DNA of 64,000 nucleotides from an uncultured Acidobacteriota bacterium (GCA_963770895.1 CAVYRF010000002.1:3808001-3872000), one strand, 5' to 3'. Positions 1 to 64,000 are shown, numbered from the stretch's first letter. Numbers and translations: made by a program. Notes: generated by a model from the letters alone, not told the origin.

Positions 1-1
1 C

Positions 2-535
2 GTGCGCGCCGGCGAGCCGGTGGTGGTAGACCTCTACCCGCGCACCGCGGGGCGGGGGTACGCGCCGCTCTTTGCCGACTGTACGCGCACGCTGTGCGCC
101 GGCACGCCGCCGCCGGAGGTGGTCCGCGCCCATGCGGCGGTGCTCGCGACGCTGGCCGCCGCGCGCGCCATGGTGGCGCCGGGAGCGCGTGGCTGGGACC
201 TGCAGGAGGCGGTCTGCCGCCAGCTGGAAGCAGAAGGGTACGCCACCCCGCTCAACCACCCCGGCGCCGTCACCGGCTACGTGCACAACCTGGGGCACGG
301 CGTCGGTTTCGAGCTGCACGAGCTGCCCAGCTTCCGCCGCGACACGGGCGCCGAAGGAGTGCTGCGTGCGGGGGACGTCGTCACCCTGGAGCCGGGGCTG
401 TACGACGCCGCCGCGGGCTATGGCGTGCGCCTCGAAGATCTCTTCCTGGTGGCGGCGGACGGCCCCGAGCTGTTGACGCCGCTGCCCTACGATCTGGACC
501 CGCGGGCCTGGGGGGAGACGGACGCAGGCGGCTGA
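2..535 (+). CDS. M24 family (Xaa-Pro) metallopeptidase, 5'-partial
   Basis: Motifs ADCTRT, HNLGHGVGFELHE, TLEPGLY, GVRLED of the pita-bread fold. Confidence 0.9.
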   Translation: MRAGEPVVVDLYPRTAGRGYAPLFADCTRTLCAGTPPPEVVRAHAAVLATLAAARAMVAPGARGWDLQEAVCRQLEAEGYATPLNHPGAVTGYVHNLGHGVGFELHELPSFRRDTGAEGVLRAGDVVTLEPGLYDAAAGYGVRLEDLFLVAADGPELLTPLPYDLDPRAWGETDAGG

Positions 536-616
536 GCCGCAGGCGGCAGGGCGCCGCTCCGGCGCGGGCGCGCGGGTGCCGGCTTTGCTGTAGCATGGGG
601 GTGGGAAGGGGGCGCC

Positions 617-1183
617 ATGGAGACCTTCACCAGCATCCTGGTCGGGCTCGGACTCGCAGCGGCGTGCGGCTTCCGGGTTTTCGTGCCGCTGCTGATCGCC
701 GGTCTGGCGGCGCGCTTCGGCGGCATGAGCGTGGCGCACGGCTTTTCCTGGCTTGCCTCGACGCCCGCGCTGGCGGCCTTCGGCGTCGCCACCGCGGTAG
801 AGATCGTCGGCTACTACGTTCCCTGGATCGACAACCTGCTGGACGCCCTGGCGACGCCGGTCGCGGTCGTCGCCGGCATGCTGCTGATGGCTTCGACGTT
901 GGTGGACTGCGGGCCCTTCCTGCACTGGACCCTGGCGGTGCTGGCCGGCGGCGGCACGGCGGCGGTGTTCCAGGGACTGACGACGGTGGCGCGGCAGGTG
1001 TCGTCGATCAGCACCGGCGGGCTCGGCAACCCGGTGCTGGCGACCGTCGAAGGCGGCAGCGCGGCGCTGCTTTCGGCGCTGGCGGTGACGGTCCCGATCG
1101 CCGCCCTGGTGCTGATCGGTCTGCTGCTCCTGCTGATCCTTAAACTGCTGCCCCTGCGCCGCGCGGCGGCGCGCCCCACGTAG
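617..1183 (+). CDS. DUF4126-family membrane protein
   Basis: GLGLAAACGFRVFVPLL, YYVPWIDNLLD and STGGLGNPVLATVE motifs; hydrophobic. Confidence 0.85.
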   Translation: METFTSILVGLGLAAACGFRVFVPLLIAGLAARFGGMSVAHGFSWLASTPALAAFGVATAVEIVGYYVPWIDNLLDALATPVAVVAGMLLMASTLVDCGPFLHWTLAVLAGGGTAAVFQGLTTVARQVSSISTGGLGNPVLATVEGGSAALLSALAVTVPIAALVLIGLLLLLILKLLPLRRAAARPT

Positions 1184-1219
1184 GTTCTGGAAAGCGCGCC
1201 GGCGGCTGAGAAGGCGACG

Positions 1220-2479
1220 ATGTCCTTCGCGAGATCGAACCACCCGGCCGGCGGCGGCACTTTCACCAGGTGGCGGGCGCGTGCGCGATTGCTGGCGCGC
1301 GCCGTCGGCGTGGCCGCCTTTGGGGGGGCGGCCGCGGCGGCGCTCTGTGCCGGCGGTTGCGCCAGCCTCGATCTGCAACACCGGCAGCAGGCGGAGATCA
1401 CGCGGCAGCTGCACGACCGCGGTCTGGACCCGGCGAGCATCGTGGTGCCCTGGCAGATCGACGCCGAGATGCGCGAGTGGGTGCACCAGCAGGTCCCCAA
1501 CCGGGTCTCTCCCGACCAGCGCTTGAGCCGCCTGCTGGCCGCGCTGCTCGACGACGACAACGACGGTGTGGGGCTGGAATACGAAGCAGGCGCCAACGGC
1601 ACGGCGCAGGATGCGTTCGCCAGCGGCAAGGCAAACTGCCTGGCCTTCACCAATCTCTTTGTCGGCATGGCCCGCGAGCTCGACGTGCCGGTGTTCTACC
1701 TCGAAATCGGCGACATCGAAAAGTTCGCGCGCGCGGGCAACCTGGTGGTGCAGTCCGGTCACGTGACCGCCGGCTACGACAGCGGCGGCAAGATCCGCAT
1801 CCTGGACTTCGACCCGGAGGAGCGGCCGAAGTATCGCCAGCTGCACCGGGTGACGGACCTGACGGCGATCGCGCTCTACTACTCCAACCTGGGCGCCCAG
1901 CTGCTGGAGCGCGACCAGGACCGCGAGGCGCTCGGCTGGCTGGACACCGCGGTCCGCCTCGATCCCGAGCTGGCGCGCGCCTGGATCAACCGCGGCGTGG
2001 CGCTGCGCCGCACCGGCGACCTGGTGGCGGCCGAGGCGGCCTATCGGCGGGCGCTGGAGGCGGACCCCAACGCGGTGGCCGGCTATCAGGACCTGGCGGC
2101 GCTGCTGTTCGGCTCGGGCCGCAGCCGCGAAGGCGAGGAGCTGATGGCGCTGTCGGCCCGGCTCGATGCGCGCAACCCGTTCAACCTGCTGTCTTTAGGC
2201 GATCTGTCGGTGGCTCACGGCAGGCTTGACGAGGCGCGCCGCTTCTATCGCAAGGCCGAGCGGCAGGACAACGCCGCGGCGGAGGCGGAAGCCGCCCTGG
2301 GCGAGCTGTCCCTGGCGACCGGCGATCGTGCCGAGGCGCGCCGCTGGCTGCAAAAGGCGCGGTCGCGCGACGCCGCCAACGATCGGGTGCGGCGTCTGGA
2401 AGCGGCGCTCGCCGCCACCAGGAGCGTGGCAAACTCCCCTGCGACGTACTGCGACATCGACCAAGGGACCCTGCTATGA
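1220..2479 (+). CDS. Transglutaminase-like domain + TPR repeat protein (probable lipoprotein)
   Basis: Lipobox-like AGGC; ANCLAFTNL (Cys), GHV (His), LDFD; C-terminal TPRs ([14 protein letters not shown]). Start uncertain. Confidence 0.75.
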
Positions 2480-2898
2480 AGAGCCTGACCCGCCACCTGA
2501 CCATGCACGTTCCGGCGCGCATGGATTTTGTCAACATCACCGGCGAGGTGGCGCAGGCCGTCGCGGAGAGCGGCGTGCAGGAAGGGCTGTGCCTGGTCAA
2601 CGCCATGCACATCACCGCCAGCGTCTTCATCAACGACGACGAACCGGGCCTGCACCAGGACTACAAACGCTGGCTGGAGGGGTTGGCCCCCTTCGACCCC
2701 AGCCCCGACCGCTACCGCCACAACCGCACCGGCGAGGACAATGCCGACGCCCACCACAAGCGCCAGGTCATGGGGCGCGAAGTGGTGGTGGCGATCACCA
2801 AGGGACGCCTCGACTTCGGCCCCTGGGAGCAGATCTTTTACGGCGAGTTCGACGGCCATCGCGACAAGCGGGTCCTGATCAAGATCCTTGGCGAATAA
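2476..2898 (+). CDS. yjbQ: Secondary thiamine-phosphate synthase enzyme YjbQ (UPF0047)
   Basis: [31 protein letters not shown] motifs. Confidence 0.92.
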
Positions 2899-5641
2899 GA
2901 GCGTCGCACCCGGAGAGGCGCAGTCCACCGGGGACTTGGTGGTGACGGTGCCGTGGCGCCTGGCGGTGGATACCGGCGGCACCTTCACCGACTGCCTGGC
3001 CATCGATCCTGCCGGGCAGGTGCGGCGGGCCAAGGTCCTGTCCTCGGCCGCCCTGCGGGCACGCATCGCGGCGCGCCTGGATGCCGTCACCGTGGTCCTG
3101 GCGCCCTCCGGCGTCGCCTGGCAGCTGCCGGACGGGTTCTTCGACGGGTGTGAGCTGCGCCTGCTGGCGGGTGCCGGTGGCGACGACGTTCCCGGCGGGG
3201 GGGATGGCCCGGAGGGTGGCGACGCGGCGCCGGTGCGGGTGGTGGAGAGCCGCTCGGGAGGTGCCGGCGGTGCCCACGATGCCGGCGGCGGCCGCGGTGG
3301 TGCGGTGGTGCGGGTGGACCGGCCGCTGCCGCCGGGCGACCTGACCGGCGCCGCGGTCGAGCTGCGCGCGGCGGAAGAGGCGCCGGTACTGGCCGCCCGG
3401 CTGGTCACCGGGACGCCGCCGGGCAGGCCGCTGCCGCCGCTGTCGCTGCGGCTGGCCACCACCCGCGGCACCAACGCCCTGCTGGAGCGCAAGGGGGCGC
3501 CGGTGGCGCTCTTCATCACCCGCGGCTTTGCCGACCTGTTGCGCATTGGCACCCAGCAGCGCCCGGACCTGTTCGCGCTGGCGATCGAGCGGCCGCGGCC
3601 GCTGTACGCGGCGGTGGTGGAGGTGGACGAGCGGCTCGATGCCGGCGGCGCCGTCTTGCGGCCGCTCGACCTGGCGGCGCTGGGCGCGCCGGCGGAACGG
3701 CTGGTGGCGTCCGGCGTGCGCTGCGCCGCGGTGGCGCTGCTCCACAGCTACCGCAACCCGCGCCACGAGCAGCAGCTGGGCGCCTTTCTGCGCGCCGCGG
3801 GCTTCACTCACGTGGCCATGTCGGCCGAGCTGGCGCCGCTCATCAAGCTGCTGCCGCGCGCCGAGACGGCGGTGGTGGACGCCTACCTGGCGCCGATCCT
3901 GGGCGCCTACCTGGCGATGGTGACGGCGGCGGTGCCGGACGGGGCGCTGCACGTCATGACCAGCGCCGGAGGCCTGGTGCGGGCGGCCGACTTCCGCGCC
4001 AAGGACAGCCTGCTGTCGGGGCCGGCGGGAGGCGTCGTCGGGGCGGCGCGCGCCGGGCGGCTGTCGGGGCGCGAGCGCATCATCGCGTTCGACATGGGCG
4101 GCACCAGCACCGACGTGGCGCGCTGCGACGGCGACTTCGAGTACCTGTTCGAGCATCGCGTGGGCGACGCCCACCTGGTGGCGCCGGCGCTCGCCATCGA
4201 AAGCGTCGCCGCCGGCGGCGGCTCGATCTGCACCTGGGCCGACGGCCGCCTGCAGGTGGGACCGCAAAGCGCCGGCGCCCGGCCGGGCCCGGCCTGCTAC
4301 GGCGCCGGCGGGCCCCTGACCATCACCGACGTCAACCTGCTGCTGGGGCGCCTGGCGCCCGGCCGCTTCGAGATCCCGCTCGATCCGGCCGCCGCCCGGC
4401 GGGCGGCCGCGGCGTTGCTGGCGGCGCTCGGCGACCCGGCGGATGGGGGGGCCGGCGGCACGCAGGCCGTCAGCGGCGCCGGCGAGGTGGCGGTCGGCAG
4501 TGCCCAGGATGGGGATGATGAGGCGATGGGCACTCTTCGGCTGGACGGCAACGCCGACGACCAAGCCGGTGCCATCGCCGGCAGGGGAACGACCGGCGCG
4601 GCGCCCGCTGGCGGTGACCTCGCAGGCGGCGAACCCATACTGGAGGGGCTGCTGGCGATTGCCAACGAGCGGATGGCCGAGGCGATCCGCGGCATCTCCC
4701 TGCGGCGCGGTTACGACCCGGCGGAGTATGCGCTGGTGGCCTTCGGCGGCGCCGGCGCGCAGCATGCGTGTGCGGTGGCGGCTCTGCTGGGGATGGACAC
4801 AGTGCTGGTGCCCGCCGATGCCGGCCTGCTTTCGGCGCTGGGTCTGGGCGGCGCGGTCATCGAGCGCTTCGCCCAGCGCCAGGTGCTGGCACCGCTCGCC
4901 GCCGCGGCCGCGCACCTGGATGCCTGGTGCGACGAGCTGGGCCGCCAGGCGGTGGCGGCGGTGGCGGCCGAAGGCATACCCGCCGACCAGGTCGCCGTCC
5001 GCCGGCGCATGGTCGCGCTGCGCTTTGCCGGCCAGGAAGCGACGCTTCCCGTCGACTACGCCGGCGCCGACAGCCTGGCCGCGGCCTTTGCCGCCGCCTA
5101 CACCGCGGTCTATGGCTACCAGCCCGAGGGCCGCGACATCGAGATCGAATCGTTGCGGGTGGTCGCCTCGTCGACCGGCCCGGCCGCGGTGGTTGCCGCC
5201 GCTGTCGCCGGCCGCGTCTTTGCGCCAGCAGGCGATCCGAGAGGCGGACCTCCTGGCGCTGCTTCCGCGGCTGGCTCGGAAGCGGCTGCCGACGCCGCCG
5301 ATCCTGCGCCTGGCGTGGACGCTGGGCTAGCCGCCAGTGCCGTCGCCATCTCCCGAGGTGGCGGCGAGAAAGCTGCTGCCGCGATCCTTGGTGGTGGCGA
5401 CGCCGCGGCGAGGGGCCTTGGCGTGGGTGCGGTCGCGACGGCCGGCCGGGCTTACTTTGACGGCGTGTGGCGGCAGGTCCCGGTGTACGAGCGCGCCGGC
5501 CTTGCGGTGGGCGCGCCGATCGCCGGACCGGCGCTGGTGCTCGAAGACCATACCGCGACCGTGGTCGAGGCCGGCTGGTGCTGTCACCTGGACGGTGCCG
5601 GCGCGCTGGTGATCCGGCGGTTGGCGCGGGTAGCCTCATGA
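2888..5641 (+). CDS. Hydantoinase A / 5-oxoprolinase N-terminal subunit
   Basis: [43 protein letters not shown] motifs; start could be a GTG at ~2940-2950. Confidence 0.9.
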
Positions 5642-5654
5642 TGAGGATCGGTCG

Positions 5655-6350
5655 ATGACCTCCGGTCCGCAGGTAGGTGGCGGCTCGGCGCCGGTGAGGT
5701 CCAGCGGGCGCGACGCGGACCAGGAGGCAAGGGTCGAACGGCGGTTGCGCCGGCTGGGCTCGATCTGTGCGATACCGGCCGCGGCGGCGCTGGTTGCCGC
5801 GGGCGCGATGGCCTGGGTGCTGGCGCGCGACGTGGCGGCGACCTCCGGGGCGTCGCCGCCGGCTGCGTCCTTCCTGCTCGCCTTTGGCGCGATGCTGTTG
5901 ATCCTGCTGTCGCGCCCGCTGCGTGCGAACATCTTGCGACGCGCGGACGAGCGCGAGCTGGATGCCGACGCCGACGATGGCGACGGGGCCGGCGACCTGG
6001 CCGGCGCAGTGGAGCGCGGTGATGGCGCAGGGCTGGTGGCGCCCGCAGCGACCCCGGCCCAGACGGAGATGGAGGCGATTCTGGCTGGCGCGGCGCCGCG
6101 GCTCGATGCCGGGCAGCAGTGGGACGATGCGGCCAGCCGGAGGCTGGACGCGTTTACCTGGGCGACGTTGGCCGGCTTCGCGATGTTGGGGGCGGCGACG
6201 GCCATCGGCATCTGGGTGGCGGTGGCCGGCAGTGCGGTGTTCTATGGCTTGGTGATCTGCGTGGCCGGCCTGCTGGCGATGGCGGCGACGTGGCCGCGCC
6301 GCAGCGACCTGCCGGCGCAGGCCGATGGGCGGCGGGAGGATGGGACGTGA
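5655..6350 (+). CDS. Hypothetical membrane protein (4 TM, C-terminal WPRR)
   Basis: Four hydrophobic segments; operonic position; similar to the next gene. Confidence 0.65.
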   Translation: MTSGPQVGGGSAPVRSSGRDADQEARVERRLRRLGSICAIPAAAALVAAGAMAWVLARDVAATSGASPPAASFLLAFGAMLLILLSRPLRANILRRADERELDADADDGDGAGDLAGAVERGDGAGLVAPAATPAQTEMEAILAGAAPRLDAGQQWDDAASRRLDAFTWATLAGFAMLGAATAIGIWVAVAGSAVFYGLVICVAGLLAMAATWPRRSDLPAQADGRREDGT

Positions 6351-6390
6351 GGTCGGCGCCTGGGCAACGGCGCGGATTGCGAGGCTGAAC

Positions 6391-6951
6391 ATGGGACCTG
6401 ACACCAGGACACAGCCGCGGGTGGTGGCGTTTCCGGGGGCGCCCGCGGCGCCTTCCCTGCTGGGCAGCGAACGCCGGGCGGCGCTCGTGGCGCAACGGTC
6501 GCCGGCGCTCCAGGTGATCTGCGGCGCCGTGCTGGGGATCGCCGGGTTGATGGCCGCGGCGAGCGTCGTGGTGGTGCGCGTCATGACGATGCCGCCCGCC
6601 ACTTCGACTCGCCAGGCGCTGGCTCTGGCAGGTGGGGCGGCGCTGCTGATCGTCGTCGCGTCCCGGCTGCAGGCGCGCATTCTGGGCAATGCCGGGCGGG
6701 GCGTGCCGGCGCCGCCGACCAAGGAGGCGGCAGAGGCGCTTGCCGCCGCGATTCTCGATGGCTATGCGCGCGGCACCGTTGTGGGCTTCTCGCTGCTTGC
6801 CGCCGCCGCGTGCCTGGGCCTGGTGATCGCCGTGGTGACCGGCAGCGTCCGCTATGCGCTGGTGATCTGCCTGGCGGCGGCGCTCGGCATGGTCGCGCGC
6901 TGGCCGCGCCGGGCGGCGATCGAAGCGTTGCTGCGGCGGCGAGGGCTGTGA
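6391..6951 (+). CDS. Hypothetical membrane protein, paralog of the preceding gene
   Basis: Four TM segments, [20 protein letters not shown]; stop overlaps the next ATG (TGATG); start uncertain (6325 or 6391). Confidence 0.65.
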
Positions 6952-8633
6952 TGGACCAGGCGCGGCGGGACACGGCGGGCGGCGCCGGCGTCGGCGGCCC
7001 GGCGGCGGTGCAGCTGGAGCTCTTCACGCACCGCTTCGCGGCGATCGCACGGCAGATGGGGGAGCGGTTGCAGCGTACCGCGGTGTCGACCAACGTCAAG
7101 GAGCGGCTCGATTTTTCGTGCGCGCTGCTGGATGCCGGCGGCGAGCTGGTGGTCAACGCGCCGCACATCCCGGTGCACCTGGGGGCTTTGGGCCTTTGCG
7201 TGCGGCTGACCGCGGCGGCGCTGACCCTGGAGCCGGGCGACGTGGTGGTGACCAATCACCCGGCCTTCGGCGGTTCGCACCTGCCGGATGTCACGGTGGT
7301 GACGCCGGTGTTCGGTGGCACGCGGCTGCTCGGCTACGTCGCTTCGCGCGCCCATCACGCGGAGATCGGCGGCATGCGCCCCGGCTCGATGCCGCCGCGC
7401 GCGCGGTGCCTGGCCGAAGAGGGGGTGGTCATCCCGCCGACCCTGCTGGCGCGGCGCGGCGAAACGCGATGGCCGGAGCTGCGGCGGTTGCTCAGCTCGG
7501 GGCCCTACCCGTCGCGCGCGGTCGAGGAGAACCTGGCCGACCTGCGCGCCGCGGTGGCGGCCAACCATCGCGGCGCCGAAGCGCTGCTGGCGCTGGTCCG
7601 GGACAGCGGCAGGCAGTCGCTGGCCGCCAGCGCGCAGGGCGGCGCCGCGGCGCGCGGTGACCAGGATGAGGCGGCGGCCGCGGCGGGCGCGCGGATCGTG
7701 GCGTTCCATATGGAGGCGCTCAAACGGCGCGCCGAAGAGCGCGTGCGCGCCGCCCTGGCGCGGCTGGCGGCGTCGCGCGGCGAGCGCCTGGCGGCGACGG
7801 AGAAGCTGGACGACGGTTCGCCGATCGCGGTGAGCATCGAGCTGGCCGGCGGTGGCGCCACCATCGACTTTGCGGGCTCGGCGGGGGTGCATCCGGGCAA
7901 CCTGAACGCGCCGCCGGCGGTGGTGCGCAGCGCCGTGCTGTACGTGCTGCGCCTGCTGCTCGGCGAGCCGCTGCCGCTCAACGAAGGCCTGCTGCGGCCG
8001 ATCCAGATCCGGGTGCCGCCCGGCATGCTGGCGCCGCCGTTCCCGGAAGACCCCTGGCAGGCGCCGGCGGTGGTGGGAGGCAACGTGGAGACCAGCCAGC
8101 GCTTGGTGGACACGCTGCTGAAGGCGTTGGGGCTGGCGGCCTGCAGCCAGGGCACGATGAACAACGTGCTCTTCGGCAATGAGCGGTTCGGTTTCTACGA
8201 AACCCTGTGCGGCGGCGCCGGCGCCGGACCCGGCTGGGCGGGCGCCAGCGCCGTGCACACCCACATGACCAACACCCGGATCACCGATCCCGAGGTGCTG
8301 GAGCACCGGTATCCCGTGCGCCTCGACCGCTTCGCCGTGCGCGCCGGCTCCGGCGGCGCCGGCCGCCATCGGGGCGGTGACGGCGTGGTGCGGGAGCTGA
8401 CCTTCCTGGAGCCGATGTCGCTTTCCGTGCTCACCCAGCATCGCGTGGAAGCGCCCTACGGCGTCGCCGGCGGCGAACCGGGAGAGCGCGGCCGGCAGCG
8501 CCTGGTCCGCGCCGGAGGCGAAGTGCTCGACCTGCCGTCCATCGCCGGCTGCGAGGTCGAGCCCGGCGATCGTCTCATCCTGGAGACTCCCGGCGGCGGC
8601 GGTTGGGGGCCGGCGGCAGAACCCTGCCCATAG
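6951..8633 (+). CDS. Hydantoinase B / 5-oxoprolinase C-terminal subunit
   Basis: [61 protein letters not shown]. Confidence 0.93.
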
Positions 8634-8768
8634 ACCGATTCCGACACGGCATAGCGGCGGGACCGCCGGACTTCAGGCTGGCGGATCGGACCGCAATTCC
8701 AAGTTGGGCCAGAACGGTGGCACGGGCCTGGCGCGAGCGGCGCGGCCCGCAGTGCCGCGGCGTCGCGG

Positions 8769-9326
8769 TCAGGTGAAGATATCGGCCAGGTCCAGGGAGA
8801 GGCCGGGGAAGAGCGGGCTGGTGAGAGTGGCGAACCTGGCGCGCCCGTCGTGCAGCGTCGCCCGCCATGGGCGGCGCCCGGTGCGCACCACCGAGACGGT
8901 GCGGGCCGCCGGATCGACCAGCCAGTATTCGCCGACTCCGAAGCGCCGGTAGGCGCGCCGCTTCGCCCCGCCGTCCAGCGTCCGCGACGAGGGCGATAGC
9001 ACTTCCACGACCAGGTCGGGCGCACCGCGAACCCACTTTTCTTCCAGGATGGAAAGCCGGTCCTTGCGCACGAAGAGGAGGTCAGGTTCGACCACGTCGT
9101 ATTCGGAGAGCAGGACGTCCACCGGCGCGAAGAACACTTCGCCCAGGTCGTGGTCGCGGACGAAAACGTGCAGTGCCGTGAACAGATTGCGCAACACCAT
9201 CTGGTGAAGGATGGTCGGGGCGGGGCTCACGAAGTGCCGACCGCCAATGAGTTCGTGGCGCATCCCGTCGTCGGGGAGCGCCGCCAGATCGGTATAGGTG
9301 AGCCTGCTGATCGGCGAGTGAACCAT
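8769..9326 (-). CDS. Uma2 family (DUF820) endonuclease
   Basis: HELIGG, VVEPDL, GAPDLVVEVLSPS, GVGEYWLVDP. Confidence 0.9.
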   Translation of the reverse strand: MVHSPISRLTYTDLAALPDDGMRHELIGGRHFVSPAPTILHQMVLRNLFTALHVFVRDHDLGEVFFAPVDVLLSEYDVVEPDLLFVRKDRLSILEEKWVRGAPDLVVEVLSPSSRTLDGGAKRRAYRRFGVGEYWLVDPAARTVSVVRTGRRPWRATLHDGRARFATLTSPLFPGLSLDLADIFT

Positions 9327-9532
9327 GGCTCACTTAGTATAGACGGAAAAGCATGGGGCTATCGGCAATCTCGACGCGGATGAGGATCACAAGGAGCCAG
9401 GTCTACGATGCGCCGCAAAGCCGTCCTTGATGGTGGGGAGGGGGCGCGCTATCCTCCCACTTTCGCCGCACGGATGCTGGCCGGGGCGCGCCGCCGCCCG
9501 CGGCATGGTGGCGTGTGCAAGGGAGAGCGCGC

Positions 9533-10297
9533 ATGGACTTGCAATACCTCGACCCGACGATCCCCCGCCACCTCGACGGCTGGCACAGTTCGATCCTTGG
9601 CCAGGGCATGCCGATCGTGTCGTACGGCCATTGGGGGCACCCCCTGCTGCTGTTCCCGACCGCCGCGGCCGACTACCTGGAAAATGAGCGCTTCTTTCTG
9701 ATCCAGGCCATCGAGGGGGCGATCCGCGACGGCAAGGTGCGCGTCTTCTCGATCAACAGCATCAACAGCCAGGCCTGGATGGACCGCAACCTGCCGGTGG
9801 CGGAGCAGGCGCGCCGTCAGGCGCTGTATGCGCGCTACATCGAGGACGAAGTGGTGCCCTACATCCGCAACGCCTGCCAGACGCCGGACATCCGCATCGC
9901 CGCCTCGGGCGCCAGCTTCGGCGCCTTCCATGCCGCCAACACCGTGTTCCGGCGGCCGGAAGTGTTCGACGGGCTGATCGCGATGAGCGGCTTCTACGAC
10001 CTGGGGCCGGACTATCTGCACGGCTACAGCGACGACAACGCCTACTTCAACAATCCGGCCTGGTACCTGCCGCAGCTGGAGGGCGAGCGCCTGCAGCTGC
10101 TGCGCACCGCGTGCAAGATCCTGGTGCTGACCGGCCAGGGCGATTACGAAGCGCCGGATGCCTCGCGCCGCCTGTCCGAGATCCTGCACCGCAAGGGCAT
10201 CCCCCACCAGCTCGACATGTGGGGCCACGACATGCCCCACGACTGGCCCACCTGGCGCAAGATGCTGCCCTACGCCGTGGGCCTGATGGGCTGGTAG
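9533..10297 (+). CDS. Alpha/beta-hydrolase esterase family protein
   Basis: YGHWGHP, nucleophile elbow GASFG, HDWPTW; ATG after GGAGAG. Confidence 0.85.
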   Translation: MDLQYLDPTIPRHLDGWHSSILGQGMPIVSYGHWGHPLLLFPTAAADYLENERFFLIQAIEGAIRDGKVRVFSINSINSQAWMDRNLPVAEQARRQALYARYIEDEVVPYIRNACQTPDIRIAASGASFGAFHAANTVFRRPEVFDGLIAMSGFYDLGPDYLHGYSDDNAYFNNPAWYLPQLEGERLQLLRTACKILVLTGQGDYEAPDASRRLSEILHRKGIPHQLDMWGHDMPHDWPTWRKMLPYAVGLMGW

Positions 10298-10328
10298 CGG
10301 GGGGCGCGCGCCGGCCGTAGCCGGGACT

Positions 10329-10402
10329 GCCGGGGCTGCCGCCCGTCCCGGCACTCCCGGAAGATCGCACCCGCCGCACCCGGCGTTGAGGGCAAGCCAG
10401 GC
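10329..10402. repeat. ~74-bp dispersed direct repeat, copy 1
   Basis: About 10 differences from 12613-12685 by manual alignment; begins with a GCCGGG..CCCGGC stem. Confidence 0.8.
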
Positions 10403-10403
10403 A

Positions 10404-11306
10404 CTACGGATTTTGCTGTTCGGCCGCCGCGGCGATGGCGGCCACCAGCTGGTCGGTTGCGGGGCGCGCCGCCTCGACGGCGGGCACGACGCCGTGACGG
10501 CGCAGTTCGGCGCTGGTCACCGGCCCGATGGACGCGGCGCGGAGCTCGCCGCGCCGGCGGGACCAATCGTCGCCGAAAAGGCCGGCAAAGTTGCGCACCG
10601 TGCTGGGGCTGGTAAACGTCACCCAGCCGATGGGGCTGGCGCCAAACAGGTGGATGGCACGGGCTGGGGCCTGGGGCGGCAGCCGCTTCTCATAGGCGGT
10701 CACGGCAACGGCCGCGATGCCGGCGGCAAGCAGCCCGTCGCGTAGCGTCGGCAGCGCGTCGGCGGCCTGCGGCAGCAGCACCCGCTGGCCGCAGTCGAAG
10801 CGGTTGAGCAGCGCCGCCAACAACCCGCTGGCATTCTGTTCGCCGCCCGGCGCCACCAGCGCCGGTTCGATGCCCGCGCCGCGCAGCGCCGCCGCGGTGG
10901 CGGCGCCGACCGCCGCCACCCGCCGCAGCCGCGGCGGTGATCCGGCCAGCGGCAGCAAGCTGTGCACCGCGTTGGTCGAGGCGAAGACCACCCAATCGAA
11001 CAGCTGCAGCTCGGCCGCGGCCCGCGCCAGCGGCGCCGGATCGACCGGCGGCATCACCACCAGCAGCGGCAGCAGCTCAACGGTGGCACCGGCGGCCGTC
11101 AGAGCCGCGCACAGCTGGCCCGCCTGCCGCTCCGCGCGCGTCACCACCACCCTCTCTCCCGCCAGGCCCGGCCCGGAGGACGTGGGTCTCGGCGCCGTTG
11201 CGGCCACCGGATTGGAGCCTGCGGCAGGCGGCGCTACGGGCTGTTCCTCTGCCGGCTGAGCCTGTTCCGCTGGCGTGTCGCGGGGGGGTGGCGTCTTGAT
11301 GGTCAT
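10404..11306 (-). CDS. hemD: Uroporphyrinogen-III synthase
   Basis: VVVTRA, WVVFASTNAV, AVGAATA, TFTSPSTVRNF, SIGPVTS; overlaps the hemC stop. Confidence 0.9.
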   Translation of the reverse strand: MTIKTPPPRDTPAEQAQPAEEQPVAPPAAGSNPVAATAPRPTSSGPGLAGERVVVTRAERQAGQLCAALTAAGATVELLPLLVVMPPVDPAPLARAAAELQLFDWVVFASTNAVHSLLPLAGSPPRLRRVAAVGAATAAALRGAGIEPALVAPGGEQNASGLLAALLNRFDCGQRVLLPQAADALPTLRDGLLAAGIAAVAVTAYEKRLPPQAPARAIHLFGASPIGWVTFTSPSTVRNFAGLFGDDWSRRRGELRAASIGPVTSAELRRHGVVPAVEAARPATDQLVAAIAAAAEQQNP

Positions 11307-12415
11307 GGGGTGCCGCGCAGCTTTGCCAGGATGGCGGCGGCGCCGTCCTTGTGCAGGGCCGCGATGCAGGTTGCGGCGGCTTCGGCGGCGCTGCCACCCA
11401 GGCCTTCGCCGCGTGCGACGTGGCGGCCGTCGGGGGTGGCGAGCAGGGCAGTCAGGCGGAGGAGCGCGCCTGCTGGCGCGGCTTCGCCGTGGCCGTTGGC
11501 AGCATGGGCGATGCCGGCCGCCGGGTGGGCAAGATCGCTGCGGTTGCCGCCGTGGTGAACCTTGCCATCGGTGCTCCCGATGCCAGCGTCGCTGGGTTCC
11601 CAGCGTGCCCAGGCGGCCAGGGGGAGGGAGCAGTCGCCGCCGAAAGCGGCCACGACGCGCCGTTCGGCGTCGGCGGCGGCGGCGGTCGGCGGGTGATCGA
11701 GGGCGCGGCAGAGGGCTTCGGCGCGGCCGCCGCGCAGCACTTCGACGGCCAGGATCCCTTGCGCCGGCGCGGGCAGCATGGCGTCGGGCGTGAGCGGGTG
11801 GGCGGGAAGGGTGGGAGCGTCGCCCATGGCTTCCAGCCTGCCCAGGCGCGCCAGGCCGGCGGCGGCGAGCACCACCCCTGCGGCGCTGCGCTCGCGCCAG
11901 CGCCGCAGGCGGGTATCGACGTTGCCGCGCACGCCTTCGACGTGCAGGTCGGGGCGCCGCAGCAGGAGCTGCGCCTGGCGGCGCAACGATCCGGTGAGCA
12001 CCAGGGCGGCCGGCGGCAGGCCGTCCAGGTCGGTTGCGACCTCGCTCACCAGCATGTCGCGGGGATCGGCGCGCGGCGGACAGGCCGCCAGGATCAGCGC
12101 CTCCGGCAGCGCGCCGGGAAGATCCTTCAGGCTGTGCACGGCCAGATCCAGGGAGCCGTTCAGCAAGCCGGCTTCCAGCTCCTGGGTGAACAGCCCCTTG
12201 CCGCCCAGCGCGGCCAGGTCTCCGGGCAGGCGGTCGCCGCGGGTCACGATCTCGACCAGCTCCACCCGCAGGCCCGGATGGGCGGCGACCAGTGCAGCGG
12301 CGACCTGGCGCGACTGCGCCACGGCCAGCGGGCTGGCGCGGGTGCCCAGGCGCAATGGCGGCAGCTCGTGCAGGGGGCCAACGCCACCCGCGCCGGTCCC
12401 GGCGGCGCCGGTCAA
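11303..12415 (-). CDS. hemC: Hydroxymethylbilane synthase (porphobilinogen deaminase)
   Basis: GTRASPLA, GKGLFTQELE, VHSLKD, SLRRQAQ, RGNVDTRL, GGDCSLP; TTG start at 12415 follows AGGAG. Confidence 0.93.
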   Translation of the reverse strand: MTGAAGTGAGGVGPLHELPPLRLGTRASPLAVAQSRQVAAALVAAHPGLRVELVEIVTRGDRLPGDLAALGGKGLFTQELEAGLLNGSLDLAVHSLKDLPGALPEALILAACPPRADPRDMLVSEVATDLDGLPPAALVLTGSLRRQAQLLLRRPDLHVEGVRGNVDTRLRRWRERSAAGVVLAAAGLARLGRLEAMGDAPTLPAHPLTPDAMLPAPAQGILAVEVLRGGRAEALCRALDHPPTAAAADAERRVVAAFGGDCSLPLAAWARWEPSDAGIGSTDGKVHHGGNRSDLAHPAAGIAHAANGHGEAAPAGALLRLTALLATPDGRHVARGEGLGGSAAEAAATCIAALHKDGAAAILAKLRGTP

Positions 12416-12612
12416 GCAGCGTCTCCTGTCATGCTGATAGCCTAGTGCATCCGCGGGTGGAAGGCGCTGGCGCGGAACCAGGCCAGCTGCTCGGGAGCGC
12501 GGGAGGCACTGGTGGCCTGTCCTGGAGAAATCGAAAGCGGATGGCGCCGCCATTCGGCGGCGCGGGCCAGGCGCGCCGACGCAGGCATAGCAGAGACTAT
12601 GTCGAGGAGGCG

Positions 12613-12685
12613 GCCGGGGCTGTCGCCTGTCCCGGCACTTCCGGCAGGTCGCAACGCCGCCCCCGCCGTCGAGGGCAAGCCAGGC
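12613..12685. repeat. ~74-bp dispersed direct repeat, copy 2
   Basis: Matches 10329-10402. Confidence 0.8.
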
Positions 12686-12864
12686 GCTTTCGATTCGAAC
12701 AGGACAGGCCACTACGGTTCGACGGGTTCCGCGAAGCAAGGGCGGCACGATGGGCAAGGTCGGTTGTGGGAAACAGAATCTGACGAATGGCACAGGCATG
12801 AGGCTAGCCGTAGCCGCGGGACGATGGTGGTGGGAAGGGTCGTGGGTGGTTGTGCAGGGTTGGC

Positions 12865-12880
12865 GGGCGCGGCGATTGCA
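12865..12880 (+). promoter_or_regulatory. Possible sigma-54 (-24/-12) promoter for dps
   Basis: GGGCGC-GGCGA-TTGCA has GG-N10-GC spacing, ~60 bp upstream of the dps ATG. Confidence 0.3.
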
Positions 12881-12942
12881 TTCGGCTGAATTGCATAGGA
12901 CGCTTGATTTTTCACACGCAACGGCACTGCCGGGGAGAAGCG

Positions 12943-13476
12943 ATGTACACGACGAAGAACGATTTGCCGGAAGGGAAGCGTGCCAAGGTGGTGGCGCTGC
13001 TCAATGAGCGTCTGGCGGACGCAATCGATCTGCAGACGCAGATGAAGCAGGCCCATTGGAACGTCAAGGGCCACACGTTCATCTCGCTGCACCTGCTGTT
13101 CGATCAGATCAACGAAGACGTCGAGGATTACGTGGACCTGATCGCCGAGCGGGCCGTGCAGCTGGGCGGCATCGCCAACGGCACGGCGCGCGAGGTGGCA
13201 AAGGCGTCGTCGCTGCCGGAATATCCTCACCAGATCGCCGACGGCCCCGAACATGTCGAGGCGGTTTCCAGCGCGCTGGCGGCGTTTGGCAAGGGGGTGC
13301 GGGCGGCGATCGACAAGTGCAACGATCTGGGCGACGCGGACGCGGCCGACATCTTCACCGAAGTGTCGCGCGGCACCGACAAGTGGCTGTGGTTCGTCGA
13401 GGCCCACCAGCAGGGCGCGTCGACGCGCTCCGCCGCCGCGCCGACGGGCCCGCGGCGGGCTCAGCGCTCGCGCTGA
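12943..13476 (+). CDS. dps: DNA starvation/stationary phase protection protein Dps
   Basis: KQAHWNVKG, LHLLFD, DLIAERAVQLGG, DKWLWFVEAH. Confidence 0.95.
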   Translation: MYTTKNDLPEGKRAKVVALLNERLADAIDLQTQMKQAHWNVKGHTFISLHLLFDQINEDVEDYVDLIAERAVQLGGIANGTAREVAKASSLPEYPHQIADGPEHVEAVSSALAAFGKGVRAAIDKCNDLGDADAADIFTEVSRGTDKWLWFVEAHQQGASTRSAAAPTGPRRAQRSR

Positions 13477-14975
13477 TCGGCGTCGGCGCCGGGCGCTGGG
13501 CGGACGTCCGGCCGATCTCGCCCTTCCGGCCTGTCGGTGGCATCTGGCTCGACCGGCTCGACCGGCTCAAGCGGTTGGGCGGGCTCGGCCGGTTCGACCT
13601 GCAGGCCGGCCGGTGTGAGGTCGCCGTCCAGATCCAGCTGGAATAGCTCGCGCACCAGGTCGAGGCGCGGCAGATCCTCGGCGCCGCCGTGGCCGCGCAG
13701 GCGGCTGCTGGGGTGGTGGAGGATCTTGCGCACGAGCGATCGCGTGAGGCGGTCCAGGTGCTCGTGCGAGCTGGCGGGAAAGTGGTGGAGCGCCTGGGCC
13801 AGCTCCTGGCGCCGGATCTGCTCGGCGCGCTTTTGCAGCTGGGCGATCAGCGGCTCGGCCTGCATGGCGCGGTACCAGCCGTGGAAGCGGTTGAGCTCCT
13901 GATCCAGGATCTCCTCGACGCGCGGCACCTCGTCCTTGCGGCGCCGCAGGTTGCGCTGGACCAGGTGATCGAGCGAATCGAGGGGGTGCAGAAAGACGTT
14001 TTCGATGCGTCCGGCCGCCGGCTCGACGTTGCGCGGCACGCTCAGATCGACGACCAGGAGCGGCCGGCCGCGGCGCGCGGCCATGGCGTCGGTGAGCTGC
14101 GTGCGGGTGAGGACGGGCTCTTCGGCGCCGGTCGAGACGACCACCAGGTCGGCGGCGGCCGTCGCCGTCAGCCGCTCGGCGAAGCCCAGGATCGCGGTGT
14201 GCGGAAACTCCTGCTGGAATTCGAGCGCCCGGCCGGCGTTGCGGTTGGCGACCGACAGGTGTTGTACGCCGCGCTCGCTCAGGCTGCGCGCGACGGAGCG
14301 GGCGATTTCGCCGGCGCCGATCATCAGCACGCGGCAGCCGTCGAGGTCGCGAAAGATGCTGCGCGCCAGCTCGACCACCGCGTAGCCGAAGGAGACCGCG
14401 CCCTGGGCGATGGCGGTCTCCTGGCGGGCGCGGCCGCCCGCGGTCAGGGCGCTGCGCAGGAGGCGGCGCAGCACCGGGCCGGTCGCCCCCACCGCATCGG
14501 CGAGCGCCGACGCCTGTTTGACCTGGCCCAGGATCTCGGGTTCGCCCAGGACCATCGATTCCAAGCCGCTGGCCACCGCCAGGAGATGGCGGGCGGCGGC
14601 GGCGTTGCGCTTGACGTAGAGGCTGCCCGGGCGCTCCAGCTCTGGCGCGCGCGCCAGGAAGACCAGGTCGAGGGCGGCCTGGTAGGCCTCTTCTTCGTCG
14701 CGCGGCTGGATCACCACCTCGGTGCGGTTGCAGGTGGACAGCAGCAGCGCCTCGGCGACGCCGGCGCGCGCCAGCAGGTGGACCAGCTTTTGCGCCGTCT
14801 CGTCGTCGCCGTAGGCCACGCGCTCGCGCAGGTCCAGGGCGGCACCGTGATGGTCGAGGCCGAGCAGCAGCAGGCTGGGGCCCGCGCCGCCGCCGGCGCC
14901 CGCCGTCGCGCCGTTGCCGCCGGCGGGGGGGGCAAGGGGCGAGGGCGGCGGTGCGCCGGCGGCGGGGTCGGACAT
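13461..14975 (-). CDS. hemA: Glutamyl-tRNA reductase
   Basis: STCNRTE, SGLESMVLGEPEILGQ, GAGEIA, DLSVPRNVE; ATG at 14975. Confidence 0.95.
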   Translation of the reverse strand: MSDPAAGAPPPSPLAPPAGGNGATAGAGGGAGPSLLLLGLDHHGAALDLRERVAYGDDETAQKLVHLLARAGVAEALLLSTCNRTEVVIQPRDEEEAYQAALDLVFLARAPELERPGSLYVKRNAAAARHLLAVASGLESMVLGEPEILGQVKQASALADAVGATGPVLRRLLRSALTAGGRARQETAIAQGAVSFGYAVVELARSIFRDLDGCRVLMIGAGEIARSVARSLSERGVQHLSVANRNAGRALEFQQEFPHTAILGFAERLTATAAADLVVVSTGAEEPVLTRTQLTDAMAARRGRPLLVVDLSVPRNVEPAAGRIENVFLHPLDSLDHLVQRNLRRRKDEVPRVEEILDQELNRFHGWYRAMQAEPLIAQLQKRAEQIRRQELAQALHHFPASSHEHLDRLTRSLVRKILHHPSSRLRGHGGAEDLPRLDLVRELFQLDLDGDLTPAGLQVEPAEPAQPLEPVEPVEPDATDRPEGRDRPDVRPAPGADADQRER

Positions 14976-15016
14976 GGCTCTGGCGGCTCTAGGGGGGGCT
15001 CTGGTGGTGTGGCTCT

Positions 15017-15958
15017 CTAATTGAATCCGTGGAATCCAGTGAGGAAAAGGTTCACTGCCACCAGGGAAAAGAGGATCGTGGCGAGGCCCGCCAGGCTGGC
15101 GAGCGCCGTCTGGCGCCCCTGCCAGCGTCGCAGCCGGCGCAGCAGCAGCGCGATGCCGTAGATCGTCCAGGTGAGGAGCGTGGCCAGGATCTTGGGGTCG
15201 TGCAGCCAGTCGCCGGGGTACAGGCGCTCGGCCCACAGGGCGCCGGTGGCGAGGGCGACGGTCAACCACGCGAAGCCCGCCGCCAGCGAGATCGCCATCA
15301 TCCGTTCGAGCACCGCGAGCGGCGGGAGCTTGCCGAAGAAGGTCGAGAAGCGCCCCGCCTTGAGGTCGCGGTAGAGCTGCAGATAGAGGAAGGCGTAGGC
15401 CGCGGCGACGGTGAAGGCGGCGTAGCCGAGCAGAGCGGCCGACACGTGCAGGGCAAAGAACGGCTCGTGGAAGATGGCACGGTCGGGCACCTCGGGGCGC
15501 GCCAGGATCGAGGCCAGCAGCTGGAAGAAAAACGCCAGCGAGGCGAGCCAGAAGCCGGTGCTGCGTTCGCGGCCGTGCCATTCCACGAAGGCGTACACCA
15601 GGGCGACCGCGAAGGCGAGCATCGACAGCGCCTGCGATTCGGTGGCGGCCGGGAACTGCCGCCAGCGGGCGGTCAGCGCCAGCAGGTAGGCAAAATGCAG
15701 CACCAGGGTGACGCGCAGGGCCGGCGTCGCCCCGCGGCGCGCCCGAAGGGCGCCGGCCGAACCGGCGGCGGCAAAGAAGGCGAAGCCATAGTCGACGGCC
15801 ACCAGCAGGTAGGCCAGGGGCAGGACGATGACCGCGGCGCGAAACAGGGGCTGGACCACGCTCCATGCTAGCACCTTCTTGCCGCGGGCCTCACCATCTG
15901 CTAGTGTCCACGACCCGGCCGCGGCCATGTGCGGGATCGGGTCCCTCCTGTTGGACAT
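15017..15958 (-). CDS. Cytochrome c assembly protein (CcsA/HemX-like)
   Basis: Multi-TM; FALHVSAALLGY, KLPPLAVLERM, DPKILATLLTW; typical position upstream of hemA; start uncertain. Confidence 0.85.
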   Translation of the reverse strand: MSNRRDPIPHMAAAGSWTLADGEARGKKVLAWSVVQPLFRAAVIVLPLAYLLVAVDYGFAFFAAAGSAGALRARRGATPALRVTLVLHFAYLLALTARWRQFPAATESQALSMLAFAVALVYAFVEWHGRERSTGFWLASLAFFFQLLASILARPEVPDRAIFHEPFFALHVSAALLGYAAFTVAAAYAFLYLQLYRDLKAGRFSTFFGKLPPLAVLERMMAISLAAGFAWLTVALATGALWAERLYPGDWLHDPKILATLLTWTIYGIALLLRRLRRWQGRQTALASLAGLATILFSLVAVNLFLTGFHGFN

Positions 15959-16014
15959 CTCCGCGAAAGCAACTCACCGGTAAGGCTCGGGTAGACGGGT
16001 AGAAGAGAGCGCCA

Positions 16015-17376
16015 ATGGCCAACGTCATCATCGTCGGGATGCAGTGGGGAGACGAGGGCAAGGGGAAGATCGTCGATCTCCTTTGCCCGGCGTTCGACGG
16101 AGTGGTGCGCTACCAGGGAGGGCACAACGCCGGCCACACGGTGCGCTTCCGGGACCGCCACTTCTCGTTGCGGCTGATCCCCTCGGGCATCCTGCACGCC
16201 GACATGGTGTGCGTCATGGGCAACGGCATGGTCATCGCGCCCGACGCCTTTCTGGAAGAGCTTGAACAGCTGTCGGCTTCCGGAGTGCGGGTGGACGACC
16301 GGCTGTTCGTCTCCAACCGCGCGCACGTGCTGCTCCCCTTCCACGCCGCGGTGGACCGTGCGCGCGAGGAGGCGGGTGGGCGCAACCGCATCGGCACCAC
16401 CGCCCGCGGCATCGGTCCGGCCTACGAAAGCAAGGCGTCGCGCTACGGCCTGCGCACCTGCGACCTGGATGCTCCCGACGTCGAGGAGCGGCTGCGGCTG
16501 CTGCGCCAGCGGGCGGAGATGGAGCTGGCGGCGCTGGGTGCCGAGCCGCTGGATGCGGCCGGCGCGGGCGGCGAGGGCGGTCAGGACGCGAACGTCGACG
16601 TCGAGCGGTGCCACGGCTGGGCCGAGCGCCTGCGGCCGCACCTGCGCGACACCGAGCAGCTCCTCAATGCCTGGATCACCCAAGGGAAGTCGCTGCTGTT
16701 CGAGGGCGCGCAGGGGACGCTGCTCGACCTGGACCACGGCACCTATCCTTTCGTCACCAGCTCCAGCTCGACGGCGGGCGGCGCCTGCACCGGCACCGGC
16801 GTGCCGCCGACCCGCATCGACGGGGCGATCGGCGTGCTCAAGGCCTACACCACCCGCGTCGGCGGCGGGCCGTTCCCCGGCGAGCTGGTGGACGCGCGCG
16901 GCGACTTCCTGCGCCAGCGCGGCAACGAATACGGCACGGTCACCGGGCGGCCGCGGCGCTGCGGCTGGCTGGACATGGTGGTGGCGCGGTACGCGCGGCT
17001 GCTCAACGGCATCGACACCGTGGCGCTGACCAAGCTGGACGTGCTGGACGACTTCGACGAGATCCCGGTGTGCATCGGCTACCGCCGCGGTGGGCAGGTG
17101 CTGCGCGACCTGCCGCCCGACCGGCACTCGCTGGAAACCGTGGAGCCGGTGCTGCGCACCTTCAAGGGCTGGAAGTGCTCGACCGCCGGCATTCTGGACG
17201 AATCGCAGCTGCCGCCGGCGGCGCGCGACTACGTCGACTTCATCGAGCAGGAGCTGGCCGCCCCCGTGTCGTTGGTCTCAACCGGCCCACGCCGCGAAGA
17301 GACCCTGCTGCGCGACCACCCCGTCCTGCACCGCCTCACCTCCGGCCACCTGGGCCGCGTTCTGGATCAACGGTAG
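16015..17376 (+). CDS. purA: Adenylosuccinate synthase
   Basis: QWGDEGKGK, GGHNAGHT, EGAQG, GTYPFVTSS, EYGTVTGRPRRCGW, TKLDVLD. Confidence 0.97.
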   Translation: MANVIIVGMQWGDEGKGKIVDLLCPAFDGVVRYQGGHNAGHTVRFRDRHFSLRLIPSGILHADMVCVMGNGMVIAPDAFLEELEQLSASGVRVDDRLFVSNRAHVLLPFHAAVDRAREEAGGRNRIGTTARGIGPAYESKASRYGLRTCDLDAPDVEERLRLLRQRAEMELAALGAEPLDAAGAGGEGGQDANVDVERCHGWAERLRPHLRDTEQLLNAWITQGKSLLFEGAQGTLLDLDHGTYPFVTSSSSTAGGACTGTGVPPTRIDGAIGVLKAYTTRVGGGPFPGELVDARGDFLRQRGNEYGTVTGRPRRCGWLDMVVARYARLLNGIDTVALTKLDVLDDFDEIPVCIGYRRGGQVLRDLPPDRHSLETVEPVLRTFKGWKCSTAGILDESQLPPAARDYVDFIEQELAAPVSLVSTGPRREETLLRDHPVLHRLTSGHLGRVLDQR

Positions 17377-17465
17377 CGCCGCCTGGGCTGGCGGCGGCCC
17401 GCGGGGCCCGCGCGGCGGCGCGTGCGGTGGGGCGCGGCGGCGCGTGCACGTGGCGTGTCGCCGGC

Positions 17466-17924
17466 CTAAGCGGTCGCCGCCGCGGCGGCCATGTCCGCCG
17501 CGCTGGGGAACCGGCGCTGCAGGATGTCCTGGCCGCGATGCAGGAAGCAGGTGTCGATCTGTTTGGGCTCGAACCACTGCTTCACGAACTCCACCACGCC
17601 CTCTTCGCTGAACGGCTTGCAGGAATACACGTCGATGCTGACGAAGCGGTGCGTCGCCGAAGTGTGGATCTGGATGCCGCTTTCGTGGATCGGCACCCAG
17701 CCGCTATAGCCCGGCTTGCCGGGGTACGCATTCTCGTTGGTCCTGAAGATGTAGGGTTGCGTCTGCTTGGCCACCTGCAGCAGCACGCAGATCTTGTCGA
17801 GAAACTCATAGCCCCGTTCAAGGTCGCAGCACACCTCTTCGTCGCAGCCGAAACAGTCGAGCACCAGCTGGAACCCCCAAGGGGCCTGGCGGACCTGGCC
17901 ATGCGCGGAAAGCTTGTCCCTCAT
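17466..17924 (-). CDS. S-adenosylmethionine decarboxylase-family proenzyme
   Basis: G.QLVLDCFGC, IHES|GIQIHT self-cleavage motif, IDVYSCKPF, terminal HRG. Confidence 0.8.
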   Translation of the reverse strand: MRDKLSAHGQVRQAPWGFQLVLDCFGCDEEVCCDLERGYEFLDKICVLLQVAKQTQPYIFRTNENAYPGKPGYSGWVPIHESGIQIHTSATHRFVSIDVYSCKPFSEEGVVEFVKQWFEPKQIDTCFLHRGQDILQRRFPSAADMAAAAATA

Positions 17925-18147
17925 AGTGACCGTCCTCTGCGTTGAGTTTATCTCAACTTATTTAAGCATGGATATGGAGATGCCGCAAGGGCGGGAGCGA
18001 TGGGGTGGCGGGGTACTGCCCTGGGGACAGTCCCGGCGGTGGCAAACGCTGCTGCTGGCCCGGCTCCGGGCGTGCCGAGCACCCAGGCCTGCGTCAGCCC
18101 TTGACACCCACCCGCGCCAGGGTGCCTCCAGATATACTCGCCGCCGT

Positions 18148-18223
18148 GGGCCGTTAGCTCAGTTGGTAGAGCAGCGGACTTTTAATCCGCGGGTCCAGAG
18201 TTCGAGTCTCTGACGGCCCACCA
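18148..18223 (+). tRNA. tRNA-Lys (anticodon TTT)
   Basis: 76-nt cloverleaf; D-arm AGCTCAGTTGGTAGAGC; anticodon stem GCGGA/TCCGC with loop CTTTTAA; GTTCGAGTC T-loop; encoded CCA. Confidence 0.97.
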
Positions 18224-18227
18224 ATGG

Positions 18228-18240
18228 AATCAGATACTTA
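18228..18240 (+). promoter_or_regulatory. IHF-consensus site at the island left end
   Basis: AATCAGATACTTA fits WATCARNNNNTTR; lies between the tRNA 3' end and the integrase. Confidence 0.45.
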
Positions 18241-19348
18241 CGAGCCGCCAATTGCGGCTCGCTTGCTTTTAGTAGTCGCCGTGGTCCAGAACTGGTCCCA
18301 TGGCCAGCGTACAGCGACGGGTCGGTAGTGATGGGGCAGTTACTTGGCGGGTGCGTGTCCGCGTTGCAGGGCATCCGATCCAGACCCAATCCTTTCGGCG
18401 CAAGACCGATGCTGGCGAGTGGGCCGTGCGGACAGAAGCAGCCCTGCGGGACGGCAAGCACCTAATGGGCCGCGAGGCGAAGCGCAGGACCGTGAGCAAC
18501 CTCATCGCTCGATACCGGCTCGATGTGATCCCGGCTTACGGCGCGCGCGAGCAAGGTCAACGCCTCGGTAAGCTGGCCTGGTGGGAGAGCCAGGTCGGCA
18601 ACCTGCTCGTTAGCGATTTGACCGCGGCGAGGGTTATCGAATGCCGGGCTAGGCTTGCCCGCGGCGAAGGTCCAAGCGGAAAGCCTGCGTCGCCGGCGAC
18701 GCAGGCTCGGTACCTTGCTGCCCTGAAGCACGTCTTCTCGATAGCGCGCGACGAGTGGGAGTGGACCACCGACAACCCGATGGCTCGGGTGCGAGCTCCG
18801 AAGGAGCCGCGCGGGCGGGTTCGGTTCCTTTCTGAGGACGAACGTACCTGCCTCCTGGCGGCGTGCAGGTCGAGCGATAATCGGCGGCTCTACCCTCTCG
18901 TTCTCTTAGCGCTGAGCACCGGAGCAAGACAAGGCGAGCTCTTGGCGCTGCGCTGGCCGGACATCGACTTCGCGCTCTGCCAGGCGACGGTCCAGGAGTC
19001 AAAAAACGACGAACGCCGCGCCCTGGCCTTGAGCGATGGTGCCCTAGCTAGTAGTACTTCGCGAGCTGCGCCAGGTACGCCCGATCCACAGCGACTTGGT
19101 TTTTGCCACCAGGTCGGGCGATGCCACGGTGCCAAGGAAGGCGTGGGAGGCGGCGCTCCGCAAGGCTAAGGTTGAGGACTTTCACTTCCACGACCTTAGG
19201 CATTATCCCGAGCGCCGGATTATCCCGAGTTGGCCGCCAATCCAGCGCACCAGCGCGCACACTTGGGACTTGCAGCCTATGATGTACGCGGGATAATCCT
19301 GGTCCAATCTCCTCCCATCCGGCAGAGTGCCGGGCAAGGAGGAGATAC

Positions 19349-20590
19349 ATGCTGGAAGATTTCTTCGACGTACCTGCCGCCGCACAGCCACTTCGGTCCT
19401 GCGTTTTCGGCGGTCACCTCGACGGGTTCTGCGCGAGGCTCCTTGGCCTCGGCTACCAGCGCGTCACGATCCGGCAAAAGCTGTTGGTCGTGCGCGATCT
19501 GGCACGCTGGGTGAGTGCGAACCACTTGGCCGTGGGCGATCTTGACGAGGGGCGGATTCACCAGTTCCTCGACACGCGGCGCCGCCGTGGCCGCACTTAT
19601 CGCGGCTTCCGGTCCACAGCGCTGCTCCTGCTCGAGCAGCTCCGCAGCGCCGGCGCTGTTCCGATGCCAAAATTGGTCCTCGACGAGTCGCCTGTCGCCG
19701 CTCTCCTGACGCGCTATGAGGGGTACTTGGGACGGGAGCGGGCGCTCGAAGAGTGCACGATTGCGGGCTACCAGCGGTTCGTGCGCTTGTTCGTCATCGA
19801 ACGCCTCGGTGGTGGTACTCGGCCCGATTCTCTGCGCCCTGGCGATGTCCGCGAGTTCCTCCTCAGTCGAGTTGGCTGCATGAAGCCTCAGGTGGCGCAG
19901 TTCATGGGTACTGCACTGCGTTCGTTCTTGCGCTTCCTGTTCCTGAACGGTGAGACCGGCACCGACCTCGCTCCTGCGGTCCCGACCGTGCGTCGATGGC
20001 GAATGTCGAGCGTGCCCCGGCATCTCCCTGCGCGAGACGTGGAGCGGCTGCTGCGTGCGTGTGACTCGTCGTCCGCCACGGGACGTCGAGACCACGCGAT
20101 TCTCTTGCTTCTTGCCCGACTCGGCCTTCGCGCCAGCGAGGTTGTGGCGCTCGAACTCGGCGATCTGCACTGGCGCGAGGGTGAGATCGTCGTTCGCGGA
20201 AAAGGCCTCGTCCACGACCGCCTACCACTTCTCCCCGATGTCGGAGAGGCGCTCGCTCTCTACCTGAAGAAGGACCGACAGCCTGGCAGTTCTCGTCGCG
20301 TCTTTCTCTGCAGGCGGGCGCCACACCGCGGGCTCGCTCATCCCTCCACCGTCTCGACGATCGTCGCACGTGCGCTCGTCCGGGCGGGACTCCAGCCCGC
20401 GACCCGCGGTGCCCACCTGCTTCGCCACAGCTTGGCCACCACCATGGTGCGGCGGGGTGCCTCTCTTTCCGAGATCGGGCAGGTGCTCCGCCACCGCTCG
20501 CCCAGCTCGACGGAGATCTACGCCAAACTCGACTTCGGCGCCCTGCGCGACGTGGCGATGCCCTGGCCAACGGCCAGAGGTGCGCGATGA
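19349..20590 (+). CDS. ritA: RIT tyrosine recombinase A
   Basis: RLGLRASEV, VRGKG, HLLRHSLAT, LRHRSPSSTEIYAK; AAGGAGG RBS. Confidence 0.9.
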   Translation: MLEDFFDVPAAAQPLRSCVFGGHLDGFCARLLGLGYQRVTIRQKLLVVRDLARWVSANHLAVGDLDEGRIHQFLDTRRRRGRTYRGFRSTALLLLEQLRSAGAVPMPKLVLDESPVAALLTRYEGYLGRERALEECTIAGYQRFVRLFVIERLGGGTRPDSLRPGDVREFLLSRVGCMKPQVAQFMGTALRSFLRFLFLNGETGTDLAPAVPTVRRWRMSSVPRHLPARDVERLLRACDSSSATGRRDHAILLLLARLGLRASEVVALELGDLHWREGEIVVRGKGLVHDRLPLLPDVGEALALYLKKDRQPGSSRRVFLCRRAPHRGLAHPSTVSTIVARALVRAGLQPATRGAHLLRHSLATTMVRRGASLSEIGQVLRHRSPSSTEIYAKLDFGALRDVAMPWPTARGAR

Positions 20591-21531
20591 GCACCCTCGG
20601 TCAGGCCCTCGAAACCTACCTCGCCCTACGGCGCGGGCTCGGCTCGGAGCTGCGGGAGCCGGGCGCTTACCTGCATCGTTTTGTCGAGTTCCTCGACCGC
20701 GAAGGGACAGCCGTTGTCACGACGCAGCTTGCGCTGCGCTGGGCGACGGCACCGACCCACGCCACACCCGCCACCTGGGCACAGCGGTTGGCCGATGTGC
20801 GCCGCTTCGCCGCCTGGCTCAGCGCCACGGACCCTCGTACTGAGATCCCGCCACCTGGCCTGTTGCCTGACCGTTACCGGCGGCGACCGCCCTACATCTA
20901 CAGCGATAAGGAGGTCGCGCGCATCGTTGGCGAGGCCGCGCGACTTGTCTCGCCCTGCGGACTGCGAGCACTCACATACGGCGCGCTCTTCGGCCTTCTC
21001 GCCGCCACCGGTCTGCGTCTCGGTGAGGCACTCGCCCTCGATCGTGACGATGTCGACCTCAGTGCCGGCATCCTGGCGGTACGGCGTGCGAAGTTTGGCA
21101 AGTCCCGTTTCGTTCCTGTCCATGACTCGACACGAAAGGCCTTACGTCGCTACGCGCAGCAGCGGGATCGTCTCCTTCGGCGGCCGGTGTCGCCGGCCTT
21201 CCTTCTGTCCGATCGCGGCAGCCGCATTAGCCAGTGCAGTGCCCGGTATAACTTCGCCATCGTTTCCCGGGCCGCTGGCCTCCGCCCGCCCACGCGCGGA
21301 GGTCGCCATGGTCGCGGTCCGCGGCTTCACGACATGCGGCACCGGCTCGCAGCGAAAGTGCTCGTCCGCTGGTACCGCGAGGGACGCGACGTGGAGCGTG
21401 AGCTCCCCAAGCTGTCCGCCTACCTCGGCCACGTCCATGTCGCCGACACCTACTGGTACATCGAGGCGGTCCCAGAGCTCCTGCGGCTGGCCACTGAGCG
21501 GGCGACCCGCCCGCGGAAGGAAGCGCCGTGA
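20587..21531 (+). CDS. ritB: RIT tyrosine recombinase B
   Basis: TGLRLGEAL, KFGKSR, HDMRH, YLGH..TYWY; ATGA overlap. Confidence 0.9.
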   Translation: MSTLGQALETYLALRRGLGSELREPGAYLHRFVEFLDREGTAVVTTQLALRWATAPTHATPATWAQRLADVRRFAAWLSATDPRTEIPPPGLLPDRYRRRPPYIYSDKEVARIVGEAARLVSPCGLRALTYGALFGLLAATGLRLGEALALDRDDVDLSAGILAVRRAKFGKSRFVPVHDSTRKALRRYAQQRDRLLRRPVSPAFLLSDRGSRISQCSARYNFAIVSRAAGLRPPTRGGRHGRGPRLHDMRHRLAAKVLVRWYREGRDVERELPKLSAYLGHVHVADTYWYIEAVPELLRLATERATRPRKEAP

Positions 21532-22522
21532 GCACTTCCGATTTCCCAGCGATGCTCCAGGCTTTCTTCACCGAACGCTTGCTCACCCAGCGGCGGGCCA
21601 GCCCGCACACCGTGGCCTCCTACCGCAATACCTTTCGCTTGCTCCTACGCTTCGCCGCTGAGCAGCTCGGCCGCGCCCCCTCCGGCATCTCGCTTACAGA
21701 TCTCGACGCCGCGTTTCTCGGCAAGTTCCTCGACCACCTCGAGCGCGAGCGCGCAACTCCGCTCGCAGCCGCAACGTCCGCCTCGCGGCGCTCCATGCCT
21801 TCTTCCGATATGTCGCCTTCACCGATCCAGCCCACGCGCTGCTTTGCCAGCGAAACCTCGCCATCCCGAGTAAACGCTTCGAGCGCGGGATCGTGGAGTT
21901 CCTCGGCGAAAGCGAGGTCGAAGCTCTCCTCGATGCCCCAGATCTTGCCACCTGGATCGGACGGCGCGACCATGCGCTCCTTCTCGTCGGCGTCCAGACC
22001 GGCCTGCGCGTTTCCGAGTTGACCGCCCTCTGTCATCAAGACGTGACGTTTGGCGCCGGCGCCCACGTCCGCTGCCAAGGCAAGGGGCGAAAGCTCCGCT
22101 GCACGCCCCTGCGCCGCGACGTCATGCGAGTCTTGAAGGCATGGCTGCGTGAGCAGCCGCTGGAACCTGACAGGCCGGTCTTTCCCAGCTCGCGCGGCGG
22201 CCGGATGAGCGAGGACGCCGTCGAGCGACTGGTGGCGAAGCACGTCACCGCCGCGCAACAATGTTGCCCGTCCCTCGTTGGCAAGAAGGTCACACCGCAT
22301 ACGCTTCGCCACACGGCCGCGATGCGGTTGCTCCAAAGCGGAGTGGACCGCAGCGTCATCGCCCTCTGGCTTGGCCACGAGTCCATCGAAACCACCCAGA
22401 TGTACCTGCACGCGGATCTTGGCCTGAAAGAAAAGGCCCTGGCGCGCACGGACTCCTCACAGCGGGCTCCGGGGCGCTACCGTCCGAAAGACACTCTCTT
22501 GACTTTCCTGGAGGGCCTCTGA
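21528..22522 (+). pseudogene. ritC: RIT tyrosine recombinase C, with a 1-bp deletion near 21752
   Basis: HLERER then shifted (G)NSARSRNVRLAALHAFFRY..TGLRVSEL..HTLRHT..WLGHESIETTQMY; could be a sequencing error. Confidence 0.85.
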
Positions 22523-23189
22523 TTATCCCGCGTCCGATGGCTGCCCAAGGCAGAGCCACGCCGCTGCACACCTCCAACTCGGGATAATCCGGCGCTCGGG
22601 ATAATGCCGGTTATCCCGCGCGCGGGATAAGCGGCACACCTTCGCCTCCTACCTCGCTATGTCGGGCGCGACACTCCCGGAGCTGGCGGCGGCGCTCGGC
22701 CACAAGACCTTGGCCATGGTCCAGCGGTACGCCCACCTGGCCCCGGCTCACACGGCTGGGGTGGTGCGGCGGATGACGGAGAAGTTCCTTTCGGACGGCC
22801 CGGTTGCGACATGAGCGGACTCTTACAAACACAGGGACTTGCGTCATTGCAGTCCCAGAATGGCGGGCGCGATCGCGGTGCCCATCGACGAGCGGCTAGC
22901 CCAGGGGTCGCGGCGCGGCTGGGGCGGAGCATCCCCCCGGCCTCTGGTCCGGGGGGGCGGACCTCTGCTGCGCCCCCGTCGTGGTGCGCTGAATCACGTA
23001 GGAGAGCGACGGTACAGATGCACGATTGACGGGAAGGCAGGCTCTGAGCTGGTGAAAGAATTGCGTTTTTCCGCACAGCTTGTGGTGTTCCGCCAGGGTC
23101 GCTGAGCCGTGTCCTGGCTAAGGCGCGATCGGGTATCGAGTGAGCTTGGGTCAGGCGGGAATGCCTGGTTGGATGCAGGTGGCGGTGGT

Positions 23190-23560
23190 CGCCAAAGAGG
23201 GCAATGGGGTGCGGCGAAGCACCGACAGAGCCAGCGCGTCCCCGAGGCTCACGCCCTGGCGGCCGGCGGTAGTGACGAAGCCCGAGCGCAGGCTGTGACC
23301 GCCAAACTCTTGCGGGTCGTAGCCGGCCAGGGCGGCGCGTGCTTTGCCGACGCCGGGGACGCTGCGGTCGGATAGTCCGGCGCCGCCGCGGAAGTGCCGC
23401 GAAAGCGGGCGAAAGAGCGGCCTTCGGTCACTCCTGCCTTGGCGATCCAGGCGGCGACCGCGTGACCGGCGCAATCGACGGCGGGCAGCACGACGCCGAC
23501 GCCGGTCTGGCCGGTTTTGCTGCGCCGCACCGGCGAAGGCCGCGAGCTACCGATAGTAGT
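23190..23560 (-). pseudogene. Cre-like site-specific recombinase remnant
   Basis: Fragments RRSKTGQTG..AWIAKAGVTEG and GGHSLRSGFVTTA in different frames. Confidence 0.7.
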
Positions 23561-23622
23561 GCGCGCCGGCGAGGCGACCTGCCATTGACGAACTTGAACT
23601 TTGTACTCTATGCTGCAATGAC

Positions 23623-24744
23623 GTGCCACTGACATTTAATCGCGTGCAGATGCGGTTTTTCGACCTGCATGTCTGCCTGCCGCCGCTCCTCGATCCGACG
23701 CTCCTGCGTCGCGAGTTCGCTCTCCTGACGGAACGCAAGGACTATGCGCAGCGGTTCGTCGAGGTGACGGCATTGGAGCTTCCTCGCCTCGTCGTGCACT
23801 CGCTCGGCCGCGCGCTACGGCGCAACCGCTTCTGGAATCGCTACGGCGCGATCCTGGTGCCGGGCCTGCCAGCGGTCAGCAGAGCGGTCTGGGATCTCCA
23901 GGTGCCGCTTCGCCTCCAGGCGCGCGGCCTCGACGTCAAGTACGCGCCCGATCCGCGCGCCCAGGTGGCCGCCTCGGCATACCTGTTCCCTGCCGGCTGG
24001 TCGACGCAACTCGTGATTACCCTTGGCCAGCCGCAAACGCTCACCCAAGTCTCCGACATCGTCGCGAGCATCCTCCACGACACGCCGTTTCAGCTCGGCG
24101 CGATACCGCGGCGTCTCTCGCAAGTGTTTGCCGAGTGCGCCGGCCGCTGGCGCGAGGCGATCCATGGCTGCGACGTGCAGACCACCCTCCTGCGCGCGCG
24201 TCATCGGGTGATCGAGCTGCTGAGCCACGAAGAGGTCCCGGCATTCGGCGCGTCGACGTCGGGTACGTTCGCCATGTCCGATGCCGATCGCGCCCGCGTC
24301 CACAGCGCACTACTCGGTAGCACCATTTCGCTTCCCGATCTGATCGCCCGTGAGAAGGCGCCGAATTTCCTCTGCACCCGGTTCTCCCACGGCGACTTCG
24401 CCCTGACCTATTTCGATCAAGGGACGCTCCTGTCGCTCTCCAACACCGTGCGCAAAGGAAAGACCCAAAAGGTCGCTGACTGCGTCGCCAGCAATGTTGC
24501 CGCCTGCACGTCGATGGCCTATTTTCTCGCGGGATTCCTCAACGGAGCGCAGGACTTAGCCGCCGCCGAACCGCGCATCGCGGCCCTCTGCCACGGCGCC
24601 CGGAGCGCCCTGCGACAGCTGCCGCAAACCTACGACAATGAATTCTGCCGGGACCTCTTCGCGAGCCACGGCACTCTGGCGAAGCTCAGCAGCGACCCGC
24701 TCCCGGCTGCAACCGCGCCGAAGGAGGCCGCCGGCGGTGCCTGA
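23623..24744 (+). CDS. Hypothetical protein (373 aa)
   Basis: Long ORF with globular composition; overlaps the next gene start. Confidence 0.65.
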   Translation: MPLTFNRVQMRFFDLHVCLPPLLDPTLLRREFALLTERKDYAQRFVEVTALELPRLVVHSLGRALRRNRFWNRYGAILVPGLPAVSRAVWDLQVPLRLQARGLDVKYAPDPRAQVAASAYLFPAGWSTQLVITLGQPQTLTQVSDIVASILHDTPFQLGAIPRRLSQVFAECAGRWREAIHGCDVQTTLLRARHRVIELLSHEEVPAFGASTSGTFAMSDADRARVHSALLGSTISLPDLIAREKAPNFLCTRFSHGDFALTYFDQGTLLSLSNTVRKGKTQKVADCVASNVAACTSMAYFLAGFLNGAQDLAAAEPRIAALCHGARSALRQLPQTYDNEFCRDLFASHGTLAKLSSDPLPAATAPKEAAGGA

Positions 24745-25966
24745 TGCCGCGCCGCGCAGACTTCGGCGCTGGACGTTCGCCCTCCTGTTGGGTCTGCTCG
24801 CCGCAACCGGTGGCAGCGCCGACGAACCGGCCCTGCCCAAAGCGAACTTCACCCTGGTCCTGGAGCAGACGGCGCTGCGCGTTCGCACCAGCGTGCCGAT
24901 CCATCTCCTGGTCGAAAATCCATCCGGGGTACTCTTGCAGAGCCCCACCCTCACAGTACGCGGCCCGCGCGGCTTCACGCTGCGCGAACCCCCGCCCGGT
25001 ACGAGCTGCACATTCCAATCGGCGGCTGGCGGCGACGACGACCACCAGGTGACGATCGGTGCGCAGCTGCCCGCCCACTCGTTGCTGCAACGCGAACTAT
25101 GCCTGCAGGTGGGCAACGTCGCGGAGGCGGATCTGAACCTGCTGTTCGTCCTGAGCTTCAGGTTGCCGGTGGCCGGCGGCTGGGCGGCCTCGGCGAGCAC
25201 CTCCACTCAGCCGGTACAGGTGGGGCTGCTCGGTACCGAAACGATCGGCGGCACCTCTCTGCGTCTCGTGACGTTCTTCCTACCGGGAGTGATCCTTCTC
25301 TTCATGCTCCGGCTCTTCCGCGTGCCGGTCGTTGGCGATCTCAACAGCACCGAGCAGGGGTTCGCGGCGATCGGGGTGTCGGCGGTCCTGGCCGCCCTTG
25401 CCGAGGCAATCGGACCCGGTTTGCGAGGCGAACACTCCAGCTCCCTGTCCCTCGTGATCCTCTGCGGCCTAGGTATGGGGCTCGGGGTCGCGCTCGGCAT
25501 TTTCTGGCGCCTATACGTCTGGCTTGAGCGGCTGCGGATCGAGGGGTTGGTGGTACAAAAGGACGATACCGACGAAACGATCCGGCGCAAGCTGTTCGCC
25601 GCGGCAAAGGAGCACAACGTGCTGATACGGCTCAAGGACGGCATAGAGCTGATCGGCTCGTGCAGCGTCGAGGCCTGGAACGGCTACGTCCTGGGCTCTT
25701 GGTACGAGGTCGCGGCCCCGGCCGACCAACACCTGCTGCAGATCTTGAAAGAGAATAGCAAGGCCGGAAACTGGCAGTGCATGCTGCGCAGCGCCGAGCA
25801 GGCCCACCTCGATGTCACCATCCGCAACTTTGTCCTAAAGCGGGCGCCAGGCCAAGGGCAGCTCGTTCCTCTGTCTGCCACAGTAGTCCATCTCAGAACC
25901 GAGGAGTTGGACGAAGTCAAACCGACCAGGGAGGGCTCCCCGGACGGCCCTCTGTCGCTCGCCTGA
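24737..25966 (+). CDS. Hypothetical membrane protein (signal peptide, extracellular beta domain, ~3 TM, cytoplasmic tail)
   Basis: GTG at 24737 after AAGGAGG; WTFALLLGLLAA signal; TM segments mid-protein. Confidence 0.65.
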   Translation: MPDAAPRRLRRWTFALLLGLLAATGGSADEPALPKANFTLVLEQTALRVRTSVPIHLLVENPSGVLLQSPTLTVRGPRGFTLREPPPGTSCTFQSAAGGDDDHQVTIGAQLPAHSLLQRELCLQVGNVAEADLNLLFVLSFRLPVAGGWAASASTSTQPVQVGLLGTETIGGTSLRLVTFFLPGVILLFMLRLFRVPVVGDLNSTEQGFAAIGVSAVLAALAEAIGPGLRGEHSSSLSLVILCGLGMGLGVALGIFWRLYVWLERLRIEGLVVQKDDTDETIRRKLFAAAKEHNVLIRLKDGIELIGSCSVEAWNGYVLGSWYEVAAPADQHLLQILKENSKAGNWQCMLRSAEQAHLDVTIRNFVLKRAPGQGQLVPLSATVVHLRTEELDEVKPTREGSPDGPLSLA

Positions 25967-26331
25967 AGCCGTCCGTCGCGACCGCCGGCGGAATAGATCC
26001 CCTAAAAGCCCAGTGCCGGCCCGAAAGCCGGCACGGTAAATCAGCGAACATGACGTTCGCCTTGGGTGCGTACACCCTCGCTTCGATGCAAGAGTAGCAC
26101 GCAACGGCGAATCGCGTCAGCGCCGCGGGACTTGTTTGTGTCTGGTCCTCGCGCCGTCAGGAACTTCACGACACCCCCTCCTGTGGCCGCACGGCGAGGT
26201 CCAAGGGGAGTACTCCACAGACGTGCTCCGAGCATGTGGCTGCCATGCCGCCGGCAGCGACGTCCAGCCAGGGTCTCGGCGGTGGCGGCGCTGGTGGGGA
26301 AGATTTCTACGGTGTCGGGAGCTGTGTCATT

Positions 26332-26585
26332 CTAAGGCTTTGAGAAGACAAAAAGGTTTCCATTTCCCGTTGGGTAGACCAATACCAGGCGCCAGCCCTG
26401 CTGCCCATAGCCTGTCAGGCCGGTCTGCAGCTGCTTCTGTGTAATGTAAGGGGAGGCTGTGGCGACTGTGTACTGAATGGCGGCGGGCGAAGTGGCCTCA
26501 TGGACCTCAGCCTGGCGCGAGAAAGAGGTGCCGAGGTTTGCCGCCAGGAGCACGATCACGATAATGGCGATTCCGAACCAGCGAT
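26332..26585 (-). CDS. Small DUF4177-like protein (start damaged)
   Basis: Hydrophobic N-terminus; LTGYGQQGWRLVLV resembles the L..LG.EGWELV motif. Confidence 0.45.
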
Positions 26586-26939
26586 GTCAACGACCTCTGC
26601 TACTCACCATTCACGTCCACTGCGGTCAACGTTGCGATCTGATCGGATGATCCGACCGCGGGGTGGATGAGCGGCTCGCTCGCCGCGCCGCGTGCGCTCA
26701 AACCTCGGTCATCAGCGCCTTCGGGCCATTCCATGCGCCGGTTCCAGATACCCAGCACACGATGGACCACCCCGGCGCATTGGGGTTCCGGTCTGGTGGA
26801 CTGTGAAGACACCGGTTTGGCCTAAGGTCTAGTGAAACACTAGCACCAATGATGGCTTGAAGCAAGTGTCTAGGGAAGTGACAAAGCCCGGCGACGCAGG
26901 AGCGCTTCGACGCGCTGCGAGCGCGAGGTGCCGCACCAC

Positions 26940-27120
26940 AACAGTTTGCGGCGCAGCGATGGTCGGAAGGGGCCGGAAGAGCAGGGCATCCGCAAGGCTG
27001 AAGACGGCAGTCGTACCGCCGATGCCCAGAGCAAGCGACACGATAGCGATCGCACTCGCGATCGGAGTCTTGCGGAGCCGGCGGACGGCGAACTTGAGCT
27101 CGTCTCGAAGGCGGTCATTT
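26940..27120 (-). pseudogene. MacB/ADOP-type ABC permease N-terminal fragment
   Basis: DELKFAVRRLRKTP..VSLALGIGGTTAVFSLADALLFRPLP, then truncated. Confidence 0.8.
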
Positions 27121-27339
27121 CGCGGCTGGTAGCGATGTGCGGGGGCGTCAATAGCTGCCCAGGGACCCGTGGTCTTTTACGAAACCGATGGCTCTTTGGA
27201 AAAGGAAGACGCCGAGAGCGAAGTAGAAGAGTCCATTGCAGGCTGCGAGGAGGACTTGAGGGAGGTTGAGAGGCCCGCCGCGGGCGACCTGATCGCGGAG
27301 GATGCCGGCACTGGCGCTCAGCGGAAGCAGAAGGTTGGG

Positions 27340-27750
27340 CTACCGACCGGTGCGGAAGGTCTCGAAAGGGGGGAAGGCCGGTAGGACGAGGCCGAACTGG
27401 GCCAGGTTGAGGAGGGTGCCGGGTCGTTTGAAGATCAGGACGAGGGAGCCTAATGCGAATCCGATTCCGTAGGCGCCGGCGAGGGCGGCGAGAAGGGGAG
27501 CCGTCGCAGACCAGGGGAAGTGCAGGCGGACGCCGGTCGCGAGGAGGATAACTCCGAGGACGACGGCGTTCATCGCTAGGGTCATGGCTTGATTGGCGAG
27601 AGCGCGTACGAGGAACAGCGAGCGCACAGTGTGGGGGGAGATGAAGAGCTGCTCCAAGATGCCGGTCTGGGATTCAGCCTGGAGGCCAAGGGCGATTTCG
27701 CCGGTGGAAAAGACGACGATGTTCCAGAGCACGTAGCCGACGATGAGCGA
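27340..27750 (-). pseudogene. ABC-2 type permease fragment
   Basis: AESQTGILEQLFISP, GIGFALGSLVLIFKR; no start, breaks off. Confidence 0.7.
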
Positions 27751-28658
27751 GCCGAGACGGCTGCGCGGTTCTTGTGCGCTCCGGCCTACGGCGGCCGCTG
27801 CCGCGGCGGGAGGCGGCCTCGGACTCCAGGTCCAGCGCCGTGGTCATGCCCTCCAGGTAGAGGTACACCTCCGTTGCCGAGAGAGGAATCGTGAGCCGTC
27901 CGGTGCCGGCGCGCACGGTGTAGGCGCGGCCAGCGACGAAGTCGACTGGCTCCGGCTCTGCCGCGATTGCCAGTGCGTCGGCCGCAGCCAGTTCGAGACG
28001 GGCGTTGAGGGTTTCGAGCCTGGGCAGGCAGCCTGCAAGCTCGTCGATCTCAGCCGCGGAGAGCGGCGCCGCCGGCAGCGGGGCTGGCACGCGATGCCAC
28101 CGCGCTTGGTTCTCCCTGAGGTCCAGCCCCCGGTCCGCGCCTTCGAGGTAGGTGCGCGCATCGGACCAACAGAGCGGCAAGGTCAGGGGCCGGTGTGTCG
28201 GCAGATCTGGTAAGGCCGGCCGAAGACTCCGGGGATGGGCGGACACGGCTCGATGGCGAACCGGTTGTTGCCCTGCAGGCCGAGCCGCCGGTTGAGAGTG
28301 CGCGCTGCACGCGCTGGGTGAGATTCGTCGGTGGGAAGGGTTGTGATGGGAGGCATGCGCCGGGGCGTTATGACTTGCGTTAATGGTATCAAAAAGCAAT
28401 GAGCGCCCCAACCTTTGGGGCTCGAAGAGGGGACGGGTGGTGCTCCAGGGTGGGGTCGGCCATGCCCCTTGCGCGGTTTGCCGCCTACCGTCTGGGTTCG
28501 TACAGCAAGGGTGGAGGTTCAGGGCAGGCGGGGAGATGCGGTCCAATCGCGGCGGAGCGCCGTAGCTGCATTGTTCGTCTTCCCATCGCGTCCGGCAGCC
28601 TGGGCGCCAGATTTCGGCGTTTGCCTCTGCTATCCTCGGCGCCATAAGGGTTCTCCGT

Positions 28659-29210
28659 ATGCGAAAGAGCGGCCGACACCGACGGACGTTGCCGCCAAAG
28701 AAGGGCGCGGCCCCGTTGCTTGCCTTAGCCCTGGCGATGCTGTCCTGCGGCGGCGCGGTCCACGCCCAAGACGTGGACGAACCGAAGGCGATCATCGAGC
28801 TCGGGGCGGCCGGCGAATGGACCGCTCCAGATGGCCGATCGAGCTACGGCCCCTCACTCGCCGTCGAGACCACCCCGATCGAGCATTGGCTGGAGATCGA
28901 AGGTGGCATTTCGCCCTTGTTCAGCCGAGGCCAGACCGAGTGGGACGTCGACCTACTCTTCAAGAAGCCCTTCACGATCTCCGATACCGCAGAATTCATG
29001 GCCGGTATCGGCCCCACCTGGAGCCACATCGTCCTGCACGGCCGAAGAGATCACGCCTGGGGCGCCGAAGCGGCGTTGGACTTTATGTTCTGGCCCTGGA
29101 AAGGGCGCAGGCTCGGCTGGTATGTCGAGCCCAGCTGGGGGTATAGCTTCAACGCCGGTCATGAGCGGGCGCTCAGCGCCAGCGCCGGAGTCCTCGTCCC
29201 CATCCCCTGA
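28659..29210 (+). CDS. Putative small outer-membrane beta-barrel protein
   Basis: Signal peptide (..AVHA-Q); amphipathic strands (WLEIEGG, DLLFKKPF, GWYVEPSWGYSF). Confidence 0.7.
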   Translation: MRKSGRHRRTLPPKKGAAPLLALALAMLSCGGAVHAQDVDEPKAIIELGAAGEWTAPDGRSSYGPSLAVETTPIEHWLEIEGGISPLFSRGQTEWDVDLLFKKPFTISDTAEFMAGIGPTWSHIVLHGRRDHAWGAEAALDFMFWPWKGRRLGWYVEPSWGYSFNAGHERALSASAGVLVPIP

Positions 29211-29477
29211 CCGTACGTTCATCCCGGCGCTCCGGCATCCGCTCGGGACGAGATCCATCCCTGTTGCGCAAGGATCGGGACAAGGGGTTGCCGACGGCAT
29301 GCGCGAGTGGGCCATAGGCTTTGGCCTGACAGGACCGGCCTGTCCTGGCGCAAGGGAGCGGCCTGGCGTCCGCGGCGTGCCGCGACGCTGCCGCTCAGCC
29401 GAGCGATGGCGCGGAGGCGCGGCTTGGGTGGCGGGCAATCGGTGTGGTGGACACTTGCCTGGTAGGGCGGACGCAGC

Positions 29478-30989
29478 TCACGTGGCGATGGATAGGGCGG
29501 GCTGAGCCCGGTGCTGCAGGAGGTCGAGGGCGCGACGGGCCTGGTCAAGAGTCGCGGCGTCGCGCTTGGCAGCATCGCAGAAGAGGCGGAGGGCTGCGAG
29601 CGCCTCGCGGTCCACGCGGCGCGAGGTCAAGATCCAGACCATGCTTGCAGCCAAGTGGCGCACCTCGGCGGTGCGGCCCTGGTCGAGATAGATCAGCGCG
29701 AGCTCCAAGGAGACGATGGCGGCACCGAACGCCTGGCCTTCGTCTTCAGACTGCTTCTTGACCTCCTCGAAGGCGGCACACGCTTCCGCCTGGCGGCCGC
29801 GGCCTGCCGCCACGCGGCCGGTCAGCCAGACGACCTGCATTTGGTCGTGGGCGTTGCCAAGCTCAAGCGCCTGCTGGCGGAGGCGCGGAAGCTGCGCCTC
29901 CACCTCGGCGTAGTGGCCCAGATGGCACCGGCTGACACCGAGATTGAACTCCAGCACCCAGGTCAGGCGAGGGTCATCGTCGGCCGCGATGTGCGGAGCG
30001 GCGTCGTGGAGAGCCGCGATGGCGGCGGTTGCATCGCCTGATAGTTCCAGGGTGTAGGCACGATTAAGGAGGATTCGGGCCGTGGCGCCTGGCGGCGCGA
30101 TCGCGGCGGCGCGATCGAGCAGGTCGAACGCCGGCTGGAACTGGCGGGTGTCGCGGCGAAGCGAGGCTTCGAGATCGAGCAGACGCCATTCCTCAAGGCC
30201 GATGTCACCTACGTCGGCACCCGACCGCCACAGGTTCCAGGCGGCCGTGAACTCTGCCGCAGCCGCGACCAAGTCGCCGGCCACACGCCGGGCATTGCCG
30301 AGGAACGCGCGCGCGTAGCCTTGGAGCCGCAAGCGCCAGCGTTCGCCGCCAGGGACAAGCTGGGCTACCTCAACGGCGAGCTGGGCCAGGTCGAGGGCTG
30401 CGACGGCCCCCTTCGGCGCCTCGCGCGCGCTTTCCTCGCATAGCCTTTCCGCGAAGGCCCAGGTCTGGAGCTCAGGACCCTGCTCGACCAGCCACCGCCG
30501 TTCTGCGGCGGTGCAGGTTGCGATTCGGTCCCAGGCGCGGGCCGCGTCCTCACGATCGGCAGGTGACGGCGGCCCAGGCTCCAGCGTCGCGGCCTCGGCG
30601 GCATCCGCAGCCGCATCGACCCCGGCCAAGACCAAGTCCATCGCCTCACGGATGGCGGTCTCAAGAGCGGCATGGTCCAGCGGTGCGAGATCCTGGGTCG
30701 CCCTGGGTCCGCGATCGTCCCGCGGTCGACCCGCCGCGGTCGACGCCGCCCGTTCACGTGCGGTGCGCAGGACGGGGAGTAAGCGGTGTTCGACCCAGGA
30801 GAGCTCCAGGCCCACGGCGGCGACGATCCGCGCCAGGACGTCCGGAGAGATCGGGTCGCCCGATTCGAAGCGGGAGATCGAGGGCTGGGCGAGCCGGGCT
30901 GCGTCGGCGAGGGTGCGCTGATCCCAGCCGCGGAGGGCGCGCAGCAGAGGGAGGAGTATCCGGGCATCCGCATCTTTATAGGGGGGCAT
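29478..30989 (-). CDS. XRE-HTH + TPR transcriptional regulator (receptor 1, 503 aa)
   Basis: ATG at 30989 after GGAGGAG; LRALRGWDQRTLADAARLAQPSISRFESG HTH followed by TPR-like helices. Confidence 0.85.
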   Translation of the reverse strand: MPPYKDADARILLPLLRALRGWDQRTLADAARLAQPSISRFESGDPISPDVLARIVAAVGLELSWVEHRLLPVLRTARERAASTAAGRPRDDRGPRATQDLAPLDHAALETAIREAMDLVLAGVDAAADAAEAATLEPGPPSPADREDAARAWDRIATCTAAERRWLVEQGPELQTWAFAERLCEESAREAPKGAVAALDLAQLAVEVAQLVPGGERWRLRLQGYARAFLGNARRVAGDLVAAAAEFTAAWNLWRSGADVGDIGLEEWRLLDLEASLRRDTRQFQPAFDLLDRAAAIAPPGATARILLNRAYTLELSGDATAAIAALHDAAPHIAADDDPRLTWVLEFNLGVSRCHLGHYAEVEAQLPRLRQQALELGNAHDQMQVVWLTGRVAAGRGRQAEACAAFEEVKKQSEDEGQAFGAAIVSLELALIYLDQGRTAEVRHLAASMVWILTSRRVDREALAALRLFCDAAKRDAATLDQARRALDLLQHRAQPALSIAT

Positions 30990-31006
30990 GGCGTCAACTC
31001 CTCCGA

Positions 31007-31041
31007 GGCATGTATGCCATATACGGAAAAAGTGTATTTTT
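31007..31041. promoter_or_regulatory. Candidate operator in the divergent regulator/peptide spacer
   Basis: Palindrome GGCAT-GT-ATGCC (31007-18) and AAAAA-N5-TTTTT (31027-41) in an AT-rich patch. Confidence 0.35.
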
Positions 31042-31136
31042 AACCTCTGTTGTCGTCCCGGCGGATGGTCCATGGAGGCGGCCGGGTTCGGGCCAATGTC
31101 GACCGCGAACGGCGGCGCCTCATGAAAGGACTTCTC

Positions 31137-31592
31137 ATGCGTCACCCGATCTCCCGTCGCATCGTCGCCGCTGCCATCCTTGCCCTGGCCGCCTGGGCCA
31201 GCGCACCTCGGTCGCTTAGGGCCGTCCCGGCGTCCGGCTTTGGCATCGTGGCAAGCCAGGATGCCGACTTGTTCGCGCCGGTGCGTCGCTGGATGAGCGC
31301 GATCTGGCCCTGGCACAGCTCCGGCGCTAGCCGAAGCACGGTCCGGAACCCTACCGTTGCGAGGCCGCAGAACGGATGTGGAATCGACCCGAATGGTGGC
31401 CAGCAGTGCACCAACGTCGTCAAGCCGCAGAACGGCTGTGGAATCGATCCGAGCGGCCAGCAGTGCAACAATGTTCTCAAACCGCAGAACGGTTGTGGGG
31501 CGGATCCGAACGGCCAGCCGTGCAGCAATGTCGTCAAGCCGCAGAACGGCTGCGGAATTGACCCTGATGGGCAGCACTGCTCGCATAGCTGA
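31137..31592 (+). CDS. Secreted precursor with four Cys-bracketed DPxG repeats (151 aa)
   Basis: AAAGGA RBS; signal peptide MRHPISRRIVAAAILALAAWA; 4x PQNGCG(I/A)DP(N/S/N/D)G..C. Confidence 0.85.
   Translation: MRHPISRRIVAAAILALAAWASAPRSLRAVPASGFGIVASQDADLFAPVRRWMSAIWPWHSSGASRSTVRNPTVARPQNGCGIDPNGGQQCTNVVKPQNGCGIDPSGQQCNNVLKPQNGCGADPNGQPCSNVVKPQNGCGIDPDGQHCSHS
31362..31580 (+). repeat. Coding tandem repeat, 4 units of 57-60 bp
   Basis: CCGCAGAACGG at 31365, 31425, 31482, 31539; variation in the conserved core is mostly synonymous. Confidence 0.92.
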
Positions 31593-31735
31593 GTGCTGAT
31601 GCCCGAGCCGTCGGATCGGTGCTAAGTGGCGTCTTGCCCCTGTGGCCTGATTGGTGGCGAAGACGTGCCGCAGGTGTCGGCTAGTGTCGTGCCGGCCGGA
31701 GCCCGGTCGAGGGCGCCGCCTTTGCCGGCGTGCGC

Positions 31736-34142
31736 TCACGGCGTGATGAAGCCGAGATGGTGCGAGCGACTGAGCAGGCGCAGGGCCGCGCGCGCCTGTT
31801 CTATTGTGGCCATTTGGCGGACGGCCGCCGCGCAAAAGAGCCGCAGACTGGCGAGGGCTTCGCGCTCGATCCGCTGGGCGACAAGGACCGGGCGCATTTC
31901 CAGCGCCAAGCGGCGCACCTCGGCGAGCCGGCCGTCCTCCAGGTAGATAATCGCTAGTTCGAGAGAGACGAGGGCGCTGGCAAGGTGGTTGCCGCGGGCC
32001 GCAAACTCGTCGCGCACCTCCCCAAAGGCGGCGCTGGCCTCCTGCCTGTTGCCCATTCCAGCCGCGACGCGACCTTGCAACCAGCCGACACGCAGAAGGT
32101 CCAATTCGTTGGCCAACACAAGCGTGAGCTGCCGCAAGATCGGGACCTGAGCTGCTGCTTCGGAGAAGGCGCCGAGATGACAGAGATTGACGCCCATATT
32201 GAAGGCCAGCACCCACTGAAGCCTTGGGTCGCCGGTCTGGCGGACCAAGGGAGCGGCTTCGCTCAGAGCGGCCAATGCTGCGGCCGAGTCGCCCGCCAGC
32301 TCCAAGGTGTAGGCGCGATTGAGCAAGATTCGTCCTGCCGCAGAGCGCGGGGCCATGAGAGCGGCACGGTCGAGGAGATCGAGCGCAGCGGCGAATTGAC
32401 GCGCATCGCGACGCAGGGACGCCTCCAAGTCGACTAAGCGCCACGCCGGAAGGACGGCGGTCGGATCGCCGGCGGCGCCAGCGTTCCAGAGCTGCCAGAC
32501 GGTCTGCCATTCGGCGTCCGCCTGGATGAGGTTCCCCTGGACACGCAGGGCGTTGGCGAGAAACGCCCGCGCATAGCCTTGCAACCGGCTACGCCAGGCG
32601 TCCGAGCCGGCGGCGAGCCCGGCAACCGTGACAGCGAGCTGCGCCAGCTCCAGGGCGGTGTCTGCGCTGTTGGGCGCGGCACGCCGACTTTCGTCGGCGA
32701 GCCGTTCGGCGAGCGCCCAGCTCTGAAACGCCGGGAGGCACTCGACGAGGAGCAGGCGCCGCGAGGGAGCGCAGCCGGCGAGGACCTTCCAGAGCTTGTC
32801 GGTTTGGGCGCGGGCGCGGGCGACGCTGCGGGCGGCGGCTCTGGCCGGCAGGGAGGCTTTTGCCAGGGCGGCGACCTCCACCGCGAGATGCGCCGCGGCC
32901 TGACGCACGATGCGGTCTTCTGCTGGCGTCACGGTGGCAGGATGTGCGGGGATGGCACCACCGGCCGCGGTGGAAGGGGCGAGCGCCGAGATGGTGAGCA
33001 GCACGAGATCGACCTCGGCGGGGGCGTAGCCCATCGCCGCCGACGCCAGAGCTTCGAACCGCCGGCGGGTCAGAGTGCGATTGTCACGCTCATAACCGGA
33101 GACGCTGCTTTGGTGCGCGTCGGCGGCCGCCGCAAGGTCCTGCTGCGTCCAGGCGATGCGCTCGCGGAGCCAGACGAGGGCGATGCGCCAAGGGCGCGGG
33201 AGATCGTGGGGCGAAGCGTCGGTGGTGCCTCGGTCTGGCGTCGTGGCCGCAGCGGGAGGGCACGGGCCCGGACTTCCGGCCGTGTGGGGAGGTGCGGCGT
33301 CTCCGTCGTCGGCGGCCAGGGCGACCTTGTGGGTAGAGCGGCCCATCGCTGCGTACAAGTCGAGCAGGTGGCGCTCGGGGAGGATACCGGCCGGGTCGCC
33401 CGAGACGCCGGCGCGCCAGAGGCGCCAGGCGGTGCGCCATTCGGCAAAGGCGGCGGTCCGGTTGCCCGACACGTTTAGGGCGTCAGCCAGGTAGGCGTGA
33501 GCATAGCCCGCCATCCGGTTGCGCCACGCGGGCGAGCCGACGACGAGGCCGGCCGCCGTTACGGCAAGGTGCGCCAGTTCGAGGGCGGTGGCGACGTCCG
33601 CGGACGCGGCGCGCTGGCTTTCCTGGGCGAGGCGCTCGCAAAGGGCCCAGGTTTGGAATGCCTGCAAGCGCCCGACAAGGAGCCGGCGCTGCGCCTGGCT
33701 GGCGGCGTCAATGCGGAGCCACAGAGGTCCGGCCTTGGCGCGGTCCCGGTCGATGCGGCGCGCGGCAATCCTGGCACGCAGTCTGGGCTGGGCGACAGCG
33801 GCGACCTCGACCGCGAGATGCGCTACGGCTTGGCGCAGGGGACTGGCCGGCAGCGCGGGCGTCGCGACGGCCTTGTCGGCGACGGCTCCGTCGCCCGCGA
33901 TCTCCGGACCGAGTGCCGCAACGGTACCCAGCGCCAGCTCGACCTCGGCAGGGCTGTAGCCCATGGTGGTCTGTAAGGTGCTGGAAGCGGCGGCGGTGCA
34001 GCGGGCGGATCGCCCGTTCATAACACGAAATCTGGGCGTGGGTAATGCCGGCGGCCTGCGCGAGCTGCCGCTGGGTCCAGCCGACGCATTCCCTTAGCCA
34101 GATGAGGGCGATGCTGTCGGATTGGGGGATCGTTCTGGGCAT
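31736..34142 (-). pseudogene. Double-module XRE-HTH/TPR regulator (receptor 2), frameshift near 33970
   Basis: HTH1 WLRECVGWTQRQLAQAAG; shifted into MGYSPAEV; HTH2 WLRERIAWTQQDLAAAAD with a full TPR region. Confidence 0.75.
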
Positions 34143-34717
34143 TCGGTCAGCCCGCCGCGAGCGAGTCAGCCTGGTCGTTTCTGGCCCAAGAGGGCAGCTG
34201 GGTTTGCTCTGGTGCCATGAGCAAGGGTTTGGCCTCCGCATTCGCGACGGTGCGCGGTCAGGCAACAAATCGTCTTCGATGATGATTCTTACGCGAATGC
34301 TCTCGTTGCGCAAGGGCGATCGTGGGCATTCCCGTTGGCCGCGCGGCGCAAGCGGGCTGTGCGGCGGCTAGAAGTTTTCATTCTGTGTATACCTGATTCG
34401 CAGGCATGGCTCTGCGGCACAACTCACAGCGCGACCACCGGCTTTTGGGGCCGCTGGCTTGGTGGACAGGTCCGTGTGGTTGGAGCACCAGTTGAGCTGC
34501 TGCCTCGCGCTGCCTGGCCAACCGACGTCGCTCTCGTACTGAACAGACGGCCAGCGGGTCCGCGTTACGAAATCAAGACGCTTCGCGAGGTATACCGGAT
34601 ACTTTTTTAGGTAGTTGCGAGCGCGCCGGCCTTCTCCTGTTTATCCTGTTTGCGGAGTGAGCCCGCTGGACTGGCTGGTGCGCGACGGTGCGCCGCTCTC
34701 CTTTGGAGGACCATCGC

Positions 34718-35287
34718 ATGGGTTTGCAGGCAATTCCCACCCTGGAGACCGAGCGGCTCAGGCTGAGGCCGTTGCGCCGCGCCGACTTCGACGATTACGC
34801 GGCGCTACACGCCGATCCCGAGGTGATGCGCTACTTCGCCCAGGGCATCCTGTGGGACCGCGCCCGCTCGTGGCGACACATGGCCTGCATGATCGGTAGT
34901 TGGCAGCTCACCGGCTGCGGCATGTGGGCAGTCGAGGAGCGGGCGAGCGCTGGCTTCTGCGGCCTGATCGGATTGGTGGAGGCCGAAGGGTGGCCCGGTT
35001 GCGAGCTGGCGGGCCGCCTGGCTCCCAGGTTCTGGGGCCGCGGCTATGCCATCGAAGCCAACCTTGCTGCGCTGGGCCACGCCTTTGTCGGCCTGGGCAA
35101 ATCGTCGGTCATCAGTCTGGTGGATCCCGGGAACCAGGCGGCGGTGCGCCTGGTCGAGCGCACAGGGGAAAGCTTCCAGCGCCGGATGCAGCATGAAGGT
35201 CGCGAGGTGCTCTGCTTCGGCATCGACGCTGCGACGTATTTCGCCACAACCCCGGTCGCGGCCTGCTGCTCGCGGGCCGCGGGCTGA
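34718..35287 (+). CDS. GNAT family N-acetyltransferase (RimJ/RimL-like)
   Basis: PTLETERLRLRP, DPEVMRY, FWGRGYA, GNQAAVRLVER; GGAGGA RBS. Confidence 0.9.
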   Translation: MGLQAIPTLETERLRLRPLRRADFDDYAALHADPEVMRYFAQGILWDRARSWRHMACMIGSWQLTGCGMWAVEERASAGFCGLIGLVEAEGWPGCELAGRLAPRFWGRGYAIEANLAALGHAFVGLGKSSVISLVDPGNQAAVRLVERTGESFQRRMQHEGREVLCFGIDAATYFATTPVAACCSRAAG

Positions 35288-35321
35288 ACGCTGCGGATTT
35301 CTTGGGTAGCTTCTCAAACCG

Positions 35322-35846
35322 ATGCGACACCTTGACACATCATGCCGCTGCGATATGCATGCTCGAGCCCATCGAATACCTGCGGCCGAACTTGAAGGTG
35401 GTCCGGGAGAAGGCGAAGCGCCGCCGAGCGAGGGTGCGCCGGACGCCAGGGCGGGCCGAGGACGCTGGGTTTGGAACGAGGGCGACTGGTTCCGGGAAAC
35501 GCACCTGGTGTGGCTCGACGATCCCAGGGATCGCAACACCGCCCGGCAATTTGCAAAGCTTTTCTACAACCTGGTTGTGGAAAACAAACACGCGGAAGGG
35601 CGGAAAGGTTCCATGACGCGCGCCGAGCTGGCGGCAGCGTTGGCCGACCTCCCGTACCTGGAGCGGTACCTGGCCCACGTAGCGCTGGAGCGGGAGGTGT
35701 CCGGTCTGTCCGAGGAGGATGAGAGTCTGGCCCGTTTTGCGGGCCGTTTGGTTGCGAAGATCAGTCCGATCACCGCGGCGATGCAGAATCGACTCAAGCC
35801 TAAAAGATCGTGTTTACGTGCAGGGCGACGGCGGGGAGAACGATGA
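35322..35846 (+). CDS. Hypothetical helical protein
   Basis: Coding-like C-terminal half (FRETHL..AELAAALADLPYLERYLA); ATGA overlap with the next gene; start uncertain. Confidence 0.5.
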   Translation: MRHLDTSCRCDMHARAHRIPAAELEGGPGEGEAPPSEGAPDARAGRGRWVWNEGDWFRETHLVWLDDPRDRNTARQFAKLFYNLVVENKHAEGRKGSMTRAELAAALADLPYLERYLAHVALEREVSGLSEEDESLARFAGRLVAKISPITAAMQNRLKPKRSCLRAGRRRGER

Positions 35847-37210
35847 AGCGCCGTCCAACCTCAGCCCCGGAGGCAAGTGAGGCAAGGACCGTCGCTTCTT
35901 TTCCTGTGAGGACATCGCCCATGATGCGAGACCGCAGTTCCGGGAGCCGCGCAGGCTTCCCGGGCGAGAGATCCCGGTACGTCTTGCTGGCTGACGGACG
36001 CGACCTTGGAGCCGGGATTCCCATTGCCGATCTGGCCGCCAGAGCACAGGAGGCCGGAGAGCTAAGCGAGGAGCTGATGGGCATGGGGCGGGCGGAGCGC
36101 GTGAAGGCGGCGCGGCAGGAGAAACGCTTCCATCGCGCCGCCTTGCTGACACTGCTCAACCTGGAAGCCGAGAGCGCGCTCTTGCAACCGCGGGGCCGCG
36201 ACGTGGGCGAGCAGGAGGCTGAGGTGGCGACGATCCTGGCCGCGTGCCTGGTGCACGAGCCGCGGGGCGACGCCGTTCCCCCGGGGGCGCTGGCACACTG
36301 GCTGCTGGGCAAGGCCCGCCTTGAGCGTGCCGACCTGGAGGGGGCGGTGCGGTCGTTTCAGGGGATGCTGGCGTTCGCCGGCGACCCGGTGGTTACGAGC
36401 GAGGCAAAGGCGCTGGCCGCCGCCGGCTGGGCGCAGGTGGATCAGGCGATGGGCGCCTGGGATGAAGCGGTGGCGCACTTCCGGCTGGCGGGCTCCGCCT
36501 TTGCCGGGATTGGGGCGACCCTGGCCGCTGCCGCGTGCCTGGCCGAGATCGGCTTTACGCTGCTTACCACCAAGGACCTGCTGCTGGGACGGCGCAACTT
36601 GCAGCGCGCGTGGAGGCTGCTCGATACGGAGCTCGCCCCGACGATGGCGGCGCGCGTCGCGCTGGGCTGCGCGGAGATCGAAGCGCAACTGGGCGAGGGG
36701 GCGGAGCGCCAATGGCTGGCGCGCGCGCAGGGCTTGTACGGGCTGCGGACACAGCCCTGTGAAGACCTGGCCCGGGCCTGGACCGAAGGCCGCATCGCCG
36801 CCGCGGCGGGCCGCCATGGCGAGGCCCTGGTGCTGCTGGAACGGGCGCAGGCGGGACTGGTGGTGCAGGGGAGCCTGGGCGAAGCGGTCAGGGTCTCCTG
36901 CGACCAGCTTTCGCTGCGGTTGGCAGCCGGGCAGCCGTTGCAGGCCGACGCCATCGCCGACGCTCTGGGCAGCGCCTTCCCCGATGCCGGCGCAGCCTGG
37001 GCGCGCGCGATGCTGGACCTGGCGGACATTGCCGCGGCGCAGGGACGGGATGCGTACCAAATCGCCGTCGACGTGCTGCTCGAGCGCTTGCCGGCCCATG
37101 AGCCATTGCCCGGCCGCCCCGATGCGTTGACGCCCCGGCGAGCTCTTACTGACCGGCTGCTGCGGCACCGGGGTGAGTTCGAAGACCCGCTGGGTGGCGC
37201 AGAGTCGTGA
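35843..37210 (+). CDS. TPR-like protein without an HTH
   Basis: Helical repeats; AWTEGRIAAAAGR echoes the receptor WLxGRVAAGxG motif. Confidence 0.65.
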   Translation: MKRRPTSAPEASEARTVASFPVRTSPMMRDRSSGSRAGFPGERSRYVLLADGRDLGAGIPIADLAARAQEAGELSEELMGMGRAERVKAARQEKRFHRAALLTLLNLEAESALLQPRGRDVGEQEAEVATILAACLVHEPRGDAVPPGALAHWLLGKARLERADLEGAVRSFQGMLAFAGDPVVTSEAKALAAAGWAQVDQAMGAWDEAVAHFRLAGSAFAGIGATLAAAACLAEIGFTLLTTKDLLLGRRNLQRAWRLLDTELAPTMAARVALGCAEIEAQLGEGAERQWLARAQGLYGLRTQPCEDLARAWTEGRIAAAAGRHGEALVLLERAQAGLVVQGSLGEAVRVSCDQLSLRLAAGQPLQADAIADALGSAFPDAGAAWARAMLDLADIAAAQGRDAYQIAVDVLLERLPAHEPLPGRPDALTPRRALTDRLLRHRGEFEDPLGGAES

Positions 37211-37340
37211 GCGACCGCGACATGGTGGCGAGGTTTGCCATGCGGATGAGGGCCACGATCGGCGTGATGGTTGCGGCGGTTGGGGCAAGGCTCTGGGCGA
37301 GCACTGCGGGTGGACCTGCACAGCAACGTGGAGGCAGGGG

Positions 37341-37483
37341 ATGAGCCGTAAGGTATCCCATCCCCCGCTTTACGAACTCCAGGCAATGGCTGTGGGACGG
37401 CTGTCCCGCGAGGACCGTGCGCGGGTGGTCCGCATCTGCTGAGAGGGTGCAACAAGTGTGGCGCCGAGGTGTTCAGGGCCTAG
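37341..37483 (+). pseudogene. Mini zinc-finger (anti-sigma-like) ORF, frameshifted
   Basis: HPPLYELQAMAVGRLSREDRARVV / HLLRGCNKC with a 1-bp slip at ~37432; GGAGG RBS. Confidence 0.5.
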
Positions 37484-37824
37484 CCGAGCCTCGCGAATGC
37501 GCGGCGGGAGCGGAAACGGAAGAACTTTGACCAAGGCTCGTGAGGGGCGGCGAGGCGCGGAGCCGAAGCGGCGCGCCACATCCGGCAACGCTGCGCGTGG
37601 CGCCGTGTGACTCGCCGCGCCAGGAAGAAGAGCGCTCCCGATTGCCGCATCGCGACGACCTTTCTTGAGAGGACCCAGTGGATGGCTTCAACGTACAGCG
37701 ATCGCCTGCAAGCCGTGCCGCTGGCGCCGAAGGGCCAGCACCTGGTGCGTCCCCTGCGCGTGCGCGCCGACCGGCTGTCGCGCCCTTGCGGCGCGCTCGA
37801 AGGCTCGATGGAAGCTACGGGGCT

Positions 37825-38052
37825 ATGAGCCATCGACCGCGAGGTGGGTCTGGCAGCGGATCGCGAGGCGAAAGCGGAACCGTTGATCGATCGCAAAACG
37901 AGGCGCCTTTTCACCCCTCGGCGGAACAGATAGAGGCATTGCTCTTCGGCAGGATCTCGCAAAAGGACGCAGCACAGATTGTGCAGCACTTCATCAGGGG
38001 TTGCGATCAATGTGCGGCTTTGACCATGTCCATCCTGCGACCCAGGCGCTGA
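37825..38052 (+). CDS. Mini zinc-finger (zf-HC2-like) protein
   Basis: HPSAEQIEALLFGRISQKDAAQIVQHFIRGCDQC. Confidence 0.55.
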   Translation: MSHRPRGGSGSGSRGESGTVDRSQNEAPFHPSAEQIEALLFGRISQKDAAQIVQHFIRGCDQCAALTMSILRPRR

Positions 38053-38479
38053 CCTCGGAAGGTATGAACGGCCGACCGGTGGTGCATGCTATCGGCCGAC
38101 TCTCAGTGCGTTGCCCTGCGTTTCTGCCACAGGCCGCAGCTCTTGGGCAACGTGCTCTTGGGTACGTCCAAACTGGCAAGGTGCAGCTGGCGGGCAGATT
38201 CGCGGAGCGGGCAGGCCGGAACGCGCGGCTGGCGCTCGGCGATACCGATGCTGGCGAGATAGAAGCTAAGAGGTGCAACCATGGCGATCGCAAGCTGGCG
38301 CGCCGCCATTTGGAACATGCCTTTCGTCAAAACATGCGATGGACATGTCGTTGCCGGCGGTGCAGCATCGTTTCTGCGTGCAAATGTGAAAGCTGTACCA
38401 ATGTGCGCTGGCTGGATACTTCGATCCCTAGCGGAAGGCTGGACGGCGAGGAGCAGGGATGCTGTGGAGGGTAAGCCGG

Positions 38480-40075
38480 GTGCCGGTTCGTGACGAGATG
38501 CAGATGCTGGCTCGCCTGCTGCGTGCGATCCGCGGCGTCAGCCAGGATGAGATGAGTGCCGCGGCGTCGATCGACCGCAGCACGATCAGCCGCTATGAAA
38601 CGGGCGACATGGTCCCTTCCCGGGCACACTTGGCGCGCCTGACTGGCGCGGCAGGGCTGTCGCTCGCGTTTGCCGAATCCGTGCTGTTGCCGGTGGTTCG
38701 CTTGGTGTTGGAACCCGCCGCGGCCAGGTGGCAGCGGGTCCCGGCGCCGGCCGATAACGGTGCGGCCACCTTGGAGCAGGCTCTGCTTGGCACGGTACGG
38801 GCTGGGTTTGCCACGTTGGAGGCTGGCCTGTCGGTAGGCAAAGCGGCCGATCCCCATGGTCCCCCCGCGGTCGAGGATCGACTTCCGGTTGCCGAGCTAT
38901 GGGCGGAGATCCGGTCCTGTCCGCCCGCAGAGCGGCGCGACCTGATCGCGCGGCGCTCCGGCTTTCACACCTGGGCCTTCTGCGCAAAGCTGTGCGAAGA
39001 AAGCGCACGAGCTGCCGCGCACGATGCCCGACACGCACTCGACCTGGCGCAGCTGGGATTGCTGACCGCGCACCACGCGCCCGGAAGCACTGCGGGGAAG
39101 GCCTATATTGAGGGCTACGCCTGGGCCTTCGTGGGCAACGCGCTGCGGGTTGGGGGCGATTTGCCGGCGGCCGATGCCGCGTTTGCCATGGTGGGGACAC
39201 TCTGGCGGGCATCCCCGGGCCAGGCGGCTGGCGTGCTTGCCGCTTGGCGTGTCCCGTATCTGGAGGCAGCACTGCGGCGCGATCAGTGCAACGTGCGGCG
39301 GGCGCTCGATCTGCTGGATCGAGCCCGCGAGATGGCGCCGCGCGAGGCAACCGGGCGCATCCTGGTGTGCAAGGCGACCGTGCTGCAGCGATCCGGCGAG
39401 ATTGCGGCCGCACTCGCGACCCTGGGCGAAGCCGAGCGTGGCATCGACGCCGCGGCACAGCCACGGCTCGACTTGCTCCTGCGACACGACCAGATCGCGT
39501 GCCTTTGCCATCTCGGGCGATACCGCGAGGCAGAGGTCCAGCTTTGCGGGGTGGACCCGGCACGTCTTTGCGCGGACAACGACCCGGACCTACAATTCGC
39601 CTGGCTGAAGGCCCGCATCGCCGCGGGTCGAGGGCGTCGGCAAGAGGCTCGGACGGGGTTGGAGACGCTGCGGGCGGCGTACGCAGCACAGAAGCGCGCG
39701 CACGAGGTGGAGCTGGTCTCGCTGGAGCTGGCCATCATCTACCTGGACGACGGTCGGCTGGGGGAGGTCTGCGCCATGGCCAACTCTATCTCCTGCATTC
39801 TCGGCTCGGAGCGCATCCACCGCGAAGCTCTGGCAGCGCTGCGCCTTTTCTGCGAAGCCTCAGGGATCGAAGGCGGTGCCCGCGCCCAGGTTCAAAGGTT
39901 GCGCGCCCACCTGGATCGCGCCCGCCAGGATCCGCGGCTGATTTTCGGCTCGTCCCTGCCATCTGTGGCCCAGCAGCGGAGACTAATAAGGTGTTGGCGC
40001 ATCACAGCATCAACAGAAACGCAGCAGAAGGGGCCAAAAAGGCCCAGAGAGGAGTTCTGTGTATGCGGTTGGTGA
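38480..40075 (+). CDS. XRE-HTH + TPR regulator (receptor 3)
   Basis: LRAIRGVSQDEMSAAASIDRSTISRYETG; FHTWAFCAKLCEES, GYAWAFVGNALRVGGDL, VSLELAIIYL, REALAALRLFC; GTG after GGAGG. Confidence 0.85.
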   Translation: MPVRDEMQMLARLLRAIRGVSQDEMSAAASIDRSTISRYETGDMVPSRAHLARLTGAAGLSLAFAESVLLPVVRLVLEPAAARWQRVPAPADNGAATLEQALLGTVRAGFATLEAGLSVGKAADPHGPPAVEDRLPVAELWAEIRSCPPAERRDLIARRSGFHTWAFCAKLCEESARAAAHDARHALDLAQLGLLTAHHAPGSTAGKAYIEGYAWAFVGNALRVGGDLPAADAAFAMVGTLWRASPGQAAGVLAAWRVPYLEAALRRDQCNVRRALDLLDRAREMAPREATGRILVCKATVLQRSGEIAAALATLGEAERGIDAAAQPRLDLLLRHDQIACLCHLGRYREAEVQLCGVDPARLCADNDPDLQFAWLKARIAAGRGRRQEARTGLETLRAAYAAQKRAHEVELVSLELAIIYLDDGRLGEVCAMANSISCILGSERIHREALAALRLFCEASGIEGGARAQVQRLRAHLDRARQDPRLIFGSSLPSVAQQRRLIRCWRITASTETQQKGPKRPREEFCVCGW

Positions 40076-43000
40076 AGCCCCTGATTATGGTCATTGTGGC
40101 GAGCGTTGCGTTTGCCTCGGTGAGCCATGGCCAGACATGCGTGACCGCGGCCAGGGTGGGGCCGCCCGAGCCGGGGCGAACGTTTGCTGAACCGCTCAGG
40201 CCGGTAGGCGAGCCCAACGTAGAGGAGACCCGCGAGCTGGCGGCGGCGATCCGCACTTATCGCGCCGCTGTGGATATCGAGGCGGTACAGCCGGTGGTCG
40301 AGTTCCTGCAACAACATCCCGATTCGGCATGGAAGCCGTCCCTGTGCGCTAACCTGGCGGTGCTCTATCGCCACACCGGCTATCTGGACCACGCCCTGAC
40401 GATGGCCGAAGAGGCGTGGCGGCTGACCGCCACGTCCACCGACCCCGAAGCGCGAAAGATCGCCGATGACGCGCTGGCAACTCGTATCGAGGTAACCTCG
40501 GCCCTGGGCCGCACGGCCGAGCTGGCGGCGCTGCTCGACGCAGTGCGTGATCGGCCGCTGAGCGGGCACGCGGCAGAGATGGTGTCGGGCGCGCGGTCCA
40601 GTCTGTGGCAGATGCGCCACGATCCGGGCAGCTCCTTCCGCTGCGGCCCGCTGGCCATCGAGCGCGTCGCCGCGGTCCTCCATCCGGGAGCTCTAGCCGA
40701 CCCGCGCGTGCAGCAGTACCGTTCGACCAGCCAGGGCACTTCGCTGGCCGAGATGGCGCGGCTAGCCCAGACGACCGGCTTGGATTTGCAGGCGGTCAAA
40801 CGCCAGCCCGGCTCGCCCATCCCGGTGCCCGCGGTGGTGCATTGGAAGGCCGACCACTTCGCGGCGCTCGTGGCGCAGCAGGGCGACCGCTACCTGGTCA
40901 AGGACATGACGTTCGGCGACGACCGCTGGCTCAGCCGCGCCGCGGTGGAAGAAGAGTCGTCGGGCTATCTGCTGGCCCAGACCCCAAAGGCACTGTCGGA
41001 TGGCTGGCGGCGGGTGACCGCCGCGGAGGCGGCAGCGGTCCGCGGGCGAGGCGCGAGCGCCAATCCCAACCCCGGAGCGACCACCCCGGGCGACCCCAAA
41101 AAGCCGGCGCTGTGCGGCGGCAACGGCATTGGCATGCCGGTCTACAACTTTCACACCGCGGTGGTGAGCCTGAACGTCACCGACGCGCCGGTCGGTTATC
41201 AGCCGCCACGCGGACCGGCGATGCGGTTCGGCATCACCTATAACAGCCGCGAGGACTTTCAGCCCTCCACCTTCACCTTCACCAACCTGGGCTCGCGCTG
41301 GAGCTTCGACTGGCTGTCGTATGTCGAAGACGACGACCCGAACGGCAACGGCAACACCATCCGCGTCGCGGAGTTGGGTGGCGGTTCGTACATCCTGCCG
41401 CAGACCTCGACGACGTCCGGGTACCAATACGGGCCCAATGTGCGCGGCACGCACGAAACAGTGACCCGTATCTACCAGACGAACACCAACACCACCATCG
41501 GCTTCGCCCGGCAGTTTCCCGACGGTTCGCAAGAGATCTACCAGCTTTCCGACAATGCCGCAATGATGCGGAAGTATTTTCTGACCGCGGTGACCGACAC
41601 GCTGGGCAATACGATCACGCTCAACTACGACGCCGCCACCACGCGCCTGTTGTCGATCACCGATGCCCTGGGCCAGACGACGACGCTCACCTATGGGCTG
41701 GCGGGCGACATCTATAAGGTGACCGCGGTCACCGATCCGTTCGGGCGTCAGGCGCTCTTCCAATATTCCGGTGGCGAGCTGCAAAGCGTCACCGACGCGG
41801 AAGGCATGACGTCCTCGTTTGCGTATGGGCGGCCCACCGTGCCGGCGCCGGCGGCGCCCTATTGCGTGAACTTCGGCTACGACCTGGTGTACCCCGTGCC
41901 GGCGGATTTCATGAATGCAATGACCACGCCGTACGGCACGACGACCTTCGTCATGGGCGAGGAGCCACCGTGCGTCGACAGCGACCTGGGCAATATCCGC
42001 TGGCTGGTGGCGACCAACCCGCTGGGCAACCAGGAGCGCATCGAGTTCACCCACGAGGCTCAGAACGTCCCCGAGACCACCACCGAGCCGATCCCCGCCG
42101 GCTTCGGCAATGAAAATCTGGCGTACCGCAACACCTATTATTGGAATCAGACGGCGATGGAGCAGTACAGCGACGGCGATCCCAATCGCTATCTGAACGC
42201 GACTTACACCTTTCACTGGCTGCGCGACTTTTCGGAAGGCGGGACGGCAGCGTCTTCGATTCCGGGATTTGTCCAGCCGCTGGGCCAGCGCCGGACCTGG
42301 ATGGGCTACCCCAACATGCCCGGCGACAGCGACCAGGGCAGCCTTTCGGAGCCGACGGTCACCGCGACGGTGCTCGACAGCGGCCAGACCCGTGCATACA
42401 CCTACGCCTACAATTCTTCTGGCCGGCCGTATAACTACACCGACCCGACAGGGCGCACCTACAGCTACGAGTACGCGGCCAATGGGATCGATATGATCCG
42501 GGCGCTCGCCACACAGTTGGATGGCGGCGGTCCTGGCATCACCTGGGCCGGCGAGCAGCTGGCCACCCTGACTTACAACTCGCAGCATGAACCGCTGACC
42601 TACACCGACTATGCGAACCAGCGGTCCACGTTCACATACAACGGCTTCGGCGAGATGACCTCGGTACAGCGACCGGATGGGGTGACCACCAACTTCACCT
42701 ACGACGGCCACGGTTTTCTGACTCGCAAGGCGATCGCCGGCACCTCCTATCAAGAGACCTTCACCTACGATTCAGCCGATCGTCTGCTCACCTGGACGTC
42801 GACCGACGGCTACACCTTGACGTTGAGCTACGACGCGCTCGACCGTCTCACCCGCATCACCTATCCGGACGGCACCATGGACCAGGTGATCTACGACAAG
42901 CTGGACGTCGTGGCGTATCAGGATCGAATGGGACGCGTCACCACCTACGCCTACGACGCCGCCGATCGGCTGGCGTCGGTCACGGATCCGGCGGGCCGCA

Positions 43001-44097
43001 CCACGACCTATTCCTGGTGCGGCTGTGGAGCGCTGTCGCAGGTGGCGGACCCGCGTGGCGTTCTGACCACCTGGATGCTCGACGGCCTCAACCGGGTGAT
43101 CGGCAAGCAGGTCAACGGCGCCACGGTGGCGCTGTTCACCTACGACGACGCGGGTAGGTTGATCCAGCGCACCGACGGGCTGGGGCAGATCACCAACTAC
43201 AGCTACACCGTCGACGACCGGCTGGCCGGGGTCGGCTATCAGAACAGCGTCCATACGACGCCCGGCGTGCAGTATTTCTACGACCAGTACTATCCGCGCC
43301 TGGCCATGATGACCGATGCGTTCGGTTCGACGACCTACACCTACAACCCGGCAGGCAGCGTCGGTGCGGGGCAGGTTGCGAGCATCACCGCGCCGGCTCC
43401 CGAGCACACGATCATATTCCAGTACGATGTCGACGGCCGGCGGATCGGCAAGACGGTCGACGGGTTGGCACAGACGCAGACCTACGACAGCCAGGATCGC
43501 CTGAGCAGCTGGGAAAACTCGCTCGGTACCTTCACCGCCACCTACGCCGGATCGTCCAACCGGATGGCGACGTTGTCCTACCCCAACGGCCAGGGGGCGG
43601 TGTTCTCCTATCTCGGTGGCACGCAAGACTTCCGGCTGTCGCAAGTCGTCTGGGGGTCGACGGGGAACGGCCCCAACCTGTCGCAGTTCGGCTATTCCTA
43701 CGATGCCGCCCACCAGCAGGTCGTTGGCCTCTCCTGGTTCGACATCAACAGCCCGACGGGCCGGTTCTTCAACTTCACCTACGACCCCGCGCAGCAGCTG
43801 ACCGCGCGCCAGCAGACGACGAATCCGGCGCAGTCGCCGGTGACAACGCAGCATTCCTACACGTTCGGCTACGACGCGTCGGGCAACCGCACCAGCGAGA
43901 CGTTCGACACCGCGCTGTCGACCGCCGCCTACGACGGCGCCAACCAGCTGATCCGGCTCGACACCGGCCTTAGCCTTCAGGCGCAGGCGGCGATGCAGCA
44001 GCTGAGGGCTCATTCGTCGGCGGTGCCACCACCAAGTCCAGCCGGAGCCGCCCAGGCGGCTTCAGACAGCGTCAGGGAGGGCAGCCATGAGAACTGA
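40063..44097 (+). CDS. Secreted RHS/YD-repeat protein A with a C39 peptidase domain, no RHS core
   Basis: ATG after GAGGAG; signal peptide; RCGP..GTSLAEM..VVHWKADHF..KD; many YD repeats; ends YDGANQL. Confidence 0.88.
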   Translation: MRLVKPLIMVIVASVAFASVSHGQTCVTAARVGPPEPGRTFAEPLRPVGEPNVEETRELAAAIRTYRAAVDIEAVQPVVEFLQQHPDSAWKPSLCANLAVLYRHTGYLDHALTMAEEAWRLTATSTDPEARKIADDALATRIEVTSALGRTAELAALLDAVRDRPLSGHAAEMVSGARSSLWQMRHDPGSSFRCGPLAIERVAAVLHPGALADPRVQQYRSTSQGTSLAEMARLAQTTGLDLQAVKRQPGSPIPVPAVVHWKADHFAALVAQQGDRYLVKDMTFGDDRWLSRAAVEEESSGYLLAQTPKALSDGWRRVTAAEAAAVRGRGASANPNPGATTPGDPKKPALCGGNGIGMPVYNFHTAVVSLNVTDAPVGYQPPRGPAMRFGITYNSREDFQPSTFTFTNLGSRWSFDWLSYVEDDDPNGNGNTIRVAELGGGSYILPQTSTTSGYQYGPNVRGTHETVTRIYQTNTNTTIGFARQFPDGSQEIYQLSDNAAMMRKYFLTAVTDTLGNTITLNYDAATTRLLSITDALGQTTTLTYGLAGDIYKVTAVTDPFGRQALFQYSGGELQSVTDAEGMTSSFAYGRPTVPAPAAPYCVNFGYDLVYPVPADFMNAMTTPYGTTTFVMGEEPPCVDSDLGNIRWLVATNPLGNQERIEFTHEAQNVPETTTEPIPAGFGNENLAYRNTYYWNQTAMEQYSDGDPNRYLNATYTFHWLRDFSEGGTAASSIPGFVQPLGQRRTWMGYPNMPGDSDQGSLSEPTVTATVLDSGQTRAYTYAYNSSGRPYNYTDPTGRTYSYEYAANGIDMIRALATQLDGGGPGITWAGEQLATLTYNSQHEPLTYTDYANQRSTFTYNGFGEMTSVQRPDGVTTNFTYDGHGFLTRKAIAGTSYQETFTYDSADRLLTWTSTDGYTLTLSYDALDRLTRITYPDGTMDQVIYDKLDVVAYQDRMGRVTTYAYDAADRLASVTDPAGRTTTYSWCGCGALSQVADPRGVLTTWMLDGLNRVIGKQVNGATVALFTYDDAGRLIQRTDGLGQITNYSYTVDDRLAGVGYQNSVHTTPGVQYFYDQYYPRLAMMTDAFGSTTYTYNPAGSVGAGQVASITAPAPEHTIIFQYDVDGRRIGKTVDGLAQTQTYDSQDRLSSWENSLGTFTATYAGSSNRMATLSYPNGQGAVFSYLGGTQDFRLSQVVWGSTGNGPNLSQFGYSYDAAHQQVVGLSWFDINSPTGRFFNFTYDPAQQLTARQQTTNPAQSPVTTQHSYTFGYDASGNRTSETFDTALSTAAYDGANQLIRLDTGLSLQAQAAMQQLRAHSSAVPPPSPAGAAQAASDSVREGSHEN

Positions 44098-47000
44098 GCG
44101 TCGGGTGGAAGCCGTGCGCGGCCGGTGGCTGCCGTTCGTCCTGGTGTGCGCCGTCATCGTTGCCGGCGGCTCGATCCGGCCGGCAGGTGCCCAGGAAACC
44201 GTCACGATCAGCGGACCGACCACTTTGAACCAGACCGAATATGCGACCTACAACGGAATCGACAATCCCGGTGCCTACGGGGTCACCTGGTCGATTTACC
44301 CATCGGCAGGAGTCACCCTGAGCAATTTCACCAATACGTCGGTCCAGGTCACTGCCGGCGCCACGGCCGGCGTGTACACCCTGACCGGCACTGGCGGTGA
44401 CGGCACCACGGGGCATCTCAACATCACCGTTCCAGGCCCTCCGGTGACCTCGGTGAGCCCGCTGACTGCCGTGGTCGCTGCCGGCCAGACCATCGATTTC
44501 TACGCCAGCGTCGTCAACGCGAGCTCGCAGGCATACGCTTGGTGGACGGATGATCCGAGCGGTTGGGCGCTTGGGGGTGGTCAAGCGGATGCTGGCCCCG
44601 TCGGCCAGTTCTACCACAACGCAGGCCGGTCGGGAGGGACGTTCCACGTCTATGTCGAAAACTTGGAAAACAACCTCTCCGGCGTCGTGGCCGTTGCGAC
44701 CGTGCAGGTGGTCGATGTCGCCGTGGCGCCGGCGGCCGTGACCGTCCTGCCAGGCACCTCGCGGCAGTTCCTGGCCGACGTGACTGGCAGTCAGCAAAGC
44801 GTGCAATGGTCCTCGACGATACCGGGAGCAACGTTTGCGAACACCGGCCTGCTGCAGGTGCCGGCGGGCGCCGCCGGAGGGTCCTATACCGTCACGGTAC
44901 GGACCGTCGGCAATCCGGTGGCGACCAGCACCGCCGCCGTGACGGTGGTGGCGTCCATGCCGGTGAGCGGAGTCGCCATCTCGCCGGCGCGGTCGGTGCT
45001 CGATTCCGGGCAGCAGGCGCCCCTGTCGGCGGTCGTCGAAGACCCCAACGGCGAGCCGCATCCCAACCAGGCGGTGACCTGGTTGGTTGCCGGCCCGACG
45101 CCGGCGTCGATCGCCACCAATGGCCTGTTCACCGCCCCTGGCGTGCCCGGTGTCTACATCGTCACGGCAACCTCGGTGACAGATCCCACCAAGTCGGGCA
45201 CGGCGACGATCACGGTGGGTGAGGATCTGATGATTCTGCCGTCGTCGGCCAGCCTTGCACCAGGCGCCAGCCAGTCCTTCACCGCCCAGGTTAGCGGGGT
45301 GACGAATCCCACCGTCACCTGGAGCATCGAAGAGGGGGCGGCGGGCGGCAGCATCTCGACGGCCGGGCTCTACACCGCGCCCGCGGCGTCGGGGACCTAT
45401 CACGTGCTGGCGGCCGCCACCGCGGCGGGTGGTGGGACGGTGCAGGGCCTGGCGACGGTGACGGTGAGCGCCGGTCCGCGTGTCGGCATCGCCGTCGCAC
45501 CTGCGGAAACCACCGTGGCGGCGGGCGGCATGCAGCAGTTCACCGCTGCCGTCACCGGCGCCGCCGACACCGGTGTGGTGTGGTCCGCGTCGGCAGGCTC
45601 GATCGATGCGACCGGGCTTTTCACCGCTCCTGCGACCGACGGCACCATCACCATCACTGCCACCAGCCATGCCGATTCGCAGGTGCAGGCATCGGCAACC
45701 GCGGTCGTCACGGTTCCCGGCCAGGGGCAGGCGTTCCAATACGATGCCAACGGCAATGTCCTATCCGACGGCACCCGCATCTACGAATGGGACGCGGAAA
45801 ACCGGCTGACGGCGATCAACATCGGCACCCAGCGCAGCCAGTTCGGCTACGACGGGCTGGGGCGGCGCGTGCTGATCACCGAATTGAGCAACGGCGCGGT
45901 GGTCACCAGCCGGCACTACATTTGGCTGGGCGACGAAATCGTCGAAGAGACGGACGCCACCGTCGACGCGACGGGAACAGTCACCGGGCCAGGCAACTAC
46001 GACTCCCTCAACTGCAACCAGGTCGCCGGCTGGGCCTGGAACCCAGCCCAGCCCAATACGCCGGTCAGCGTCAGCATCGAATCCGGCGCCACCACCATCT
46101 CGACGGTGCTGGGCAACAACTATCGCAGCGACCTCAAGCTCGCCGGCGCTGGCAATGGCAATCACGGCTTCACCTATCCGCTGCCAGCGCAGTTCAAGAC
46201 TGGCACGGCGCAATCGGTGACGCTCTCCATCACCGGCACGACGATATCGCTCGGCACCCGCACCGTGACCTGTCCCGCGCCCAGCTTCTCCGGTTCGTTC
46301 GACCTAGCCACATGCACCCAGCTCGCCGGTTGGGGGTGGGACGCCAACGAGCCCAACGACCCGATCAACGTTGACATCTACGACGGCACCACCCTGATCG
46401 CCACCGTCCTTGCCAACACTTTACGCCAGGACCTGCTCAACGCCGGCATTGGCAACGGCGCACACGGCTTCTTCCTCCCCACGCCTGCCGCGCTCAAGAC
46501 CGGCACCGCCCACACCATCACCCTCAAAGCCGGCGGCACGCCGACGGTCATCGGCGCCCCACAAACGCTGACCTGTTCCAGCGCCAACTTCGGCGGGTAC
46601 TTCGACACTGCCGATTGCACCCAGCTGGTCGGTTGGGCCTGGGATGCCAATCAGCCCCATGCCGCCCTCAACGTGGACCTCTACGACAACGGCGCCCTGC
46701 TGGCCACTATCCCCGCCGCCAACTTCCGCCAGGATCTGCAGAATGCCGGCAAGGGCAACGGCGATCACGGTTTCGCCTACTCTTCGCCAGCCCTCTACTC
46801 CGGCACCACGCACAGCCTGTCCATCAACTATGCGGGCACCACGATCCCCCTGGCCAGCTCGCCGAAGACCATTACCTGCCCGACCGAACCGATCCTCACC
46901 CGCTTCTTCCTCGGAGGCATGCAGTCCGGCGGCGCCAATTATTACTTCTCCTACGACCACCTGGGCAGCGTGCGCGAAGTCACCGATACCAGTGGCAACG

Positions 47001-47683
47001 TCGTCAGCCGCTACGACTACGACTCCTACGGGCGATTGACCGTCAACCAGGGCGTCCCACCGCGCTTCGGCTTTGCCGGCCAGTACTACCACTCCGCCTC
47101 CGGCCTCAACCTAACTGAGTACCGCGCCTACGACCCGAATGTGGGGCGTTGGGAAAGCCGCGATCCGGCCGGCGAGATGGCGGGGCCAAACCTCTACGAC
47201 TACGTGGAGAACGACCCAATCAACTCGACCGATTCCGACGGTTTGGCTAGAAAACCAAGCACGAAACCTCCGCGCCAATGGCCGCCTTTGCCGGAAAACC
47301 TGGGCGGCAAAAAGGCGAAGTGGAACAAAAACGGGTATTGGGTGGGTAAGGGCGGCAAGTGCTATACATGGGACAGCCGGTCTCATGGCGCGAATATCGA
47401 TCGAGGAAAGGGACCCCAAGAGGGCCATTGGGACACCGAGGGCCCGAACGACGAGCGCTATAACAAGAATGGGGATCCATTGTTCGAAGCCACTCCCAAC
47501 CCCTTCAATCAATGGTTGGGGGGCTTACAGTGGATTGGATCGTGGTATATGGCGCAAGCTGACAACTTCCTCAACAACCTGGAGCAGGGCTTGGAAAACC
47601 TGCCTAACTACGTGCAGCCGCCGCAGGCGAACCTGCCAGGCTACGCGCCACCGCCTTACCCGCCCCTGTATCTGATTTGGTGA
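44087..47683 (+). CDS. Secreted Ig-repeat/RHS-core protein B with a C-terminal polymorphic toxin (HWD motif, Ntox37-like)
   Basis: Signal peptide; Ig-like repeats; YDANGN..YEWDAENRL; DHLGSVR..YRAYDPNVGRWESRDP..PINSTDSDG; tip with WD..H..GHWD. Confidence 0.88.
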   Translation: MRTERRVEAVRGRWLPFVLVCAVIVAGGSIRPAGAQETVTISGPTTLNQTEYATYNGIDNPGAYGVTWSIYPSAGVTLSNFTNTSVQVTAGATAGVYTLTGTGGDGTTGHLNITVPGPPVTSVSPLTAVVAAGQTIDFYASVVNASSQAYAWWTDDPSGWALGGGQADAGPVGQFYHNAGRSGGTFHVYVENLENNLSGVVAVATVQVVDVAVAPAAVTVLPGTSRQFLADVTGSQQSVQWSSTIPGATFANTGLLQVPAGAAGGSYTVTVRTVGNPVATSTAAVTVVASMPVSGVAISPARSVLDSGQQAPLSAVVEDPNGEPHPNQAVTWLVAGPTPASIATNGLFTAPGVPGVYIVTATSVTDPTKSGTATITVGEDLMILPSSASLAPGASQSFTAQVSGVTNPTVTWSIEEGAAGGSISTAGLYTAPAASGTYHVLAAATAAGGGTVQGLATVTVSAGPRVGIAVAPAETTVAAGGMQQFTAAVTGAADTGVVWSASAGSIDATGLFTAPATDGTITITATSHADSQVQASATAVVTVPGQGQAFQYDANGNVLSDGTRIYEWDAENRLTAINIGTQRSQFGYDGLGRRVLITELSNGAVVTSRHYIWLGDEIVEETDATVDATGTVTGPGNYDSLNCNQVAGWAWNPAQPNTPVSVSIESGATTISTVLGNNYRSDLKLAGAGNGNHGFTYPLPAQFKTGTAQSVTLSITGTTISLGTRTVTCPAPSFSGSFDLATCTQLAGWGWDANEPNDPINVDIYDGTTLIATVLANTLRQDLLNAGIGNGAHGFFLPTPAALKTGTAHTITLKAGGTPTVIGAPQTLTCSSANFGGYFDTADCTQLVGWAWDANQPHAALNVDLYDNGALLATIPAANFRQDLQNAGKGNGDHGFAYSSPALYSGTTHSLSINYAGTTIPLASSPKTITCPTEPILTRFFLGGMQSGGANYYFSYDHLGSVREVTDTSGNVVSRYDYDSYGRLTVNQGVPPRFGFAGQYYHSASGLNLTEYRAYDPNVGRWESRDPAGEMAGPNLYDYVENDPINSTDSDGLARKPSTKPPRQWPPLPENLGGKKAKWNKNGYWVGKGGKCYTWDSRSHGANIDRGKGPQEGHWDTEGPNDERYNKNGDPLFEATPNPFNQWLGGLQWIGSWYMAQADNFLNNLEQGLENLPNYVQPPQANLPGYAPPPYPPLYLIW
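45990..46885 (+). repeat. Three ~95-aa tandem domains inside RHS-B
   Basis: G.(Y/F)D...C.Q..GW(A/G)W(N/D)..N..R.DL..AG.GNG.HGF..TC, three times. Confidence 0.85.
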
Positions 47684-47821
47684 CGAAGCGGCGGGCGGTT
47701 GCCCGAATGCTTACGAAGAAGCGTCAGGCGAGCAAGATGCGTCAATGACATGAGGCTCACGGCGGCCGCCCTCGCCTGGCGGCTGCCGTGCGGTCATAGT
47801 TCGTGCCCAGGTGAGAGGAGG

Positions 47822-48190
47822 TTATTCGTCCTCGAATTCCATCGGCATAACTTCATAATCAACACCAGGGATTGGCTCGAGGGATGTTTGATCGATCGAG
47901 GGCTCGAATCTCAATTCAGCGTTCGTCCTGAACAGATCGCGACCGCAATTCGGGCATGTCTGCAAGGTAACGGCATCAAGGTACTTGTCTCTACCCGTTG
48001 TTGCCCTGCTCTCAGACGAAATCTGGCACACGGCATCGATCATCCATCCTCCCCAACCGCATGCGTCCTTGCTGCAGGCGCACACTGCGTAGACGAGCCA
48101 GGCGTAATCGGGGCGATCGACATCGGAGAGTTCGATATCAAGCAGCGGTTGGAACTTTCTTGGAAAGGCCATGATTTCCTCCTTCATCAA
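47822..48190 (-). CDS. Small Cys-rich hypothetical protein (possible immunity protein)
   Basis: CAC..CGWGGW and CPNC motifs; lower GC; likely start at MAFP after AAGGAGG. Confidence 0.65.
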   Translation of the reverse strand: MMKEEIMAFPRKFQPLLDIELSDVDRPDYAWLVYAVCACSKDACGWGGWMIDAVCQISSESRATTGRDKYLDAVTLQTCPNCGRDLFRTNAELRFEPSIDQTSLEPIPGVDYEVMPMEFEDE

Positions 48191-48548
48191 GGATAGCAGA
48201 TAGAGATTATTTCTGTCGTGCCGATTCGAGTTGGATCAATCAGCCCTGGCGTCGCTCCGGAGATCGACCCGAAGGGCATGGATAGTAGGATCGCTGGCAC
48301 GGTCGGCTGGAATGTCGCAACAACGGCCGCAGTGGCCCTACCTGGACTGCCGGCCGGTTCACCACGGCGACGAGTTCGAAATCCAGCTCGTTGATGGCCA
48401 ATGGCGCCGGCTGTGGCTTGAAGGACTGCCGGCCGAGATCCTGGGCGGCCGGCGCTCGCCAGCGGCTACGAGCTGGTGGCCGAGGCGCCCCTCAAAGCGC
48501 TGCTTCGCTGGGCGGGCGCCAGCCGAGCAGCGCTGACCGTGCGTCGGC
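48059..48548. repeat. ~490-bp direct repeat, copy 1
   Basis: Highly similar to 51208-51696. Confidence 0.92.
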
Positions 48549-48685
48549 AGCCGTCCGCTGATGCGGCCAGCGAGGCGGTTCCAGCCCCCGGTCCGGCTCG
48601 CGCCGCCGATCGCCGAGCGGGTGCAGTTGGCGGAAGGTCGAGAAAGGGGTTTAGAAAGGTAAGAATCGGCTACACTGCGACGATC

Positions 48686-48905
48686 ATGGCGAAGAAGCCT
48701 TTTTCGGCCGATTAGGAGGTCCGCCACTATGGGATCGTCCTGCGTCAGATCATCCGCGCTGCTGGCCTCACGGTGACCGAAGTGGAGCGGCGGCTTGGAC
48801 AGGGACCCAAAACCCCTGCGGCGGGTGTTCTGCGGCGAGGTCGACCTGAAGGTTAAGCACATCGTTTCCGTATTGCACGTGCTCGGTATGCCCCAGGAGA
48901 AGCTC
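48686..48905 (+). pseudogene. XRE-family HTH regulator remnant
   Basis: MAKKPFSAD*EVRHYGIVLRQIIRAAGLTVTEVERRLG / LRRVFCGEVDLKVKHIVSVL; in-frame TAG plus a frameshift. Confidence 0.65.
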
Positions 48906-49476
48906 AAGGTGACAGGGTCAAGATCATCGGGGTTCCCGATACCTACGCCTTCACCGGCAAGTCGAGATCGGCCGGCCGGACGCGCCCGCGCGCCCGTTGG
49001 CGATCACTGCCGGTAGCGCGCCGGGCGTGCCGGCGGCGACTTCTCGGACGTCCCAATCGTGGATGGCGTCGGGGACGTCGCAGGGGAAGGCAGTGGCCTG
49101 CGGACCATCTGGTTTCCCATGGAGCACCACCCTTCCCCCAGCATGGTGGTTCATCTTTGCCGGAGGCTGAAGGGTTTGGGAAAATGAGGTAAAACATTAT
49201 TGGTGGAGGTTCGCCCCCGCCATAGTTACAAGCCACTTCGGCATTAGAGCATGCGACGGAGATCTACACCGCAAATCGCTTTAGTGATAGGGTACTGTCA
49301 TGCACTGCCTGACAAAAACTGAGTCAGTCGACATCATGCGAAGCTTTGGCTTTGTTCCTGCAAAAACCTGGAGGATCGCGTGGCTTGACGGAGTGGAGCG
49401 TAGTGGCGGTAGCTGGAGTATTTTTGATTCTGCCGCGAAGCAGAGCAACATGACAAATGGCATCTTCAAGCTCTTA

Positions 49477-50755
49477 GGCGTCGTCAATAAACAACCTTTA
49501 CACATGAGGCCGAATAATGTAGTTCCATTCGCCATGGAAGGATTGGGGCAGCAGGTTCACGGTGGCGATCTCCTTGTCAGAGACCTTGCGCCCGACGGGA
49601 TAGGCTCGTCGGTCCAGTCGGCATGTCACCCTAAGCCCCTGAGCGGTGGTGGTCTTGGCGATCAGACGCACGATAGTCTCGTAGTCGCGAAGCGGTTCTC
49701 CTCGCCAGTTGGATGAGATGAAAGAAAACAGGCGGTGCTCTACCTTGTTCCACTTGCTCGTCCCGGGAGGAAAGTGACAAACCATGATGGAGAGCCCTGA
49801 GTCGTCGGCCAGCTCCTGAAGCTCCATTTTCCATTGACGCAGACGATAGCCGTTGCTGCCCCCACCATCAGCGGTGATGAGAAGAGTCCTTGCCTTGGGA
49901 TAGAGCCGCCGCCCTTCGGCGCGCCACCAACCGCGAATCGACGCCACCGCGAAGGCGCCAGTGTCGTGGTCAATGCCTATCGTCACGAAGCCAGTGTTTC
50001 GACCCAGATCGTAGACACCGTACGGGTACGCGCGCGGCACGGAGGGAGCTGGAAAGTCGTGGACATTGACCCGCTGCGGATCCCCTCTCTTTCGCCACTG
50101 CTGGCCCTTGTTCTGGTAGTTGCCGAGGATCTCCTTCTTCTTCGTGTCAACCGAGATGACCGGCCGCTTTGCAGCCAAGGCTTTGCGCACTTGCTCGTTG
50201 ATGTATTGAAACTGAGCATCGCGATCCGGATGGCTGCTCCCCTCGTCTGCCTTCCGGTTGCCTCGAAGGCTGTAGTCCATTTGTCGCAGCAACTGCGCCA
50301 CCTTCTCATGGCTGACCGGATGGTTCTGAGCCGCAAGTTCCGCGGCGAGGACGCGGGTGCTCTTGCTTGTCCAGCGTAGCGGGGACTCTGGGTCGCCGCT
50401 CGTCAGCGGCTCCACGAGAGCCTCCAACCGGCTCAGCAGGTCGGGGTCGAGCATTTCCAGCGATGGTCGCCCACCGCCTTCGCGCCGGACCCGACCCGCA
50501 GGTAGAGGGGCACTCTCGAGTTCCTGTAGACCCTTCGTGATTGTGACGCGAGACAAACCGCATGCCCGACTGACCGTCGACACACCGCCATGCCCCAGTT
50601 GACGAGCCTCGCTCGCCGCAAAGAGTCGTCGTGCACGCTCGTCCAGATGGGGCCAGAGGAGAGCCACCTTTTGCTGAAGCGATCGAAGATCTGTCATCTC
50701 CAAATCGTTGTATCACCATCTCCACGGCATGTCAATGTTATTTATTGACGCTGCC
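49477..50755 (-). mobile_element. ISAzo13-family insertion sequence
   Basis: IRs GGCGTCGTCAATAAACAAC / GTTATTTATTGACGCTGCC (16/19 match); TTA duplication at 49474-76 and 50756-58. Confidence 0.92.
49498..50703 (-). CDS. ISAzo13 DDE transposase
   Basis: GDPESPLRWTSKS, SVDTKKKE, TADGGGSN, PPGTSKWNKVEHRLFS, HGEWNY. Confidence 0.93.
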   Translation of the reverse strand: MEMTDLRSLQQKVALLWPHLDERARRLFAASEARQLGHGGVSTVSRACGLSRVTITKGLQELESAPLPAGRVRREGGGRPSLEMLDPDLLSRLEALVEPLTSGDPESPLRWTSKSTRVLAAELAAQNHPVSHEKVAQLLRQMDYSLRGNRKADEGSSHPDRDAQFQYINEQVRKALAAKRPVISVDTKKKEILGNYQNKGQQWRKRGDPQRVNVHDFPAPSVPRAYPYGVYDLGRNTGFVTIGIDHDTGAFAVASIRGWWRAEGRRLYPKARTLLITADGGGSNGYRLRQWKMELQELADDSGLSIMVCHFPPGTSKWNKVEHRLFSFISSNWRGEPLRDYETIVRLIAKTTTAQGLRVTCRLDRRAYPVGRKVSDKEIATVNLLPQSFHGEWNYIIRPHV

Positions 50756-51207
50756 TTACCTGAAGGGGCGGGCTGCATGATCTGGCTTCGTGAATGGGGG
50801 GTGTGGCCTTCCTCCGAATTTCCGCAGCTCTGGGACGAGATACGTAAGTGCCATGGAGAGCAGCGCTGGATCATCGACGCGCCAGGCCATCTCTTTTCAG
50901 CGACAGAGATGGGACTGGCGAGAGGAATGGCGAGGCTCGTCATTCTTTTTGGTTGGGATGCGCTCATTTTCTCCATACCCTGTTCGTTCGTCGTATCTCT
51001 GTCGCACGACGAGGTTTGCACGATCTTCGACATCGACGTAGCTACTATGGATAAGCTTTCTGAGCGGCTCGGCGCTCCCCTTACATAAAGGTGCAGGTAC
51101 GGCACCAGGCGCGATCAAGGCAGCGGCAAGATGGACGTTGACGATCTGCGCCGCTGGGGGCTGTGGGATGCCAATCACCTGGAGCGTCGAAGAGGGGGCG
51201 GCGGGCG

Positions 51208-51696
51208 GCATGCGTCCTTGCTGCAGGCGCACACTGCGTAGACGAGCCAGGCGTAATCAGGGCGATCGACATCGGGGAGTTAGATATCAAGCAGCGGTTG
51301 GAACTTTCTTGGAAAGGCCATGATTTCCTCCCTCATCAAGGATAGCAGATAGAGATTATTTCTGCAGTTCCGATTCGAGTCGGATCAATCAGACCTGGCG
51401 TCGCTCCGGAGATCGACCCGAAGGGCTTGGATAGTAGGATCGCTGGCACGGTCGGCTGGAATTGCGCAACAACGGCCGCGGGGGCCTTACCTGGAGTGCG
51501 GGCCGGTCCACCACGGCGACGAGTTCGAAATCCAGCTCGTTGATGGCCAATGGCGGGCTGTGGCTTGACGGACTGCCGGCCGAGGTCCTGGGCTGCCGAC
51601 GCTCGCCAGCGGCTACGAGCTGGTGGCCGAGGTGCCCCCTCAAAGCGCTGCTTCGCTGGGCCGGCGCCAGCCGAGCAGCGATGACCGTGCGTCGGC
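51208..51696. repeat. ~490-bp direct repeat, copy 2 (truncated copy of the 47822-48190 gene)
   Basis: Matches 48059-48548; preceded by 36 bp matching RHS-B 45315-45350. Confidence 0.92.
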
Positions 51697-51813
51697 CGCC
51701 ACGGCGGCGCGCACCGCAGCCCTGAGCCGTACCGGAGAGGCCGCAACCGCCCTCTCCCGCTGCGCGGGTGTTGATGAATGGAAGTGTTGTGCGCTACTCG
51801 ACTCATCATCTCG

Positions 51814-52030
51814 TCACTTCACCACCTCGCCGCCAACCAGGTGGCGGCGCAGCTGGCCGATCGCCCGCCAGCGGTCCTTGTGCATGCCGTGCATCGCAGC
51901 CGCGGGGGTGGCTGCGATCAGCTCGCGCTCGTTCAGGCCAATGGTGTAGAAGAGCCGCAGGATGCGCCGCTGCCTGGCGGGTAGCTTTTGGGCCATGCGG
52001 ACCAGATCGAGCCTGCTGTCGTGGTCCAGC
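51814..52030 (-). pseudogene. Sigma-70 region-4-like fragment
   Basis: LDLVRMAQKLPARQRRILRLFYTIGLNEREL..RAIGQLRRHL. Confidence 0.55.
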
Positions 52031-55000
52031 TCCGGGGCGGGGCCGTGGTGGTGGGCGTGGCGTGGCTGGGGTACGTCTTGGTGTGCATGCTGGGACGATG
52101 GAACGGGAGTGCCAGCCTGCTGCGGGGACTGTACGTGGAGCTGCCGCGATGGTTGGTGCGCAGGGCGCCGACGCGCGGCGATCTGGTGATGGCCTGTGCG
52201 CCGCGAGCAGGGGCCGAGTTGGCGCGGCGCTGCGGCTACCTGGAGGCTGGCGATTGCGACGCGGGCAGGGCCGGCGGCGCGGTACCTGTTGGCAAGGTCG
52301 TGCTGGCGGTGGCAGGGGACGTTGTGGAGGAGTCGGCGGACGGTCTGGTGGTGAACGGCCTGGCGGTGCCGGCATCGCGTCCGGCCGGCCGCGATGCGGG
52401 CGGGCGCGAGCTGGTGCCGTGGCGGTTGGGACGGACGCGGCTGGGCGCCGGGGAGGTGTGGTTGTTCGCGCCCTATCATCCGCGCTCGTACGACAGCCGC
52501 TATTTCGGGCCGGTGGCGGTCGCGAACCTCCCGGCGCAGGGCTTCAAGATCCACGTCTCGGCGACCCCGGCCAATGCCGTCGAGCTCCTGCGGCTAATCG
52601 TCCCCGATTGCGTCCTCGAGCAGGTGCAGTTCAAGGCCATCGCCAACTCCGCACTCCTCGGAATCATCACGTCCAAGAACTACGACCGTGGGAGCTCCAG
52701 CAAATTCCTGGTCCTGTACCCGCCGAGCACGGACCTGTTCAAGGCGCTCCTCGCCAGGTTGCACGCCAAGACCCGCCACCTCAGGGGTGCCTACATCCTT
52801 TCGGACCGGAGGTATCAAGACAGCCAGGTCCTCCACTACCGGTACGGTGGCTTCGCGGCCCGCTGGCAGCTGACGCCGGATGGCGGCCGCATGCCGCTCA
52901 TCGAGGCTCCGGACGGCACCCTGATCGCCGATCGCCGTCTGCCGTACTTCCAGCTGCCACCGTGGATCGACAATCCGTTCGGCGGCCTCAAGGACCTCAA
53001 AGCTGACAGCTCCCCGGAGGACGGCGCCCTCAACGGGCGCTATGAGGTGCAGTCGTCGCTCAGCTTCTCGAACTCGGGCGGGGTCTACCTCGCTATCGAC
53101 CGCCAGACCGGCAGGGAGGTGGTGCTCAAGGAGGCCCGACCGCTGACCAACCTCTGGCCGCGGGAGGATGGCGGCTATTTCGACGCTGTGGACAAGCTCC
53201 GCAACGAGTTCACGATCCTCCGCCGGCTCGAGCACCTGCCATTCGTTGTGAAGCCTCTGGAGCTCTTCGAGGAGTGGGAGCACGTATTCCTGGTCGAGGA
53301 GCGGTTCCACGGCATACCCTTGGGGAGCGTCAGGGCGAAAGACGAGTTTCACCTCCTGCCGTTCGTCCGCGACCGCCGGCGCGTGCGCCGCTTCTGCAAG
53401 CGTTTCCATGCCATCGCGCAGCGGTTGTGCGCCCACCTCGATGCCATCCACCGGGAGGGCATCGTGCTGGGCGACCTTTCCCCGAACAATATCCTCGTCA
53501 ACCAGGACACCTTGGACCTCTGCATCATCGATCTCGAGAGCGCCACCGTGCGCTGCGGCGGAGACGAGCTCGGCCGCGCGGCGAGCCTCTGGTCGACCCC
53601 CGGCTTTCGCAAGTACCGCGACGAGAGGAGCCGCACCGGTGTAATAAGCGTCGAGGACGACTACTACGCGCTGGGTATGACCCTGCTCGGCATGCTGATG
53701 CCCGTGACCCCTCTTTTCGATCTCGATCCGGCGGCGGAAGAGCGCCTCATGGAGAAAGCGGCGGCGTGCGTCGACCTCCCGGCGGAGGTGCTCGGGTGCA
53801 TTGCCGCGCTGCGCGACGGAAAGCTGCCCGAAGCCGTCCGGATTCTGGGTGCCTGGGACCCGGAAAGGCTTCTGGCGGGCGCCGCGAGACGCAAGGCAAA
53901 GAAGTGGAGCCTCGACTCCGCCGAGCTCGGCGAGTGGACCCGCCGTCTCGCTGCGTCCATCGTCGAGACCGCGACTCCCGGACGCAGAGACCGCTTGTGG
54001 CCCGGCGATATCAAGCAGTTCCAGACCGACCCGTTGAATATCGCCTGGGGTGCGTGCGGCACTGCGCTCTTTCTGGGCCGGGTGCTGGGGGAGCTACCGC
54101 GGTACGCCGAAGATTGGATCCTGGCGCGGCAGCCGCGCGCCGCGGATACTCCTCCGGGGCTCTATACCGGCTTGGCGGGGATAGCCTACGCGCTCGCCCA
54201 GCTTGGCCATGCGGAGCTGGGGGTACAGGCGATGGACAACTCCCGCGATTCGCCGCTGGTGTTCGCCGAGGCCAACTGGTTCGAGGGCAGCGCGGGATGG
54301 GGATGGGCCAACCTGTTCTTTTTCCGCATCACAGGTGAGCCGCGTTTCCTCGCGCGGGCGGTCGATGCCGGGGAGATGCTCGTGGCGACCGCCGAGATGC
54401 GCAGCGAGCAAGCGTTCTGGCGGCGCCATGGCGACGGCCGGATCCACTTCGGCCTGGCCTACGGTGGTGCGGGGGTGGCGTTGTTTCTGCTCTATCTGCA
54501 CCTGGCCACGCAGCAGATGAAATACATCCGGACCGCCAGACAGGCGCTCAGATTCGAAGCGGCGAACGGTCGCGAGCAGTTCGGCGGACTGGCGTGGCTG
54601 CGCTGGGAGGGAGACAGCCTGATCGTGCCCTATTGGCTCCACGGCAGCGCCGGAATCGCTACCGTCCTCTCACACTTCTACCGGCAGCTGGGAGACGAGG
54701 GCGACCTGCGCCTGGCGCGGCTGGCTGCCGCCGGCGCGTTTGCTCGCTTCACTGCGCAGTGCGACCAGTTCAACGGTCTGAGCGGTATCGGTGAGGCAAT
54801 GATCGACATGTTCCTTGCCACCGGGGAGAAGAGCTATCTCGAAAAGGCGTTCGACCTGGCCGACAGCGTTCTGCGCTACCGAATCGAGCTGCCGGCGATG
54901 CTGGCCTTTCCCGGGAGATACCTTCTGCGCGCGAGTCAAGACTTCGGCACCGGCGGCGCTGGCGTCGGCCTATTTCTCGACCGCCTCGCGCACCCCTCGC

Positions 55001-55092
55001 CACGGCTCTTCCACGACCTGGATGCGGTCTGCATGCCGTGCTCCCGGCCCGAGATGACGGTGGCCGCAACGCATAAAGGAGAAGCACGATGA
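51988..55092 (+). CDS. S26/TraF peptidase fused in frame to a class III lanthipeptide synthetase (LanKC)
   Basis: NGSASL, GKVV, SYDSRYFGP; then QGFKIHVSA lyase, GGVY..VLKEARP..GDLSPNN..IDLE kinase, LanC-like domain lacking Zn ligands (YWLHGSAG). Confidence 0.85.
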   Translation: MGHADQIEPAVVVQLRGGAVVVGVAWLGYVLVCMLGRWNGSASLLRGLYVELPRWLVRRAPTRGDLVMACAPRAGAELARRCGYLEAGDCDAGRAGGAVPVGKVVLAVAGDVVEESADGLVVNGLAVPASRPAGRDAGGRELVPWRLGRTRLGAGEVWLFAPYHPRSYDSRYFGPVAVANLPAQGFKIHVSATPANAVELLRLIVPDCVLEQVQFKAIANSALLGIITSKNYDRGSSSKFLVLYPPSTDLFKALLARLHAKTRHLRGAYILSDRRYQDSQVLHYRYGGFAARWQLTPDGGRMPLIEAPDGTLIADRRLPYFQLPPWIDNPFGGLKDLKADSSPEDGALNGRYEVQSSLSFSNSGGVYLAIDRQTGREVVLKEARPLTNLWPREDGGYFDAVDKLRNEFTILRRLEHLPFVVKPLELFEEWEHVFLVEERFHGIPLGSVRAKDEFHLLPFVRDRRRVRRFCKRFHAIAQRLCAHLDAIHREGIVLGDLSPNNILVNQDTLDLCIIDLESATVRCGGDELGRAASLWSTPGFRKYRDERSRTGVISVEDDYYALGMTLLGMLMPVTPLFDLDPAAEERLMEKAAACVDLPAEVLGCIAALRDGKLPEAVRILGAWDPERLLAGAARRKAKKWSLDSAELGEWTRRLAASIVETATPGRRDRLWPGDIKQFQTDPLNIAWGACGTALFLGRVLGELPRYAEDWILARQPRAADTPPGLYTGLAGIAYALAQLGHAELGVQAMDNSRDSPLVFAEANWFEGSAGWGWANLFFFRITGEPRFLARAVDAGEMLVATAEMRSEQAFWRRHGDGRIHFGLAYGGAGVALFLLYLHLATQQMKYIRTARQALRFEAANGREQFGGLAWLRWEGDSLIVPYWLHGSAGIATVLSHFYRQLGDEGDLRLARLAAAGAFARFTAQCDQFNGLSGIGEAMIDMFLATGEKSYLEKAFDLADSVLRYRIELPAMLAFPGRYLLRASQDFGTGGAGVGLFLDRLAHPSPRLFHDLDAVCMPCSRPEMTVAATHKGEAR

Positions 55093-55982
55093 CCAGGACG
55101 GCGAGGAGCTGCCGGCAACTGCGGATTCTTGATCTCACGGCGGCGGCGGTGATTCCGCTGCTCGCGGCCCTTACGGCTTCTGCGCGTGCTCAAGCGCCCA
55201 ACGACGCCTGGACGCTCGAGAGAACGGCGACCTTCCGTTTGCAGATCGACGGCACGGAGGCGGAGGACGCACGGTTCTACCTCTCGGAGCCCAACGGCTT
55301 CCTGCTGGTGGACAGCAAGGCGTTGCCGGGGCCTTTCCTGCTGCGCTTCAGCCAGGAACGGGTCGCGCTCCTCGCGTCGCGGGTGCCCGCGGAGAGGGAA
55401 GATGGCACCATCGATATTTCCTTCGCCGGCGAGACCGCAGAAGGGAGTTTCGACACCAAGCAGCGGGGCACGCTGAGCTTCGCTTTGGGCGAGCGCAAAA
55501 TGCGCATCGAGCCGAGCCTGCCGGTGGTCGGCGACCTCGATCTCGCCACGCTCAAGATGCGGCTTCCGGTCTATGCCAGGCGCGCGACGCTCTACCACGC
55601 GGATGCCGCGATCCTCGCGGAGCTGCGCACCGTTAAGCGGCCGGTGCGCCTCCAGGTCTACTTCGCCTCCTGGTGCCCTACCTGCGAGCGCTACCTGCCG
55701 AAGCTGTTGCGGGTCAACGAGGATCTACAGGACTCGCCGCTGCAGATCGAGTACCATGGGCTGCGGGATCAACACGACTCAGAGGTCGCCCGCTACAACA
55801 TCGTCCACCTTCCGCTGGGCATCGTCTACCAACAGAAAGGGGATACGGAGCTGGGTCGGATCACCGGGGCGCAGTGGGAGACCCCCGAGCGGGCGCTGCG
55901 CGATCTCCTCGCCAAGAGCGCGAGCCCGCATGCGCCGGCTGGCCGGGCCTCTCGGCCAGGCGTGGACCCGAATCTACGGTAG
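55089..55982 (+). CDS. Exported thioredoxin-family protein
   Basis: Signal peptide (ARA-Q); YFASWCPTC; ATGA overlap with lanKC; AAAGGAG RBS. Confidence 0.85.
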   Translation: MTRTARSCRQLRILDLTAAAVIPLLAALTASARAQAPNDAWTLERTATFRLQIDGTEAEDARFYLSEPNGFLLVDSKALPGPFLLRFSQERVALLASRVPAEREDGTIDISFAGETAEGSFDTKQRGTLSFALGERKMRIEPSLPVVGDLDLATLKMRLPVYARRATLYHADAAILAELRTVKRPVRLQVYFASWCPTCERYLPKLLRVNEDLQDSPLQIEYHGLRDQHDSEVARYNIVHLPLGIVYQQKGDTELGRITGAQWETPERALRDLLAKSASPHAPAGRASRPGVDPNLR

Positions 55983-56009
55983 CGTCCCCGCCACCGTGGC
56001 CAGATGGCG

Positions 56010-56311
56010 ACCTTCCCCGCGGCTGTCAGTTGCGCGAGCAGGTCCCATCGTTTCTGCGTCAGCACCTTGAACAAGAGCGCGGCATGTCGAAGCTGATGAA
56101 GGCCCCTTGGGCCTGCCCTGCCATGGCACGGACGAAACGGCGATCCGTCTTCGCATGTGGTGAGATCTCCAGGGTCACGGTTCGCCTGTCGGGGCCTCCA
56201 GCGCTCCACGTCGCCAGAAGTCAGCGAGGAGCCGTTCGGGCGTGGTAAAGGTGTAGGGCCTCCTGGTCGCCGGCATGGGTCACGTTTCCGAAACAGCGGC
56301 TCGGCCTGCAT
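56010..56311 (-). pseudogene. Decayed DUF6516/HVO_A0114-type (TumE-TumA-like) toxin-antitoxin pair
   Basis: Fragments YTFTTPERLLADFW..VERWR and AFISF / LLFKVLTQKRWDLLAQL. Confidence 0.5.
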
Positions 56312-56588
56312 GTTGGGATGGGGGGACAAATCCGGTGGAATTCATATCCGAAGGGCTGGGTGTCGGCCGAGCGCGCACCGCGGGCTCAGGGTTGTCTCCC
56401 ATCGAGGCAGTGAGAGCACTTGCAATTTGATGAATATCTGATATGCTTGAATTGATATCACTGCTTGGCCATATGCGTATAGGTCGCAGCGGCGATGTGG
56501 CCCTCCGTCAGGATAAGCGGCACATGTGTAAATCGCGATATTATTTCTTGACGCAGATGCTGTCTGTCGCATACGCTGCATTTAATTT

Positions 56589-59500
56589 ATGTGGACGAGA
56601 ACAAGGATTGCCGGCCGCTTTTTATGCGGGCTCTCTGCCGTGGTGGGCGATGTTCACGGGGTTCTGCCACCGTGCCTCAGGCGAGCAGTGCGGCACGCCA
56701 AGCTGAGTCTGATCTTGAGTTTGATGGGTTTCAGCATGGAGGTAGGAACCGCACCCCTGGCCGCACAGACGGTCATTCTCCAGGCAAGCGCAGACACGAC
56801 GCTCAAGGAGAGCAGTCCGAATAAGAACTTCGGTGCCGACCAGACGCTGACTCTCAGGGAGGGCGGCAACCGGGGGCTGGTTCGCTTCGACGCGGCCGCC
56901 CTCAGCGCGGCGGTGGCCGGCGGCAGCCTCGCCTCGGCTCAGCTCCAGGTCTATGTGACTACAAACGCCGGAAATTGGGGTGCCACCGGCCGCACTGTGG
57001 ATGTCTATCAGCAGGCGACGCCCTGGTGGGAGGGCGGAGCGACCTGGAACTGCGCCAACGATCCCAATCCAGGCCATGCGGGCGCCGGCTGTGCCAACGG
57101 GTGGACCGGCGGCGTGCCCGCTCAAGGTGCGAACGGCCCCAACGGCGACGGCGAGGCCACGGATACGGTGGTCGTCACGGACGCCACCACCGGATGGGTG
57201 CAGTTCGATGTCACCGCGGACGTGGCGGCTTTCCTCGCTGGTGCGCCCAACAACGGATGGATGTTGCAGAAGACCGACGAGGGGCAGCCGGGCAGGATCG
57301 ACCTGGCGTCGCGAGAGGGCACGGCGGGCTTCGGGCCGCGGCTGGTCCTGGTGAGCCAGAGCGCCGCCTACGACACCGTGCCTCCGGCTCTCGCCATCGT
57401 CGCTCCCGCGCAGGCGGTCCTGGTCAACGTCCCCTCGCCTGCGATCACTGTGACGTATCAGGATCCAGGTTCCGGCGTGGACACTTCGACCCTGAAGATC
57501 GCGATCGACGGACACGATGTCACCGCAACCTGCGCGATTGCGGCTCAGGCCGCGACCTGCTCATCGCCGGCACTTGCTGCGGGCGTGCACACCCTCACCG
57601 CGAGCGTGAGCGACCGCGCCGGCAACGTGGCGATCGCGACTGACAGCTTCCAGCTGCTGCTGGGACCTGGGATCTCGACGCTGACCTTTCCCGTAGCTGC
57701 CGACACCTTCATCACGGCCAAGGCTCCTGACCGAGAACATGGACGTGCCGCAATCCTGAGGGTCGCCAAGGGCGGACCGAGCCGCGCCCTGGTCGCGTTC
57801 GCCCCGGCGAGCCTCGCCGCGGCGCTGGGTGGCGGCCAGATCCTGGCGGCACAGCTCCAAGTGGGGGTGGCCCAGAACGCTCAAAACTGGGGCTCCACCG
57901 GACGCACCTTGGGTATCTACCGGCTGATCGCTGCGTGGTCGGAGCCGGCGGCGACCTGGGACTGCCCCGCGGACACGAACCTGGACAATGCGGTGCCCGA
58001 CTGTGCGACGCCCTGGAGCGGTGGAACCTTCGCGGCCGCTCCCACCTCGACCGCCCTGATCACGCGGCAGATCAGCGGCAGCGTCACCTTCGATGTCACC
58101 GATGATGTGACAGCGTTTGCCTCAGGCACTGAGAGCGACGGCTGGCTGATCGCGAAGACCGACGAGACGCTCGCGGGGCGGATCGACTTCACCTCGCGCG
58201 AGGCCACCTCCGGCCAAGTGGCACAGCTGACCGTCGAAGTGCAGGTGCCGGCGTCGCTGCCCACCGTCACCCTCACCGCGCCGCCGGACGGCACCTACAC
58301 AAACAACTCGACCCAGGTGGTGAGCGGACAGATCGGCGGATCGGCAGTGGGCGTGACCGTGAACGGTCAGGCTGCAACCGTTGCACTGGGCGGGGCCTTC
58401 ACCACTCAGATCACCCTCAGTCCGAGCATCAATCCGATCGTCGCCGTCGCCACCGATGCCGCCGGCAACCAGGCCTCGGCGGCGGTTACGGTCATTCTGG
58501 ATACCACACCACCGGCGCTGGCCGTGACCTCACCGCAGAACGGCGCGATCAGCAATCAGCCGCGGGTCACGGTGACGGGCACCGCCACCGACGATAACGG
58601 CGCCGTCTCGGTCACCGTCGCCGGCCAGCCGGTGGCGCTTACCGGCAGCTCCTTTTCAACCACCGTCCCGCTGTCCGCCGGCGCCAACGCGATCGCGGTG
58701 GTGGCCACCGATCTCGCCGGCAACACCCGGTCGATCACGGTTACGGTGACGCAGTACAGCGTCCCCGTCGTGTCGATCCAGCAGCCGGTGGATCTGTCCT
58801 ACGTCAACACCACGACGGTGACAGTGAGCGGCACCGCCACCGGTGCCACCAGCGTCAGCGTCAACGGCGTCGCGGCGACGCTCTCGGGCGCCAGCTTCAC
58901 CGCCGCCGGAGTGCCCTTGATCGAGGGCGGCAACACGCTTACCGCTACCGCTACCGACGGGCAGGGGCACGTCGGGACTGCGAGCATCAACGTGGTTCGG
59001 GACCAGACGCCGCCGCACGTGACAATCTATACCCCGGGCGCCGGCGCCACGCTCGCCGCCGCGACCGTCACCGTGTCGGGCTTGGTCAACGACATCGTGG
59101 CCGGAACGGTCAACACCGGCAATGCTACGGTGACCGTCAACGGCATCCCGGCCACCGTCGCCAACCGGTCGTTTCTGGCGCCCAACGTGCCGCTGCAACC
59201 GGGCGGCAACGTCCTGACCGCGGTCGCGGTGGACGCCGCCGGCAACCAGGCAGTCGCCACCGTGACGGTGCGCCAAATGACGCCCGCCGGCCCGCGGATC
59301 GCGGCCATATCCGGCGACACTCAGAGCGCCACCGTCGGAACACCGGTGCCGCTACCGCTGGTGGCCGCCCTGCTCGACACCTCGGGGCAGCCGGTCGTGG
59401 GCAAGCAGGTGCTGTTCCAGGCGATCGGCACCGACGGCACTTTCGACAATGGACGGCGCACCTACGCCGTGCCAAGCGATGTCGCCGGCCACGCCACGGT

Positions 59501-61280
59501 GCACTTCACCGTCGGCAGTCGCGCCGGAGCCGGCAACCAGGTGGTCAAAGCGTCGGCCCCGGGCTTCGCCGGTCCGGCCCAGTTCGTCGCCAGCGCCCAG
59601 CCGGGCGGTCCGGCGTTGCTGGTGGTCGATGCCGGCGACCAGCAGCAGGGCGTTGCCGGCCAGGCCCTGCCGCTCCCTCTGGTGGCCGTCGTGGTAGATG
59701 CCGGCAGCAACCGGCTGGCCGGAGTGGCAGCAACCTTCAAGGTGGTCAAGGGAGCGGGCACCTTCGCCAACGGCCAGCAGACCCTATCGCTGGCCTCGGA
59801 CACCGATGGCCGCCTGATCGCTTCGTTCACCACCGACCCCGCCGAGGGCATCGCCAACAACGTCGTCGCGGCCACCATCGACAGCCTCCCCGGCGGCCCC
59901 GCCGTGAGCTTCACCGCCTCGACCCTGTCCGCCTACGACCCGTCGCAGACGGCAATCAGCGGTGTCGTGCTCGACAACAGCAACCAGCCGGTGCCGGGAG
60001 CGACGCTGCGCATCCTCGGCACCGCCCTGACGACCACCAGCGACCCGCAAGGTCTTTTCCAGCTCGCCGGTGTGCCCGCCGGCACCGTGCAGCTCATCGT
60101 GGACGGCAGCACGGTCCAGCGGCCGGGCTCCTGGCCGCAGCTGGAGTTCAACCTGACCCCCGTGCCCGGCCGTAACAACCCCCTGCGCATGCCGGTCTAC
60201 CTGCTCCCCCTCGACCTTCAAAGCGGCATCGTCGTCGACGAGACCCATGGTGGAACGCTCACCCTGCCGCAGCTTCCGGGTTTTGCCCTGACCATCCAGC
60301 CTGGATCGGTCACCTTCCCTGGCGGCGGCAAGAGCGGCACCGTGAGCGTCACGGTCGTCCACAGCGACCGCGTGCCCATGACCCCCAACTTCGGCCAGCA
60401 GCCCCGCCTGATCGTCACCATCCAACCCGCCGGAGCGCAGTTCAATCCCCCCGCCACCCTCACCATCCCCAACGTTGAAGGTCTGCCCGCCGGAAAGGTC
60501 GCCGAGTTCTACTCCTTCGACCACGATCTCGGCCACTTCGTCAGCATCGGCCCCGGCACCGTCAGCGATGACGGCACCACGGTCACTTCCAATCCCGGCG
60601 TCGGCATCGTCAAGGCCGGCTGGCACTGCTGCGGGTTCCCTGAAGGTGCGGGCGCCCCCAATGCGTGCCCCGAATGCACTGTCTGCACCGGCAGCCAATG
60701 CGCGCCCAGCCAGATATGTAGTTCCTGCCAAAAGCACGTCGGCGATCTGTGCAATGGCGCGGGTGTCTGCGTCACTCAATCTCAACTTGTACCGACCTTG
60801 ATATCCAAGCAGCTCCTGATACTTCCAATCGGTGCGCCAACACCCTTGCAGCGCAGCGATCTTCCCGGTCATCCCCTCTGCCTCAGCCCGGCACAGAGTC
60901 CCTGCTTCACGGCCAGCCAACTATCCTATGGCCCGATCAGCATAAATGCCCCTTGCTCCGGAGTTGACTTAGCCGGCAGCATTCTCGAAGAGGAGCTAAC
61001 CCCAGTTTCAACGACAGATCCCGTCGGCTGCCCAACCATTGCTTCCAAAGGACCAGGGTGCCAGGTCATCGCAGGAAATAAACTGGTCAGCTTTGCCGAT
61101 CCTTCCAAACCGTGCGTTGACGTCATGGCGACCTGCGAACCGGCGCCTTCTGCAGCCTGCACCGATACGATAAGGCAAACAATATCGCTCAATGGGGTCA
61201 CGCTTTTCACGCGAACCATCACAGATACGGTGTCGCCATCCTCTAGCGGTTGCATCGTGACGACCACCGTATCGCCATAG
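56589..61280 (+). CDS. Giant secreted protein: 2x DNRLRE-like domains, Ig-like repeats, carboxypeptidase-regulatory-like domain, Cys-rich tip
   Basis: Duplicated ADT..R(G/A)LV.F..W.E..ATW.C..FDVT.DV..GW..KTDE..SRE module; ATD.AGN Ig repeats; start maybe GTG 56688. Confidence 0.85.
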   Translation: MWTRTRIAGRFLCGLSAVVGDVHGVLPPCLRRAVRHAKLSLILSLMGFSMEVGTAPLAAQTVILQASADTTLKESSPNKNFGADQTLTLREGGNRGLVRFDAAALSAAVAGGSLASAQLQVYVTTNAGNWGATGRTVDVYQQATPWWEGGATWNCANDPNPGHAGAGCANGWTGGVPAQGANGPNGDGEATDTVVVTDATTGWVQFDVTADVAAFLAGAPNNGWMLQKTDEGQPGRIDLASREGTAGFGPRLVLVSQSAAYDTVPPALAIVAPAQAVLVNVPSPAITVTYQDPGSGVDTSTLKIAIDGHDVTATCAIAAQAATCSSPALAAGVHTLTASVSDRAGNVAIATDSFQLLLGPGISTLTFPVAADTFITAKAPDREHGRAAILRVAKGGPSRALVAFAPASLAAALGGGQILAAQLQVGVAQNAQNWGSTGRTLGIYRLIAAWSEPAATWDCPADTNLDNAVPDCATPWSGGTFAAAPTSTALITRQISGSVTFDVTDDVTAFASGTESDGWLIAKTDETLAGRIDFTSREATSGQVAQLTVEVQVPASLPTVTLTAPPDGTYTNNSTQVVSGQIGGSAVGVTVNGQAATVALGGAFTTQITLSPSINPIVAVATDAAGNQASAAVTVILDTTPPALAVTSPQNGAISNQPRVTVTGTATDDNGAVSVTVAGQPVALTGSSFSTTVPLSAGANAIAVVATDLAGNTRSITVTVTQYSVPVVSIQQPVDLSYVNTTTVTVSGTATGATSVSVNGVAATLSGASFTAAGVPLIEGGNTLTATATDGQGHVGTASINVVRDQTPPHVTIYTPGAGATLAAATVTVSGLVNDIVAGTVNTGNATVTVNGIPATVANRSFLAPNVPLQPGGNVLTAVAVDAAGNQAVATVTVRQMTPAGPRIAAISGDTQSATVGTPVPLPLVAALLDTSGQPVVGKQVLFQAIGTDGTFDNGRRTYAVPSDVAGHATVHFTVGSRAGAGNQVVKASAPGFAGPAQFVASAQPGGPALLVVDAGDQQQGVAGQALPLPLVAVVVDAGSNRLAGVAATFKVVKGAGTFANGQQTLSLASDTDGRLIASFTTDPAEGIANNVVAATIDSLPGGPAVSFTASTLSAYDPSQTAISGVVLDNSNQPVPGATLRILGTALTTTSDPQGLFQLAGVPAGTVQLIVDGSTVQRPGSWPQLEFNLTPVPGRNNPLRMPVYLLPLDLQSGIVVDETHGGTLTLPQLPGFALTIQPGSVTFPGGGKSGTVSVTVVHSDRVPMTPNFGQQPRLIVTIQPAGAQFNPPATLTIPNVEGLPAGKVAEFYSFDHDLGHFVSIGPGTVSDDGTTVTSNPGVGIVKAGWHCCGFPEGAGAPNACPECTVCTGSQCAPSQICSSCQKHVGDLCNGAGVCVTQSQLVPTLISKQLLILPIGAPTPLQRSDLPGHPLCLSPAQSPCFTASQLSYGPISINAPCSGVDLAGSILEEELTPVSTTDPVGCPTIASKGPGCQVIAGNKLVSFADPSKPCVDVMATCEPAPSAACTDTIRQTISLNGVTLFTRTITDTVSPSSSGCIVTTTVSP

Positions 61281-61298
61281 TTGAACCGAGATTGCACG

Positions 61299-62270
61299 AT
61301 GCGAGGCAAGAGCTGCTCTCTCCTTACGCTACGAGCGGTCACGGTGGCACTAGCCATCACCGCCTTAGCGGCTCCGTCTGCTTTGCCAGCTGAACCCCCG
61401 ATGCTTGGGGGATCTCGATGCCCATGGCCGGGGCTCAGTGGTAGCCGGCTTCTAGGATATCAGCTGGGGAGCGTCAGCTTCTTGGAGGCCTCAATTCGCA
61501 GCGTTGTCGAGGAGTTGACCCAGCGCCATGGAATACCGTTGTCTTTCATTGAGGGCAATCCCGGCGGAACGGTGACTATATCAGGTCAGAATTGTACACT
61601 GAGGCAGCTGCTGGACAAGATTGTCTCGAGCGCCGTTAATTACCGATACGATTTCATCGGCTCACACCTTGTTCTATATCCGAGTGATCCAGCATGGCGT
61701 ATCAGGATTGAGCACCTCGAAGTACCGGCCGGCCCTCGCAGCATTGTCCTCCGGCGCCTTATCGAAGGCCTGGGGAGGCTGGCGCTGCCGCTGCCTCCCT
61801 TGGTCGATCGAGGCATAAACGGCTATCCAGACGCGATCGAGTACGTGGACCCCGTCACGCTAGCTACGCCTGCCTCGGTTACGGAACTCTTCGTGCAGTT
61901 GCTTGGTGAACGAGAGTCCGCAGTCTTCGAAGTGTCGAACCACGGCAAGCCCTCCAGGGCGCTGGTTCAGGTCTCCATCGCCAGCCTTGCCAAGTCTCTG
62001 GAGGTAACGTCGCCCAAGAAGCGCTTTACGTTCACCGGTGAAGCAGCTCGGCTGCAAGTTCTTGGGCTGCTGCACAACGGCGAGCGCCAAGATCTCACGG
62101 CGCCAGCCTGCGGAACGCAATACTTTTCGGCGACCAGCAACTTCACAGTCACAGCCGACGGTGTTGTTACAGGAAAGTCACAAGGGCAAGGTGCAATCAT
62201 AGTCAGCAATGGCAACTTGCGGATGACGATTTATCTTTATCTTGACGCCAACAAAAACAATGCACAGTGA
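61299..62270 (+). CDS. Secreted hypothetical protein (STN-like N-terminal region, Ig-like C-terminus)
   Basis: Signal peptide; TLRQLLDKIV; DLTAPACGTQYFS..VTADGVVTG; lower GC. Confidence 0.7.
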   Translation: MRGKSCSLLTLRAVTVALAITALAAPSALPAEPPMLGGSRCPWPGLSGSRLLGYQLGSVSFLEASIRSVVEELTQRHGIPLSFIEGNPGGTVTISGQNCTLRQLLDKIVSSAVNYRYDFIGSHLVLYPSDPAWRIRIEHLEVPAGPRSIVLRRLIEGLGRLALPLPPLVDRGINGYPDAIEYVDPVTLATPASVTELFVQLLGERESAVFEVSNHGKPSRALVQVSIASLAKSLEVTSPKKRFTFTGEAARLQVLGLLHNGERQDLTAPACGTQYFSATSNFTVTADGVVTGKSQGQGAIIVSNGNLRMTIYLYLDANKNNAQ

Positions 62271-64000
62271 ACCCTCGCGATTCTGCGGCGTGCTGCTGGT
62301 GTCGATCTTCGCGGTTGGCTTTGCGAGGTCAGTGCCCCTGCAAGCCCAGCTGGACCAGACCTGCACGGTGAGCGCGCTCAACCGGACGGCGCCGGTGGAT
62401 GGCAACGGCGTCTGGGTGCTGACGAATGTGCCGGCGGGCACGGGGCAGGTACGGGTGCGGGCGGCTTGCGTGGACAACGGCACGGTGCGGTATGGGCAGT
62501 CGGATCTGTTCACCGTGCCGGTCAATGGCACGATCCTGGTGAGCGGCATCTCGTTTACGAACCCGGTGTCGATCCCCTCCACCCTTTCGTTGACGGGGCC
62601 ATCGACGCCACTTTCGTCCGTGGGGCAGCAGGCGCAGCTCTCGGCCGTGGCATCCTACCCGGACGGGTCGTCAGCAGATCTGACGGCCGGCACGACGGGT
62701 ACGGGGTATGTGTCGAGCAACCCGGCGGTGGCGAGCGTGGATGCCAGTGGGGTGGTGACGGCGCAGGCAAGCGGTACGGTGGTCATCAGCGCGCTCAACG
62801 AGGGGGCACTGGGGATCGTCCAGGTGCAGGTGGTGCTGTCCGGCAGCGCGGTGGGCGATGGCATTCCAGACGACTGGAAGGTGGCGCATGGACTCGATCC
62901 AAACGACCCGTACTGTGCCCTCGAGGACCCTGACAACGACGGTCTGACCAACCTGGAGGAGTATCAGAACGGCACCGACCCAAACAACCCCGACACTGAC
63001 GGCGACGGGCTGTCCGATGGGGACGAGGTGCACGTTTACCACACCAACCCGCTGCTGTGGGACACGGATGGTGATGGCATTTCGGACGGGGTCGAGGTGC
63101 GCACCGGGAGTGATCCGCTCGATATGCACAGCTTCAATCTGGCGGCGGCGCTGTCGTCGATCACGGTGTCGCCGGCGTCGTTCACCCTGGTGTTCAACAC
63201 GGTCGGCGGCCAGGCGACGCGGCAGCTGGCGGCAGTGGGCAACGTGATCGATGGCCGCACGATCGACCTGTTCAACCCGCTGTACCAGACGCAGGTCACG
63301 TCGAGCGATCTGACAGTGGCCAGCCTGGGCTTGCAGCCGGGGCTGGTGTATGCCGGGCAGAGCGGGACAGCGACGATCACAGTGAGCAACAGCGGCTGGT
63401 CGGAAGCGTCGATGGTGGCGGTGACGACGTTTGCGCCACGGGCCCTGGCGTTTCTGCCTCTGCCGGGTTTCCAGAATGCGGTCGAGGCGGCCGGGGATTT
63501 CGTCTATGTGGCGTCCGGCGGGTTCGGGCTGTCGGTCGTGGATGTGACGAACCTGGCGGCTCCGGTCCTGGTGGCCCAGGCGGCGACCCCGGGGAGCGCC
63601 AACGATGTGCGGGTGTCCGGGACCGTTGCCTACGTGGCCGACGACAGCGGGCTGCAGCTGATGGATGTCAGCGACCCGGCTCACCCGGCGCGGCTGGGCA
63701 GCCTGAGCTTCCCCGACGGCCAGCAGGTGCGCCTGGCGGTCTACGGGAACCTGGTGTACCTGGCCGACATGAGCTTCGGCCTGCATGTGGTCGATGTGTC
63801 CAACCCGATGCAGCCGGTCGAGGTCGGGTTGCTCGCCTTGGGCGGCACGCCGCGCGCCATCGCCCTGGGCGGGAGCGGGCTGGGCGGGTATGGCTTGAGC
63901 GGATCGTATGCGGTGATCGCCTGTGGCGACGGCGGCCTGGCCGTGGTGGATGTCAGCGACCCCACGGCGCCGGACCTGGTGGGCGCAACTCCTGACGATC
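62260..64000 (+). CDS. Large secreted protein with Ig-like domains, Asp-rich Ca-binding repeats and LVIVD repeats, 3'-partial (not in the ORF track)
   Basis: MHSEPSRFCGVLLVSIFAVG..QAQLDQTCTVSALNR; DPDNDGLTNLEEYQNGTDPNNPDTDGDGLSDG; GLSVVDVTN, GLHVVDVSNP, GLAVVDVSDP. Confidence 0.88.
   Translation, partial: MHSEPSRFCGVLLVSIFAVGFARSVPLQAQLDQTCTVSALNRTAPVDGNGVWVLTNVPAGTGQVRVRAACVDNGTVRYGQSDLFTVPVNGTILVSGISFTNPVSIPSTLSLTGPSTPLSSVGQQAQLSAVASYPDGSSADLTAGTTGTGYVSSNPAVASVDASGVVTAQASGTVVISALNEGALGIVQVQVVLSGSAVGDGIPDDWKVAHGLDPNDPYCALEDPDNDGLTNLEEYQNGTDPNNPDTDGDGLSDGDEVHVYHTNPLLWDTDGDGISDGVEVRTGSDPLDMHSFNLAAALSSITVSPASFTLVFNTVGGQATRQLAAVGNVIDGRTIDLFNPLYQTQVTSSDLTVASLGLQPGLVYAGQSGTATITVSNSGWSEASMVAVTTFAPRALAFLPLPGFQNAVEAAGDFVYVASGGFGLSVVDVTNLAAPVLVAQAATPGSANDVRVSGTVAYVADDSGLQLMDVSDPAHPARLGSLSFPDGQQVRLAVYGNLVYLADMSFGLHVVDVSNPMQPVEVGLLALGGTPRAIALGGSGLGGYGLSGSYAVIACGDGGLAVVDVSDPTAPDLVGATPDD

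Follow-up and report, generated by a model that had tools for sequence, protein, structure and literature searches.

A candidate RRNPP-like peptide signalling module in the Gram-negative Thermoanaerobaculia

In a window of 64,000 nt (the whole stretch of DNA that was analysed, from an uncultured Acidobacteriota bacterium), a small gene for a putatively exported peptide precursor is flanked by genes for paralogous regulators with an XRE-type HTH and a TPR body. We consider the locus most likely an RRNPP-like module that couples cytoplasmic XRE-HTH/TPR transcription factors to this precursor, and we give a probability of roughly 0.58 to the full reading that it works like RRNPP peptide signalling through a receptor family of its own in Thermoanaerobaculia. 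The locus is one of many copies of this module in the genome of a soil acidobacterium and throughout its lineage. The system resembles the peptide-based quorum sensing known from Gram-positive bacteria, here in Gram-negative bacteria from which it is not known to have been described. A first-pass annotation of the region had recorded the genes and proposed an RRNPP-like system in a diderm; its observation is confirmed here, and its interpretation is partly supported in silico by gene coupling, HTH/TPR fold, C-terminal core placement, complex prediction and Omp85-family matches.

Judged from their sequences, the three regulators are paralogous XRE-HTH/TPR proteins, as that annotation had stated with a list of shared motifs: R1 (P0001, 503 aa; 29478–30989, minus strand; full-length ORF), R2 (P0003, minus strand) and the orphan receptor R3 (P0004, 538 aa; plus strand). 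The coordinates given earlier were exact for R1, and R3 starts at 38459 instead of 38480 (38459–40075). R1 shares 42% identity with R3 over 487 columns (E 5e-87) and 57% with R2 over 344 columns (BLASTP, E 5e-107). All three translations carry an XRE-type HTH above the Pfam cut-off: HTH_3 in R1 (31.8 bits, E 1.5e-7; cut-off 23) and in R2 (23.7 bits, residues 285–328), and HTH_31 in R3 (33.6 bits; cut-off 27). These domains are lambda-repressor-like (PF01381/PF13560), with HipB, ClgR, C.BclI and the 434 repressor among their PDB matches. The TPR signal is faint in the three sequences themselves (Pfam TPR_6, E 0.05), and PF13424, PF07719 or PF00515 is found in many receptor homologs. The consensus of 84 homologs retains the motifs FQxWAL..ERLC.ES, QGYAWAFVGNA.RV, EWRLLDLEASLRRD, VSLELA and REALAALRLFC.

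R2 consists of two modules. Module 1 (33230–34142, minus strand), a 'short form' made up of an HTH and the initial portion of the TPR body, gives a further segment in the BLASTP alignment with R1 (46% over 133 columns) and is fused upstream of module 2 (31736–33229, boundary approximate, minus strand), a full HTH/TPR receptor that accounts for the 57% identity to R1. The span 31736–34142, previously given as a single frame, is 2407 nt long and is thus not a single open frame in the window: the HTH of module 1 is out of frame with the remainder and is in frame at 33708–34313. The two-module paralog P0018 (810 aa) reads in frame, and R2 has 7 nt where P0018 requires a multiple of 3. Short-read contigs have one base fewer at 33972 in three of three runs, all from one study.

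The precursor gene P0002 (31137–31592, plus strand) encodes 151 aa and, as annotated earlier, is divergent from R1 and convergent with R2. Its translation comprises a signal peptide-like N-terminus (signal peptides were called by a simple heuristic), a conserved W..L..IWPW pro-region and four tandem C-terminal repeats. A six-frame regular-expression scan of the whole genome places these Cys-flanked cores at 31377–31409 (CGIDPNGGQQC), 31437–31466 (CGIDPSGQQC), 31494–31523 (CGADPNGQPC) and 31551–31580 (CGIDPDGQHC), all on the plus strand and all following the pattern C-G-(I/A)-D-P-x-G-x(2-3)-C. P0002 matched no Pfam or NCBIfam family. Spurious ORFs are abundant in GC-rich genomes, but the probability that P0002 is a chance open frame is practically nil: that reading is refuted by protein conservation, as the peptide model finds matches in every one of the 81 genomes searched from the bacterial family (as many as 25 in one genome), with signal peptide, pro-region and cores all retained, and an RBS-like AAAGGA directly before the ATG at 31137 is conserved as well.

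Several lines of evidence tie the precursor to the receptors. First, adjacency of the two gene families, which the first-pass annotation had anticipated, exceeds chance. Some 51 receptor pieces were counted in the source genome, together with 16 or more peptide genes of the P0002 type; three of these are close paralogs of P0002 and 12 or more are further removed, all beside or near receptors. When the peptide HMM was run on the 83,542 ORFs of this genome, the best ten matches all adjoined receptor paralogs; among small signal-like ORFs, DPxG occurs in 16 of the 23 that lie within 600 bp of a receptor, compared with 31 of 932 elsewhere. In other genomes, a receptor-family ORF lies within 1.5 kb at each of the 29 best peptide loci (two or more at 23 of them) and at 20 of 20 additional loci, a non-random set hand-picked from lower-ranked listed matches (49/49 in total). 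Conversely, of 80 loci centred on receptors in GTDB species representatives, 75 have a peptide gene within 2.5 kb.

Second, the arrangement recurs. The partner found most regularly is a full-length receptor in convergent orientation (50 of 70 receptor–peptide pairs), and the peptide gene is usually also divergent from a second receptor, short or full. Third, the coupling and the placement of the core extend beyond the bacterial family. Among 30 receptor loci from sister families within the order, 18 have an ORF that combines a signal peptide with DPxG; these precursors mostly carry a single C-terminal hydrophobic-DPxG core without Cys, and 8 of the 18 terminate 0–1 residues past the motif. The distance from core to stop is 0–6 residues in most precursors. 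Receptor homologs are labelled Thermoanaerobaculia or Acidobacteriota, and all relatives are uncultured MAGs.

Regulators commonly adjoin their own targets, so adjacency alone cannot separate a ligand from a target. The secreted protein could instead be the regulated product of the flanking regulators, for example an antimicrobial, adhesive or metal-binding disulfide-loop peptide, with the receptors sensing another cytoplasmic cue. Such a role would suit the Cys-loop repeats, which are typical of secreted effector peptides, as well as the negative covariation result described below and the many receptors without a peptide gene: about half of the receptor genes in the source genome have none detected, including R3, for which both the HMM and the small-ORF heuristic were applied. 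We nevertheless hold this alternative to be unlikely. Only a C-terminal motif of 4–5 residues is conserved among precursors across families, with or without Cys, which suits a ligand better than a folded effector; each peptide gene is accompanied by two, often three, receptor-type genes, a heavy apparatus for product control; and complex prediction puts the invariant core in an invariant receptor groove, with controls at or below 0.03.

Fourth, the receptor has a fold suited to binding peptides. The AF2 model of R1 (pLDDT 89.8, pTM 0.73) has about 20 helices after the HTH, arranged as a TPR superhelix. In a Foldseek search of the PDB, the best match was LGN (E 1.2e-5, TM by target up to 0.65), followed by RapJ with peptide (4gyo; TM 0.66 by target, rmsd 5.3), phi3T Rap with pheromone (8rst, 8rtc) and pLS20 Rap, at 10–14% sequence identity between R1 and the Rap structures. 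The TPR-like body recorded earlier is supported by the superhelix and the Rap matches; with eukaryotic LGN as the top match, the fold indicates 'peptide-binding TPR', not 'RRNPP'.

Complex prediction with R1 residues 140–503 and precursor residues 75–151 gave a score of 0.64 over three runs (0.69, 0.64 and 0.10), against 0.03 for the best of three controls. The score mark is one that 58 of 80 solved complexes attain, compared with 2 of 110 mismatched pairs, counts that are only rough here as the alignments were our own. This agrees with the receptor–peptide pairing suggested earlier, tempered by the one low run, a between-run contact agreement of at least 0% and a partner pLDDT of 32–39; the pass may in part reflect remembered TPR–peptide complexes, and the partner fold is itself uncertain. 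The predicted contacts involve precursor residues 75–92, the first core, in the conserved receptor groove, where I83, D84, N86 and G87 would touch R1 residues 188, 191, 232, 235, 236, 272 and 273 as well as 309, 312, 344–353 and 385. Conservation is higher in the predicted interface than in the remainder of the domain (mean entropy 1.30 versus 1.62 bits, permutation p 0.018). Peptide–receptor covariation, which had been proposed as a check, was not seen: of the 20 receptor columns that tell most about the class of x in DPxG, only 3 fall in the predicted interface, against a background of 42 of 356 columns (p 0.43), and on the receptor tree loss of R305 tracks clades, not the x class. On the same tree, x switched between small-polar and bulky at least five times, a turnover that suggests the kind expected of pherotypes.

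The preferred reading, in which the peptide is the ligand, implies the following mechanism. The 151-aa precursor would be exported via its N-terminal signal peptide and cut to short peptides containing the hydrophobic-D-P-x-G core; the cores of this family, bracketed by two Cys, would probably be disulfide-closed in the periplasm. The peptides would leave and re-enter the cell, or return from the periplasm, through an Opp/Dpp-type permease. The two SBP_bac_5 (Opp/Dpp-type) genes of the genome show no more than that such a route exists; the genome also has five Omp85-family matches, as in diderms. The core is predicted to dock in the concave TPR groove of R1 and R2, at the invariant residues N232, R235, V236, N349 and W388, and binding would alter the action of the HTH on the R1–peptide control region with its AT-rich box. 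The regulated genes would be the module itself and probably the co-travelling GNAT gene and an HTH-less TPR paralog, and the variable x of DPxG together with the residue before D may define pherotypes among the many modules of a genome. Three points speak against this reading: a peptide signal in a diderm needs two outer-membrane crossings, the cytoplasm would reduce a disulfide loop, and the gene order usual here differs from that common in RRNPP systems.

The outer membrane impedes cell-to-cell exchange, and the circuit may instead be private to each cell, with the receptor binding the unexported precursor, or the cell's own peptide re-imported from the periplasm, and reporting export or envelope state. 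The predicted binding segment is still part of the precursor, and close paralogs of P0002 carry S-R-R-(I/L) in the signal-peptide n-region, which we take to resemble a twin-arginine motif; both would fit such a circuit. The RR motif is absent from many family members, however, and many core variants per genome are expected of signal discrimination, whereas a housekeeping sensor needs none. We therefore rate a private circuit as quite improbable.

The candidate control region for peptide signalling is the 147-bp divergent spacer between R1 and the peptide gene (30990–31136, unstranded), which was compared with three paralogous spacers in a four-spacer alignment that contains conserved blocks. 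The first-pass annotation gave its length correctly and stressed palindromes, which are weak (one 16-nt arm pair at 75% complementarity, plus A5-N5-T5). The strong feature is instead a conserved AT-rich box, GGAAAAAGTGTATTTTTAACC (21 bp, A5-N5-T5; 31025–31045, unstranded), a candidate operator or promoter element recovered by the spacer alignment and a genome scan. It is identical or has one mismatch across the four close cassettes, which supply the only matches genome-wide at up to four mismatches, and each match lies 28–42 bp from the end of receptor homology. Other peptide genes are preceded by related AT-rich elements at a distance of about 100–120 nt. A search of 30990–31136 for a sigma-70 consensus site found none.

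Two neighbouring genes share the company of receptors elsewhere. The GNAT acetyltransferase gene (34688–35287, plus strand; Pfam Acetyltransf_3, E 8.9e-31) has three close paralogs, leaving out a distant match on C3 (29% identity), each no more than about 400 bp away from a gene of the receptor family (C2:492575, C2:4634751 and C1:1693583), and thus seems to travel with receptor loci. P0005 (35810–37210, plus strand) lacks an HTH and is, by hhalign, remotely paralogous to the TPR domain of the receptors (probability 95.3%, E 2.2e-8, 305 columns); tblastn gives 11 further rows at about eight paralogous loci, and six or more of these loci also hold receptor-family genes. By contrast, the suggestion that the system possibly controls the neighbouring toxin operon is not supported. 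A receptor lies upstream in only one of seven C39-RHS paralogs, and homology among the RHS copies starts at 39974–40173 (at 39974 in blastn with one paralog), so that the last ~100 bp of R3 belong to the upstream flank of an RHS cassette and the R3–RHS contact is an apparent junction left by that cassette. The proposed mobile island is supported only in part: a transposase, two integrase genes, tRNA-Lys and a drop in GC are present, yet every one of the 81 family genomes carries the modules, in many copies each, which makes them a lineage trait and not island cargo.

A RamC/LanC-type synthetase of the class III/IV lanthipeptide type is encoded 20 kb downstream (51988–55092), and Cys-containing multi-core precursors are common among RiPPs. 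The repeats could then be RiPP cores, for example lanthipeptide or thioether, matured by this or another island enzyme. This is very improbable: no modifying enzyme adjoins any cassette, receptor genes occupy both flanks at most loci, the synthetase has no paralog near other cassettes, the Ser/Thr required by enzymes of this kind is missing from the cores, and sister-family precursors mostly lack Cys. A class III/IV lanthipeptide precursor was accordingly rejected as an identity for P0002, given no Ser/Thr core pattern and a synthetase that is not adjacent.

The closest functional parallel is with RRNPP(A) systems (PlcR–PapR, NprR–NprX, Rgg–SHP, PrgX, AimR–AimP and Rap–Phr). An N-terminal HTH is common to all of their subfamilies except Rap, their pheromones lie at the precursor C-terminus, and their common gene order is co-directional. 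Of the features of membership, the TPR-type superhelix, the N-terminal XRE-type HTH and an adjacent small gene for an exported-type propeptide with its core at or near the C-terminus are found here, as are tandem cores in one propeptide, orphan receptors, many paralogous modules per genome and, by prediction, a peptide site in the concave groove. Sequence comparison gives no homology to a described subfamily, and membership on that basis was rejected: the receptors match no RRNPP-specific family in Pfam or NCBIfam (only HTH and weak TPR_6), and the 84-homolog profile searched against PDB sequences finds HTH and generic TPR, with no RRNPP chain among the matches listed (60 of 119). The receptors here are also larger (~500 aa, about ten helix pairs), HTH-less and two-module fused forms occur, the core is hydrophobic-DPxG and Cys-bracketed in this bacterial family, and a convergent peptide gene with a second, divergent regulator is usual.

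Other systems share single aspects. WhiJ-type XRE regulators of Streptomyces show a similarly large paralogous expansion, each beside a small partner gene, but their partners are small cytoplasmic DUF397 proteins, not exported peptides, and the regulators are not known to carry the TPR body seen here. Eukaryotic LGN/Pins TPR proteins likewise bind extended peptides in the inner groove of a superhelix, yet they are scaffolds without an HTH, and the likeness is one of fold class only. The host is a diderm acidobacterium, whereas the papers searched place RRNPP(A) exclusively in Bacillota and the mobile elements of that phylum, plasmids and phages included (PMC10075063, PMC9765709, PMC12700828). 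Rap differs in having a 3-helix N-terminal domain and in targeting response regulators, not DNA, although P0005 shares its HTH-less TPR architecture. Finally, like P0002, the propeptides of Rap–Phr systems with duplicated pheromones in phi3T and SPbeta-like phages carry several pheromone copies, a precedent described in PMC11343458 for tandem copies within a single propeptide.

The arrangement described in the first-pass annotation, paralogous XRE-HTH/TPR receptors around a multi-copy peptide precursor, is confirmed on a far larger scale than first noted: the 8.16-Mb source genome, in three contigs and assigned by the names of its homologs to Thermoanaerobaculia (Acidobacteriota), contains around 51 receptor pieces (by tblastn) and at least 16 peptide genes, the latter from a six-frame motif scan combined with a peptide HMM and a signal-peptide heuristic. 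In the window, receptors R1 (29478-30989, minus strand, 503 aa) and R3 (38459-40075, plus strand, 538 aa) share 42% identity over 487 columns. R2, with its main frame at 31736-34021 on the minus strand (761 aa), is matched twice by R1, at 57% over 344 columns and, farther upstream, at 46% over 133 columns. All three exceed the Pfam cut-off for HTH_3 or HTH_31. A second HTH lies upstream of the 761-aa frame of R2, in a different frame (33708-34313), and a paralog, P0018 (810 aa), carries an HTH, a partial TPR body, a further HTH and a complete TPR body in a single frame. R2 is likewise a two-module protein, an HTH with a partial TPR body followed by an HTH with a full one, and the window has 7 nt at a site that requires a multiple of three. 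The base at 33972 is extra relative to short-read contigs from three of three soil-metagenome runs (one study) and puts the first HTH of R2 out of frame; because the contigs of these runs lack it, an assembly error or strain-level variation, and not decay of the gene, is the probable source of the break. Four receptor relatives from a representative library (P0130, P0131, P0132 and P0136; 1090-1159 aa) show two matched stretches each and, judged from sequence, are tandem-fused double receptors, R2-like but with both modules full.

The precursor (31137-31592, plus strand, 151 aa) has a basic and then hydrophobic N-terminus, followed by a W..IWPW segment and four repeats of the form KPQNGCG(I/A)DPxGQxC; no family match to it was found in Pfam or NCBIfam. 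One core is NGCGIDPNGGQQC, of which GIDPNG or CGIDPNG would be shorter versions, and GFDPYG exemplifies a non-cognate core. In the n-region of the close precursors (31137-31200 and paralogs L001, L002, L003 and L006), S-R-R-(I/L) precedes hydrophobic residues, a pattern that we take to resemble the twin-arginine export motif and that is missing from many other members of the peptide family. A RiPP or lanthipeptide reading of the repeats was considered and rejected.

Receptor and peptide genes are coupled, as several lines of evidence show. First, within the source genome the R1-peptide-R2 cassette recurs at C2:5554602, C2:1899930 and C1:2037892 (contigs C2 and C1) with 53-67% protein identity, and the best 10 matches of the peptide HMM, searched against 83,542 ORFs, all adjoin receptors. 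Of the 23 signal-like small ORFs that lie no more than 600 bp from a receptor, 16 contain DPxG, versus 31 of 932 elsewhere in the genome. Some of the genome's precursors bear one core at the extreme end (for example, ...CVAGMDPNGMCK) and others are free of Cys (for example, ...SAPDPYGG).

Second, the peptide model matches all 81 genomes of the bacterial family. A receptor-family ORF lies in the 1.5-kb flanks of 29/29 best peptide loci from other genomes, with two or more at 23 of them, and in the flanks of 20/20 further loci that were chosen by hand, non-randomly, from lower in the same listing, so that the adjacency noted in the first pass holds at 49 of 49 peptide loci.

Third, the adjacency also holds from the receptor side. 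Receptor matches are present in 38 of 41 relatives, often at 20-37 per genome, and a peptide gene lies within 2.5 kb at 75 of 80 receptor loci from GTDB species representatives, all of them MAGs whose labels read Thermoanaerobaculia, Thermoanaerobaculaceae or Acidobacteriota; the five loci that lack one include at least two short ones with cut flanks.

Fourth, of 30 receptor loci in sister families (five genomes, four families), 18 are accompanied by an ORF with both a signal peptide and DPxG. These 18 ORFs mostly carry a single core (11), rarely flanking Cys (2), and in 8 cases end 0-1 residues past the motif. The shared element is a hydrophobic residue (I, M or L) plus D-P-x-G near the C-terminus, and the Cys bracket with 2-4 tandem copies is the style of the source organism's own bacterial family. 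At class level the peptide model, which derives from Cys-type peptides and is blind to the linear type, matched 5 of 151 genomes: the source genome, three of the same family and a marginal one inside a 753-aa frame. Among 201 genomes of the phylum, with 7 candidates scored per genome, no receptor was found beyond its own order at E <= 1e-15 (3/201 matched, all of the same order). Representatives at 50% identity include 663 receptor relatives at E <= 1e-30, a number that rises to 2470 at E <= 1e-10. In the Protein Atlas, HTH/TPR clusters of ~455 aa, with Candidatus Dormiibacterota as the commonest phylum, score 0.92 against R1.

Gene order was tallied for 70 receptor-peptide pairs whose receptor spans the groove. 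Convergent pairs number 50, divergent pairs 15 and tandem pairs 5, and the divergent partners are often short forms consisting of the HTH and the first ~250 profile positions. The window has every one of these components: a divergent R1 of full length, a convergent module 2 of R2 and, fused ahead of that module, a short form.

The control region shows shared elements among close copies. A 21-bp AT-rich box at 31025-31045 is common to the four close cassettes, as is an RBS-like AAAGGA ahead of the start codon, and at up to 4 mismatches the box has four matches in the genome, the close cassettes only. The exact box is not general, and neither is an A5-N-T5 palindrome (2 of 122 regions upstream of peptide genes versus 8 of 2000 control pieces); a looser AT-rich element, TTTTCC, occurs in 33 of these 122 regions versus 65 of 3000 controls, and AT-rich elements such as GAAATTTC lie ~100-120 nt upstream of other peptide genes. 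Scanning 30800-31900 gave no sigma-70 consensus site and no intrinsic terminator, and the RNA fold of the peptide-R2 spacer has a z of -1.26. Among the sequencing runs listed for the region, none is of RNA.

The AF2 model of R1 (84 homologs; pLDDT 89.8, pTM 0.73) predicts that a long linker, disordered at residues 93-101, joins the HTH to ~20 helices. In a Foldseek search of the PDB, the model matched LGN/Pins TPR domains best (E 1.2e-5), followed by RapJ with peptide (4gyo; TM 0.66 by target, rmsd 5.3), the phi3T Rap with pheromones and the pLS20 Rap, in keeping with the TPR-like body first described. Among the PDB chain matches listed (60 of 119), the receptor sequence profile retrieved only HTH proteins and generic TPRs. 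Together, these searches point to a predicted peptide-binding TPR superhelix in R1 that sequence does not place among RRNPP receptors. A BFVD fold search with R1 returned generic giant-virus TPR proteins, with no arbitrium or Rap match.

Complex prediction supports binding of the core in the R1 groove. With R1 residues 140-503 and precursor residues 75-151 both given as alignments, the predicted complex scored 0.64 (runs 0.69, 0.64 and 0.10), whereas the highest score in three controls was 0.03. Of 80 solved complexes, 58 attain the mark of the tool, as do 2 of 110 mismatched pairs; these counts are only rough for the R1-precursor case, and the training data of the tool include TPR-peptide complexes. 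Across the runs, contact agreement was at least 0% and partner pLDDT at least 32. The confident contacts fall on precursor residues 75-92, the first core, whose I83, D84, N86 and G87 are predicted to face R1 N232, R235 and V236 (the GNAxRV motif), 272-273, 309-312, 344-353 and 385. The R1 interface columns are more conserved than the remaining domain (1.30 versus 1.62 bits, permutation p 0.018). Covariation between peptide and receptor, raised in the first pass as a check, did not emerge: when receptor columns were compared with the residue class at x of DPxG (small-polar or bulky), 3 of the 20 most informative columns lay in the interface (p 0.43), with no enrichment there. On a quick receptor tree the bulky class has at least five origins, and loss of R305 follows clades, not class.

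The surroundings are island-like. Past tRNA-Lys (18148-18223), two tyrosine-recombinase genes (19283-20590 and 21662-22522) follow and GC drops from ~0.72-0.75 to 0.60-0.70, so that 18148-22522 is likely to be the boundary of an integrated island; a DDE transposase of ISAZ013 type lies at 49498-50703 (minus strand, Pfam E 2.4e-136). The mobile island of the first-pass annotation is supported only in part: it fits these surroundings, but the modules themselves are a trait of the entire lineage. Control of the neighbouring toxin operon, also suggested there, was rejected. R3 ends 74 bp upstream of a gene (40150-44097, plus strand) whose RHS product carries a signal peptide and a C39-like peptidase domain; the next gene (44087-47683, plus strand) encodes another RHS protein, this one with Ig-like domains. 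The genome has seven such paralogous operons, at 63-83% protein identity, and only the window copy has a receptor directly upstream (1/7). DNA homology among the RHS copies starts at 40145-40173 and, in one copy, at 39974, within the last 100 bp of R3. Given this start inside the end of R3 and the neighbour count, we read the contact as a junction, not a regulon.

Farther along, the 1034-aa product of 51988-55092 (plus strand) begins with a signal peptidase S26 domain and continues with RamC_N, protein kinase and LanC-like domains, the architecture of a class III/IV lanthipeptide synthetase to which a peptidase has been fused. The gene at 56589-61280 (plus strand) encodes a 1563-aa protein that combines four Glucodextranase_B repeats and three CBM96 modules with Big_13 and a CarboxypepD_reg domain; it probably binds carbohydrates, as a large surface or secreted protein.

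Two further genes lie between R2 and R3. The GNAT (Acetyltransf_3) gene at 34688-35287 (plus strand) has three close paralogs (C2:492575, C2:4634751 and C1:1693583), and a receptor-family gene stands beside it at 4/4 of these places, within ~400 bp for each of the three paralogs; it is conceivable that the enzyme modifies the peptide. P0005 (35810-37210, plus strand) lacks an HTH and is remotely paralogous to the TPR domain of the receptors (hhalign 95.3%, E 2.2e-8), with the groove motif GNAxRV replaced by GKARLE; at least 6 of its ~8 paralogous loci in the genome are shared with receptor-family genes.

On the best reading, the modules form a new receptor-peptide family, RRNPP-like in its working, in a diderm phylum; the coupling of the genes is established, binding of the ligand is a prediction, and cell-to-cell signalling we infer. 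We put at roughly 40% the probability of a bolder reading, a first peptide language of RRNPP type from beyond the Bacillota. Under it, every cell of these soil Thermoanaerobaculia would operate dozens of pheromone channels in parallel. Each channel would comprise a set of HTH/TPR receptors and a hydrophobic-DPxG peptide of its own, closed by a disulfide in one bacterial family; the signals would cross the outer membrane, and the system would either have originated independently of the Gram-positive ones or have diverged from them beyond recognition. The host phylum is diderm, abundant in soil and almost uncultured, and the system reaches dozens of modules per genome and hundreds of clusters at 50% identity. 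If confirmed, it would offer a handle on the social behaviour of Acidobacteriota and a large natural collection of receptor-peptide pairs that are orthogonal and in which the conserved core is very short, and it is open to direct test with synthetic peptides and purified domains, without culturing the organism.

Published accounts assign RRNPP(A) to Bacillota and to the plasmids and phages of these bacteria (PMC10075063, PMC12700828, PMC11343458) and report propeptides with several pheromones (PMC9765709, PMC11343458). A literature search found no paper joining RRNPP and Acidobacteriota, though supplements may list RRNPP candidates outside Bacillota that main texts omit; literature joining RRNPPA and diderm concerned plasmid mobility only, RRNPP-like or RRNPPA-like systems were all from Bacillota among the matches listed, and the titles and opening lines of abstracts on Thermoanaerobaculia quorum sensing contained nothing on such a peptide system. 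In the papers searched, peptide signals read by a cytoplasmic receptor are treated as a trait of Gram-positive Bacillota and their mobile elements, a picture that the diderm case, if confirmed, would widen.
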